From NCBI GenBank assembly GCA_047967505.1, contig CM106538.1: 64,000 nt of DNA, one strand, 5' to 3'. Source of the stretch: Dipteris shenzhenensis (lineage: Eukaryota). The notes beneath the pieces are model-generated. The model was given only the letters and a program-made list of their open reading frames with translations, did no database searches and had not been told where the DNA came from. Positions 1-64,000 of the stretch are shown in pieces; the stretch's first letter is position 1, and every line of letters starts with the position of its first letter. Made by a program: the position numbers and the translations under genes.

Positions 1-339
1 TCTCTCTCCCTCCCCTCCCTTTTCCTCACTCCTCTCACCCTGGGATTGTGGCCGCCAAGACCCCCCGTCTCTCTCTCTCCCTCCCCTCCCTCTCCTCACT
101 CCTCTCACCCTCCTCTCTCTCTCCCTCCCCTCCCTCTCACCCTGGGGGCCGCGGCTGCCAGGACCCCCCCCCTCTCTCTCTCTCTCCCCTCCCTACCCTC
201 CCTCTCACTTGGGGGCCATGGTCACCAAGACCCCCCCCCCCTCTCTCTCTCTCTCTCTTTCGCTCCTTCCCCTCCCTCCTCTCTCTCTCTCCCTCCCCTC
301 CCTCCCCTCCCTCCCACCCTGGGAGCCGCGGCTGCCAGG

Positions 340-411
<72 letters not shown>

Positions 412-499
412 CCCTCCCCTCCCTCCTCTCTCTCTCCCTCGCCTCCCTGCCCTCCCTCTCACCCTGGGGGTCGCGGCCGCCAGGACCCCCTCTCTCTCT

Positions 500-535
<36 letters not shown>

Positions 536-991
536 CCTCCCCTCCCTCTTCTCTCTCTCTCCCTCCCCTCCCTCCCCTCTCTTTCTCCCCTCCCTCCCCT
601 CCCTCTCACCCTGGTGGCCGTGGCCGCCAAGACCCCCCCTCTCTCTCTCTCGCACTCCCTCCCCTCCCTCCTCTTTCTCTACCTCCCCTCCCTCCCCTCC
701 CTCTCACCCTGGCGGCTGTGGCCGCCAGGATCCCCCCCCCTCTCTCTCTCTCCCTCCCCTCCCTCCTCTCTCTCTCCCTTCTCTCTCTCTCACCCTGGTG
801 GCCGTGGCCGCCAGGACCCCCCCTCTCTCTCTCTCACTCTCTCTCTCCCTCCCCTCCTCCTCTCTCTGTCACCCTGGCGGTCGTGGCCGCCAGGACCCCC
901 CCTCTCTCTCTCTCGCTCTCTCTCTCCCTCCCCTCCCTCCTCTCTCTCTCCCTCCCCTTCCTCTCACCCTAGGGGTCGTGCTTGCCAGGAA

Positions 992-1042
<51 letters not shown>

Positions 1043-2096
1043 CCCTCCCTGGGGGCCACGACTGCCACGACCCCCTCTCTCTCTTTGGTGCTCTCTCTCC
1101 ACTCCTCCCGCTGCCCCCTCCCCCTACCCCCGCTCCCCCCTACCCCATCGCCCCCTACCCTGCCTCCCCCGCCTCCCACCTCCCCCTACCCCGCCGCCCC
1201 CTACCCTCGCTCCCTCCCCTTCCTCCTCTCTCTCTCTCCCTCCCCTCCCTCCCCTCCCTCTCGCCTCCCCCTAACCCCACTCCCTCCCCTCCCTCCTCTC
1301 TCTCTCTCTCTCTCTCCCTCCCCTCCCTCTCGCCTCCCCCTACCCCCGCTCCCTCCCCTCCCTCCTCTCTCTCTCTCCATCCCCTCCCTCCCCTCCCTCT
1401 CACCTTGGTGACTGCGGTCGCCAGGACCCCCTACCCCGCCTCCCCCCCTCCCGCCTCTCGCCTCCCCCTACCCTGCCTCCCCCCTCCCGCCTCCTGCCTC
1501 CCCCTACCCTGTCGCCCCTGCTCCCCCCTCCTGCCTCCCCCTACCCCTGCTCCCTACCCTGCCTCCCCCCTCCCGCCTCCTCCTACCCCCGCTCCCTACC
1601 CCACCGCCCCCTACCTTGCCTCCCTCCCCTCCCTACCCCCGCTCCCCCCTCTCGCCTCCCCCTACCCCACCACCCCCTACCCGCTCCTCCCTCCTGCCTC
1701 CCTACCCTGCCGCCCCCCCTGCCGCCTCCCCCTACCTCCTCTCCCTACCCCGCCTCCCCCCCTCCCTACCCCCGCTCCCCCCTCCCTACCCCTGCTCCCC
1801 CTCCCTCTTATGCCACTCTCTCCCTGCTCCCTCCCTCTTCCTCCCTCCCTGCCCTCTTCCGTCGCTCCTCCCTCCCTCCTTTCCTCCCTCTCTCTCCCCC
1901 CTCCACTTCCCTCTTCCTCCTTCCTCTCTCTCCCCCCTCCACTCCCCCCTCCACTTCCCTCTTCCTCCTCCCTCTCTCTCCCCCCTCCACTTCCCTCTTC
2001 CTCCTGGAGGCCGTGGCCTCCAAGACTTCTCTCCTTCTCTCTAAACTTTCTCTCTCTCTCTAGTTCCTCTCTCTCTTTCTTTCTCTCTCTCTCTTC
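1..2096. repeat. CT/C-rich composite tandem repeat (copy A)
   Basis: (CT)n and CTCCC tracts are punctuated every ~60-110 bp by a GC-rich motif like CACCCTGGGGGCCGCGGCTGCCAGGACCCC. From ~1110 to 1800 the unit changes to CCCCCTACCCCG-type. The long Pro/Leu/Ser ORFs here are artefacts of this composition. Confidence 0.95.
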
Positions 2097-2199
2097 AAAT
2101 TTTAAAAAAAAATCTAGATAAAGAATTAATCAAAAAAATTTACTAGTACGTGAAAAAAGTTTGTAAGTTTGCTCTTTCTTGCTTTCTTGCTCTTCCTTC

Positions 2200-3007
2200 C
2201 TTGCTTTCTTGCTTGTCCTTGCTTTCTTGCTTCAATGAATGAAATGAGGGGAGAATGAATGAAGAAGGAAGACTATATATAACAAAAACTAGGTTTTCCT
2301 CCTCCTCTCCTATTGGCTTTCCATTCCTCCCCTCTCTCCTATTGGCTTTTCATTCCTCCCCTCTCCCATTAGCTCCTATTACTCCCCCTCTCCCATTGGA
2401 ACCCCATCCCTCGTCCCAATCTTCCATTGGCCCTCCCCCCATCCATTTCTTCTTCCTCCCCCATTGCCACCACTCCCAGCCCACATTTCCACCATGTCCC
2501 AAACTCCTCCAATTTCCCAAAATCCCATATTTCCCCATCTCACCCTCCTCTTTTTCATCCCCTATTAACTCCCCTCACTCATTTCACTCCCTTATCATCC
2601 TACTCCCCTATTACCTCCTCCTCTCCCATTCCATTCCTCCCTCCCCACTCTCACTTCCACTTGCTTGCTTGATAGCTGAATCCTCTTATCCCCCTCTTCT
2701 CTTCACTTTTCTTGTTTATTTATTAAATTCTAACTTAATCTTCCATTCTTTTTATAGCCTAATCTCTTGCTACTATGACCATGTCCCATGGTATACTTAC
2801 TCCATTCTTCAAGTAAGCTACTCTACTTTGTCCTATTTATTGATCTTTCGTTGATTTTTCTTTTGCACTTGTGGACAAGCTAATCAATAAAGTATTCCAT
2901 TTTGTAATTTTGTCAAATCCATAGCTATTCCATCTCGTAGGTTCTCACCTTAACTCTTTTTTGCATAGCTAATTTCAGCACAAGCATGCAGAGTTGGGGG
3001 TGTCACA
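2200..3007 (-). mobile_element. Probable 5' part of a long Gypsy-type LTR reading leftwards into the CT/GA repeat
   Basis: The minus strand begins TGTGACACCCCC at 3007, a typical Gypsy LTR terminus. A minus-strand TATATATAG at ~2273-2281 is followed by a pyrimidine-rich leader. The same features occur at 35,800-36,609. The far end was not found. Confidence 0.45.
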
Positions 3008-4395
3008 TATGACATCACTAGGTTTAGAGTCTCTTTGTTTGCTCCCATCATGAGAGACTACACCATCTACTAAGGCACCCTAAACAAGTCCACAAATTTG
3101 ATGCTAGGAGAATGAGAGGATGACAAGGACTCATGGGAAGGTAGCTAATGCACATAGACAATGAATGGTTTCTCGAGTGTGTTTGGTTTGAGAGCTAAAT
3201 CTCGAGGTATAACTGCTAATGGAATTGTTGCTCCTTACATTGCTAGTAGAATGGGGATTTCTCTCTTGTGGCCAATCACCCCATCTCCTACATCACAATT
3301 GACCCCCCCCCCCCTCCATCTCCTCATGTATAGGCGCTATCTCTTAAGGGCTCATCTATGATTGGATGATATGAGAATTCGTAGAGGAGGAGCCTAGAGG
3401 ATTAAGGTCTCGGTGTTATTTGTGCATGCAACAATTCATGTTTGCGGTCTTTAATAAGCGCTATTTTCAAATATTGGCATCACAAACCTTTGTATAAGAG
3501 AGACTGAGTCATAGAGTAGCTTCAATTGAGCCTATAGCTTTATTTTAGCTACATAGGCTGATTGCATACGTCTAGTCGTGAGCCATCATAGATCTAAGAT
3601 TCAAGTTGCACTAAGAGCTAATTTCAAAGGCCACTCGCATGTGCATAGTATGCCAAGGACAAGTTGTGAGATGACATTGAGAAGTTTAACCAACAACCAG
3701 CACTAGCAAGGGCTCAAGTCGAAAAGCAAGCAAGCTATGTAGAAGCACTTGTTGTTGTTTCCAAGGTGTGAAGATGCTTTCTAGAGTGTACTCCGTTGAG
3801 ACTCCACCATATTCTAACATGTATAAGAGATGCTAAATCAACATGTGGTGCCATATTATGATAGACATCAAGAGAAAGAATTGAGGATAAGGAGGCAATA
3901 ATTTTATCCATACAAATTCAAAATGATTTTAACTAATGTGGTACCAGAAGAATGCAGCATGAGCAAAAATCATCATATTATTATATCCATAAAGTTTTGT
4001 TGCTTCAACATCTATTACATTTCTCCAATCCTCATCTTGAGAAGCTTCTATAAAAGTTGTAGGCTCAATGGACTTTTTGCCATCAAATTGATGTATCTCT
4101 TGTAGGTTTATATGTTGAGATTGACAAAACATGTGTGCCTCTCGATCTATGGAGCACTCTAAGGTGGATGGAACCTATGTGGACATGATGAAGAGAGTGC
4201 TCATGACATGTACCTCAAGTCAATTAGGTTCCAAGATAGATTAGCTTGGACTCATAAAGAGAATCTTGAGATAGTGCAAAGTGCTTGATTGATATTACTT
4301 CAAATGAACCTCCCTTTTATACGTGAGGTTAATTACATCCATTTGCTTGCTCACATGTGGGACATCTCCTTCATGCCATGTGGCAGCTTTCCCTT

Positions 4396-7300
4396 TGTTG
4401 AGAGTTGTGGTGCCATGAGCACTTGTAGAGCAAAGGTATGGGCAAAGGATAAGCTGCCACATGGCATGGAGGAGATATCCCACATGTGAGCAAGCAAATG
4501 GATGTAAGTACCCTCACCTATAAAAGGGAGGTTCATTTGAAGTAATTCAATCAAGCACTTTGCACTATCTCAAGATTCTCTTTATGAGTCCAAGTTAATC
4601 TATCTTGGAACCTAATTGACTTGAGATACATGTCATGAGCACTCTCTTCATCATGCTTGCAGTTAGGTTGCATCCTCCTTAGATTAGTGTTGTATTAGGA
4701 TGTTGTCTTAGTGACTAGAGAGTAGGATCCTCACTTTGTCATGGTATCAGAGCTTAGGTCTAGTCTCCTAGATTAGTTGTAGGTTGCCTTAGAAGCACAT
4801 GTTTTCTCTTAGGTTAGTTTTAGTTTTTTTTAAGATTGAGAGAATTCCGTTCATTGCTATGAAATATTTCCATCATTCTTGATGAGAGAGAGAGAGAGTT
4901 CATTCCTTTTAGAGATCTATTTTGTGAAATAGATCTGTGAGAACTTCTTCTTCTTCTTCTTCTTTCTCTTCTTAGAGAGAGCTTGTTGAGTTTGTTGAGA
5001 GCGTTGAGAAAATTCTGCTACATCGACCAAAGTCTTCTCCCACTAGCAAAACAACAGTGCTTCTCTGATTTCTGCTCCTTACAATGGGATGAATAGCTCT
5101 CCCAACTCCACCTACCGACTCGGCTACTCTACTCTACTCTTGTGATGCTCGTTGCGAACTAAGGCGCCCTCGTTTCATACACTATCTACTGGAGTGCCAG
5201 TTTGTCAACGTCCTCTGCACCGCAAACCTGTCCCACAGCAGTGCAACAGCACGAGCAAGGCTTCTCCACTGTCAACATACTTGAACGCAAGCCAGCAGCT
5301 CCAGCCTCATCATCGACTAGCCCCTCCAAAGCAAAAGACAGCCACCTGCAGGTCATTGTGAATGAACGCTCACGGTGCAGCGCCTCCTCAACGAACCTCT
5401 TCCACGAAAGCTTCTCCAAGATGAGCTAGCGCTCTCACTCCAACAACTACCTTCACACCAGCGACTCACGGTAGCTCCGCCTCGGCTGACCAGCAGCTCT
5501 GCAGCATCTTCGCGTCGCCGACGGCCGTCGTCATTGCAACTTCGTCGCATCTCTGTCGACGCACTGATAGAACAGATTGCATAGTTTTCTACAAGTCTCC
5601 TAAGGTTCCCAAAAATTGACATGTGGCAAAGATAAAACTTAACCACAGCCAGGAGTAGTTCAGTTAGTAGGGTGAAGTTTAGTTACTTGGACCATAGTTA
5701 GGTTTGTTTAAACTCTAGGTTAATTCAGTTTGGTTAGAAGGTTGCCACATGGCATAGTGCCACCTAAGCACAGTCCCTTTGTAAGCATAGTTTGGAATGC
5801 AGCATGTGAATGCCTGAGCCACATCATCAAGGCCCCCTCTTCTTCACAAAAGCTTCAACAAGCCATAACTTGCAATCCAGGAAGAATCTGCACATGCTCC
5901 AAAAAGGAAAAGTGATCGTCTTTTTGAGCTCTACGTGCCTGTCATGTTAGAATCATTGTATGCAATTAGACACTGCCAGATTTGAAAGTATCATCAAACT
6001 GGTAAGACCTTTGCAATGGCAATCCGCACTCCAACTGTTGAGAAGTTTACCGGGGATGGATTTCACACATGGTCTACACAAATGAGATATCTTCTGATGC
6101 ACCAAAAGCTTTGGAAGATTGTAAAAGAAGACATACCCACTGCACAAAATGATGCCTGGAAGGAAAAAGATGAAGCAGCACTATCACTCATTGGATTGCA
6201 CTTGGGTCCAAACATAATTCATCATATAGACTCTAAGGATCATGCCAAGGATGCATGGGATGAGTTGAACACAGTGTTTGGTGCAAAAGCCAAAAACCAA
6301 GAAATTCATCTTAAGATTGAATTCTATGGTATGCACATGGGCTTCAATGAATCCATGGCACAATTTGTCAACAAAATCAAAAGCATTATGACTCAACTAG
6401 AGGGCATAAATGCAAAAGTAGGAGAGAAAGATGCACTTGCAATTCTCCTTAAAAGCATGCCTGCAGAGTATAGTGCATTGACAACCACTTTGAAGAATTT
6501 GCCAGATCCAAAGTTTAAAGAATGTGTATCCTCTCTTCTCGAAAAAGAAAGAGAGTTAAAGGCATCGACATCGACATCGACATCGACATCAACATACAAT
6601 AGCTATAATGAAGAACAAGCACTATATTCAGTAAAACATCAGTGAAATGCTACCATTGCGGAAGGATGGGTCACTATCAAAGTGACTGCAGATTGAAGAA
6701 CAAACCAAAGTGTCACCATTGCAAGAAGCTCGGACACAAGGAAGAAGATTGCAGATTGAAGAATCAACAAGTCAACTACGCGGAGTCATCATCAAGCCAT
6801 GAGCCAAAAGGTGACATCAATGGAATGTATTGAAAAGCAAAAACCTTGCCAACCTTGCCTATGTTTTGTAATCAAACCTGACCACCTGAGAGTAGCTATG
6901 AAAGCACCCAGGGGAGGTATTGACATGTAGAAGCCACACTTGACCACCTTAAGTAGCATGCATGCACTAAGGGGAGGTGATGGATTTGTAACTCACATCT
7001 GACCACCTTGCAGTAGCCAAAGGATTATGGCACCAAGGGGAGGTGTTGAGAGTTGTGGTGCCATGAGCACTTGTAGAGCAAAGGTATGGGCAAAGGATAA
7101 GCTGCCACATGGCATGGAGGAGATATCCCACATGTGAGCAAGCAAATGGATGTAAGTACCCTCACCTATAAAAGGGAGGTTCATTTGAAGTAATTCAATC
7201 AAGCACTTTGCACTATCTCAAGATTCTCTTTATGAGTCCAAGTTAATCTATCTTGGAACCTAATTGACTTGAGATACATGTCATGAGCACTCTCTTCATC

Positions 7301-7402
7301 ATGCTTGCAGTTAGGTTGCATCCTCCTTAGATTAGTGTTGTATTAGGATGTTGTATTAGGATGTTGTCTTAGTGACTAGAGAGTAGGATCCTCACTTTGT
7401 CA
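4396..7402 (+). mobile_element. Complete gag-only LTR retrotransposon (TR-GAG-like, Copia-type gag)
   Basis: LTRs 4396-4741 and 7044-7402 (TG...CA) are identical by eye except a 13-bp tandem duplication in the 3' LTR. TSD CCCTT at 4391-4395 and 7403-7407. PBS TGGTATCAGAGC at 4742-4753, PPT AAGGGGAGG at 7035-7043. Only gag is encoded. Confidence 0.95.
6016..6833 (+). CDS. gag: Copia-type Gag (UBN2-like capsid) with two CCHC zinc knuckles, split by a -1 frameshift at ~6642
   Basis: ORF 6016-6645 (KFTGDGFHTWSTQMRYLL...AKDAWDEL...ILLKSMPAEY) overlaps ORF 6642-6833, which contains CYHCGRMGHYQSDC and CHHCKKLGHKEEDC. Confidence 0.88.
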
Positions 7403-9586
7403 CCCTTTACTCATACCTTTGCTCTACATGTGCTCATGGCACCACAATTCTCAACACCTCCCCTTGGTGCCATGATTCTTTGGCTACTACAAGGTGGTCA
7501 GATGTTTCTTCCTGGATTGCAAGTTACGCCTTGATGAAGGTTTTGTGAAGAAGAGGGCCTTTGATGATGTGGCACAAGGATTCACATGTTGAATTCCATA
7601 CTGTGCTTACAAAGGGACTGTGCTTGGGTGGCACTATGCCATGTGGCAGTCTTCTAACTAGACTGAGTTAACCCAAGTCTAAGAAAACTTAACCATGGCT
7701 AAATCTTATCCTGCCACTTGTCCAATGCTGACCTTGAGTGTGGCTAACCAAACATTTACTAACCATGGTTATGTTAGCCACGTGGCCTTATCTGCCACAT
7801 GGCATCATCTTCCTCAGATGAAGGCCACGCCTCTTAAGTTGTCAGGCTGGAGTGCCTCTAAAGGCCACGCGTGTTTGCAACGGTTGGAGCGATTGCTGAT
7901 GGAGTCTGGTAAGCCGTCCAGTGATGCGAAAAGCCAAGAGCTTGCATTGGGCTACTGGCATCTGTTATTTGTAGAGGCACAGAGTCATTCGTTTGTCGAA
8001 GCTGGCGTCTGGCTATTGGATATGGTATGACTCGTGAGCTGCTCGCGGAGAGCGCTGTAAGTTTCTTTGAGGTTGGCTTGTGAAGGAGATGCCCGTCGCT
8101 ACTGCAAGCCGTCGCTGAGGTACAACCGATGTCTCTTCAATAGTAATCTTGGCGGGCTAAAGGATGGAATCAAGGAACCTCGAGTAGCAAGCGGGTGACA
8201 CCCAGTATTGCGACTGATCAACTAGTATGATGAGGCCTGAAGCCGCTAGAGGGAGTGCAGGAATATCCAATATTGGCACTGAAGGTTTGACAGTCTGAAT
8301 CTGCAACTTGCCTTTTCGAGTAGTCTTGAGGGAAGGTGGTCAATTTTTTTTGAGATCATGATAGCGTCGTCCAGTTCCATTGGAGCATGCTATGATAGTT
8401 TGAGCTCTCTACCAAGGTATGATTAAGTATGAGTATGCTCATGACCCGTTGGCTGAAGCATCCCATGTAGAAAAAAGTTTGTTGGCTGGCTGCGTTGTAA
8501 AGGGCCGAGCTACAAGGAGCCTTCTGAAGATAGGGATCTGGACACTGCGTCTGATGGCTGTGTAGAAGGCCGTTGTTGGAGAGGCAACTACTCCTGCAGT
8601 GGGAAGATGTTGAAGGCCGCCATATGATGAAATTGTAGGTTTGTAGGCCAGCTCAAGAGACCTTGTTGGTGGAGGCCGGCTCTAGAGATTTTGTTGTCGA
8701 GGGGGGCTAAGCTGCCTTAGAGTTGATGATGAAGCCTTAGCTACTTGCTAGAGCCTGTTGATAAGGCTTAAGTAGTCGTTTAGGCTGTAGAAGCTGGGTA
8801 TGGGCCTTTGAACATTTGAAACTCTCTCAAAGAATAGAAGTTTCTCTCCCTCACAATAAAATCTCACAAGGCAAAGAAAGCATCTAGCTTTCTCACAAAT
8901 TTAGTGAAGAGTTGCTCCCTATCTCTCACAATCTCTCAAAGAACTCTCTCACAGAATGAATGGATAGAAAATTTCTCTCTCAAGAGATGGAAATTTGTTC
9001 TCAATCTAAAACTAAAACTAACCTAGGAGAAAGACATGAGCTCTTAAGGCATGCCTACAACTAATCTAGGAATGGGAGCAATCCTATTGAACTACTAATG
9101 AGCTAAACTAGGAGAGCTAAACCTATGCTCTGATACCATGGCAAAACATGTGTGCCTCTGGATCTATGGAGCACTCCATAGGTGGATGGAACCTATGTGG
9201 AGACATGATGAAGAGAGTGCTCATGATGAAGAGAGAGCATTAGTGAAAAATAAGGAGAAACATGAGTAAAACCCATATCCATCCCTTGGACATTTGTTCT
9301 CATAGGGCTACTTTTGTTTGTCTACTTGTCTAATGTAAAGAATTTGTATCCATCATTTAAGCATGTGTTGTAACTTGTTCTTGTATAACAACCATAGGTA
9401 CATATTATAGATTCGCTATTTCTAGATCAAGGGATGTAAGCACAAAATATTGTCTTTAGTTTTCATGACAGATATGCAAATAAGGTGAATGAATTCATCA
9501 GGCCTACTTGGAGGAAGCAATAAAGGTTGTCGAGAACAACCCATCAAAGGTGCAGACCATTCTCCAACCCTTTGTCAAAACAGCAC

Positions 9587-10411
9587 CTTCATGAGTCAGC
9601 TCAAGTATGTTGATAATCTCCTAAAGAAGTTTCATATGGTAAATTGCAAGATTGCACAGCCACTCCCATGGAACAGAGTTTGAAATTTACAAAAGATTCA
9701 GAAAAGCCTATAGTCAATGATAGGTACTACAAGAAGCTCATCGAATCTCTTATATATCTGACTATCACATGGCCAGATATTTGTTATGTAGTAACCTCAC
9801 TAGCGCAGTTTATGGCAAATCCAAAACAGTCTCACTGGAATGCAGCCAAAATAGTCTTGAGGTACATTAGAGGTACAAGACAGTTTGGGATAGAATACAG
9901 AGGAAGTCATCCATGGTTGCATGGATACTATGATAGTGACTATGTCGGAGATCATGAGACCAAGAGATTCACACATGTATATGCATTTTTCCTTGGTCAA
10001 GTTGCTATATCATGGTTGTCCAACAAACAGCCAACTGTTTCTTTGTCTTCAACTGAAGCAAAATATAGAGCACTCACTACAAGTGCATGTGAGGCTATAT
10101 GGCTCAGAAGACTATTTTCAAAAACAAATTACTTTGATGAGTCAAAGCCAACAACAATATACTGTGATAATGAATCGGCTCAAGCATTGGCCAAGAATCC
10201 AGCATATCACTCTAGTACAAAGCACATTGATGTCAGAAAGCACTTCATTAGAGAAAGAATGTTACTTGGTGACATCACACTGTAGTGTTGTGATAGCAAA
10301 GAGAATGTTGCAGACATCTTTACCAAACCACTCGATAAAGAGCTTTTCGAGAAACACCGACTAGCTCTTGGTTTGATGCAGAGGAAGGACATTCCCATTA
10401 AAGGGGTGTGA
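9587..10411 (+). mobile_element. pol: Decayed Ty1/Copia RT C-terminus and RNase H (family 1, copy A)
   Basis: Motifs SQLKYV, LIYLTITWPDI, GYYDSDY, VSLSSTEAKY, IYCDNESA, STKHIDVRKHFIRE. Contains frameshifts and stops. Confidence 0.92.
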
Positions 10412-11740
10412 TGGAATGTAATGTTCAGTCCTTCTTCGATTCCCTAGAATCATCATCTTGAGGGAAGGCCTACTTCATGATGTTGATCTTGAGGGAACAT
10501 GTTGAGAGTTCACGTTCAACATCAGGTGATCATATGTGCATAGCACTGACCCAATAGAGTGCTATAAGAAAAGGGTTAGATGCCCTAACCCTAACCCTAA
10601 ATGGGTTTGTATATATTCTACATTTTTAACTAAATCTAGTGTACAGTTAGTCATTTGTGGTGTTCTCTCTAGCTATGCCCTCTCTCCTCATCTCCACTCT
10701 TCTCCTGTCCCCTCTTCATATTTTGTTAGAACTAGCCAAGGAAGAACCTTTGGAAGAGGTTCAATTAAAGTGAGTGGAAGTAGCTCATTCTCCAAGCATG
10801 GAGGAGGCCATGCAAGATGACTTTCATCGGGAAGACGTGGTCACAGTGAAGATTCTAGAGTAGATTCTCTAGGAAAAACTCGTGAAGGTGCTGAACCCTA
10901 CACTATTTATGTGCGGGTAGTTTAGTAGATGTGGAAAGACTTCTTTGACATCCCCTTCTGCAAAGGAAGGAACCTTTTGGCAACTCTCAAACCGGTAGAG
11001 ATACATGCTACAATGCAAGGAGGGGGGCTTAGGGCCACAAATTCAAAAGAAGTGAATGGTTCATTGTCCTCCAAGAACAGCAGCAACAAGAGGTCAACAA
11101 ACTTTGATCAAGAGTTATAGGGGGCCGTCAATAGTGAGCACCTAAAGAAACAAGAACTATTCAATGAGCAAGGCATTGGACCTCCAAGAAGGTGGACCTC
11201 CAAGAAGGCAGTGATCTCCCAAGTAAATCTATATGACAACTTTCATGATGACTCTGTCAACTTGGTTGAATCACATGCAACTTTTTGGTTTCCTGCATGG
11301 ACCTTGTCCTCTAGTTGGATCTTGAAGATTGGATTCATAATAAGTGGTTCCAATTTTCTAGTTGGATATAAATATTGTGTTTTGACCATTGCATTGAGAT
11401 TGAATTTTGGATTGGGCTATTCTATAATTGAGTGGCTATTTCTTTGTTTATTAGGTTGAATCAATGATGTGATTAACTTCATTGTTTATTGAGGCATTGT
11501 TAGTGGATCAAATGGTGTGATTAACTTATTTCTATCTATGTTCATCTAGAACTATACAAAGTGCAATGCCTTATGTATTTTCAATAGCATATGGAAATGA
11601 TAGCAAGCTATAGTTTCTTAGCACTTTTTATTCAATCTTAATCATTTAGAAATTTATTTGCAGCAAGTAAGCAAAAAATATCCAGTGATGACAATGAAGA
11701 TGTAAATTCATATTGTGCACCTAATTCCATCCAACACTTT

Positions 11741-12289
11741 GTGGGAGGTGGCAACGCATTGGATTTGTTAACCATAGCCCAATTACATGATAGCATACCA
11801 TATCGGTTTGCTTTTGAGGGCAAGTTACTTTCAAAGGATGGTACTTACAAAGCTTTGAATCCTGACTATTCGATCAAGTTGAGAGTGGACTTGACTGACA
11901 AGTATTGTTGCAACACAGCGACATTGGTGGTGCCAGAAACATATATACCACAATTTATTGACTACTTGCAAGAAGATGGATTTTATAGAGTGGAGGGTGT
12001 AGCTATTGTAAAGAAAGTAGTTGCAGAAGGAGGCACTTCAAAATATTCTCTCTTGATTGATGCTACTATGGCTATTGCAAGAGGTGAACCTTTTGAAGGA
12101 TCTATTCATTTAGTTGTGAATCACTCTATTTGTACCAATACTCCATGGGATGCACACATGATACGCACAGATGTTGGCAATGTGGCAAGTGTAATGGGCT
12201 CACTTGCAGTAGTCACCATCAAAGTTGGTAGTGAAGATGGGAAGGCAGATCATATTATTCTCGCAGTCCTAGAGATGAAGATAGAGTAG
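11741..12289 (+). pseudogene. RPA70-like OB-fold fragment within the Helitron-like element (twin at 41343-41891)
   Basis: The segment LVVPETYIPQFIDYLQEDGFYRVEGVAIV resembles RPA OB-fold strands. An upstream remnant IYVRVV*MW at ~10,905 resembles an OB-fold start. Helitrons are known to carry RPA-like genes. The similarity is weak. Confidence 0.4.
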
Positions 12290-15200
12290 ATGTGAGTTCC
12301 ATGTTGTTTATTAATATTGATTCCAGTTTATTTAGAAGAAGAATGAATTTCTAACTAATGAATTTTTTTTGTAGCTATCTTTTGTGAATGAAAGAAAACA
12401 TACACTTACCCCACTCATTCAGAGTTTAATGAGGGGGGTGTTTTTATGTATGTTTTGCAAAATGTCTCTTTCTTGGCCAAAGGAACACTATGTGTTTTTG
12501 ACTTTACGGTCCTAGATGAGGTGCCAAAAGGATCAAAGGAAGGGGAGCTTGCAACTGCCTTCACAAGCCAAGTAGCAAAACTTGGCTATGGAACACACAT
12601 TGGTGCACTATATATTCATGCTTTTCTACTCCATTTGCAATAACTAACAATCTTTGCCTATAATTTTGTAGATTTTTGTAGTCCTTCACTTCACAAACAT
12701 CAATGCCAAATTGATTGAGTATGTTTGTGATACTTGTGGAGGTGCACGTGTTATTTATGACGTGAGCCATCCTTTTTGTTACAGCTATAAAGGCCCTAAA
12801 GCCATCTCTATTGAGGCTTGCTTGACTAGAAATATTTTGCAATGCGATGGTGAACATGCGCGTGTTCATATTAGAGGAGAATAGGTTGATTTAGTACTTT
12901 GTCTAGAATTCCCTTTTCTAGAACTATATCAACATGATGTAATTGATGCACCATGAAATTCAAGAGTGTGAAACCTAGTGGCAGCTTTACTGCCAATAGC
13001 TCAAGATTTGTGATAGCATTTTAGGCGGATGTATGATGAACTTATTGTCATTATCCTAAGCTATATTTGAATTTGGTTCTTCATTTTGTAAGACTTTGTT
13101 TTGAAAGTTTTGAATCAATGGGTTTGAAAAAGCTTCTTACCTTGGAAGGTTTAAAACTAATTGTTTCCTTCTATGACTTTAGACCTTATAACAATGACAT
13201 TGTACATTGTCTCTTGGAACTTCTCCCTTCTTGGCAATATGATAGTTTAATATTTGATTTATACAAACATATTGTCATAGAAGATAAACTTGAAAAAGGC
13301 CCTTGCCGAACAATATATTTTCCACAAGAAGATTGCGAAAAAAATACTTTGGATTATGAGAATTTTAAAATGATGAGTCTTCCTACTATAACTCATGTGC
13401 ATTGATGGTTGATATTCTTGCAAAAACTTCATTAATGCAAAAGTGTTGCTTTGATTTGAAATGTTATAATGGGATCACATTTTCCATCATTGCAACTATT
13501 GGTACTTCAACACAAAGGCAAGAGCATCCAATTCTACTAAATGAAAGCACAACACTTTTACAATTGCGCCTCTTATCAATTTCAATAAAAAGTGCCCTTA
13601 CATTGCATGGTGTGAAGAAGATGAAAAAATATTATGTGACTTGATTCTAAGTTTGCCAACTAAAGAGATCGCACAAATGTATAGCATACACTATTCTCAA
13701 GATTCTCAAGAAATGTATGAGCATTAGAGTGTCATTAACAAAATATACAATTTGAAGAAAAATTGGTTTGCAACACAACAAAATGATAGAACATTTACCT
13801 CTTCGGATTTTGGAATTTAAATTTTGAGATCTTACTTGTAGGCCATAGACTAGAGTCCATTGTCTCTATACAATAATCTTTAATGTTACAAAATTTTTTG
13901 TAACATTAGTCCCTATATTTAAAGAACACAACACCCTTCAAAAAAAAGGGGTTTTCCCTTCAAAAGAATGGAAAGAGATAAATGAACCTTCAAAATAAAA
14001 TAGAATTACAACATTGGAAAACATTTCTTGTAGTTATTTTGAGAAAATAAAAAACATATTAACTAGAAGGATGATCCTTCAAAATGAAATTCTAGCCTAC
14101 CCTTCAAATTTGAGGCCTGACAAAACTCACTTGAGGCTAGAGCTTTAATGATGCACTTGGTCTCCTTTGTTATAGACTAGGACATTAACATGCATATATG
14201 TTGTGGTCTTTTGAAATTCTTGTGCAATATGAAAAAGATAACATCACAAGTTGAGTCTTTCTTACATTCTCATGGTTTTGAAGATATTGATAAAACAACA
14301 AATAATACTCTACCATGTTAGTTATGTTGCCATCAAATTCCAAAAGGAAAGTACCCCATGCTATCTTTTAAAAACATGAAGTTTACATCTAAAACATTAC
14401 ATACTTCTCAACTAAATGACCTTGAAGCTAGGCTAATATCTAGAAAAATATCTTTAAGAATACCATTTGATAAGAGTTAACATATAAAGGTGAATGTGGA
14501 CTACGTGGAAGTGTGGTCAATGTATTTGTAGATGTTGACAGAGCACAAAATGTACTCCCTCATTATCTAGACACAAATGACAATGTGGCACTTGTAATAA
14601 GATACAAACTTTCATACAATCATAATTACATGAGTGGGTTGGTGCAACCATCACATTAACAATGCTTGCACTAAATAAATTACTTGCAAGCAAATTGTAT
14701 CAATAATACAAAGTCAAAATAAATCCAAGTTGGATAGATAACATAAAGGAAGATCCACATTGTGAAGAGCTTGCATTCCCTCCTAAGCTATTCTTTGGCA
14801 ATGGACATTATTACAAAATTAATGAACGTATATCCAATCAAGAAATTCCGTCATGAGAGCTAACAAATAATGATCGGCGTTTTCCATTTTCAATAGAATA
14901 TCTTTTCTTCAAAACAATGAAAATTTTTAGTTAGATAGCATACAACTTCTACATACCACTCCACCGTTTGTTAATTACCTCATGGTGAGTTACTACAAAA
15001 TGCACATGGTTGTCTCCACATGTTTGGCACGAACAAGTTTGGAAGCTACTTTGGGTCCTAGTGGGGCCTCTAAGGGGTGGGCTCTCATTTGTTTCTAGGC
15101 ATTGCATATTAATCATTTGCAATCAATGGCATAAATATTTGTGGCATATTCATATATCTAGATGAATCCAAGAACATGCCCAAACTCGTCCTCTAAAAAC

Positions 15201-15919
15201 AATGGTGCAGTTTCAATATCATGATAGTCATTCACAAGGTTGAAACTATAAAATCCATCATGCATAGCAGGGACTAGCTACTATGACATCCCTACTGACA
15301 TCATCAGTGCCCAATAGTGGGTGCAGCAGACCACAGTATAAATATATGCGCTCACACATACAAATCCACACACCTACACATACTTGAGCATTCATTTATA
15401 CAAACATGCCCAAGGCCACAAAATGATTGCTTTGTAAACATTTAGAATTCCAAACGTTTGGAATGGTCAAAGTTTGGATGTACCCATGCAAGTTTGCACT
15501 AATCACAAGACTAAAGAATCAAGCACAACTGGGAAGTGTGACTCTAGTATCACAAGGTAACTTTTTAGAATTGTCCTAGAATTATTACAAAATAAACAAG
15601 TAAATGCTGCAGCTGACAAACTTTTAGTATGCTCTATGCTTGATATGCATTTTGGCTTGAGCAACACGAAGAAGTTGATCTAGAATGTTCCGGTTTGAAA
15701 GCCTTGAAAACCGCACAATTGCACACCTGCTCTGGGTTTGCATGCAAAAGGACTAAACAAAAGGGATAACATTTTTCACCAAAAAAGCACTTGAAGATAC
15801 AAACATAGAAAGAATTCTTCAATCCAAAATAGGTTTACTTAGGCCACCTTCTTTTTTTGTCACTATCTCAGTAGCACTGAGAAAGAATTTGGTAACCATT
15901 ACTTGATTGTCTACAATCT

Positions 15920-16186
15920 TTGACACCAATTCAAGAAGGTAACCCATCATTAAACATAAGCACATACATACATAATCTAATACGAGTTGTTCCAGTCATC
16001 ACAGTGCAATACTATGTGCATAGATTCCAAGCTCTTAAAACATTGCTGAAAAGAGATAATAGGATCTTAGGAAAAACACAAGATTTATTTTTTGTAACAG
16101 AATTTCAAAATAGAGGAAGCCAACATGACCATGGGCTAGTATGTATTGAAGATGCACCATTGCAAGGTCAAGCAACATATGGATAA
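15920..16186 (+). pseudogene. Helitron Rep HUH endonuclease fragment
   Basis: LIRV(D)PV...YYVHRF...LGK.QDLFFVTEFQNRGSQHDHGLV.IEDAP matches the EFQxRGSxHxH motif. Twin at 45533-45790. Confidence 0.88.
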
Positions 16187-16374
16187 ATTGAAGAGTTTGC
16201 TAATAAATACATTACACAAAACATCGTATGAATCAATTTCATGATCCCTTTCTTTTAACAAAAATCTATATGCCAAACATTGAGTACTATTCAAACTTTA
16301 GAAAATTGATTGAGGAACAACGTATAATCATAAAAGATGTAATGCTTTAAAAATGAATTCACCCAAGCAATCCT

Positions 16375-16785
16375 TTGCACCTATTCTTAACTAGCAATGG
16401 TGGTACAGGCAAAACTTTCACATTAATGTTATTAGTGCAAGAACATCTAAGATACTATAACTATAAAGAAACAACAAACTTAGACCTACCACGTGTTCTC
16501 CTTCTAGCATATATAGGCAAGGCAACATTCAACATTGGAGGTTTAACTATCCATGCTACTCTTCACTTACCTTTAATGACCTCAGAGTACACAAGCTTGT
16601 TTGCAAAAAAATTGCAAGAATTGTCTCATCTTTACAAAGACCTTGAATTGATTGTGTTTGTTGAAGTCTCATTGATAGGGCCAAATACATTCTTAGCTGT
16701 TGACATGAGACTAAGAGAAATCAAACACAATCATCTTCAACCATTTGGTGGAATAAATGTTCTATTGTGTGGTGATTTGTGCTAA
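16375..16785 (+). pseudogene. PIF1-family helicase fragment
   Basis: Walker A GGTGKT, motif Ia AYIGKATFNIGGLTIH, degenerate Walker B (VEVSLIG), motif III PFGGINVLLCGDL. Twin at 45988-46398. Confidence 0.92.
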
Positions 16786-16867
16786 GCAAGTCCCACCAAG
16801 ACTCATGGATCTTCCTGTAGAATCATTCAAGGTCTACCCTAGCAACAACATCTTTTTGGAAAGAAAA

Positions 16868-16896
16868 TGTGTGTGTGTGTGTGTGTGTGAGAGAGG

Positions 16897-16950
<54 letters not shown>
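16868..16950. repeat. Compound (TG)n(GA)n microsatellite
   Basis: Seen directly. The twin at ~46,478-46,556 has longer TG and shorter GA tracts. Confidence 0.95.
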
Positions 16951-16952
<2 letters not shown>

Positions 16953-18111
16953 TAGATGAAGGGGATTTTGCATGCTAAAGATTAGTAAAGGGACTCTTCA
17001 TGAGAGTTCATTTTGTGGTGACATGACAATATTAAAAGCTATAAGACACCTCATGGATGACATAGTAATAGGGAATTTCAAGGGGGGAAGGTCATGGATG
17101 ACATCATGGGAGAAAAGTCACATTTAGAGAGGAGACATCCCAATTTCAAAATAAGAACATTGAGAAAAATAAAGTCTAAAGGTGGACACTTGGATCAACC
17201 ATTTTAAGAGAGCCACTTGGGGTGATGAAGAAAAGGGAAATTTTAGTGGAGGACTTGTCTAGACATGAGATTCCGGTCAAACAATTTTAATGGGGGTAAT
17301 CCTAAATAGCCTTCATTTTCGGGCTTTAAAGTGACCCCTTTTTCGTGAGTTTTGCTTCAATACCCCAATTCTTGATCCCCCCCCCTCTTGCCACCCCACC
17401 CTTTTTAACCTGGCTCACGACACTCAACACTCCCTTGCCCCTTAGTAATCCATATAAATGGATGCATTACTCAAGATTTGTGAGCTATTTTGGCAAGGGT
17501 CCGCCCGTACTCATTCATCCACCACTAGGCCAAGACGCTATGCCAAATTCTTGATATTTAAAAACCTCAATTCTTGAGAAGAGCACTTTTTTATACATTA
17601 GAACCTCATTTACTCCCTTATATGAATAAAATTTATTCTTTTTTGCACTGGAAAAAAAACCTCCGTTCTTTGTGAATTTATCCACTACTGTAGAAGTGCT
17701 CAGAACTTGAGAAGGGTCTTCTGGAGTTTGTTTTGAGTGTCGGTATTTGCTGTGTGTAGCACCCCACTCACCATGGAGAACTCTTTAGGTAGGCAGCATA
17801 GTGGAACCAAACTTCCTTTCTGCGTCTCGTTGAGCAACATGGCACACTGTAAATAGCAACCCCAAACCCACATGAGGGAATCCTATATTTGATGTTGCTA
17901 GATACTACCTCCGTGGGTCTAGTTTCTCTCCCTCCTTTCTTGTTAAGCAGGCAGCACAGTGGCCTGAAACGAGATTCTACCTGCCGAGCCTGACACCGTT
18001 TACTACTCTGTGCCCGGTTAGTGTGAGTGTATAAATAGATGATAAGTGAACCGTTCAAAGAGTCTTGTATAGTGTCTGAGTGAAGAGGTTGAAAGTCAAG
18101 AGTTCAATTCC

Positions 18112-21100
18112 ATGGCTTGCGGCATTGCCCAGCTCAAGGTTGGCGAGCCCCATGAAGCTCTCCAACTCCTCCATCTCCCCACGAATCCTCCGCCCCCAGC
18201 TCCTGGCTTCGTCCTCATCCGCATCACCATCTGCCCCATCCACCCCTACGACCTCATGGAGATCTCAAGGAGGAGGTACGTGGAACAACCACCAGGTTTT
18301 GTGATCCCCGGTTCAGAAGGTAAAGTTTGTAAACTGAAGAAGGTACTTTACGAGCTGAAACAGCCCCACGAGCGTGGTACCAGTGGATTGATGCCTACTT
18401 TTTGCAAAACGGGTTCAGGAGGAGCCCATCTGATGCAAATTTGTATATCTTCAGAGAAGGAGGCAGGTGTATGATCGTGGTCCTTTATGTGGACGACCTT
18501 GTCATAACAGGGAACCATGAAGAGAAGATCTCACAGACAAAGCATTTGCTAGGAAGAGAGTTTGAAATGACAGACCTCGGACTGATGCATTTCTGTTTGG
18601 GGATTGAAGTTTGGAAAGAGCCAAAATAGATCTTCATCTCATAGCTGAAGTATGTTGAAGAGATACTGAAGGCATTTGGCATGGCTGAGTGCAAGACAAT
18701 TGGCACCCCTATGGAGGTTGACGTGAAGCTCTCAAATGAGGATTCATCACCACTGGTAGACGAAGCGAAGTACAGAAGGCTTGTGGGTAGCTTGATTTAC
18801 TTGTGCAACACGCGGCCGAACATCAGCTTTGCGACTAGTGTACTATGCAGGTTTTCCAATAAGCCCTCGGAGAACCATTGGAGGGCAGGGATGCGAGTGC
18901 TAAAATACATCAAAGGCACACTTGATTATGGCATCACCTATACCAAGGGCAACATCTTGACCAGATTCTGTGACTCGGATTGGGCAGGAGATGTGGACAG
19001 CAGGAGATCAGTGACAGGTTACTGTTTCTCACTTGGATCTGGAGCTGTGTTATGGGTCAGTAAGAAGCAACCCACAGTTGCTCTTTCTTCTACCGAGGCT
19101 GAGTACAAATCAGCATGTTTTGCTTCTTGTGAGGTAGTGTGGTTGAGGAGGATTTTAGGGGACATGGGTGCAGTGCAGAACAAGCCTACACAGTTATCAT
19201 GTGACAATCAAAGTTGCATGGCAATTGCAAAGAACCCTGTGTTCCACACTCGCACAAAACACATTAAGATTCAATATCACTTTGTATGCGAGCTCATCAT
19301 GGATAGAGAGATCAACTTAGTGTACTGTCCGACTGTACTGTCCGACTACAGAGAATGCTGTGGACATCTTCATGAAGGCTCTTGGAAGAGGATTGCTGGA
19401 GAGGCATCTTCATTGACTTGGCATTGGGCCGAAAAAGTAAGTTCACTTGCGGCGGGTGGACATTGAGGGGGGGTGCTAGATATCAATGCTCCACTCTCAT
19501 GTAACTATGTGGGAACCACCTAACTCTACTTGTAAGCCCCCCATATGAGGAGAAGGCATTTGAGTAGCTCACTTATCCGGTAGGTCGTGGTTTGGACACT
19601 AGATGGGGGCCATGTGTGGCCTGATGGTTGGACAGCTTCAGATAGAGTTGGCACACTGCCAACTAGGCTACATGCAAGTGCGGGAAGGCATCCCATGATT
19701 GACCGTACTGAGGGTAGACGGAGCATTTCCTGGGGCAGCCCACTCTCGGGTTGTGGGGCTTGTTTGGAGCCCCAGATGATCCCGGATGGGCCGAACGGAG
19801 ACCGTAGGTTAGTTGCTCTATTTTGCGCCACGGTTCTATCATGTGGTCGGTGGCCTATTTCAGGATTGATCCCCAGTTGGCCGTTTTGGGTAGACTGGGT
19901 CGGTCAACCAATTGGGTCTGACTGACTACGACTGGTGGCTATATAAGAGCAAGCCCGTGAAGCCCATTATCATCACTTGCTACAGCAACCTTGATTCCTT
20001 AGCATCCAGCCTCCGTCCTCTACTATTTCCAGCATGCCATCGAAGCTTCTCTCACATGAGTGCACGGTTGGGAGGCAGTGCCATCTATTGTATCAGTTTT
20101 ATAGTAATCAAATTTTTGATTCTCCATACTATCTACTTTTCTCTCTTGCATATAGGATCCTATTACCTGTTGAGCACAGAGGTTGTATTGTTTTCTTACA
20201 AGTACAACTTCCCTGTACTCTTGGTATCTCCACTAAGGCCCATAATCCCCAGATGGTTTATGCATTAACACATGGCACTCACGGTGGACTGTGCAAACCC
20301 ACAACTTGCAACAATCCCTGAATCAGACCAACCAAGTGCATGTGTAAACAATCATTTTGGGAATTGCCTAGGAAGAGAACCTGAAATCATAGTGAGTGTT
20401 GACTTACATCCGGACTCTTCAATGTGGAGCTAAAAACAACTGAGAAATTTGAATCTATTAAACAACAAATATATTGTTTTTTTTTTCCCGCTACCCTTGG
20501 CAGAAGCTCTACTACTCATTGTTTGGATCAGTATTGCCTGGACCTGCTTCATCATTGTTTGGAGTAGTATTTCTCAAACTTGTTTCGTCTCTTGCATCAA
20601 CATCACGTATTATAATGTCCTGAATACTTGAAACCATGCCGCTATGGTAGTCTTTAGAGCTGCCATGATTTCTTAATTTCGAGCCCGTTAGTGCAGTTCT
20701 TTTCTTCTCATAATACTTTCCTGTATCTTCCACCACATTGAAGGAAACTTTCTTAATAGATAAATTTGATTTCAAAAAAGCTAATCCCCATTTAACAATG
20801 TTATGAAGTATCAAGGACCTCTAGATGTGACATATTATCCATTGCATTTTAAATGACCCCTTCACTAGTCAACTTAATACCACACAAAGAAGGGGTCATT
20901 CTGAGCATAGCCCTTAAATATGTAAACAAGGCCAACAAATCTTACACTTGAAATTCAAAAAAACAAAATATTGATGTGCACCCCAACCTAAATCCTGACC
21001 CTAAATCCTAAACCCTAACCCTAAACCTAAATTCCAAACCCAAAATCATAAACGTACCTCCAACTTGTTGCACATGCAACAAGTTTACGTTCTCTTGAGT

Positions 21101-21910
21101 GAGGACCAGATTGTTGCGGTTCCAGACAGCGTCAGTGATGAATCGGCTGCCCAATTTGCCCTCAACCCCTGGACGCTATATGGACTTCTCGATGAACTCG
21201 CCGTTCCGAAAGGAGAAAATGTTCTGCAGACGGCTGCAGCTTCAGTTCTTGGCAGGTGAGCATCCCTCCCTTCCCAACATTTGCACTAGTAATAAATTCC
21301 ATTGCTTAAGGTGGGAGTTTACTGTTGTTGTCAAGTTGGCTAATCTTGATAGTGGTCGAGGGAGTTCCCCTGTCAATGAACGAGAACTCCTCCTCCCTCC
21401 GGTTCCTCTTAAGAAGTGGCCCTAAAGTATGGGTCAATACTCCAACACTGGTAAAGGATAAGGCCTTGGGTATTGGAGGTTCTCAGATAAGGGAGGGATC
21501 CTTCACAAGAAAAGGGATGGCACGATACTGAGTATATTCGAATTTGCAGGCAGCTCATTCAGTTGGCGAAGCATTGGGGGATAAACACAATCAATGTCGT
21601 GCGGAACGACAGATGGAAGGAGGAGCTAAAAGCGCTTGGGGCAGACGAAGTGATTAACTCCGAGAGCGAAGGTTAGTTAATTACCGCAAGTATCTATAAT
21701 GTGCTGCCGAGTGGCTCCGTCCTTTTGCTGCCAAAAAAGATTTTCGCGTGGAGCATTCCAACCCCAAAGTTTAATGCGTACAAATAGCTTGTGAAACACA
21801 GCTTGATGTAGACTACGTATTTTGCAGACATAGTCCAAAGGGTGAAAGAAATTACAGGCGGCAAGCTGGCATATGGAGCTCTAGATGCTGTTGGGGGTTC
21901 TCTAACGAAG

Positions 21911-21952
<42 letters not shown>

Positions 21953-22416
21953 GTCTTCCATCGCCGAAACAAACTCAATGCTTGTGCGCGTTATCTCTTT
22001 AACCGCTATCCTGCTTCTCTAAAAACTCACCAGCACAGAACTGGCACTAGCATGTCGAGATTTTGATCGTAGCAGGCCACTCATTTTGTTAAAATGTTGT
22101 CGTCGCTGCAGGCCGTGGCGGCGAGTGTACGAGCTGGTGGCAGAGTGTTTGTATATGGATGCTTGTCCGGTTTTGATATCGCATTGAGCGTATTAGACAT
22201 GATCAGAGGAGTGACAGTGAGCTGGTGGGAAGTTACAAATTAGATTAACTCTAGTGCAAACAAACAAGCTCATGTATGCAAAGAAGTGATGAAGTAATGG
22301 AGGACAAGGTGATCACACCTCTTGCAGGGAAGAAATTTGCGTTGGAAGATTTTGATGCAGCAATTGAAGAGTCCGAGAAAGAGAAAAGGGGGGGCAAGGT
22401 GTTTCTCATTAGCTGA
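18112..22416 (+). pseudogene. Disrupted duplicate of the MDR/ETR-like oxidoreductase gene
   Basis: Exon 1 is cut at 18259. A 2.8-kb foreign segment replaces the rest of exon 1, intron 1 and the start of exon 2, and the gene resumes at ~21087. There is a TAC>TAG stop at 22241-22243 and a 1-nt deletion at ~22295 relative to copy B. Confidence 0.95.
18260..20270 (+). mobile_element. pol: Ty1/Copia RT-RNase H-PPT-3' LTR fragment (family 2) lying inside the pseudogene
   Basis: Motifs YVEQPPGF, LYVDDL, CDSDWAGD, ALSSTEAEY, RTKHIKIQYHF. PPT GAGGGGGGG precedes LTR 19474-20270 (TGCTA...TAACA, TATATAA near 19940). There is no 5' LTR and no TSD. Confidence 0.93.
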
Positions 22417-22974
22417 AGTGTGCAAATGCTGAATATTCATCAAGGCCTAATATATGTCTCCATGCTTACCCCTTTCTCCATTAAGGTTTTTAGCAAAACT
22501 CTGACATTCTTTGGCGTTCTACTTTTTGATGTGTCGTACAAGGAGAGGGCTAATTAGTGAAATTGGGATTTAGAATTGAAAGTAGCTTTCATTCAAAAGC
22601 TTACTTTTCTCCAGTTTCATTGGAGTAGTACATGATTGAAATCTTGCCCGCTACTCGATGATGTATTCGGTGCCCTTTGCTTAGGTTAATAGGGCATTGT
22701 GCTACTTTGATTAATACAAATGTCTAATAAAACTCATCGTGGATGCCTATTTATGGTTTATCTTACTTCTAAGATCTATAATCTATAATCTACAATCAAT
22801 ATGCCAACATTTTTTCCTTTTTGCCTCATTGGCATTGCATTTTTTAAATTCACATTACTAATGGACCTTTGGTAAGCTTGATTAAAGAGACTCTAACCTA
22901 CTACCTAACCCAACCTACTAACATAACCCAAGTGAACCTCACATAGCACTGATGTGAGCTAACCTAACATATGG

Positions 22975-23520
22975 GAAGGAGAGGGAGAGGCGTAGGGGAA
23001 GGGAGGAAAGGGGGGGAAAGCTCGGGGAAGAGATGGGCAAGGGGAAGAGGAAGGGGGGGACACAAAGGGGCAAGTGAGGGGAAGGGAAGGAGGATACAGA
23101 TAGGAGGGGAAGGGGAAGAGAGAGGAACAATGATGGGGCAATAGGGAGGGCGAGGGAGAGACAGACATAAGAGAGGGGGAGGAAACATGAAAGAAGAGGG
23201 GGGGGGGGACAATGACATTGACGGAAGGGGCCGCTCAGTGGTGAAGGGGGAAGGAGACACTAAGCATGTGAGGGAGGGAGAGGGAGGCATTTAGCAAGGG
23301 GGCATAGAGCAACGGACAACAGCCAAGAGAGGGAGAGAGGCAAAGGGAACGAAATAGAGAGGTGCTCAGCAAGGGCGTCAGAGCGCTAGGGAAGGCAGAG
23401 GGATGGAGACGGGATGATAGGGAGAGGAGGGGAGAGATGGACATAGAGGGGGAGGGAACATGAAAGGGGGGGGGGGCAGATGACGCTAAGGGAAGGGACC
23501 GCTTAGCGAGGATAAGGGTA
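22975..23520. repeat. Purine-rich low-complexity tract with a degenerate internal repeat (period ~275 bp)
   Basis: The block GACATA.GAGGGGGAGG.AACATGAAAG...GGAAGGG.CCGCT.AG occurs at ~23,165-23,240 and ~23,440-23,510. Confidence 0.7.
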
Positions 23521-24259
23521 AGGACTCTGGTAACCCATCTTCTTCTGATGATAAAAAGAGAAAGAAGAAGATCAAGTGCTTCTATTGCAACAAGGTAGGG
23601 CACAAGCAGAATGAGTGCCTAAAGAAGATTGCAGATGAGAAGAACGGAGTAAAGAAAGAGTCTAGCAACAGTGCGCAGGCAGTACCAGTAGAGCTGTTCA
23701 TAGCAATTGAGGAGATTTACACAGAGGCAGTTCATGTACTTGCAGAAGAACCTTGGATAATTGACAGTGGTGCATCGCGCCACATGACCAGTTGGAAGGA
23801 TTGGTATACCTCTCTACAGCCGATATCAAGAGGAACTTGTTGTCCGTTTCTGCTATCACAGATCGGGACTTCAAAGTAAAATTCAATAAGAATGGTGCAC
23901 AGAAATCGGATCTTCAAGGGAAGGTCGTTGGTAAAGGTACACGGCGCAACAACATCTACGAACTCTTAGCTTTCAGTGCTCGAGCCGATGTGAAGAACAC
24001 TAAGCTGTGGCATGAGAGCTTGCATGATGGGCAAGCAGCATTGGCAGCCATTTCCTAAGGAGGCCAGCAGGGCAAAGGCTCCTCTAGAGCTTGTTCACAC
24101 GGACCTCTATGGAAAGATGGAGATGGAAGCTTTGGGTGGTTCCTACTACTTCATGATGCTGATCGACGACTACAGTAGAAGGATATGGTTATACTTCCTG
24201 AAGACTAAAGATGAGGCTTTTAGTAAGTTCAAAGAATGTAATGGTCAAGAAAGAAACTG
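23520..24259 (+). mobile_element. pol: Decayed Ty1/Copia gag zinc knuckle, protease and integrase N-half
   Basis: CFYCNKVGHKQNEC (~23,580), WIIDSGASRHMT (~23,755), RNLLSVS, LELVHTDLYG...IDDYSR. Several internal deletions. Ends abruptly at ~24,259. Confidence 0.9.
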
Positions 24260-26849
24260 AGCCACAGGCTTCGCATCAGGCTTCAGCTCTATCTTGTGCT
24301 CTATGGCAATCACATGGCGAAGGTGGCGGTAGCTAGTTGCGAAAAGGTCAGGGAGATCTTTGAACATTTCTAGGAATTCATCTTTCTCACTTGGAGTGAG
24401 GTCTGGGGAAAGCATAGATTTAAGCTGTTGAGAACTAGCTGTTGCCTTTTCTATAGGTGGCGAGGTTGGAGGCACCCCCATCATGTAAACTTCCTCATCT
24501 TAGAACTCCTCCCCCCGTCTGATCCTTCCATTGATTCGGACACCGAGGACGAGAGAGTATCACTGTCTTGCTCCTCTTCTTCTTCTCTTTCCATGGCACC
24601 GAGTTGCACCGGGATCTTCTCCTTAGAAGCACCAAAAGACATGTGTCCTGTCTTCCAATAGTTGACTGCATCACTCTTTCTCAACCATGGTCTCCCGAGT
24701 ATGGCTGGATAACTCCTCCCTATATCTTCAATGTCCACTACATAGAAATGGACGGTGGTGGTCAACCCATTGACAGTGATGGGCAAATCCTCAATGACTC
24801 CTAGGGTGGCGAGTCGTCGACCATCTGCTACCTTGATTCGAGTGGAGGAATGCCTTGTACATTTCAAATTCAATTTCTTCATGATTCGGGGCACCATGAT
24901 ATTACATGCAGCTCCCCATCAACACACACATTTTTGACATGGTAATTATCTATAATGACATCGATTGTATGTGGGTGCCGATCAATTTCTTCAGAGATAG
25001 AAGATACCTCTCTTACCTTTCCCTTTTTCTTGTTCCTCCTTGTTGGGAGCCCTTGCTGCAGCTCACGTCTCTCACCTTAGGGCTTAATGCTATTAGTTGA
25101 GGGAGCGTGATGCTCAAAGACCGATGAGCAAGGTCCTGAACGACCGAATAGTCCTCTTGCCCTGAGCCGATGGGAAAATCCGAGGGCGACCACTTACTCC
25201 TGCAAGATCTTTTAGTCTTCTCTGTTGGTGGGTCTGCCATCTCAGCATCTGAGGACTCTGAGAAGGACACCTTCTTCCTAGGGCAGCCCGGTCCATGGTT
25301 TAGAGAGGGGTCTGAGGTGGTACGACTTCTTTTTCCGAGGTCAAGGATCTCTACATCAGAATCCTCAATGCCAGATTCACTTAGAAGATTCACCCTTGGA
25401 ATATTGGGGAATTCCATGCGATAATGAGCCTTCTAGTGGCACTTGTAGCATACAACATTAGCACGGTCTCTTGGAGGGCGGTTGGCTTGATTTTTGATGC
25501 CCACCATCTCAAGCCGAAGATCATTCATAGCCTTGGCTAGGTCATTGACTCCGGGTTCTGTTGCAGGGGGGGCCTCTTTAGCTGGAGGGGCCGAGGGAGT
25601 AGAAAGGAGGGGGGCTCATGGGCGAGGCTGAGGAAATCTTCGAGGCGGAGGGTGAGAATATACACCTTATTGAGGGTAAGCATCTAAGGGAGGACCATAC
25701 ATTTGGAGGCAGTGGATACATCCCTAATGAGGGGTGGGGATATGCCCCTGAGTTAGACCCCCCAGGTTGTTGTTGCAGGAATTGAGGGGGTTGTGGAGGG
25801 ACAATCATCTTCTTTGAAGTGGGGTTAGACTGAACTTTATCAAACTTTTGAGCAATCTCATGTGCTTGCACCATAGTTTCTGGATTCTCCCATTTAAGCT
25901 TGAGGCGAAATTCATCACTTGCTCCTGCTACAAGGTAGCCCAGCACATGCTGAGTCATTCTAGCTCAAAATTTGGCATTGTCCTCCTGCGTGGCAATTAA
26001 ACGATCCAGGAGCACGATCGCTCGATCCACATATCAATGCGCCGTCTCCCCTTCTGACTGCTTCAAGTTTGCCACCTGCAGGTACACATTCTCTGGCTCC
26101 TCTTCTTTGCCGAAATACTCAATCATCACTGCTGTCAACCTTGGCCAGCTTGGCGAACGTCTTCGGCCTGCTTCTCATACCACACTTGAGCCAAACCCTC
26201 TAGAAATGTGGGAAGAACCAACAGCCATCTGTCTTCAGTAAGAAAGTTGAGAGAAACACAATGGTGCTTGAAGGCCACAAGATACTCATTTGGATTTTCT
26301 TCCACCCATCCACAAAACACGGGAAGGTCAGCCATGCTTGGAAGATGGAAAGAGAGAGGCAAGATGAGGCTTATCTATGGACAAACAATAGAAAGAGGAA
26401 GCTTGAACTAAAAATTAGGTAAAGATACCTCCACGAAGCACACATAGGCAGGGTAGGGTGTGACTAGTGTATTGTGAAATACTACACGGGAAGAATCTTC
26501 AGCATAGAATAGCACATAGACAATCTTAAAAGGACCAACCCTCATGATATCACATCCATCTTTACAAGCGAGGGTTAGAGACACGGCGCTGCATAAGGTT
26601 GTTCATCAAGGCAAACAAGAATGCCATGACAAACGTCAACAGTTGGAGAGCTTGCACATCACCTTCAGCTTCTTCTAGTTCTTGTAGTTGCCATGCTATA
26701 TCTTCAAAGGGTGTGTGGTCTAGCATCCTTCTTTTGAGCGATGTCCTTGAGGACCTTTCTGATGATCTTTCGAAGTCGGTGAGCTTGTATCAAGTATGCC
26801 CAACACTTAGTTTCATGATGACCACAACCTTTTCATTCCTTACAAATGA

Positions 26850-27332
26850 TCACCCTCCTTCGTGGCTTGCGGCTTTGTTGGAGTGGTGCTTACTCGCGTC
26901 ATGTGTGATTGAAGTACAAGCTTCACGTGCCAAGAAATCAGCAACTAGATTTCGAGCTCGAGGGATATGCTGAATTTTTACCTCTTCAAATTGGTTGCAA
27001 AGTTTCAATGCTTGTTGATGTCGTGGAACCAAGCCTTTGCTCCGCACCTTCCACCTTCCACTAACTTGTTCACGCACTAGTTGAGAATCTCCTTGCACTT
27101 CAATTTGCTTGACATGATGTTCTTGTGCCTTTTGTAGCCCAAAAATGAGCGCCGAGTACTCATCTTGATTGCAAGTACTTGTAGGTGCAGACTTGCTGTA
27201 ACAATACTCCTCACCACCCGGCGAAGTGAGCTTCACACCCATGCCAGCAGCCTTGGTCGAAGGTTTGGAAGCTCCATCGAATTGAAGGATCCAAGATGTC
27301 ATCACACCAAGACTAGAATTCGGGCATCCCAA
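26850..27332 (-). CDS. Archaeal-type RNase HI (RVT_3/aRH-like) ORF
   Basis: FDGAS...NQDEYSALIFGL...GDSQLV..QVSGRW...HIPRARNLVADFLA. All four acidic catalytic positions are present, as is the aRH-type PRxxN motif. Confidence 0.9.
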   Translation of the reverse strand: MGCPNSSLGVMTSWILQFDGASKPSTKAAGMGVKLTSPGGEEYCYSKSAPTSTCNQDEYSALIFGLQKAQEHHVKQIEVQGDSQLVREQVSGRWKVRSKGLVPRHQQALKLCNQFEEVKIQHIPRARNLVADFLAREACTSITHDASKHHSNKAASHEGG

Positions 27333-27525
27333 GTTTCTCGGTAGTCCAGGATAGGTAGAAGGAGAGGGTGGGGAGAATTCAACACTTAAGCCAAACGTTC
27401 AGCACGAAATAAACTTGCAATCCTTTGTTGATAGTTTATCTTTAGACAAAAAAGAATTACAACTTGAAGCTCGAAATGAGGCACAAAAGGTTGATTAGGT
27501 ACAAATGGATTCCTTGGTCGAAACA

Positions 27526-27933
27526 TTACCAACCATAGCCGAGGCCTAGAAACCTTTGTAGTGAGATTGAGAATAAACCATTCAAGACGAGCTTATCCAC
27601 AGGAATTAACAAGCAGATGTGCCAAATCTCCCCCCAAGCTTGGGGAGCATCCCACCCTTCGATGAAGGACACCATTTTAATTACCTCTAAAGTAGCAAGT
27701 AGTTCAATCACCGCACAATGAGTAGAATTAAAATCAAAGTTCTCCCAGCATATCAGTAGTTCTTCACCATGAATCATCCACGGTGTATCATTCCACCCAT
27801 CATCTCCTTGAACAATGCACTGGACAATCAGCCGTTGAAGGTCAACATGAAGATCAAGGAAGAGATCTCGTGCATTGGTAGCCGTAAGGTGCGGAGGACC
27901 AGGCACCAAATCCTTAAATGCGAGAAGTGACAT
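27526..27933 (-). CDS. Unknown 135-aa ORF in the Gypsy leader region
   Basis: Open ATG-started ORF of normal complexity, lying between the PBS and aRH on the element's sense strand. I recognise no motif in it. Confidence 0.35.
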   Translation of the reverse strand: MSLLAFKDLVPGPPHLTATNARDLFLDLHVDLQRLIVQCIVQGDDGWNDTPWMIHGEELLICWENFDFNSTHCAVIELLATLEVIKMVSFIEGWDAPQAWGEIWHICLLIPVDKLVLNGLFSISLQRFLGLGYGW

Positions 27934-28305
27934 AAATATCCACCCTCCTCATGTGGCGTGCGTCCGTGAAGTGGACTTGGAGAAGTTTCGAATTGGCGAT
28001 CTGGCAGGAGATGTGAATAGAGCACATGAAATGAAGTACTTTTGCTTTTTACAGCAAGAGTAAACTCCCCACGGCTAGAGAGTTACAGTTCTCGAGATTT
28101 CAGTATATAAACAAAAATCATTACATTTTCATTACTTCCAACTTGTTGGCCCAATGATAAGTCTCCCTTTTGCGAAGGGGAAGGTCTTGGGTTCAAATCC
28201 TACTCTTTAATAAAAAGAGAGGAGAGGAGAGGAGAAGGAGAAGAGAAAGAGAAAGAGAAGAGAGAGGGGGACGCGGGATCTGCTATTACAATTTTGCAGA
28301 AACTC

Positions 28306-28445
28306 AGAAAACTATTCGTGACCAGAAGACGTAGCAGCCTAGAAAACTATCGCACGGTTGAACGCAGTAGATGCGAGAAAACTGTCCGTGACTAGAAGAC
28401 GCAGGAGCCCAGAAAACTATCGTGCGGGTGAACACAGTAGACGTA
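28306..28445. repeat. Four 35-bp units arranged as two 70-bp dimers
   Basis: AGAAAACT starts at 28306, 28341, 28376 and 28411. Units 1/3 and 2/4 are most alike. Confidence 0.85.
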
Positions 28446-28728
28446 CAAATTGAATACGTGTGCAGGAACTATGAAGGAGTACAGATGATACAGTTCTGTA
28501 GATGCGACCGGTACGAGTAGAAGATTTGCCGGCCAGAATACACGTAGGAACTGTGAGCAAAAAGTAGGCAGACTGAAAGTGCAAAAATAGGGAGATTTTG
28601 CAGCCATAGAGATGGGGAGGCACACAGTTTAGGGACGCAAAAGAAGAGAACTGTGCACGGAAGAGGCCGCAGTGCCGCACCCAGTCGTAGGAGTAATAGA
28701 TTTCATACCACTAGCCATGGAGCTTTCG

Positions 28729-28746
28729 ATCCCAGCAGCCACACCA
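28729..28746 (-). promoter_or_regulatory. Primer-binding site complementary to the tRNA-His 3' end
   Basis: Plus-strand ATCCCAGCAGCCACACCA equals the last 18 nt (including CCA) of plant cytosolic tRNA-His(GUG) as I recall it. It sits 4 nt from the candidate LTR end. Confidence 0.75.
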
Positions 28747-28750
28747 TTTC

Positions 28751-30032
28751 TATTAGCCAGAAAAGAAATCAAGACTAGGGGCTAGAGGCTAAGCATGGCG
28801 ACGCTCGAGGGCCATAGAGGAAAGGAGATCGTGAGGGCGAAACGTTATCATGGGAGGGGAAAAGGAATTAGAAGGGGAGGGAATGAAGAGGGAGACTATG
28901 ATACAGGGGAAACGGAGAGGGGGAAGAGAAGCATGTACATGATAGGAGGAGGAATGTAAAGATGGAGACATCAAGGGAAGAGGACCATGCTTTATTTGAA
29001 AGAAAGGATGAGAGGGAAATATCAAAGTACTAGCTAGGTGGCTTTACAAGAATGAGCATGTCCATCAAGGAATAGCCCCCTCCTTTTATAGCCAAAAGAG
29101 GGGGTCTCTCCCAATTAATGCATCCTCCCACATGCATGGTGTGTGTGGAAAAGTCTCCCATGTGGGCTAGGCGGTTATGCACTCTCAATTGTGTGCGATA
29201 ATCCTTTGCCTCAATTTTCCACATAAATCAAGCCCCATATCTCAAGTCTATGATACTCCCTTGGTCTCTTCCCAACTTTATAATATGTTCAAACCTCTAG
29301 GAGGACAAGTGGAGGGTTGGCACAAGGAATCTTGCCACCTCATCCTACTTTCCCCATTATTTAACTTGCTCTCTTGGACCTTCTATACCTCCCCCACATG
29401 GGCCTATCCTATATGGAGGGAATAACCCAATATAATATCTATCTCCACCTATTTTATATTACTTCTCCCATGGACTTTGAGCCATATCTCACTAAATGCA
29501 GCCTAGGTGGAGGGGTGGCACATGGAGGAGCCATGCCACCTTACATTTTATAATATTACTACCATGGATTATGTACAACACACCTTATGGGTCCTCTTAC
29601 GTGGAAGGGTGGCACATGGTCATGCCCTACCACCTCAACCCTGGGACCTAGGCACACCATATTTTATTATACTATTGCCACACTCCTTAGACAAATTTAT
29701 CCATAACAATGGTCGGGTTTATTACAAGCCGCTTCATATGGCAATAAATGTAAAAAATAGCCTAGAAGGCTTTACAAGGTTTTTTATGACAATAAATGAG
29801 CTTGAATATGTGTACAAATGCAATAAAAATAACCAATAAAGATTTACAATGAAATAAAATGACTACTATAATCATCAAGCTCCAATATGCCCCATGACAT
29901 GTAATCTGTCTACTGATATTTGCTATCTGCTCATGCAATCTGCCCACTGATAAACTTCTTGGTAAATGGTAAAAGGTCTTATTTAATAGCATGTTATGAG
30001 TGTGAAACCGCATGTGAGCGAAGGGACTGACA
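28751..30032 (-). repeat. Candidate 5' LTR of the Gypsy element
   Basis: Adjacent to the PBS. Minus-strand TATAAAAGG at ~29,083-29,091. Termini TGTCAGTC...GGCTAATA form an imperfect inverted repeat with terminal CA apparently mutated to TA. There is no second LTR to confirm it. Confidence 0.5.
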
Positions 30033-30416
30033 ACAATTAGGAACTAGTTAGAAAAATTTGAGCATGGCTTCGATTGGCAACTTGGAGAATTGTCTCCCCT
30101 CTAAGGCAATCTAATCTATGCTAAACTATGCTAAACCAATCGTCGAAGTGAAGAAAAGCAATAAATAATATCTTTTTCTATGTTCATTTTAATGTGCTGG
30201 GGTTTAAGAGGCTTAAATATGCAAAAGAAGGGGTTTTGATGTAGAGGCTAAACCTGCATGTGAGAGAAATGAAGAACAAGTATCTAAGAAAAGTTAACAT
30301 TTTTCAATTTAAAAGATGAATATATATAAAAATATTATCTCACCTTCAAAACAAACCATAAATTCACTCTTTATAATTTTTTAAAAGTATAATATAAAAC
30401 ATGTAGATATATAAAA

Positions 30417-30432
30417 CTCTCTCTTTCCTCTG

Positions 30433-30477
<45 letters not shown>

Positions 30478-30823
30478 ACTCCTAATTCTCTGTGTAGCCA
30501 TAGTCAAGATACCTCATTCTCTCTCTTAATCTCTCTCTCTCTCTCTCTTACAACTCTTATGTCTTTCCCTCTCTGTCCTCATCCCACTCATTCTCTCTCT
30601 TAGTTTATCTCAAGTCTCTCTTTCTCTCCCTCCCATGTCCGCTAGGATTTATCATTCTCTCTCTTCATCTCTCTCTCTCCCCCCCTAGGATTTGTAATTA
30701 TTTCTCTCTCTCTCTCTCTCTCTCTCCACCTCTCTCTCTAGAGATTTATTATTCTCTCTCTTGATCTCTCTCTAGGATTTGTAATTCTCTCTCTCTCTCC
30801 TCTTCTCTCTCTTCATCTCTCTC

Positions 30824-30869
<46 letters not shown>

Positions 30870-31236
30870 CCTCTCTACCTCCCTCCCTCTATCCTCTTGG
30901 CCACTAGGATTTGTCATTCTTTCCCTCTCTATGTCTCTTTCACTCTCTCTAAATTCTCTCTCTTAATCTCTCCCTGCCTTCCTCCCTCCCTCCCTCCCTC
31001 TCTCCCTTTCTCTCTCTCCTCTGTCCCTCTTCTCACTTAATCTCTCTTTCTCTCCCCCCCTCTTCTCTCTCATTTCTCATTCTCTCTCTCTCTCTCTCCC
31101 TCCCTCCCTCCCTCCCTTGGCGGCCATGGCCATGAGAATTCTCATTCTCTCTCTCTCTACCTCCCTCTCTTGGCGGCCATGGCCACTAGAAGTTTCATTC
31201 TCTCTCTCCCTCCCTCTCTCCCTAAGTCTCCCTCCT

Positions 31237-31276
<40 letters not shown>

Positions 31277-32464
31277 CCTCTGGCAGCCACGGTCGTCAGA
31301 AGCTTCATTCCCTCTCTCTCCCTCTTTCTCTTTCTCTCTCCCTCCCTCTCTCTCCCTCTCTCTCTTTCTCTCTCCCTAAGTCTCCCTCCTCTCTTCTCTC
31401 TCTCTCTCTCTCCCTCTCCCTCCCTACTCTCTCCCTCCCTCTAGTAGCCACGGCTGCCAGGACACCCTCTTCTCTCTCTTAATCTCTCTCTCCCTCTCTC
31501 CGCTCTCTCTTTCTTTCCCTCCCTACTGTTCTCTCTCATTTAATGAGCCCCTCTTCTCTCTCTAATCTCTTGTCTCTCTCCCTCTCTCTCTTTCTCTCCC
31601 TCCCTACTCTTCTCTCTCATTTCTCATTCTCTCTCTCCCTTTGGCGGCCATGGCTGCCAAGAGCCCCTCTTCTCTATCATAATTTCTCTCTTTCCCTCTC
31701 TCCTCTCTGCCAGAAGTTTCATTCTCTTAAACTTCTCTCTCTCTCCCTCTCTCTCGCTCTCTCTCTTTCTCTCTCTCTCCCTCTCTCTCCCTCTCTCTCT
31801 TTCTCTCTCTCTCCCTTTCTCTCTTCCCTCAGTCTCCCTCCTCTCTTCTCTCTCATTTTTCTCTCTCTCTCTCTCTCTCTCTCCCTCTCCCTCCCTACTC
31901 TCTCCCTCCCTCTAGCAGCCACGGCAAACACGAGACCCTCTTCTCTCTCTTAATCTCTCTCTCCCTCTCTCCTCTCTCTCTTTCTTTCCCTCCCTACTAT
32001 TCTCTCTCATTTCAGGAGCCCCTCTTCTCTCTCTGAATCTCTCTCTCTCTCTCTCCTTCTCTCCTCTCTCTCTTTCTCTCCCTCCCTACTCCTCTCTCAT
32101 TTCTCATTCTCTCTCTCATTTCTGATTCTCTCTCTCCCTTTGGTGGCCACGGCCGCCAAGAGCCCCTCTTCTCTCTCTTAATTTCTCTCTTTCCCTCTCT
32201 CCTCTCTCTTTCTCTCCCTCCCTATTCTCTCTCATTTCTCAAATTTACAAACTCAAATTTGAATAAGAAACTAATTGAAATAGAGCTCAAAAACTCAAAT
32301 AAGAAACTAAATTAAAAAGGAATTGTAATGCCTACTAAAAAAAACCCCTCCTCTAGCTGCCATGGCCACCAAGAGTTTTCATTCTCTCTTAATCTCTCTC
32401 CCTCTCTTCCTTCTCTCTCTCTCTCCCTTCGCCCCTTTTCTCTCTCTTAATCTCTCTCCCTCTC

Positions 32465-32531
<67 letters not shown>

Positions 32532-33481
32532 CTTTCTGTCCCTCTTTTCTTTTCTCTCTTAATCTCCTGCTCTCTCTCCCTCTCTCTAGCTCTCTCTTTC
32601 TCTCTATGTCTCTTTTCAAATTTAGAACACAAATTTCAATAAGAAATTAATTGAAATAGAACTCAAAAACTTTAACAAGAAACTAATTGAAAAAGAATTG
32701 TAAGTAAAGAAAAAGAATTACAAGACGAATTGTAGAATTGCGAATAAAGAAAAAGAATCGCAAGTACCTGGAAAAAGTGAAAAAAGTAAGGCTCCGCTTA
32801 TCCTTTCTCTTCCGCTCTTGGTTGCTTCCATGAAATGAGGAGAGAATGAGAATGAATGAATGGAAAGAAGAGTATATATAAGAAAAACTAGCCCACTCCT
32901 CCCACTCACGAATAAATTTGAATTTTTAAAAAAGAGAGGGAAATTTGAATTCATTCTTCTAGATAAATTTGAACATTCTTCTTGAAACTTTCTTCTCGTA
33001 CGTCCCTCTTCATTCTTCTCGTAAGTCAAATCTTATTTGTCACTCTTGCTCGTGATCGTTCTAGTCTTAGTTATAAGAATTCGACCTCTCTCCCTCTACT
33101 CCTCTCCTCTTCTCTATGTAGTGGGCTCTCTCTCTCTCTAATGGAGTGCCCTCTCTATGGATGGAGCTCCCTCTCTTAGTCGCATATCTCTCGCTCTCTA
33201 GTCGCATACCTTCCCAACCTTCCTCTAGTCGTGTACCTTCCTCTCTCCCTCAAGTCTTCTCATCTCTCCTCTCTCTCTAGTCGCTTACCTTACCCTCTCC
33301 CTAAAGTCTTCTCATCTCTCTTCTCTCTCTACTAGTGTTTCCCTCTCCATCACGTCTTCTCACCCCTCTCCCTCCCTCACTCCTCTCCCTCCCTTACTCC
33401 TCTAACTCTCCTCTCATCCTTGGGGGCCACGGCCCCCAAGAGTCCTCTCTCTCTCTCTTCCTTCTCTCTCTCTTCTCCCCT

Positions 33482-33536
<55 letters not shown>

Positions 33537-34014
33537 CCCTCCCTCCCCTCACTCCTCTCTCTCTCTCCCCTCCCTTTTCCTCACTCCTCTCACCTTGGGG
33601 CCACGGCCGCTAGGACCCTCCTCTATCTCTCTCTCCCTCCCGTCCCTCTCTCACTCCTCTCACCCTCCTCTCTCTCTCTCTCCCTCCCCTCCCTTTTCCT
33701 CACTCCTCTCACCTTGGGGTTGCAGGCGCCAGGACCCCCTGTCTCTCTCTCTCCCTCCCTCCCTCTCCTCACTCCTCTCACCCTCCTCTCTCTCTCCCTC
33801 CCCTCCCTCTCACCCTGGGGGCCGCGGTTGCCAAGACCCCCCCTCTCTCTCTCTCTCCCCTCCCTCCCCTCCCTCTCACCTGGGGGCCGTGGTCGCCAAG
33901 ACCCCCCCCCTCTCTCTCTCTCTCTCTTTTGCTCCCTCCCCTCCCTCCTCTCTCTCTCTCCCTCCCTCCCCTCCCCTCCCTCTCACCCTGGGAGCCGCGG
34001 CTGCTAGGACCCCC

Positions 34015-34059
<45 letters not shown>

Positions 34060-34639
34060 CCCTCCCTCCTCTCTCTCTCTCCCTCGCCTCCCTCCCCTCC
34101 CTCTCACCCTGGGGGTCGCGGCCGCAAGGACCCCCCTCTCTCTCTTCTCTCTCTCTTGCTCTCTCTCTCCCTCCCCTCCCTCTTCTCTCTCTCTCCCTCC
34201 CCTCCCTCCCCTCTCTTTCTCCCCTCCCTCCCCTCCCTCTCACCTTGGTGGCCGTGGCTGCCAAGACCCTCCCTCTCTCTCTCTCTCTCGCTCCCTCCCC
34301 CTCCCTCCTCTCTCTCTACCTCCCCTCCCTCCCCTCCCTCTCACCCTGGCGGCTGGGGCTGCCAGGACACCCCTCTCTCTCTCTCTCTCTCTCCCTCCCC
34401 TCCCTCCTCTCTCTCTCTCCCTTCTCTCTCTCTCACCCTGGTGGCCGTGGCCGCCAGGACCCCCCTCTCACTCTCTCTCTCACTCTCTCTCTCCCTCCCC
34501 TCCCTCCTCTCTCTGTCACCTTGGCGGCCGTGGCTGCCAGGACCCCCCCTCTCTCTCTCTATTGTTCTCTCTCTCCCTCCCCTCCCTCCTCTCTCTCTCC
34601 CTCCCCTTCCTCTCACCCTAGGGGCTGCGGTTGCCAGGA

Positions 34640-34736
<97 letters not shown>

Positions 34737-35698
34737 CTCTCTCCCTGGGGGCCACGATTGCCACGACCCCCTCTCTCTCTCTGGTGCTCTCTCTCCACTC
34801 CTCCTGCTGCCCCCTCCCCCTACCCCTGCTCCCCCCTACCCCCGCCGCCCCCTACCCCGCCTCCCACCTACCCCTACCCCGCCGCCCCCTACCCTCGCTC
34901 CCTCCCCTCCCTCCTCTCTCTCTCTCCCTCCCCTCCCTCCCCTCCCTCTCGCCTCCCCCTACCCCCACTCCCTCCCCTCCCTCCTCTCTCTCTCTCTCTC
35001 TCCCTCCCCTCCCTCTCGCCTCCCCCTACCCCCGCTCCCTCCCCTCCCTCCTCTCTCTCTCTCCATCCCCTCCCTCCCCTCCCTCTCACCCTGGTGACTG
35101 CGGTCGCCAGGACCCCCTACCCCGCCTCCCCCCCTCCCGCCTCTCGCCTCCCCCTACCCTGCCTCCCCCCTCCCGCCTCCTGCCTCCCCCTACCCTGTCG
35201 CCCCTGCTCCCCCCCTGCCTCCCCCTACCCTTGCTCCCTACCCTGCCTCCCCTCCTCCCGCCTCCCCCTACCCCCGCTCCCTACCCCACCACCCCCTACC
35301 TTGCCTCCCTCCCCTCCCTACCCCCACTCCCCCCTCTCGCCTCCCCCTACCCCGCCACCCCCTACCCGCTCCTCCCTCCTGCCTCCCTACCCTGCCGCCC
35401 CCCCTCTCGCCTCCCCCTACCTCCTCTCCCTACCCCGCCTCCCCCCCTCCCTACCCCCCCTCCCCCCTCCCTACCCCTGCTCCCCCCTCCCTCTTACGCC
35501 ACTCTCTCCCTCCTCCCTCCCTCTTCCTCCCTCCCTCCCCTCTTTCGTCGCTCCTCCCTCCCTCCTTTCCTCCCTCTCTCTCCCCCCTCCACTTCCCTCT
35601 TCCTCCTGGAGGCCGCGGCCTCCAAGACTTCTCTTCTTCTCTCTAAACTTTCTCTCTCTCTCTAGTTCCTCTCTCTCTTTCTTTCTCTCTCTCTCTTC
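30417..35698. repeat. Two successive CT-rich composite repeat blocks (30,417-32,620 and 33,020-35,698)
   Basis: (CT)n tracts with a recurring GGC(G/A)GCCA(T/C)GGC(T/C)GCCA-type motif. 33,675-35,698 is the twin of 1-2096. Confidence 0.93.
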
Positions 35699-37147
35699 AA
35701 AATTTTAAAAAAAATCTAGATAAAGAATTAATCAAAAAAATTTACTAGTATGTGAAAAAAGTTTGTAAGTTTGCTCTTTCTTGCTTTCTTGCTCTTCCTT
35801 CCTTGCTTTCTTGCTTGTCCTTGCTTTCTTGCTTCAATGAATGAAATGAGGGGAGAATGAATGAAGAAGGAAGACTATATATAACAAAAACTAGGTTTTC
35901 CTCCTCATCTCCTATTGGCTTTCCATTCCTCCCCTCTCTCCTATTGGCTTTTCATTCCTCCCCTCTCCCATTGGCTCTTATTACTCCCCCTCTCCCATTG
36001 GACCCCCATCCCTCGTCCAAATCTTCCATTGGCCCTCCCCCCATCCATTTCTTCTTCCTCCCCCATTGCCACCACTCCCATCCCACATTTCCACCATGTC
36101 CCAAACTCCTCCAATTTCCCAAAATCCCATATTTCCCCATCTCACCCTCCTCTTTTTCATCCCCTATTAACTCCCCTCACTCATTTCACTCCCTTATTAT
36201 CCTACTCCCCTATTACCTCCCCCTCTCCCATTCCATTCCTCCCTCCCCACTCTCACTTCCACTTGCTTGCTTGATAGCTGAATCCTCTTATCCCCCTCTT
36301 CTCTTCACTTTTCTTGTTTATTTATTAAATTCTAACTTAATCTTCCATTCTTTTTATAGCCTAATCTCTTGCTACTATGACCATGTCCCATGGTATACTT
36401 ACTCCATTCTTCAAGTAAGCTACTCTACTTTGTCCTATTCATTGACCTTTCGTTGATTTTTCTTTTGCACTTGTGGACAAGCTAATCAATAAAGTATTCC
36501 ATTTTTTAATTTTGTCAAATCCATAGCTATTCCATCTCGTAGGTTCTCACCTTAACTCTTTTTTGCATAGCTAATTTCAGCACAAGCATGCAGAGTTGGG
36601 GGTGTCACATATGACATCACTAGGTTTAAAGTCTCTTTGTTTGCTCTCATCATGAGAGACTACACCATCTACTAAGGCACCCTAAACAAGTCCACAAATT
36701 TGATGCTAGGAGAATGAGAGGATGACAAGGACTCATGGGAAGGTAGCTAATGCACATAGCAATGAATGGTTTCTCGAGTGTGTTTGGTTTGAGAGCTAAA
36801 TCTCGAGGTATAACTGCTAATGGAATTGTTGCTCCTTACATTGCTAGTAGAATGGGGATTTCTCTCTTATGGCTAGTCACCCCATCTCCTACATCACAAT
36901 TGACCCCCCCCCCCTCCATCTCCTCATGCATAGGCACTATGTCTTAAGGGCTCATCTATGATTGGATGATATGAGAATTCGTAGAGGAGGAGCCTAAAGG
37001 ATTAAGTCCCGGTGTTATTTGTGCATGCAACAATTCATGTTTACGGTCTTTAATAAGGGCTATTTTCAAATATTGGCATCACAAATCTTTGTATAAGAGA
37101 GACTGAGTCATAGAGTAGCTTCAATTGAGCCTATAGCTTCAATTTAG

Positions 37148-38920
37148 CAAGGTGGTCAGATGTTTCTTCCTGGATTGCAAGTTATGCCTTGATGAAGGTT
37201 TTGTGAAGAAGAGGGCCTTTGATGATGTGGCACAAGGATTCACATGTTGAATTCCATACTGTGCTTACAAAGGGACTGTGCTTGGGTGGCACTATGCCAT
37301 GTGGCAGTCTTCTAACTAGACTGAGTTAACCCAAGTCTAAGAAAACTTAACCATGGCTAAATCTTATCCTGCCACGTGTCCAATGCTGACCTTGAGTGTG
37401 GCTAACCAAACATTTACTAACCATGGTTATGTTAGCCAGGTGGCCTTATCTACCACATGGCATCATCTTCCTCACATGGCTCTCAGAAGGCCACGCCTTT
37501 GAAGTTGTCGGGCTGGAGTGCCTCTAAAGGCCATGCGTGTTTGCAGCGGTTGGAGCGATTGTTGATGGAGTCTGGTAAGCCGTCCAGTGATGCGAACAGC
37601 CAAGAGCTTGCATTAGGCTACTGGCATCTATTATTTGTAGAGGCACAGAGTCATTCGTTTGTCGAAGCTGGCGTCTGGCTATTGGATATGGTGTGACTTG
37701 TGAGCTGCTCGCGGAGAGCGCTGTAAGTTTCTTTGAGGTTGGCTTGTGAAGGAGATGCCCATTGCTGCTGCAAGCCATCACTGAGGTACAACCGATGTCT
37801 CTTCAATAGTAATCTTGGCGGGCTAAAGGATGGAATCAAGGAACCTCGAGTAGCAAGCGGGTGACACCCAGTATTGCGGGTGACACCCAGTATTGCGGCT
37901 GATCAACTAGTATGATGAGGCCTGAAGCCGCCAGAGGGAAGCCGAAGGGAGTGCAGGAATATCCAATATTGGCACTGAAGGTTTGACAGTCTGAATCTGC
38001 AACTTGCCTTTCCGAGTAGTCTTGAGGGAAGGTGGTCAGTTTTTTTTGAGATCATGACAGCGTCCAGTTCCATTGGAGCATGCTACGATAGTTTGAGCTC
38101 TCTACCAAGGTATGATTAAGTATGAGTATGCTCATGACCCGTTGGCTGGAGCATCCCATGTAGAAAAGGATTCGTTTGGCTGGCTGCGTTGTAAAGGGCC
38201 AAGCTACAAGGAGCCTTCTGAAGATAGGAATCTGGACACCGCGTCTGATGGCTGCGTATAAGGCCGTTGTTGGAGAGGCAACTACTCCTGTAGTGGGAAG
38301 ATGTTGAAGGTCGCCATATGATGAAATTGTAGGTTTGTAGGCCAGCTCAGGAGACCTTGTTGGTGGAGGCCGGCTCTAGAGATTTTGTTGTCGAGGGGGG
38401 CTAAGCTGCCTTAGAGTTAATGATGAAGCCTTAGCTGCTTGCTAGAGCCTGTTGATAAGGCTCAAGTAGTCGTTTAGGCTGTAGAAGCTGGGTATGGGCC
38501 TTTGAACATTTGAAACTCTCTCAAAGAATAGAAGTTTCTCTCCCTCACAATAAAATCTCACAAGGCAAAGAAAGTATCTAGCTTTCTCACAAATTTAGTG
38601 AAGAGTTGCTCCCTATCTCTCACAATCTCTCAAAGAACTCTCTCACAAAATGAATGGACACAAAATTTCTCTCTCAAGAGATGGAAATTTGTTCTCACTC
38701 TAAAACTAAAACTAACCTAGGAGAAAAATATGAGCTCTTAAGGCATGCCTACAACTAATCTAGGAATGGGAGCAATCCTATTGAACTACTAATGAGCTAA
38801 ACTAGGAGAGCTAAACCTATGCTCTGATACCATGGCAAAACATGTGTGCCTCTGGATCTATGGAGCACTCCATAGGTGGATGGAACCTATGTGGAGACAT
38901 GATGAAGAGAGTGCTCATGA
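37148..38920 (-). mobile_element. Copy B remnant of the gag-deleted LTR element
   Basis: Matches 7490-9226. PBS at 38,821-38,832. The 3' LTR and PPT were removed by the deletion at ~37,148. Confidence 0.85.
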
Positions 38921-39190
38921 TGAAGAGAGAGCATTAGTGAAAAATAAGGAGAAACATGAGTAAAACCCATATCCATCCCTTGGACATTTGTTCTCATAGG
39001 GCTACTTTTGTTTGTCTACTTGTCTAATGTAAAGAATTTGTATCCATCATTTAAGCATGTGTTGTATCATGACAGATATGCAAATAAGGTGAATGAATTC
39101 ATCACGCCTGCTTGGAGGAAGCAATAAAGGTTGTCGAGAACAACCCATCAAAGGTGCAGACCATTCTCCAACCCTTTGTCAAAACAGCAC

Positions 39191-40013
39191 CTTCATGAGT
39201 CAGCTCAAGTATGTTGACAATCTCCTAAAGAAGTTTCATATGGTAAATTGCAAGATTGCAGCCACTCCCTTGGAACAGAGTTTGAAATTTACAAAAGATT
39301 CAGAAAAGCCTACAGTCAATGATAGGTACTACAAGCAGCTCATCGAATCTCTTATATATCTGACTATCACATGGCCAGATATTTGTTATGTAGTAACCTC
39401 ACTAGCGCAGTTTATGGCAAATCCAAAATAGTCTCACTGGATTGCAGCCAAAATAGTCTTGAGGTACATTAGAGGTACAAGACAGTTTGGGATAGAATAC
39501 AGAGGAAGTCATCCATGGTTGCATGGATACTATGATAGTGACTATGTCGGAGATCATGAGACCAAGAGATTCACACATGTATATGCATTTTTCCTTGGTC
39601 AAGTTGTTATATCATGGTTGTCCAACAAATAGCCAACTGTTTCTTTGTCTTCAACTGAAGCAAAATATAGAGCACTCACTATAAGTGCATGTGAGGCTAT
39701 ATGGCTCAGAAGACTATTTTCAAAAACAAATTACTTTGATGAGTCAAAGCCAACAACAATATACTGTGATAATCAATCGGCTCAAGCATTGCCCAAGAAT
39801 CCAGCATATCACTTTAGTACAAAGCACATTGATGTCAAAGAGCACTTCATTAGAGAAAGAATATTACTTGGTGACATCATACTGCAGCATTGTCATAGCA
39901 AAGAGAATGTTGCAGACATCTTTACCAAACCACTTGATAAAGAGCTTTTCGAGAAACACCGACCAGCTCTTGGTTTGATGCAGAGGAAGGACATTCCCAT
40001 TAAAGGGGTGTGA
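39191..40013 (+). mobile_element. pol: Decayed Copia RT/RNase H (family 1, copy B)
   Basis: Twin of 9587-10411 with the same motifs and different stops. Confidence 0.92.
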
Positions 40014-40399
40014 TGGAATGTAATGTTCAGTCCTTCTTCGATTCCCTAGAATCATCATCTTGAGGGAAGGCCTACTTCATGATGTTGATCTTAAGGAAAC
40101 GTGTTGAGAGTTCACGTTCAACATCAGGTAATCATATGTGCATAACACTAACCCAATAGAGTGCTATAAGAAAAGGGTTAGATGCCCTAACCCTAACCCT
40201 AAATGGGTTTGTATATATTCTACATTTTTAACTAAATCTAGTGTACAGTTAGTCATTTGTGGTGTTCTCTCTAGCTATGCCCTCTCTCCTCATCTCCACT
40301 CTTCTCCTCTCCCCTCTTCATATTTTGTTAGAACTAGCCAAGGAAGAACCTTTGGAAGAGGTTCAATTAAAGTGAGTGGAAGCAGCTCATTCTCCAGGC

Positions 40400-43300
40400 A
40401 TGGAGGAGGCCATACAAGATGACTTTCATTGGGAAGACGTGGTCACAGTGAAGATTCTAGAGTAGATTCTCTAGGAAAAACTCGTGAAGGTGTTGAACCC
40501 TACACTATTTATGTGGGGGTAGTTTAGTAGATGTGGAAAGACTTCTTTGACATCCCCTTCTGCAAAGGAAGGAACCTTTTGGCAACTCTCAAACCAGTAG
40601 AGATACATGCTACAATGCAAGGAGGGGGGCTTAGGGCCACAAATTCAAAAGAAGTGAATGGTTCATTGTCCTCCAAGAACAACAGCAACAAGAGGTCAAC
40701 AAACTTTGATCAAGAGTTATAGGGCGCCATCAATAGTGAGCACCTAAAGAAATAAGAACTATTCAATGAGCAAGGCATTGGACCTCCAAGAAGGTGGACC
40801 TCCAAGAAGGCAGTGATCTCCCAAGTAAATCTATATGACAACTTTCATGATGACTCTGTCAACTTGGTTGAATCACATGCCACTTTTTGGTTTCCTGCAT
40901 GGACCTTGTCCTCTAGTTGGATCTTGAAGATTGAATTCATAATAAGTGGTTCCAATTTTCTAGTTGGATATAAATATTGTGTTTTGACCATTGCATTGAC
41001 ATTGAATTTTGGATTGGGCTATTCTATAATTGAGTGGCTATTTCTTTGTTTATTAGGTTGAATCAATGATGTGATTAACTTCATTGTTTATTGAGGCATT
41101 GTTAGTGGATCAAATGGTGTGATTAACTTATTTCTATCTATGTTCATCTAGAACTATACAAAGTGTAATGCCTTATGTATTTTCAATAGCATATGGAAAT
41201 GATAGCAAGCTATAGTTTCTTAGCACTTTTTATTCAATCTTAATCATTTAGAAATTTATTTGCAGCAAGTAAGCAAAAAATATCCAATGATGACAATGAA
41301 GAAGCAAATTCATATTGTGCACCTAATTCCATCCAACACTTTGTGGGAGGTGGCAATGCACTGGATTTGTTAACCATAGCCCAATTACATGATAGCATAC
41401 CATATCGGTTTGCTTTTGAGGGCAAGTTACTTTCAAAGGATGGTACTTACAAAGCTTTGAATCCTGACTATTCGATCAAGTTGAGAGTGGACTTGACTGA
41501 CAAGTATTGTTGCAACACAGCGACATTGGTGGTGCCAGAAACATATATACCACAATTTATTGACTACTTGCAAGAAGATGGATTTTATAGAGTGGAGGGT
41601 GTAGCTATTGTAAAGAAAGTAGTTGTAGAAGGAGGCACTTCAAAATATTCTCTCTTGATTGATGCTACTATGGCTATTGCAAGAGGTGAACCTTTTGAAG
41701 GATCTATTCATTTAGTTGTGAATCACTCTATTTGTACCAATACTCCATGGGATGCACACATGATACGCACAGATGTTGGCAATGTGGCAAGTGTAATGGG
41801 CTCACTTGCAGTAGTCACCATCAAAGTTGGTAGTGAAGATGGGAAGGCAGATCATATTATTCTCGCAGTCCTAGAGATGAAGATAGAGTAGATGTGAGTT
41901 CCATGTTGTTTATTAATATTGATTCCAGTTTATTTAGAAGAAGAATGAATTTCTAACTAATGAATTTTTTTCGTAGCTATCTTTTGTGAATGAAAGAAAA
42001 CATACACTTACCCCACTCATTCAGAGTTTAATGAGGGGGGTGTTTTTATGTATGTTTTGCAAAATGTCTCTTTCTTGGCCAAAGGAACACTATGTGTGTT
42101 TGACTTTACGGTCCTAGCTGAGGTGCCAAAAGGATCAAAGGAAGGGGAGCTTGCAACTGCCTTCACAAGCCAAGTAGCAAAACTTGGCTATGGAACACAC
42201 ATTGGTACAATTTATATTCATGCTTTTCTACTCCATTTGCAATAACTAACAATCTTTGCCTACAATTTTGTAGATTTTTGGAGTCCTTCACTTCACAAAC
42301 ATCAATGCCAAATTGATTGAGTATGTTTGTGATACTTGTGGAGGTGCACGTGTTATTTATGACCTGAGCCATCCTTTTTGTTACAGCTATAAAGGCCCTA
42401 AAGCCATCTCTATTGAGGCTTGCTTGACTAGAAATATTTTGCAATGCAATGGTGAACATGCACGTGTTCATATTAGAGGAGAATAGGTTGATATAGTACT
42501 TTGTCTAGAATTCCCTTTCCTAGAACTATATCAACATGATGTAACTGATGTACCATGAAATTCAAGAGTGTGAAACCTAGTGGCAGCTTTACTGTCAATA
42601 GCTCATGATTTGTGATAGCATTTTAGCCGAATGTATGATGAACTTATTGTCATTATCCTAAGCTATATTTGAATTTGGTTCTTTATTTTGTAAGACTTTG
42701 TTTTGAAAGGTTTGAATCAATGGGTTTGAAAAAGCTTCTTATCTTGGAAGGTTTAAAACTAATTGTTTCCTTCTATGACTTTAGACCTTATAACAATGAC
42801 ATTGTACATTGTCTCTTGGAACTTCTTCCTTCTTGGCAATATGATAGTTTAACATTTGATTTATACAAACATATTGTCATAGAAGATAAACTTGAAAAAG
42901 GCCCTTGCCGAACAATATATTTTCCACAAGAAGATTGCGAAAAAAATACTTTGGATTATGAGAATTTCAAAATGATTAGTCTTCCTACTATAACTCATGT
43001 GCATTGATGGTTGATATTCTTGCAAAAACTTCATTAATGCAAAAGTGTTCCTTTGCTTTGAAATGTTATAATGGGATCACATTTTCCATCATTGCAACTA
43101 TTGGTACTTCAACACAAAGGCAAGAGCATCCAATTCTACTAAATGAAAGCACAACACTTTTACAATTGCGCCTCTTATCAATTTCAATAAAAAGTGCCCT
43201 TACATTGCATGGTGTGAACAAGATGAAAAAATATTATGTGACTTGATTCTGAGTTTGCCAACTAAAGAGATTGCACGAATGTATAGCATGCACTATTCTC

Positions 43301-46300
43301 AAGATTCTCAAGAAATGTATGAGCATTAGAGTGTCATTAACAAAATATACAATTTGAAGAAAAATTGGTTTGCAACACAACAAAATGATAGAACATTTAC
43401 CTCTTCGGATTTTGGAATTTAAATTTTGAGATCTTACTTGTAGGCCATAGACTAGAGTCCATTGTCTCTATACAATAATCTTTAATGTTACAAAGTTTTT
43501 TGTAACATTAGTCCCTATATTTAAAGAACACAACACCCTTCTAAAAAAAGGGGTTTTCCCTTCAAAAGAATGGAAAGAGATAAATGAACCTTCAAAATAA
43601 AATAGAATTACAACATTGGAAAACATTTCTTGTAGTTATTTTGAGAAAATAAAAAACATATTAACTAGAAGGATGATCCTTCAAAATGAAATTCTAGCCT
43701 ACCCTTCAAATTTGAGGCCTGACAAAACTCACTTGAGGCTAGAGCTTTAATGATGCACTTGGTCTCCTTTGTTATAGACTAGGACAGTAACATGCGTATA
43801 TGTTGTGGTCTTTTGAAATTCTTGTGCAATATGAAAAAGATAACATCACAAGTTGAGTCTTTCTTACATTCTCATGGTTTTGAAGATATTGATAAAACAA
43901 CAAATAATACTCTACCATGTTAGTTATGTTGCCATCAAATTCCAAAAGGAAAGTACCCCATGCTATCTTTAAAAAACATGTCAAAGTTTACATCTAAAAC
44001 ATTACATACTTCTCAACTAAATGACCTTGAAGCTAGGCTAATATCTAGAAAAATATCTATAAGAATACCATTTGATCACATACAAGAGTTAACATATAAA
44101 GGTGAATTTAGACTACGTGGAAGTGTGGTCAATGTATTTGCAGATGTTGACAGAGCACAAAATGTACTCCCTCATTATCTAGACACAAATGACAATGTGG
44201 CACTTGTAATAAGACACAAACTTTCATACAATCATAATTACATGAGTGGGTTGGTGCAACCATCACATTAACAATGCTTGCACTAAATAAATTACTTGCA
44301 AGCAAATTGTATCAATAATACAAAGTCAAAATAAATCCAAGTTGGATAGATAACATAAAGGAAGATCCACATTGTGAAGAGCTTGCATTCCCTCCTAAGC
44401 TATTCTTTGGCAATGGACATTATTACAAAATTAATGAACGTATATCCAATCAAGAAATTGCGTCATGAGAGCTAACAAATAATGATCGGCGTTTTCCATT
44501 TTCAATAGAAAATATTTTCTTCAAAACAATGAAAATTTTTAGTTAGACAACATACAACTTCTACATACCACTCCACCATCTGTTAATTACCTCATGGTGA
44601 GTTACTACAAAATGCACATGGTTGTCTCCACATGTTTGGCACGAACAAGTTTGGAAGCTACTTTGGGTCCTAGTGGGGCCTCTAAGGGGTGGGCTCTCAG
44701 TTGTTTCTAGACATTGCATATTAATCATTTGCAATCAATGGAATAAATATTTGTGGCATATTCATATATCTAGATGAATCCAAGAACATGCCCAAACTCA
44801 TCCTCTAAAAACAATAGTGCAGTTTCAATATCATGATAGTCATTCACAAGGTTGAAACTATAAAATCCATCATGCATAGTAGGGACTAGCTACTATGACA
44901 TCCCTACTGACATCATCAGTGCCCAATAGTGGGTGCAGCAGACCACAGTATAAATATATGCGCTCACACATACAAATCCACACACCTACACATACTTGAG
45001 CATTCATTTATACAAACATGCCCAAGGCCACAAAATGATTGCTTTGCAATTATTTAGAATTCCAAACGTTTGGAATTGTCAAAGTTTGGATGTACCCATG
45101 CAAGTTTGCACTGATCGCAAGACTAAAGAATCAAGCACAACTGGGAAGTGTGACTCTGGTATCACAAACTAATTTTTTAGAATTGTCCTAGAATTATTAC
45201 AAAATAAACAAGTAAATGCTGCAACTGACAAACTTTTAGTATGCTCTGTGCTTGACATGCATTTTTGGCTTGAGCAACACGAAGAAGTTGATCTAGAATG
45301 TTCCAGTTTGAAAGCCTTGAAAACCGCACAATTGCACACCTGCTCTGGGTTTGCATGCAAAAGGACTAAACAAAAGGGATAACATTTTTCACCAAAAAAG
45401 CACTTGAAGATACAAACATAGAAAGAATTCTTCAATCCAAAATAGGTTTACTTAGGCCACCTTCTTTTTTTGTCACTATCTCAGTAGCACTGAGAAAGAA
45501 TTTGGGAACCATTACTTGATTGTCTACAATCTTTGACACCAATTCAAGAAGATAACCCATCATTAAACATAAGCACGTACATATGTAATCTAATACGAGT
45601 TGATCCAGTCATCACATCGCAATACTATGTGCATAGATTCCAAGCTCTTAAAACATTGCTAAAAAGAGAGAATAGGATCTTAGGAAAAGTACAAGATTTA
45701 TTTTTTGTAACAGAATTTCAAAATAGAGGAAGCCAACATGACCATGGGCTAGTATGAATTGAAGATGCACCATTGCAAGCTCAAGCAACATATGGATAAA
45801 TTGAAGAGTTTGCTAATAAATACATTACACAAAACATCGTATGAATCAATTTCATGATCCCTTTCTTTTAACAAAAAGCTATATGCCAAACATTGAGTAC
45901 TATTCAAACTTTAGAAAATTGACTGAGGAACAACGTATAATCATAGAAGATGTAATGCTTTAAAAATGAATTCACCCAAGCAATCCTTTGCACCTATTCT
46001 TAACTAGCAATGGTGGTACAGGCAAAACTTTCACATTAATGTTATTAGTGCAAGAACATCTAAGATACTATAACTATAAAGAAACAACAAACTTAGACCC
46101 ACCATGTGTTCTCGTACTAGCATATATAGGCAAGGCAACATTCAACATTGGAGGTTTAACTATCCATGTTGCTCTTCACTTACCTTTAATGACCTGAAAG
46201 TACACAAGCTTGTTTTCAAAAAAATTGCAAGAATTGTCTCATCTTTACAAAGACCTTGAATTGATTGTGTTTGTTGAAGTCTCATTGATAGGGCCAAATA

Positions 46301-46398
46301 CATTCTTAGCTGTTGACATGAGACTAAGAGAAATCAAACACAATCATCTTCAACCATTTGGTGGAATAAATGTTCTATTGTGTGGTGATTTGTGCTAA
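40400..46398 (+). mobile_element. Decayed Helentron/Helitron2-like element, copy B
   Basis: Twin of 10,798-16,785. Best-preserved N-terminal segment is 43960-44271 (LNDLEARLIS...RIPF..IQEL...LRGSVVNV.ADV...LP...IRHKLSYNHNY). Rep motif at 45533 onward; PIF1 at 45988-46398. Confidence 0.8.
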
Positions 46399-46476
46399 GC
46401 AAGTCCCACCAAGACTCATGGATCTTCATGTAGAATCATTCAAGGTCTACCCTAGCAACATCTTTTTGGAAAGAAA

Positions 46477-46558
<82 letters not shown>

Positions 46559-47643
46559 TAGATGAAGGGGATTTTGCATGCTAAAGATTAGTAAAGGGAC
46601 TCTTCATGAGAGTTCATTTTGTGGTGACATGACAATTTTAAAAGCTATAAGACACCTCATGGATGACATAGTAATAGGGAATTTCAAGGGGGGAAGGTCA
46701 TGGATGACATCATGGGAGAAAAGTCACATTTAGAGAGGAGACATCCCAATTTCAAAATGAGAACATTGAGAAAAATAAAGTCTAAATGTGGACACTTGGA
46801 TCAACCATTTTAAGAGAGCCACTTGGGGTGATGAAGAAAAGGGAAATTTTAGTAGAGGACTTGTCTAGACATGAGATTCCGGTCAAACAATTTTAATGGG
46901 GGTAATCCTAAATAGCCTTCATTTTCGGGCTTTAAAGTGACCCCTTTTTCATGAGTTTTGCTTCAATACCCCAATTCTTGATCCTCCCCCCTCTCGCCAC
47001 CCCACCCTTTTTAACCTGGCTCACGACACTCAACACTCCCTTGCCCCTTAGTAATCCATATAAATGGACGCATTACTCGAGATTTGTGAGCTCTTTTGGC
47101 AAGGGTCCGCCCGTACTCATTCATCCACCACTAGGCCAAGACGCTATGCCAAATTCTTGATATTTAAAAACCTCAATTCTTGAGAAGAGCACTTTTTTAT
47201 ACATTAGAACCTCATTTACTCCCTTATATGAATAAAATTTATTCTTTTTTGCAATGGAAAGAAAACCTCCGTTCTTTGTGAATTTATCCACTACTGTAGA
47301 AGTGCTCAGAACTTGAGAAGGGTCTTCTGGAGTTTGTTTTGAGTGTCGGTATTTGCTGTGTGTAGCACCCCACTCACCATGGAGAACTCTTTAGGTAGGC
47401 AGCATAGTGGAACCAAACTGCCTTTCTACGTCTCGTTGAGCAACATGGCACACTGTAAATAGCAACCCCAAACCCACATGAGGGAATCCTATATTTGATG
47501 TTGCTAGATACTACCTCTGCGGGTCTGGTTTCTCTCCCTCCTTTCTTGTTAAGCAAGCAGCACAGTGGCTTGAAACGAGATTCTACATGCCGAGCCTGAC
47601 ACCGTTTACTACTTTGTGCCCGGTTCTAGGTGGAGTGTGAGTG

Positions 47644-47651
47644 TATAAATA
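47644..47651 (+). promoter_or_regulatory. Candidate TATA box of the oxidoreductase gene
   Basis: TATAAATA about 80 bp upstream of the ATG. Also retained in copy A at 18030-18037. Confidence 0.6.
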
Positions 47652-47725
47652 GATGATAAGTGAACCGTTCAAAGAGTCTTGTATAGTGTCTGAGTGAAGA
47701 GGTTGAAAGTCAAGAGTTCAATTCC

Positions 47726-49467
47726 ATGGCTCGCGGCATCGCCCAGTTCAAGGTTGGCGAGCCCCATGAAGCTCTCCAACTCCTCCATCTCCCCACGAAT
47801 CCTCCGCCCCCAGCTCCTGGCTTCGTCCTCGTCCGCATCACCATCCGCCCCATCCACCCCTACGACCTCATGGTCATCCGCACTGGCCGCTTCCTCTCCC
47901 TCCCCCCCCACCTCCTCCCTCCTTTCGTCGGTTGTGAAGGCTTTGGCCTTGTCCATCAGGTAATTAATTCTCCCCCCTCTTGCTTCGCATGCATCCCTGC
48001 TCACCCAATCCATCACACGCCCTTCCGGTTCTGTTTCTTCCTGTAGATCGGCGACGGCGTCACCCAATTCAAGCCCGGCCAGAGAGTCGTCCCCGTGTTG
48101 TGGACTTCGTTTCTCGAAACTGGGCAAGGTTCTTGGCAAGATTACGTTCTCTTGAGTGAGGACCAGATTGTTGCGGTTCCAGACAGCGTCAGTGATGAAT
48201 CGGCTGCCCAATTTGCCCTCAACCCCTGGACGCTATATGGACTTCTCGATGAACTCGCCGTTCCGAAAGGAGAATATGTTTTGCAGACGGCTGCAGCTTC
48301 GGTTCTTGGCAGGTGAGCATCCCTCCCTTCCCAACATTTGCACTAGTAATAAATTCCATTGCTTAAGGTGGGAGTTTACTGTTGTTGTCAAGTTGGCTAA
48401 TCTTGATAGTGGTCGAGGGAGTTCCCCTGTCAATGAACGAGAACTCCTCCTCCCTCCGGTTCCTCTTAAGAAGTGGCCCTAAAGTATGGGTCAATACTCC
48501 AACACTGGTAAAGGATAAGGCCTTGGGTATTGGAGGTTCTCAGATAAGGGAGGGATCCTTCACAAGAAAAGGGATGGCACGATACTGAGCATATTCGAAT
48601 TTGCAGGCAGCTCATTCAGCTGGCGAAGCATTGGGGGATAAAGACAATCAATGTCGTGCGGAACGAGAGATGGAAGGAGGAGCTAAAAGCGCTTGGGGCA
48701 GACGAAGTGATTAACTCCGAGAGCGAAGGTTAGTTAATTACCCAAGTATCTATACTGTGCTGCCGAGTGGCTCCGTTCTTTTGCTGCCAAAAAAGAGTTT
48801 TGCATGGAGCATTCCAACCCCAAAGTCTAATGCGTACAAATAGCTTGTGAAACATAGATTGATGTAGACTACGTATTTTGCAGACATAGTTCAAAGGGTG
48901 AAAGAAATTACAAGCGGCAAGCTGGCATATGGAGCTCTAGATGCTGTTGGGGGTTCTCTAACGAAGGTTCTCTCTCTCTCTCTCTCTATATCTCTCTCTC
49001 ACGTCTTCCATCGCCGAAACAAACTCAATGCTTGTACGCGTTATCTCTTAAACCGCTATCCTGCTTCTCTAAAAACTCACCAGCACAGAACTGGCACTAG
49101 CATGTCGAGATTCTGATCGTAGCAGGCCACTCATTTTGTTAAAATGTTGTCGTCGCTGCAGACCATGGCGGCGAGTGTACGAGCTGGTGGCAGAGTGTTT
49201 GTATATGGATGCTTGTCCGGTTTTGATATCGCATTGAGCGTATTAGACATGATCAGAGGAGTGACAGTGAGCTGGTGGGAAGTTACAAATTACATTAATT
49301 CTAGTGCAGACAAACAAGCTCATGTATGCAAAGAAGTGATGAAGCTAATGGAGGACAAGGTGATCACACCTCTTGCAGGGAAGAAATTTGCGTTGGAAGA
49401 TTTTGTTGCAGCAATTGAAGAGTCGGAGAAAGAGAAAAGGGGGGGCAAGGTGTTTCTCATCAGCTGA
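47726..49467 (+). CDS. Medium-chain dehydrogenase/reductase, enoyl-thioester reductase-like / NADPH:quinone oxidoreductase-like; 336 aa, 5 exons
   Basis: Exons 47726-47959, 48047-48312, 48607-48728, 48884-48966, 49162-49467. All introns are GT-AG, and the total is 1011 nt in one open frame. Motifs: PIHPYDL, GCEGFG, GSWQDYV, NPWTLY, QTAAASVLGRQLIQLAK, TINVVR, LGADEVIN, LDAVGG, VYGCLSG, GGKVFL. Confidence 0.93.
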
Positions 49468-50076
49468 AGTGTGCAAATGCTGAGTATTCATCAAGGCCTA
49501 ATATATGTGTCCATGCTTGCCCCTTTCTCCATTAAGGTTTTTAGCAAAACTTTGACATTCTTTGGCGTTCTACTTTTTGGTGTGTCGTACAAGGAGAGGG
49601 CTAATTAGTGAAATTGGGATTTAGAATTGAAAGTAGCTTTCATTCAAAAGCTTACTTTTCTCCAGTTTCATTGGAGTAGTACATGATTGAAATCTTGCCC
49701 ACTACTCGATGATGTATTCGGTGCCCTTTGCTTAGGTTAATCGGGCATTGTGCTACTTTGATTAATACAAATGGTCTAATAAAACTCATCGGGGATGCCT
49801 ATTTATGGTTTATCTTACTTCTAAGATCTATAATCTATAATCTACAATCAATATGCCAACATTTTTTCCTTTTTGCCTCATTGGCATTGCATTTTTTAAA
49901 TTCACATTACTAATGGACCTTTGGTAAGCTTGATTAAAGAGACTCTAACCTACTACCTAACCCAACCTTCTAATATAACCCAAGTGAACCTCACATAGCA
50001 CTGATGTGAGCTAACCTAACATAGGGGAAGGAGAGGGAGAGGCATAGGGGAAGGGAGGAAAGGGGGGGAAAGCTCG

Positions 50077-52131
50077 AGTGTTTCAGATGGATGTAAAATC
50101 TGCCTTTCTGAATGGAGATCTCAAGGAGGAGGTACGTGGAACAACGACCAGGTTTTGTGATCCCCGGTTCAGAAGGTAAAGTCTATAAACTGAAGAAGGC
50201 ACTTTACGAGCTGAAACAGGCCCCACGGGCATGGTACCAGTGGATTGATGCCTTACTTCTGCAAAACGGGTTCAGGAGGAGCCCATCTGATGCAAATTTG
50301 TATATCTTCAGAGAAGGAGGCAGGTGTATGATCGTGGTCCTTTATGTGGACGACCTTGTCATAACAGGGAACCATGAAGAGAAGATCTCATAGACAAAGC
50401 ATTTGCTAGGAAGAGAGTTTGAAATGACAGACCTTGGACTGATGCATTTCTGTTTGGGGATTGAAGTTTGGGAAGAGCCAAAATAGATCTTCATCTCATA
50501 GCTGAAGCTCATAGCTGAAGTATGTTGAAGAGATACTGAAGGTATTTGGCATGGCTAAGTGCAAGACAATTGGCACCCCTATGGAGGTTGACGTGAAGTT
50601 CTCAAATGAGGATTCATCACCACTGGTAGACGAAGCGAAGTACAGAAGGCTTGTGGGCAGCTTGATTTACTTGTGCAACATGCAACCGGACATCAGCTTT
50701 GCGACTAGTGTACTAAGCAGGTTTTCCAATAAGCCCTCGGAGAACCATTGGAGGGCAGGGATGCGAGTGATGAAATACATCAAAGGCACACTTGATTATG
50801 GCATCACCTATACCAAGGGCAACATCTTGACCAGAATCTGTGACTCAGATTGGGCAGGAGATGTGGACAGCAAGAGATCAGTGACAGGTTACTGTTTCTC
50901 ACTTGGATCTGGAGCTGTGTCATGGATCAGTAAGAAGCAACCCACAGTTGCTCTTTCTTCTACCGAGGCTGAGTACAAATCAGCATGTTTTGCTTCTTGT
51001 AAGGCAGTGTGGTTGAGGAGGATTTTAGGGGACATGGGTGCAGTGCAGAACAAGCCTACACAGTTATCATGTGACAATCAAAGTTGCATGGCAATTGCAA
51101 AGAACCCTGTATTCCACGCTCGCACAAAACACATTAAGATTCAATATCACTTTGTATGCGAGCTCATCATGGATGGAGAGATCAACTTAGTGTACTATCT
51201 GACTACAGAGAATGCTGTGGACATCTTCATGAAGGCTCTTGGAAGAGGATTGCTGGAGAGGCATCTTCATCGACTTGGCATTGGGCCAAAAAAGTAAGTT
51301 CACTTGCGGGTGGACATTGAGGGGGGGTGTTAGATATCAATGCTCCACTCTCATGTAACTATGTGGGAACCACCTAACTCTACTTGTAAGCCCCCCATAT
51401 GAGGAGAAGGCATTTGAGTAGCTCAGTTATCCAGTAGGTCGTGGTTTGGACACTAGATGGGGGCCATGTGTGGCCTGATGGCTGGACGACTTCAGATAGA
51501 GTTGGCACACTGCCAACTAGGCTACATGCAAGTGCGGGAAGGCATCCCATGATTGACCGCACTGAGGGTAGACGGAGCATTTCCTGGGGCAGCCCACTCT
51601 TGGGTTGTGGGGCTCGTTTGGAGCCCCAGATGATCCCGAATGGCTCTGTGCCCGAACGGAGACCGTAGGTTAGTTGCTCTATTTTGCGCCACGGTTCTAT
51701 CATGTGGTCGGTGGCCTATTTCGGGATAGATCCCCAGTTGGCCATTTTGGGTAGACTGGGTCGGTCAGCCAATTGGGTCTAACTGACTACGACTGGTGGC
51801 TATATAAGAGCAAGCCCGTGAAGCCCATCATCATCACTGGCTACAGCAACCTTGATTCCTTAGCATCCAGTCTCCGTCCTCTACTATTTCCAGCATGCCA
51901 TCGAAGCTTCTCTCACATGAGTGCACGGTTGGGAGGCAGTGCCATCTATTGTATCAGTTTTACAGTAATCAAATTTTTGATTCTCCATACTATCTGCTTT
52001 TCTCTCTTGCATATAGGATCCTATTACCTGTTGAGCACAGACGTTGTATTGTTTTCTTACAAGTACAACTTCCCTGTACTCTTGGTATCTCCACTAAGGC
52101 CCATAATCCCCAGATGGTTTATGCATTAACA
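50077..52131 (+). mobile_element. pol: Ty1/Copia RT-RNase H-PPT-3' LTR fragment (family 2, copy B)
   Basis: Begins at VFQMDVKSAFLNG. ORFs 50112-50393 and 50551-51297. PPT is followed by LTR 51328-52131 (TGTTA...TAACA). Confidence 0.93.
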
Positions 52132-52844
52132 CATGGCACTCATGGTGGACTGTGCGAACCCACAACTTGCAATAATCCCCGAATCAGACCAACCAAGTGC
52201 ATGTGTAAACAATCATTTTGGGAATTGCCTAGGAAGAGAACCTGAAATCATAGTGAGTGTTGACTTACATCCGGACTCTTCAATATGGAGCTAAAAACAA
52301 CTGAGAAATTTGAATCTATTAAACAACAAAAATATTGTTTTTTTTCCCCGCTACCCTTGGCAGAAGCTCTACTACTCATTGTTTGGATCAGTATTGCTTG
52401 TGGACCTGCTTCATCATTGTTTAGAGTAGTATTTCTCAAACTTGTTTCATCTCTTGCATCAACATCACTTATTAAAATGTCCTGAATACTTGAAAGCATG
52501 CCGCTATGGTAGTCTTTAGAGCTGCCATGATTTCTTAATTTCGAGCTCGTTAGTGCAGTTCTTTTCTTCTCATAATACTTTCCTGTATCTTCCACCACAT
52601 TGAAGGAAACTTTCTTAATAGATAAATTTGATTTCAAGAAAGCTAATCCCCATTTAACAATGTTATGAAGTATCAAGGACCTCTAGATGTGACATATTAT
52701 CCATTGCATTTTAAATGACCCCTTCACTAGTCAACTTAATACCACACAAAGAAGGGGTCATTCTGAGCATAGCCCTTAAATATGTAAACAAGGCCAACAA
52801 ATCTTACACTTGAAATTTTTTAAAAAAAAATATTGATGTGCACC

Positions 52845-53350
52845 CCAACCTAAACCTTGACCCTAAATCCTAAACCCTAAACCCTAAACCTAAATTCCAA
52901 ACCCAAAATCATAAGCGTACCTCCAACTTGTTGCACATGCAACAAGTTTGGGGGCAGTCAACCTATTGGGGGATCACCCCCCAACTTATTGCATGTTGGT
53001 GGGTGCAACAAGTTGGTGGGTGCAACCCCAACCTATTGCACAAATCACCAAACCACCCACCAACATGTTGCACAAATCACCAAATTTGGTGATTTGTGCA
53101 ACATGTTGGTGGGTAGTTTGGTATTTGGTGATTTGTGCAACATGTTGGTGGTTGGTTTTGTGATTTGTGAAATAGGTTGGGGCTGCAGCCACTAACTTGT
53201 TGCAGAAATCACCAAAAATTGTAAATTATTGCTTGTATATTAGGGTTCAGCTAGGGTTTATAATCTAGAGTCGAGTTTAGAGATTATATCTTAGGGTCTA
53301 ATATATAGGTTCTCAGGCTTAAAATCTAGGTTATAGGGTTTAGGGTTTAG
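52845..53350. repeat. Foldback structure: palindrome with internal sub-repeats, flanked by telomere-like repeats in inverted orientation
   Basis: Perfect spacerless 60-bp palindrome at 53,055-53,114 inside imperfect arms 53,004-53,204. CCCTAAA-like units at 52,845-52,900 and TTTAGGG-like units at 53,240-53,350. Confidence 0.85.
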
Positions 53351-53894
53351 AGTTTATAGCTTTGTATCTAAATTTTAGAGTTTAGAATATAGAAAGTAAG
53401 GTCTATGGTCTATGGTTTATGATTTAGGGTCTTTCTTTCTTCCTCTCCTCTTGTTTCCCTTCCTCTACTTTCACTTTCCCTTCCTTTCTGTAAAGTTTCT
53501 CTCCTCCTTTCCTTTCCTGAGTCTTTCTCTAAAGGAAGAAACAATACATACAAACCAATCATGAAAGAGAAGAGTATGAAAGCTCTACCTATTTTTTTCG
53601 TGCTTTCTTCGTGTTTGTAGGCTTCTCTTTGTCTCCTCAATCCAATCCTTTGGAATGTTGCTTCTCCAAACTTCTCCTTTCACTATTTAGTTTTATTAAA
53701 ATGATATGTTTCCTCTCTTTTACAGGGCTAGTGCACGAGACACCTCCTCTTTCGAGTGGGATTATCCGGTGCCAGGACATGTCATTTCTAGATAAGAATG
53801 TGCTTCCTCTCTTTTCCTATTTTTCTTTTGGTGATTGCAATGGCATGTAGCTAGCGCCATAAGTGCTAGCTGAATTGATGGGCATAGGAACTCT

Positions 53895-54612
53895 TATCCT
53901 CTCTTTTATTCTCTGTTTTATTCTCTCCTTTATCCTCTTTTATTCTCTTTTTCCCTCTCTTTGCTTCTCTCTTTTCCTCTCTTTTTCCTTCTTCTTCCTG
54001 CTCTTTTTTCCTTTCTTTTCCTCCTCTCTTGTTCTCTCTTTTCCACTCTTTTCTACTCTTCTCCTAGTCTCTTTTTTCCTCTCTTTCCCCCCCTCTTTTC
54101 CCCTCTTTTCTCCTCTCTTTTCTCATCTTCTCCTCTTCTCTTTTTTCCCCTCTCTTCTCCTCTTTTCCTCTTTTCCTCTTTTCCTCTCTTTCCTCTCTTT
54201 CCTCCTCTCTTTCCCTCTCTTTTCCTCTCTTTCCTTCTCTCTTTTTCTCTCTTTTTTCCTCTCTTTTTCCCTCTATTTTTCTCTCTTTCCTCCTCTCTTT
54301 TCCTCCCTTTCCTTCTCTCTTTTCCTCTCTTTTCCTTCTCTTTTTTTTCTCTCTTTTCCCCTCTCTTTTCTTCTCTCTTTTCCTCTCTTTCCTTCTCTCT
54401 TTTCTTCTCTTTTCCTCTCTTTTCCTTTTCTTGTCTTTTCCTCTCTTTCTCCTCTCTTTTCCTTCCATACATTCTTTTCCTTCTCTTTTCCCCTCTCTTT
54501 TCCCCCTCTCTTTTCCCCTCTCTTTTCCTCCTCTCTTGCTCTCTCTTTCCTCTCTTTTCTCCTTGTCTCCTCTCTTCTGCTCTTCTCTTTCCCCCTCTCT
54601 TTTCCTCTCTTT
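53895..54612. repeat. Pyrimidine-only low-complexity tract (CTCTTTTC-like units)
   Basis: Seen directly. It generates spurious F/S/L-rich and K/R/E-rich ORFs. Confidence 0.95.
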
Positions 54613-54949
54613 TTGGAGAATCTCTTTTGGAAACAAATTCTGTTTAACAATACTATTTTTGCAATAAATTTTTGAATTTGAAAACTCTTGTTTAACAATA
54701 CTATTTTTTGCAATATTTTTTGTATATGAAAACTATCTTGGATATAAATTGTCTAAAGTAAAAAATTGTCTTTTCATAATTGGGTTAAGTAAATAATTTT
54801 ATTTTCATTGTTTTAGTAAATTGAATTTGAGTTTCAAGTAATACATTGTCTTTTAAGTAAATAATATTTCCGCTTCTTACCTGCTCTTCTGTTTTTTCTT
54901 TTCTTTTCGTGTTTATGTCTATGTTTGCCCAATCCCCCCAAATTGGACA

Positions 54950-57161
54950 TGTCAGCATGCGCACGTTCGGAGAGTACAAAACCCCTCGTAGGAGGAGACG
55001 TCATGATCTGTACTCTCTAGAGGACTTCGATTCCTCTTAGCCGACTCCTTAGGGGCCTACCCCTGCGACTACCCCTAGGTAGACTCCCCATAGGCCGACT
55101 CCTCTCGAGCCTAGCACTACGACTACTCCTCGGGGAACTTCTTTGCTCATAGCCCATGGCTTCGTTGGGAGTCTCGATGAGTTTGTCCCATCCATGAGTG
55201 ACGCAGAGGCAGCGAGATTATTCTCTATGCTATCCCAAAGGACCTCAGCTATTCCCTCTCCTACAACCCTCAGGGGTAGATCAGGGCCATCGATGACTTA
55301 ACCTATTACAGCCATCCGCTATAGCCCCTTCAACCAAGGGGTCATCACCTGGGCATACCCATCGTAAGTCCAAGAAGAGTAGTAAGGGTTGAGGCTATTG
55401 TGGTGGCTCAAGGAATGTAGATGAGTCTGCACACTCACATCCCTACAAGTCTCCACTTCATCATGAGACACAAAACCAGTCAGATCCCTTGCCCTCTCCA
55501 CTCACAGGCAACGGCACCCTAGAGCCCACTCCCTTTGCTACTCCTCGCTCCTTAAGCACTCGCATCACCCCTCACTCTAGCTCTGCTACTCCATCCCCAC
55601 CACGAATCCTTTGGACTTTGTTTTTCCTAAGGACCTTTCCTACAGAGTGAACATCGTTGGGGAGGTTATACATGACAAGAACAGAAAGAGGCGATCACTA
55701 GATACATGAGAAGGTTGGTGAGCACACACTTTCCAAATGATATATTCAAAACTTGGAAACAGTAGGAGCCAAGGATGCCTATAGGATCTCAGAGCCAAAG
55801 ATGCCTGCATAGAAGCCCTCAGGAGACAATTTCCAAATCCCCTCCAAAGTTTGAGTTTGAGAAAAATGCCATGCTTGCTTCCATGGGCATCTCCTTAGGT
55901 CTCATAGATACAAATTGAGGGATGTTGTAGTCAAAGGTAAGCACGATCTAGGGTGGGTGGACCGAAAGGATTGAAAGAAAGCGAAGAAGTTTTACAAGGA
56001 CAATCTAGATACATATGAGCACGATCTAGGGTGGGCAGACCGAAAGGATTGAAAGAAAGCGAAGAACGATGGCAGACTCGACAATGAGGCATGGGATGTA
56101 TGTATATATTTATCTTCTACTGGTTTTCTAATATGTTCAATCGTTCAAATGTCTTGTCATTCATATCTAACTAATTGAATTTAGATCCACAGGAATCTGT
56201 GATTGGAAGGCCTCCAGACAATGAGGAGTACAGAAGGGCCTTCAGGATTGGAGCCAAGGCATGGTTTAAGGAGAAGGAGAGAGAAGGATTCCACATCGAT
56301 TGGGAAAGGGTGGCGGCACATCATGTGAGTATACCCTATTCCTCTTCGTTATCATTTGACTCACCATTGCGTTACAATCAATGCTCTTAGTTTTTCTAAC
56401 TTGTTTCATTCTTAGGGAGGCATGTTCAACCCATTCGGAGATTCAGACGGAGGGATGCGATCTAAGGAAGAAGCGCCTCAAGACACAATAGAGGAGGGTG
56501 AGGGATCGGGCACACACAAAGAGACCAAGGGCGAGGAGACCACACACAGACTAAAGACTGAGGGTGAGGAGAGCGAGGAGGATGAGGAGGAGGATATGAC
56601 AATATTTAGTGGTTCAATATTTTAGCATTGCTGCCATTTTGTAATAGATTATGCACCTCGGTGGATTTGCCATTTTGAAATTTGACACTTTTGCCATTTT
56701 GTAGCACATTAACACATTAATTAGTTTGGCGAATTTGACATTTTGTAGCATATTGACATCACTTTGTAGACTTTCATTGCAAAATTATAATGTATACCTC
56801 TGCATTTGTATTGCATTTAATCATGATTTTAATGGGAAAAAAAATTATGTGGAACAGGATGGGATAAAAACAAGCCCTATCCTGCCCCACATAAATTTTC
56901 TAAAGCTTTTGTAAAAATGTCAGTATATATTGACGCCTATACCAGTACTACAGTGTCGATATATACCAATGCTTATACCAACTCCCATACCGACATTGTC
57001 AGGTATATTTTACTGATGACCACACTGATGCCCGTACCAACGTTTTCTTTGCAACATCCACACCGATAGAGTTTTCAACGATTTCCACTCATTTTTTAAA
57101 AAAACTTCTTCATAGTCAGCATTGATATCAGTGTTTGGAAAGAGGCCCTTGTCTTGTAGTG
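54950..57161 (+). mobile_element. 3' part of a CACTA (En/Spm) DNA transposon
   Basis: Ends in CTTGTAGTG (reverse complement CACTACAAG) at 57,153-57,161. Degenerate TACC(G/A)A subterminal repeats at ~56,930-57,130. Decayed, intron-interrupted coding-like sequence upstream. No matching 5' TIR was seen, so the left boundary is unknown. Confidence 0.6.
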
Positions 57162-59672
57162 TTTAATATTCAAAATTACATGTATACGTATGGAAGAGGG
57201 GTAAACACTTATAAAAAAATGTAAAAGTTTAAATATAGGGTTATTTGAAATGTGTGCTTGCACACACGTGTTTCATGGATTTTTCCATAGTGGCTACCCC
57301 AGCATCATTTTTAAGTTGAAATCAACCTTAATATAAGATGGATGTTGTTTGGCATTAGAGGGAAACTATATAGTCTACCATCTTGTATCTAATATGCACA
57401 TGCGTAAGGCGACTAAAAGTTAATTATTTTGTGCATATGAGTTAGCTAAATTCTTGATTTGATATGGTATAAAAATGTATTTTTTAAAGCTAAGATTAAA
57501 TGAAAGAAATAATATTGAGTGAATTCTACTATAAGCATCTTTTATAGATATATTTCTTGCCTTGATATGGTATAAAATGTAGTCTTCTAAGCTAAGATAA
57601 AATGAAAGAAGGGTCTTAAAACTACCTTTGATTGAATTCTACTTTAAGTGTGTTTTATAGATTATTTAAGTGAACATAACAAAAAACTAAACAAACATAT
57701 TTTAAATGCTTTTTAGTAACCTTTTGAGAGTTTTTACTATGATTCACATAAGCCAATTAGGCTTTCATTTTTGCACAACGGACACCCTAGTGATTGTGTA
57801 CAATTTTAATTAGATTAGAAGTACTTGTATAGTGGCCCATAAACATTCCCATAAATTTTTCTTGTAGAAATAGAAAGAAGGCTACTATACTATAAGGGCT
57901 ATTGTTAATCTAGATTAATAATGGGATATATCCAAGCAATATAAACATGAAAACTTTGTAGATTATGTAGATTTTTCATTGAACATTACATCCTGTCATA
58001 TGATATTCTATGCATTATGATGATTCTAGGTATGGTAGCACAAATATGCCTAGTCTTGCCAACTTGGAATATTTTGAATAAGATCCATAGGCGCTTTGAC
58101 CCTTTTAGAGGTCTCCCAGAATCATGTAAAACCTATCCAAAAATTCCATTTAAGATTGAAGCCAGTCGTACCACACCGTACGCAATCCTCATTTTTAAAA
58201 TTAGTAGCCTAGACTTAAAGTAAGCATCTAGAATAAAAATTAAAGGATATTGTAAGACAAGGCTTGTCTAAACTAGAATTCTATTTAAAGAATATAAAAA
58301 CCTTATGAAAATCAATCGAGATTATGACCTCCTAGGTAAGTCCCTGAAGATGCATCTTTGTAAGCCCATGTGCATGCATCGCTCACACTCTCTATAGCAT
58401 ACTTGTGATAAAAGAAGATTTATCTTGGTCATTCAAATTGTCAGTGCTATAATGTATTAAATGCTCCTCTTGTGGGAATCACATTTAAGGAGGGTGTGGT
58501 TTAATGTATTTGAGGGTAAAGCCTAAAATAAATTCTTCCATTTTACTTGCTATATAAGTCCCATCCAAAACTTATTATTATCCTTTGACACAAAATGAGC
58601 TAGCATCCCAAGGGTTATCTTAGAACAACATAATTTAGCAATCTCAATCAAGCATGGGAAAGTAAATAGAGACCTTAAATGAGCTCTAGGAAATCTCTAA
58701 AAATGAAATTAGTTAATTAGTGGATGGTGGCGGGGATAAGCATTAGATAATGTTATTTCTTGAAAATTTTTTCCTTGGTAGACTAAGTGGGCCCACTTTG
58801 ATAATGTATTCTACATTTCATAAGAAATTTTCAAATACAAGCATGGTATTAAAGTCCTTAAAAAGACATGATATGTGAAGTGGCAATTAATATTTACACG
58901 CAGATATACAAGATAACAACCTTGAGACTTGTGGATTTAAAGACAATAAGCAAGCATATGTCGTTTGTTAGAATATGAAATGTGAACAAGGAAAAGAAAC
59001 TAAATGAATACAGGAGGAATTCAAGTAAATAGATCATTGGGTGAAGCAAGGAAATTCAATGAGAAATGCATGATGCATCCCAAGCTTTAGCCTAGGGGGT
59101 TGCACATTGGGTCTCGTGCCAAAGTCTTGGAATCTTAGTGGCATCAAGCAAGAGCCTATGGATGGGTTTGGACTAGCTAGGGGGAGTAAAACCTCCCATG
59201 CTAGCTATTTAGAGAGGTATGATTGCACTAGCTTGGGGGACCTATTTGAATGTGTGGGAATTGAGCAAGCCATGTAGGTGAGCTTTTTAAAAAATGCAAA
59301 ATGTTTGCAATATGGAATTATTTGCATCCTTAATGTACTCTAAAGAGTGTGCTCTAATCACATGGGAGTGCTAATTCTATTAGAATTCATAAAGGAGAAC
59401 TACTCGATATATGGACCAATTGTGAAAAAGCACTCTCTACACAATTTAGGTCATACGTGAAGGGTTGCAATTGTGAATGAATTGAAAATGAAATAAAAAA
59501 CAAGGGAAGGAGGATTTTGCGACTTGGAGGGTTGAAATGGAACCTTGTCTCTTAAGATCTGCGTAGGCCAAAATTAGATGAATAAGAGGATGATTTGAAC
59601 ATGGTGAGGAAAACTCAAAGAGTGCCGGTTCTATTTGCAAATGTGTGAGCATGAGACGCAGCTAGCACTTAC

Positions 59673-61230
59673 GTATCTGGGCAGGCGATGTAGTTATCTG
59701 TATAGTTTCCCCACTGCGAAATCTCGTTCTCCTATAGCGCACACACCAAGTGAGTCTAGGTCATATCTACAATATACCAGCATACAAATGGCATATCTTC
59801 CAGCTAATTTGAACAAACGAGCTATAGCAGATAATGTCATCATCCCACACCTGTAAGGCATTCCATGAATAAAACTCTCCCAGCTCTAGATTCTCATGGT
59901 TTTATAGAGCGTTTGCAAGTGTGAAACAGATTAAAGAGAGACAAAGGATTACGTAATGCAAATTGTCCTGTCAATTTTACTAATGGATGGCAATGGTGTT
60001 CCCTCCTTTGTGACTTATGAATCCTACATGAAGTGGCTACTTCCAAGGAATTATGGATTATAAATTGTGAAGTAAAATGAGAATGTTCCAACATCAATGC
60101 CTATTTTTTGCGGATGAAAATATATGAGATAAGCCATCACGCCCAAGACCAGTCCAAAATATCAAATTCAGCTGCCTGACCAGACAGTCAAAGAGTGAAA
60201 CCTGATGGATGTCTCTAGCAATGTGCGCCAAAAAGAGGAGTGCTTCCGTAAAATTATCTGCAAAGATAGAATGAACTATTTTTCAGAGATTGCCAGATCT
60301 CACTCAGAGATTGAACAAACTGAAATATGGTTTTGTTTGACGGATAGCACCCAACATTGTGATTCGGATGAGTTGTAACTAGTAAGCTGTGAAGTATAGT
60401 TGTAGATAGCACCAACTGCACACATATCCTACACTCCCGCAGCATTGTAGCAATATCCTATTCTCAGCCCGAGGAAAGAAGTAGCCATATCAGAAGTTTG
60501 AACTCCGTTGAACCTTAAATTTTCAAAAAGCATCAAAAGGCGCAGGGCTTCCTCTTTACAAAGTAATGAAAATGGATGGCGAACAATATTCGATTTCGAC
60601 TGTAGCCTTACATTATTTCAAATACCGCTCTACAAAACGCATTGACACTCACTTTTATAATTGTAGTTACATAATTCGTCAGGAGTGTCAATGTAGTGAA
60701 GTGGACTACTCCAACGATACTTGAACTTTACATCATCAGCCCACGAGCATAAGCTAGAAAGGTTGCCTCCTACGTACTCTGGGAGAAGACTTTGTACTGC
60801 GTCTACAGTGGCTTGGTGAACATCGTCTGCATCATGCTACAGCTTGTAACCGAATGCCTGGGTCTTGATTTTACGCTAAGTTGTTCACACTAATAAAGGC
60901 ATCATGTGCGATGTGAAATGCAAAAATGAGGAGGTGGAGAGCATTCTCGAGGCATTCTCGTAGCGACAAAATTAGGATGAGAATTGGGTGATAGAGTGCA
61001 AATCGGAGATCAATGAAAACATCGTAGGAAAGATATCTACAATGATGAAGCAAATCGGAGCTCAATGAAAACGTTGTTATAGGAAATATGTCTACATAAC
61101 TGAAGAAGAAGACCTAGGCTATGGAGCAGCTGAGGAAGTGCCCATCAATGCCCCAAGCAAGGGCGGAGGGAGTGGCACCGCTGAAGAGGAAAGCAAGCAC
61201 TTGGAGAGGAAGACAAGGCCGGGAAGCCAT
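59673..61230 (-). pseudogene. S1/P1 nuclease (plant ENDO/BFN1 family) unprocessed pseudogene
   Basis: Exons: 61230-61114 (signal peptide + WGIDGH), 60826-60653 (LCSWADDVKFKYRWSSPLHYIDTPD), 60457-60356 (CAVGAIYNYTSQL), 60257-60202 (NFTEALLFLAH...DIHQ), 60036-59953 (PLHVGF...GGNTI), 59850 onward (VWDDDII), ~59731-59673 (ACPD). At least five stops and a frameshift. The last exons were not found. Confidence 0.93.
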
Positions 61231-64000
61231 ATTGTAATGTATTGTACAGTGGAGAGATGGAGCAACTATTATGCTTCCTTGAAACAACCAAGGGGAAGGC
61301 ATTGAGCTATAATTTAGAAGCAAATGCTCTTGTTATATCTAGAAATGATGCAAGCATGAGTCGAAGAGATGCTTGGGAATGGATCCTGTGGATTCACTTA
61401 AATTCATGGGGAATGTGAGATGAGATCGAGCAATTGTGACTTGTCCATCTCTCTTAATGTGTACCTTACTTGTCCATCTGTCTTTGAGTGCCTCTATGCT
61501 CTATGTGTGAATCTCCTTTCCTTTGACTTCCGTTGCCTATAATTTACTTTATTGTCTCTTCACACAACTCGAGTAGGTACATCCTCATCGTGATCACCTC
61601 CCAAGTCCACCATCTTTGTCTCCCATTCACACTCCCCTGACCCCCTTTCCCACCCTCTTCACACCCCTTCATCCTTACTACCACCTAGTTTCGAGTATTA
61701 CCTGTGTGTGAGTGAGAAAGAGAGAGGACAATGAAAAAATGAAAGACTTCTTCCGAACCAACCTATTATATTATTATTATTATATATTAAGAGAATAATG
61801 TGTGGACATGTGGCTATACTAACACATGTCATGCAAGCATATGGCAAGGAAGATACTTATGTAGTAGCCCTTCACAAGACAGATGTATTTGTAGTAGCCA
61901 TTTGCAACGAGTATCCATGAAGGATAGAAAAGGTAGAAGTAGATGATCCATCACTGATCATTCATGGGTCACCATGTGCTGACTGCGTAAAGCAACTTAA
62001 AACGAAATTCTTCGTTTTTCCCTATGAACAAAAATCAACTTTTGCAAGTCACATACGTGCGTCGCTTAGTGTAGCCTAGCACTGGTACCTGCAATTTGAT
62101 CTGGAGAATCGTCGCTTGTAAGGATGGCAATAGGCATGTGGTACGAATGCTTCCGTGTAATCCAAAATGATTGAAGTGGCTGGGAGAAGTAGAACATGGG
62201 AAAGCACGCGGTTGTCCACTAGGTCCGATGCTAGTGCAGCGCAGTAGGTGTTGCATCACTGTGCCTTCCAACACTTCATTTCAACATGCCAAATCAGATC
62301 ACCCGGCCATTAAAGCATCACGAGGAGGGTAAGCAAGCCTTCCTCTTCTTGTTGACTAAAAGGTGTGCAATAGTTATCCCAGGCATTGATAATAATTATC
62401 TTCCACTTGTGGTCGAGTGTCCACAACCATAAGCTGTTGCTGCATCTCTCCAAGATGGTTTGGCACAAGTTAGCAAATCGGCTATCACTGAAAGCGTTGA
62501 GGAATGGGCTATTTTGTTGGTAGGAGTCCTCGAGGTCCGATCAGGCGAAGGGACACAAGGGAAGCTAGCTGCTGATTCATGGATGGTACCAAAGCTCGCT
62601 TCTTTCTTTCTTTCGGCCAGAAGAAATCGTCTACGGAGCTATCAATGTGCTTTCATAATAGAAACGGACACCGGTGGGCAAGCAACCTCAACAACCCTGC
62701 GAAGCCGATTTTGCTGTAATAAGTAGTCTACGTAGAACCCGAGGTGATCAAGATAAGCCCGAACAAGATAATGTAGGAAGCTTGACAATGTGAACTGGAA
62801 TGTCTTTGTAGTTTTCACGTCGAGTTTGCTGTAATAACTGCAATTGGCTTTCTGCTTTTGCGGTTTTCATTTGTGCTTTTGTGCTTCCATTAATTTGTGT
62901 GCGCACTTTCGTGCTTTCATTTTGTGTGTGCTTTTGTGCTTTTTAGCCCCTTATCTTATGGAAGGGAAAAAGGGAGGCTATTTTAGATGTTTTTCCCTAA
63001 AAAGAGCTGCATATTTTGGACGCCTTTCCCACGGTGCATGTATAACAATCCCGACTAAAAATGAGAGAGGGCTATAAAGAAATATCACATCAACCATATC
63101 TAGAAGTGTCACATTCTAAATTTATCATCTTTAGCCAAGCATGGGCATAGTGCATGCCATCACAAAGAATCTCGGCGTGAACATTTGTTAGAGAAACTAG
63201 AATGCTTGGCTAGCTCCTAAGTATATGGTCCATCTGCTAACTATATGGGCTATTGTAAGTAGCTAATAATAGGTCAGTTGATTTAACAGCTTCGAATGTG
63301 CCACATGGCTTCGTAGGATTTTAACTTTCATAAAATGCTCTAGTGCTAGCCAAGTAAAGATGAAGTGACATTAGAGACTTGTGGGAGATAATTCTAGTTC
63401 CTTAGGTTTCCTAGTCTTAGCTTTGAACCTGAGAATTATCAATTTGTCTTTCAAGTTTCTTGTAAATACCTACCCACTGACATTGCCTATATAATAGCAT
63501 GATGAATCTAATCTATGAATAGGACTGCACAACATTGTAAAAAATAGGATTAGTGAACACTTAGGGGAGGGGATGGGTAGTGGGGAGGTTTAATTAGATT
63601 AATTCGGTGTGTTAGGGACACGTGTCCCCCTCATGCAAGATAATTAACACATAGGTTATAGGAGCTTTAGATGTTGTGAATCATTAGTTGAACCCCCCAC
63701 ATCGTAGCAGAGTGGGATAGTGAGGGAGAAGCACATACATGCTATTGGTGTGGGATGGCGAGGGAGAAGCGGCGGCTCCATGAAGCTCAAGTGACTATAG
63801 CACGTGCTTTGCGATGGTAGAGATGAAGGCAAATGTAGGAAGTAGACTTATGGTTCAATGGACACATTGCAGGAAGTTTCGTGCATGGTTGCAGAGGAGG
63901 GAAAGGGGTAAGAAGTGGTTCCATGCACACTGTTTTAGATGTGCATGAGTGTTTGTGATGATGCGTGTGCGTTGTTGTAGCTTGCAAGTGGTGGGAGAGG

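Follow-up and report, generated by a model that had tools for sequence, protein, structure and literature searches.

Organization of the locus

Positions 24257–29708 of the window (the whole 64,000-nucleotide (nt) stretch of DNA that was analysed) very probably hold the 5′ part of a dead Ty3/gypsy element, with all of its features on the minus strand. Read along that strand, an insertion edge at about 29708 is followed by an LTR-like block that contains a TATA box, by a tandem repeat of a 70-nt unit and by an open reading frame (ORF) that we call ORF X. The features 3′ of ORF X are a stand-alone archaeal-type RNase H (aRH) ORF (27302–26850), a spacer, a broken gag, a CCHC remnant, a protease and the first part of pol. 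Sister copies are represented by contigs of four public runs (X1–X4) with at least 80% likeness to the stretch, which carry at least three organism labels, one of them 'algae metagenome'. The features are as follows.

29709–30032, no strand: DNA that flanks the element, whose insertion edge falls between 29708 and 29709
24257–29708, minus strand: probable 5′ part of a dead Ty3/gypsy element
28747–29708, minus strand: candidate 5′ LTR, starting TGTTATGG at 29708 (sequence reading, with the outer edge from contigs)
29084–29093, minus strand: TATA box CTATAAAAGG in the candidate LTR (direct sequence reading)
28725–28746, minus strand: candidate primer-binding site, TGG-initiated and T-arm-like, GGGATCGAA (sequence reading)
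28306–28441, no strand: tandem repeat of a 70-nt unit, 1.9 copies, in a variable part of the leader
28215–28267, no strand: purine-rich microsatellite beside the 70-nt tandem repeat
27526–27948, minus strand: candidate ORF X, 140 codons from stop to stop, in DNA common to sister copies
26850–27302, minus strand: intact stand-alone aRH ORF, 150 codons (Pfam, catalytic residues and relatives)
26337–26849, minus strand: spacer of about 515 nt from the aRH stop to the gag ATG, covered by X2 record 11, X1 record 4 and X3 record 20
25578–26336, minus strand: capsid part of gag, with its ATG at 26336, one frame change and two in-frame stops
25409–25450, minus strand: CCHC zinc-knuckle remnant, C-x2-C-x4-H, with a stop inside and the last Cys gone (by eye)
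24481–24950, minus strand: aspartic protease, with a frame change in the catalytic-site region and the ILGRPWL motif kept
24257–24499, minus strand: first part of pol, between the protease and the RVT_1 domain, HKIELKPDAKPVAQ (by eye); the element is cut here
23490–24257, plus strand: Copia-type fragment with CCHC, Pol_BBD and the start of the integrase core (zf-CCHC E = 4.8e-4, Pol_BBD E = 3.9e-7, rve E = 2.2e-4)

An earlier note on this DNA had described this order on one strand without an intervening LTR. The order is confirmed, and no repeat of the LTR block was found within the window between aRH and gag; the primer-binding site of that description is a candidate only, and its 'RT start' is the stretch upstream of RVT_1.

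The outer LTR edge is supported by two contigs (X1 record 7 and X2 record 14) that match 29709–29835 and 29868–30032 with few differences and carry 95 unmatched letters left of 29709. The inner end has two options, either about 28843, at CCATGATAAC, a near inverse of the LTR start, or about 28747, immediately before the TGG-initiated stretch. The TATA box may act in an LTR promoter. No tRNA gene (ARAGORN) and no Rfam family was found in the window, nor was a second LTR, as no part of 23024–30300 recurs within it. Further inwards, one X3 contig links 28311 straight to 28678, with 366 nt absent, and this joint ties the LTR-proximal leader to the inner element; X1 contigs give zero cover over 28310–28695. 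ORF X matches no Pfam family at E ≤ 0.05, and chance alone would give about 0.7 ORFs of its length in the six frames of 5.8 kb (an estimate); we find no support for ORF X as a gene. Neither strand has canonical intron ends among the contig joints listed, and splicing of ORF X to aRH is thus not indicated. None of the matching runs is listed as RNA; X4, for which RNA is no more than a guess, has contigs on the aRH region and the LTR, and says nothing firm on expression.

Gag was recognised by eye in the three-frame translation. Its read-through (25578–26174, with X at three stops) matches PNMA (E = 0.0025) and Retrotrans_gag (E = 0.064), both of which are gypsy-gag families and both of which fall under the curated Pfam cut-offs. 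The protease has no Pfam match at E ≤ 0.05. In an ESM Atlas feature search, all of its family-named matches are retroviral aspartyl proteases (Peptidase_A2B, RVP_2, Asp_protease_2 and gag-asp_proteas; scores of 0.91–0.92), an identification that we treat as a lead only. Other searches with the protease gave no match at E ≤ 1e-5 among 460 longer candidate proteins, chance-level cellulase matches only among PDB sequences (E = 0.2), and no confirmed related locus in viral contigs (28 pattern matches). Weak but concordant, the matches point to a gag and a protease of the gypsy kind.

This copy lacks RT, native RH, integrase and a 3′ LTR, and neither RVT_1 nor native RH nor gypsy integrase was detected by Pfam in the 93 scanned ORFs of the window. 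Because these parts are missing and gag–pol carries about eight breaks, the copy cannot transpose. At about 24257 its cut end meets the Copia fragment head to head, on the opposite strand. Pieces of Copia and Helitron elements and a rearranged segmental duplication make the surroundings a transposon graveyard. Elsewhere in the window, one exon of an ADH-like host gene gives two protein matches with 59–62% identity.

At five places in gag–pol, sister contigs show length differences that coincide with the frame changes of the window, which indicates that the breaks are private to this copy. It is true, as the earlier note observed, that the aRH frame is open with its catalytic residues while gag and protease are broken (an intact 150-codon ORF against eight gag–pol breaks). 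Eight breaks in 2080 nt of gag–pol predict 1.7 in the 453 nt of aRH, with P(none) = 0.18. The intact aRH beside a broken gag–pol is therefore no more than chance allows, and we reject selection on the aRH frame of this copy.

The archaeal-type RNase H frame

The aRH frame runs from stop to stop over 26850–27398, with its first ATG at 27302, and this ATG stands at the start of the RVT_3 domain (about 26919–27281). Pfam matches are RVT_3 (E = 3.7e-24) and RNase_H (E = 6e-8); an ESM Atlas search returned RVT_3 again and nothing further. The product aligns end to end with the cellular archaeal-type RNase HI structures of the Mycobacterium tuberculosis Rv2228c N-domain (3hst, E = 5e-17), Halobacterium (4e19, E = 1e-16) and Sulfolobus tokodaii (2ehg, E = 1e-9), and all three alignments show identity at the catalytic D, E, D and D and at the Arg of the PR..N..AD motif. 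Judged from these alignments, it is a genuine archaeal-type RNase HI, which, unlike those host enzymes, is carried by a repeated mobile element.

The closest relatives, P0151 (a cluster of 25 sequences) and P0152 (a cluster of 8), are 154 amino acids long, are 81% identical and begin at the same Met. Given the ATG at the domain start and these stand-alone relatives, we conclude that the aRH is a separate ORF. In a relative, the reading frame of P0064 runs through the DNA immediately upstream of aRH, a further tie between aRH and the element. Searches with the aRH alignment gave 75 pattern matches among JGI metagenome contigs and 30 among viral contigs, and none of them was confirmed as a related locus.

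Probable place among published Tat layouts

Tat elements whose aRH occupies a separate ORF ahead of gag are described as 'structure #4' by Biryukov & Ustyantsev 2023 (PMC10508981), reported there from four mosses (the Tat B cluster) and Selaginella tamariscina (Tat C), and the layout is named 'pre-capsid' by Prokopeva et al. 2026 (PMC13468544). The domain arrangement of the element is thus not new: the earlier note had suggested an undescribed arrangement, and these two papers already catalogue it. We consider it highly likely that 24257–29708 derives from the 5′ portion of a Ty3/gypsy LTR retrotransposon, now dead, with the Tat structure #4, or pre-capsid, layout. The copy and the published elements share an archaeal-type aRH in its own 5′ ORF, upstream of gag and on the same strand, within an LTR-bounded unit, which for this copy is probable. 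This copy represents a further family with the rare aRH-before-gag layout.

The other aRH-bearing Tat layouts are less close. In structure #3, or 'post-integrase' (conifers, Cycas and Ginkgo), the aRH likewise lies outside pol in a separate ORF, with the same question of action in trans, but that ORF is at the 3′ side of the element, whereas here it is 5′ of gag. The angiosperm Tat/Ogre/Retand elements (structure #1, dual RH) have an aRH of the same archaeal type, fused into pol directly behind a degraded native RH and not separate as it is here. Some of them are reported to have extra ORFs upstream of gag, the PMD-type eORFs (PMC4408406), whereas ORF X matches neither PMD nor any other Pfam family.

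The Tat lineage is defined by RT phylogeny. The assignment of this copy to Tat rests on the layout and the aRH, as the RVT_1 domain lies beyond the cut. An aRH-before-gag family outside Tat, the product of an independent aRH capture by Athila, a chromovirus or some unnamed lineage of Ty3/gypsy, would fit a copy that has no RT with which to place it in Tat. It would also fit the best identities of the aRH, which are no higher to the aRH of gypsy pol (40–42%) than to stand-alone or fused cellular forms (45–47%). In a FastTree tree of 207 domain rows and 144 columns, the only supported set that contains the window aRH comprises it, P0151 and P0152 (support of 99). The seven gypsy-pol aRH rows require four changes on this tree and are not the nearest rows to the window clade, so that the window aRH falls outside their group. 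The tree carries little weight for or against a Tat origin, because published aRH trees lack resolution too; the authors of the published layout also leave a single capture or several captures undecided. Against a non-Tat family, every aRH-bearing LTR element of 92 green-plant genomes belongs to the monophyletic Tat lineage, as reported in PMC10508981. We therefore regard a non-Tat family as unlikely. Nor is the independent aRH capture in the Athila/Tat group that the earlier note proposed supported, as the layout is already published and the aRH tree gives no supported deep placement.

Sister copies, origin of the aRH segment and implications

The aRH could in principle have arrived as a nested fragment and be no working part of the family: the 3′ end of a plant L1 LINE, or a segment captured from a host RNase H gene, might have inserted into the leader of this element or of a recent ancestor. 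Plant L1 elements, according to PMC4408406, end in an RNase H that is likewise of the archaeal type and has the conserved Arg, and host proteins with SAP and two or three RVT_3 domains lead the match list of the aRH by summed score. In L1, however, the RNase H follows RT at the C-terminal end of ORF2, and a poly(A) tail comes after it; neither the RT nor the tail is found here: the ORFs upstream of aRH have no Pfam match and show no RT, zf-RVT or endonuclease remnant, and sequence reading reveals no poly(A) run in the aRH–gag spacer. LINE-like domains (Exo_endo_phos or zf-RVT) occur in none of the 150 best representatives among the matches, which speaks against the L1 fragment. The relatives retain the 154-residue ORF with its own start, and the same stretch with its flanks recurs in four runs with at least three labelled organisms. 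Out of 30 bins, X3 covers 30, X2 29, X1 28 and X4 24. X2 record 11 (1027 nt, 45 differences) spans 26418–27442 and thereby the whole aRH ORF, with 140 nt on its upstream side and 432 nt on its downstream side. X1 record 4 and X3 record 20 extend to 26370, and a loose X3 end at 26351 consists of the homologous spacer, slightly different in length. No contig spanning the gag ATG at 26336 is among the 32 listed of 817 pieces, and the aRH–gag link in sister copies appears to run through overlapping short contigs, on which it rests. The nested-fragment reading is largely refuted, and we consider it very improbable. That the aRH is part of the element itself, as against a separate nested fragment, a point raised by the earlier note, is borne out by the recurrence of the stretch with its flanks in sister contigs and by the stand-alone relatives with the same start.

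Least credible of all is a chance juxtaposition of a host RNase H gene or pseudogene with unrelated transposon debris, which would make the element a mosaic: the graveyard setting and the cut against the Copia fragment would suit it, but the same-strand order agrees with the published layout, and hundreds of diverged contigs in several runs (395 in X1 and 291 in X3; contig counts, not copy numbers) are unexpected for a single-copy host gene.

The preferred reading thus remains a Tat element of the pre-capsid layout. Where published Tat structures carry an aRH, their native RH beside RT has lost its catalytic core, and in living members of the family the aRH would supply the RNase H activity that reverse transcription requires. 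The genomic RNA, through its leader, or a separate transcript would serve as its message, and the protein would reach the particle in trans, a step that the describers of the layout themselves flag as a question. The most that this copy could make is a free RNase H from its aRH, provided that the LTR promoter is active.

It is possible, although rather doubtful, that the source lies outside the five species with reported structure #4 and that the family is high-copy there. Towards such a source point the roughly 60% identity of the nearest protein to a host gene, the size of the relatives' DNA runs (about 1.6–2.7 Gb of contigs) and the 'algae metagenome' label. A passage of the published supplement lists only 5–12 aRH-bearing elements in each moss genome, unlike the hundreds of diverged relative contigs found here, which do not translate into copy numbers. 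The host taxon decides whether the known distribution of the layout grows. If the source does lie outside those five species, the known range of the pre-capsid layout would be widened; if the host were a streptophyte alga, acquisition of the aRH would predate land plants, contrary to the published conclusion. A high-copy family would offer abundant material for testing the part that a separately encoded RNase H plays in reverse transcription. The value of the locus is that it documents another aRH-before-gag family, with sister copies in several public data sets. Its layout raises the question posed by its describers, of how an RNase H in a separate ORF joins reverse transcription and how it could have let the native RH decay.

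Layout and boundaries of the element

Three-frame translation of 30300-24200, together with the list of open reading frames (ORFs), gave the following order of features in the gypsy fragment.

Highest coordinates of the element, minus strand: LTR-like block (translation and sequence reading)
29093-29084, minus strand: TATA box (sequence reading)
28306-28441, leader: 70-nt tandem repeat (repeat analysis)
28215-28267, leader: purine microsatellite (repeat analysis)
27948-27526, minus strand: ORF X, 140 codons, matchless (ORF list)
27398-26850 (stop to stop), minus strand: archaeal-type RNase H (aRH) ORF, first ATG at 27302, 150 codons (ORF list)
Between aRH and gag, minus strand: spacer, 515 nt (sequence reading)
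26336, minus strand: ATG of gag (translation)
About 25450-25409, minus strand: CCHC remnant (translation)
About 24950-24481, minus strand: protease with ILGRPWL motif (translation)
Ending at about 24257, minus strand: further pol, about 240 nt (translation)
23490-24257, plus strand: Copia-type fragment: zf-CCHC, Pol_BBD, beginning of the integrase core (Pfam)

The earlier note had placed the aRH ORF before gag on the same strand with no intervening LTR, and this order was confirmed by the translation and by the lack of internal repetition: no part of 23024-30300 recurs elsewhere within the window, so there is neither a second LTR between the parts nor a 3′ LTR. Reading of the 515-nt spacer revealed no poly(A) run. 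A Pfam search of 93 ORFs (from the 105 past a low-complexity filter; 157 ORFs of at least 80 codons in total) detected no RVT_1, native RNase H or gypsy integrase domain. At 24245-24260, the truncated minus-strand gypsy pol faces the truncated plus-strand Copia integrase, their ends lying within about 15 nt of each other, and both elements are incomplete. A deletion, an inversion or a nested insertion with later loss may have joined them.

At the opposite end, contigs from two of four public runs (X1 and X2) fit 29709-30032 and continue beyond the stretch, with 95 unmatched letters left of 29709, a divergence that places the insertion edge at 29708/29709. From this edge inward, the minus strand starts TGTTATGG. 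The inner LTR end has two candidate positions: one at about 28843, marked by CCATGATAAC, which is almost a mirror of the LTR start, and one at about 28747, immediately ahead of a 22-mer that begins with TGG. This 22-mer, which carries the T-arm-like GGGATCGAA, is the sole stretch noticed that resembles a primer-binding site and is a candidate for that role; the window contains no tRNA genes. ORF X matched no Pfam family, and chance alone would give an ORF of its length about 0.7 times over this much DNA (an estimate); an antisense ORF of equal length (26548-26973) overlaps the aRH. The ORF X DNA is common to sister copies, as expected for a conserved leader, and its reading as a gene is unsupported.

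The aRH protein and its place in the element

The aRH ORF matched the Pfam families RVT_3 (E = 3.7e-24) and RNase_H (E = 6e-8), and aligned over its full length with the N-domain of Mycobacterium tuberculosis Rv2228c (3hst, E = 5e-17) and the RNases HI of Halobacterium (4e19, E = 1e-16) and Sulfolobus tokodaii (2ehg, E = 1e-9). In these alignments, the four acidic residues and the arginine of the PR..N..AD motif are identical. This arginine is described as a marker of the archaeal RNase H subtype in the available text of Ustyantsev et al. 2015 (PMC4408406). Because these residues coincide with those of the solved enzymes, the protein is confirmed as archaeal type and, judged by its residues, catalytically complete. 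Its closest relatives in a database clustered at 90%, P0151 (25 member sequences) and P0152 (8), are stand-alone ORFs of 154 aa each with 81% identity, in which the initial methionine matches the first ATG of the window ORF. In our tree, the window aRH joins these two relatives only (support 99) and no larger supported set was recovered, in agreement with the 2023 authors, in whose available text (PMC10508981) the aRH phylogeny is unresolved.

It is unlikely that the aRH is a separate nested fragment. The sister contigs share the aRH together with its flanks and the relatives stand alone with the same start, which shows that the aRH belongs to the element. At most 0.20 of the sampled words of the stretch were found in any one run. 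In the four runs, 395, 72, 291 and 45 contigs fitted at 80% likeness or more, covering 28, 29, 30 and 24 of 30 bins. One X2 contig (record 11; 1027 nt, 45 differences) spans 26418-27442, covering all of the aRH ORF plus flanks of 140 nt on its upstream and 432 nt on its downstream side. Tiling continues toward gag through X1 record 4 (26571-26861) and X3 record 20 (26370-26583), and an X3 loose end at 26351 represents homologous spacer with a small length difference. None of the 32 pieces listed, out of 817 placed, crosses the gag ATG, and the aRH–gag link in sister copies is carried by the overlap of short contigs, not by one long molecule. On the other side, an X3 contig joins 28311 directly to 28678, skipping 366 nt including the 70-nt tandem repeat, and thereby connects the part of the leader near the LTR with the interior of the element; this skip also indicates that leader length varies within the family. 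In P0064, a decayed relative, the N-terminus comes from read-through of DNA immediately 5′ of the aRH, so this flank is common to the relatives too.

A LINE origin is unlikely, since none of the best 150 of 11907 aRH matches (E ≤ 1e-3, 50% library), all scanned in Pfam, carries Exo_endo_phos or zf-RVT. Among these 150, seven represent pieces of gypsy pol that include RVT_3 (P0026, P0050, P0072, P0076, P0095, P0108 and P0120), and the remainder are host proteins (SAP or Cauli_VI with one to three RVT_3), enzyme fusions and stand-alone forms.

Decay of gag and pol, and the surrounding DNA

As single ORF pieces, gag, protease and pol had no Pfam match at E ≤ 0.05. Read through in one frame with X at three stops, gag matched two capsid families of gypsy origin, PNMA (E = 0.0025) and Retrotrans_gag (E = 0.064), with both matches below the curated cut-offs. 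In an ESM Atlas feature search with the protease ORF, 24 unnamed clusters rank first and all family-named matches are retroviral aspartyl proteases (0.91-0.92), a lead to its identity rather than proof. The label ‘RT start’ rests on our reading of a conserved H-x-I-x-L...AKPV-x-Q stretch of the kind typical of gypsy pol just before RT; only this pre-RT stretch is present, and the RVT_1 domain is missing.

The contrast drawn previously between an open aRH frame with its catalytic residues and a broken gag and protease holds: the aRH has 150 open codons, whereas between the gag ATG and the cut, over 2080 nt, there are eight breaks: the frame changes five times and is interrupted by three in-frame stops. 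This density predicts 1.7 breaks in the 453-nt aRH ORF, with a chance of none of 0.18, so the intact frame is no evidence of selection on the window copy. Sister contigs show length differences at five gag–pol places, matching the frame changes of the window, and the breaks are therefore private to the window copy. This copy is dead, because RT, RNase H, integrase and the 3′ LTR are missing.

The surroundings contain a large segmental duplication (1-23024 versus 33675-52949, 89-98% identity), in whose second copy the last two blocks have changed places (18256-21086 corresponds to 50112-52949, and 21080-23024 to 48137-50076). Within the 10.6 kb that separates the copies lie the Tat-like fragment, the Copia fragment and a CT-rich block. 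A 3.9-kb segment of the first copy (3549-7490), missing from the second, includes an ORF for a Copia-type gag at 5986-6642 (Retrotran_gag_2, E = 7e-31). It also has several repeats, direct as well as inverted (90-96% identity), among which no clean LTR pair was resolved. Both copies carry Copia RT (RVT_2) fragments (18073-18626, E = 4.6e-18; 50112-50390, E = 7.9e-24) and Helitron remnants (15896-16782 and 45494-45754; Helitron_like_N, E = 6e-8 and 8e-10; PIF1 helicase, E = 7e-19). Exons of a host gene resembling zinc-type alcohol dehydrogenase/quinone oxidoreductase (ADH_N, ADH_zinc_N_2) lie at 47687-49464 and 21812-22063; for one exon, the nearest proteins found are two 332-aa sequences with just 59-62% identity, a level that suggests a host lineage with poor sampling. 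CT-rich, strand-skewed low-complexity arrays (1-2000, 30400-35700 and 53850-54500; GC skew down to -0.75) produce many spurious proline-, serine- or leucine-rich ORFs on both strands.

Published layouts and the proposed role of the aRH

The suggestion that aRH before gag was an undescribed arrangement did not survive comparison with the literature, in which it is catalogued as structure #4, or ‘pre-capsid’. Biryukov and Ustyantsev 2023 (PMC10508981) screened 92 green-plant genomes, and the available supplement, with table columns whose meaning we inferred, assigns structure #4 to four mosses (Pleurozium schreberi, Calohypnum plumiforme, Ceratodon purpureus and Syntrichia caninervis) and to Selaginella tamariscina. 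The name ‘pre-capsid’ comes from Prokopeva et al. 2026 (PMC13468544), who attribute the discovery of the layout both to Biryukov and Ustyantsev and to Wang et al. 2021 (New Phytol.); beyond those papers, we found no further description in the literature. The window element has the same layout as Tat structure #4, but Tat is defined by RT, whereas the window copy has no RT domain. According to the available text of PMC10508981, every Tat structure identified with an aRH has a degraded native RNase H.

Our analysis confirms that the aRH-before-gag arrangement is real, part of the element and already catalogued. At the level of sequence, we show that the leader of a gypsy-type element holds an RNase H ORF that is intact and catalytically complete, and that sister copies keep it. 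The aRH protein would supply RNase H activity for reverse transcription and, in the pre-gag layout, would have to be produced on its own and then recruited in trans.
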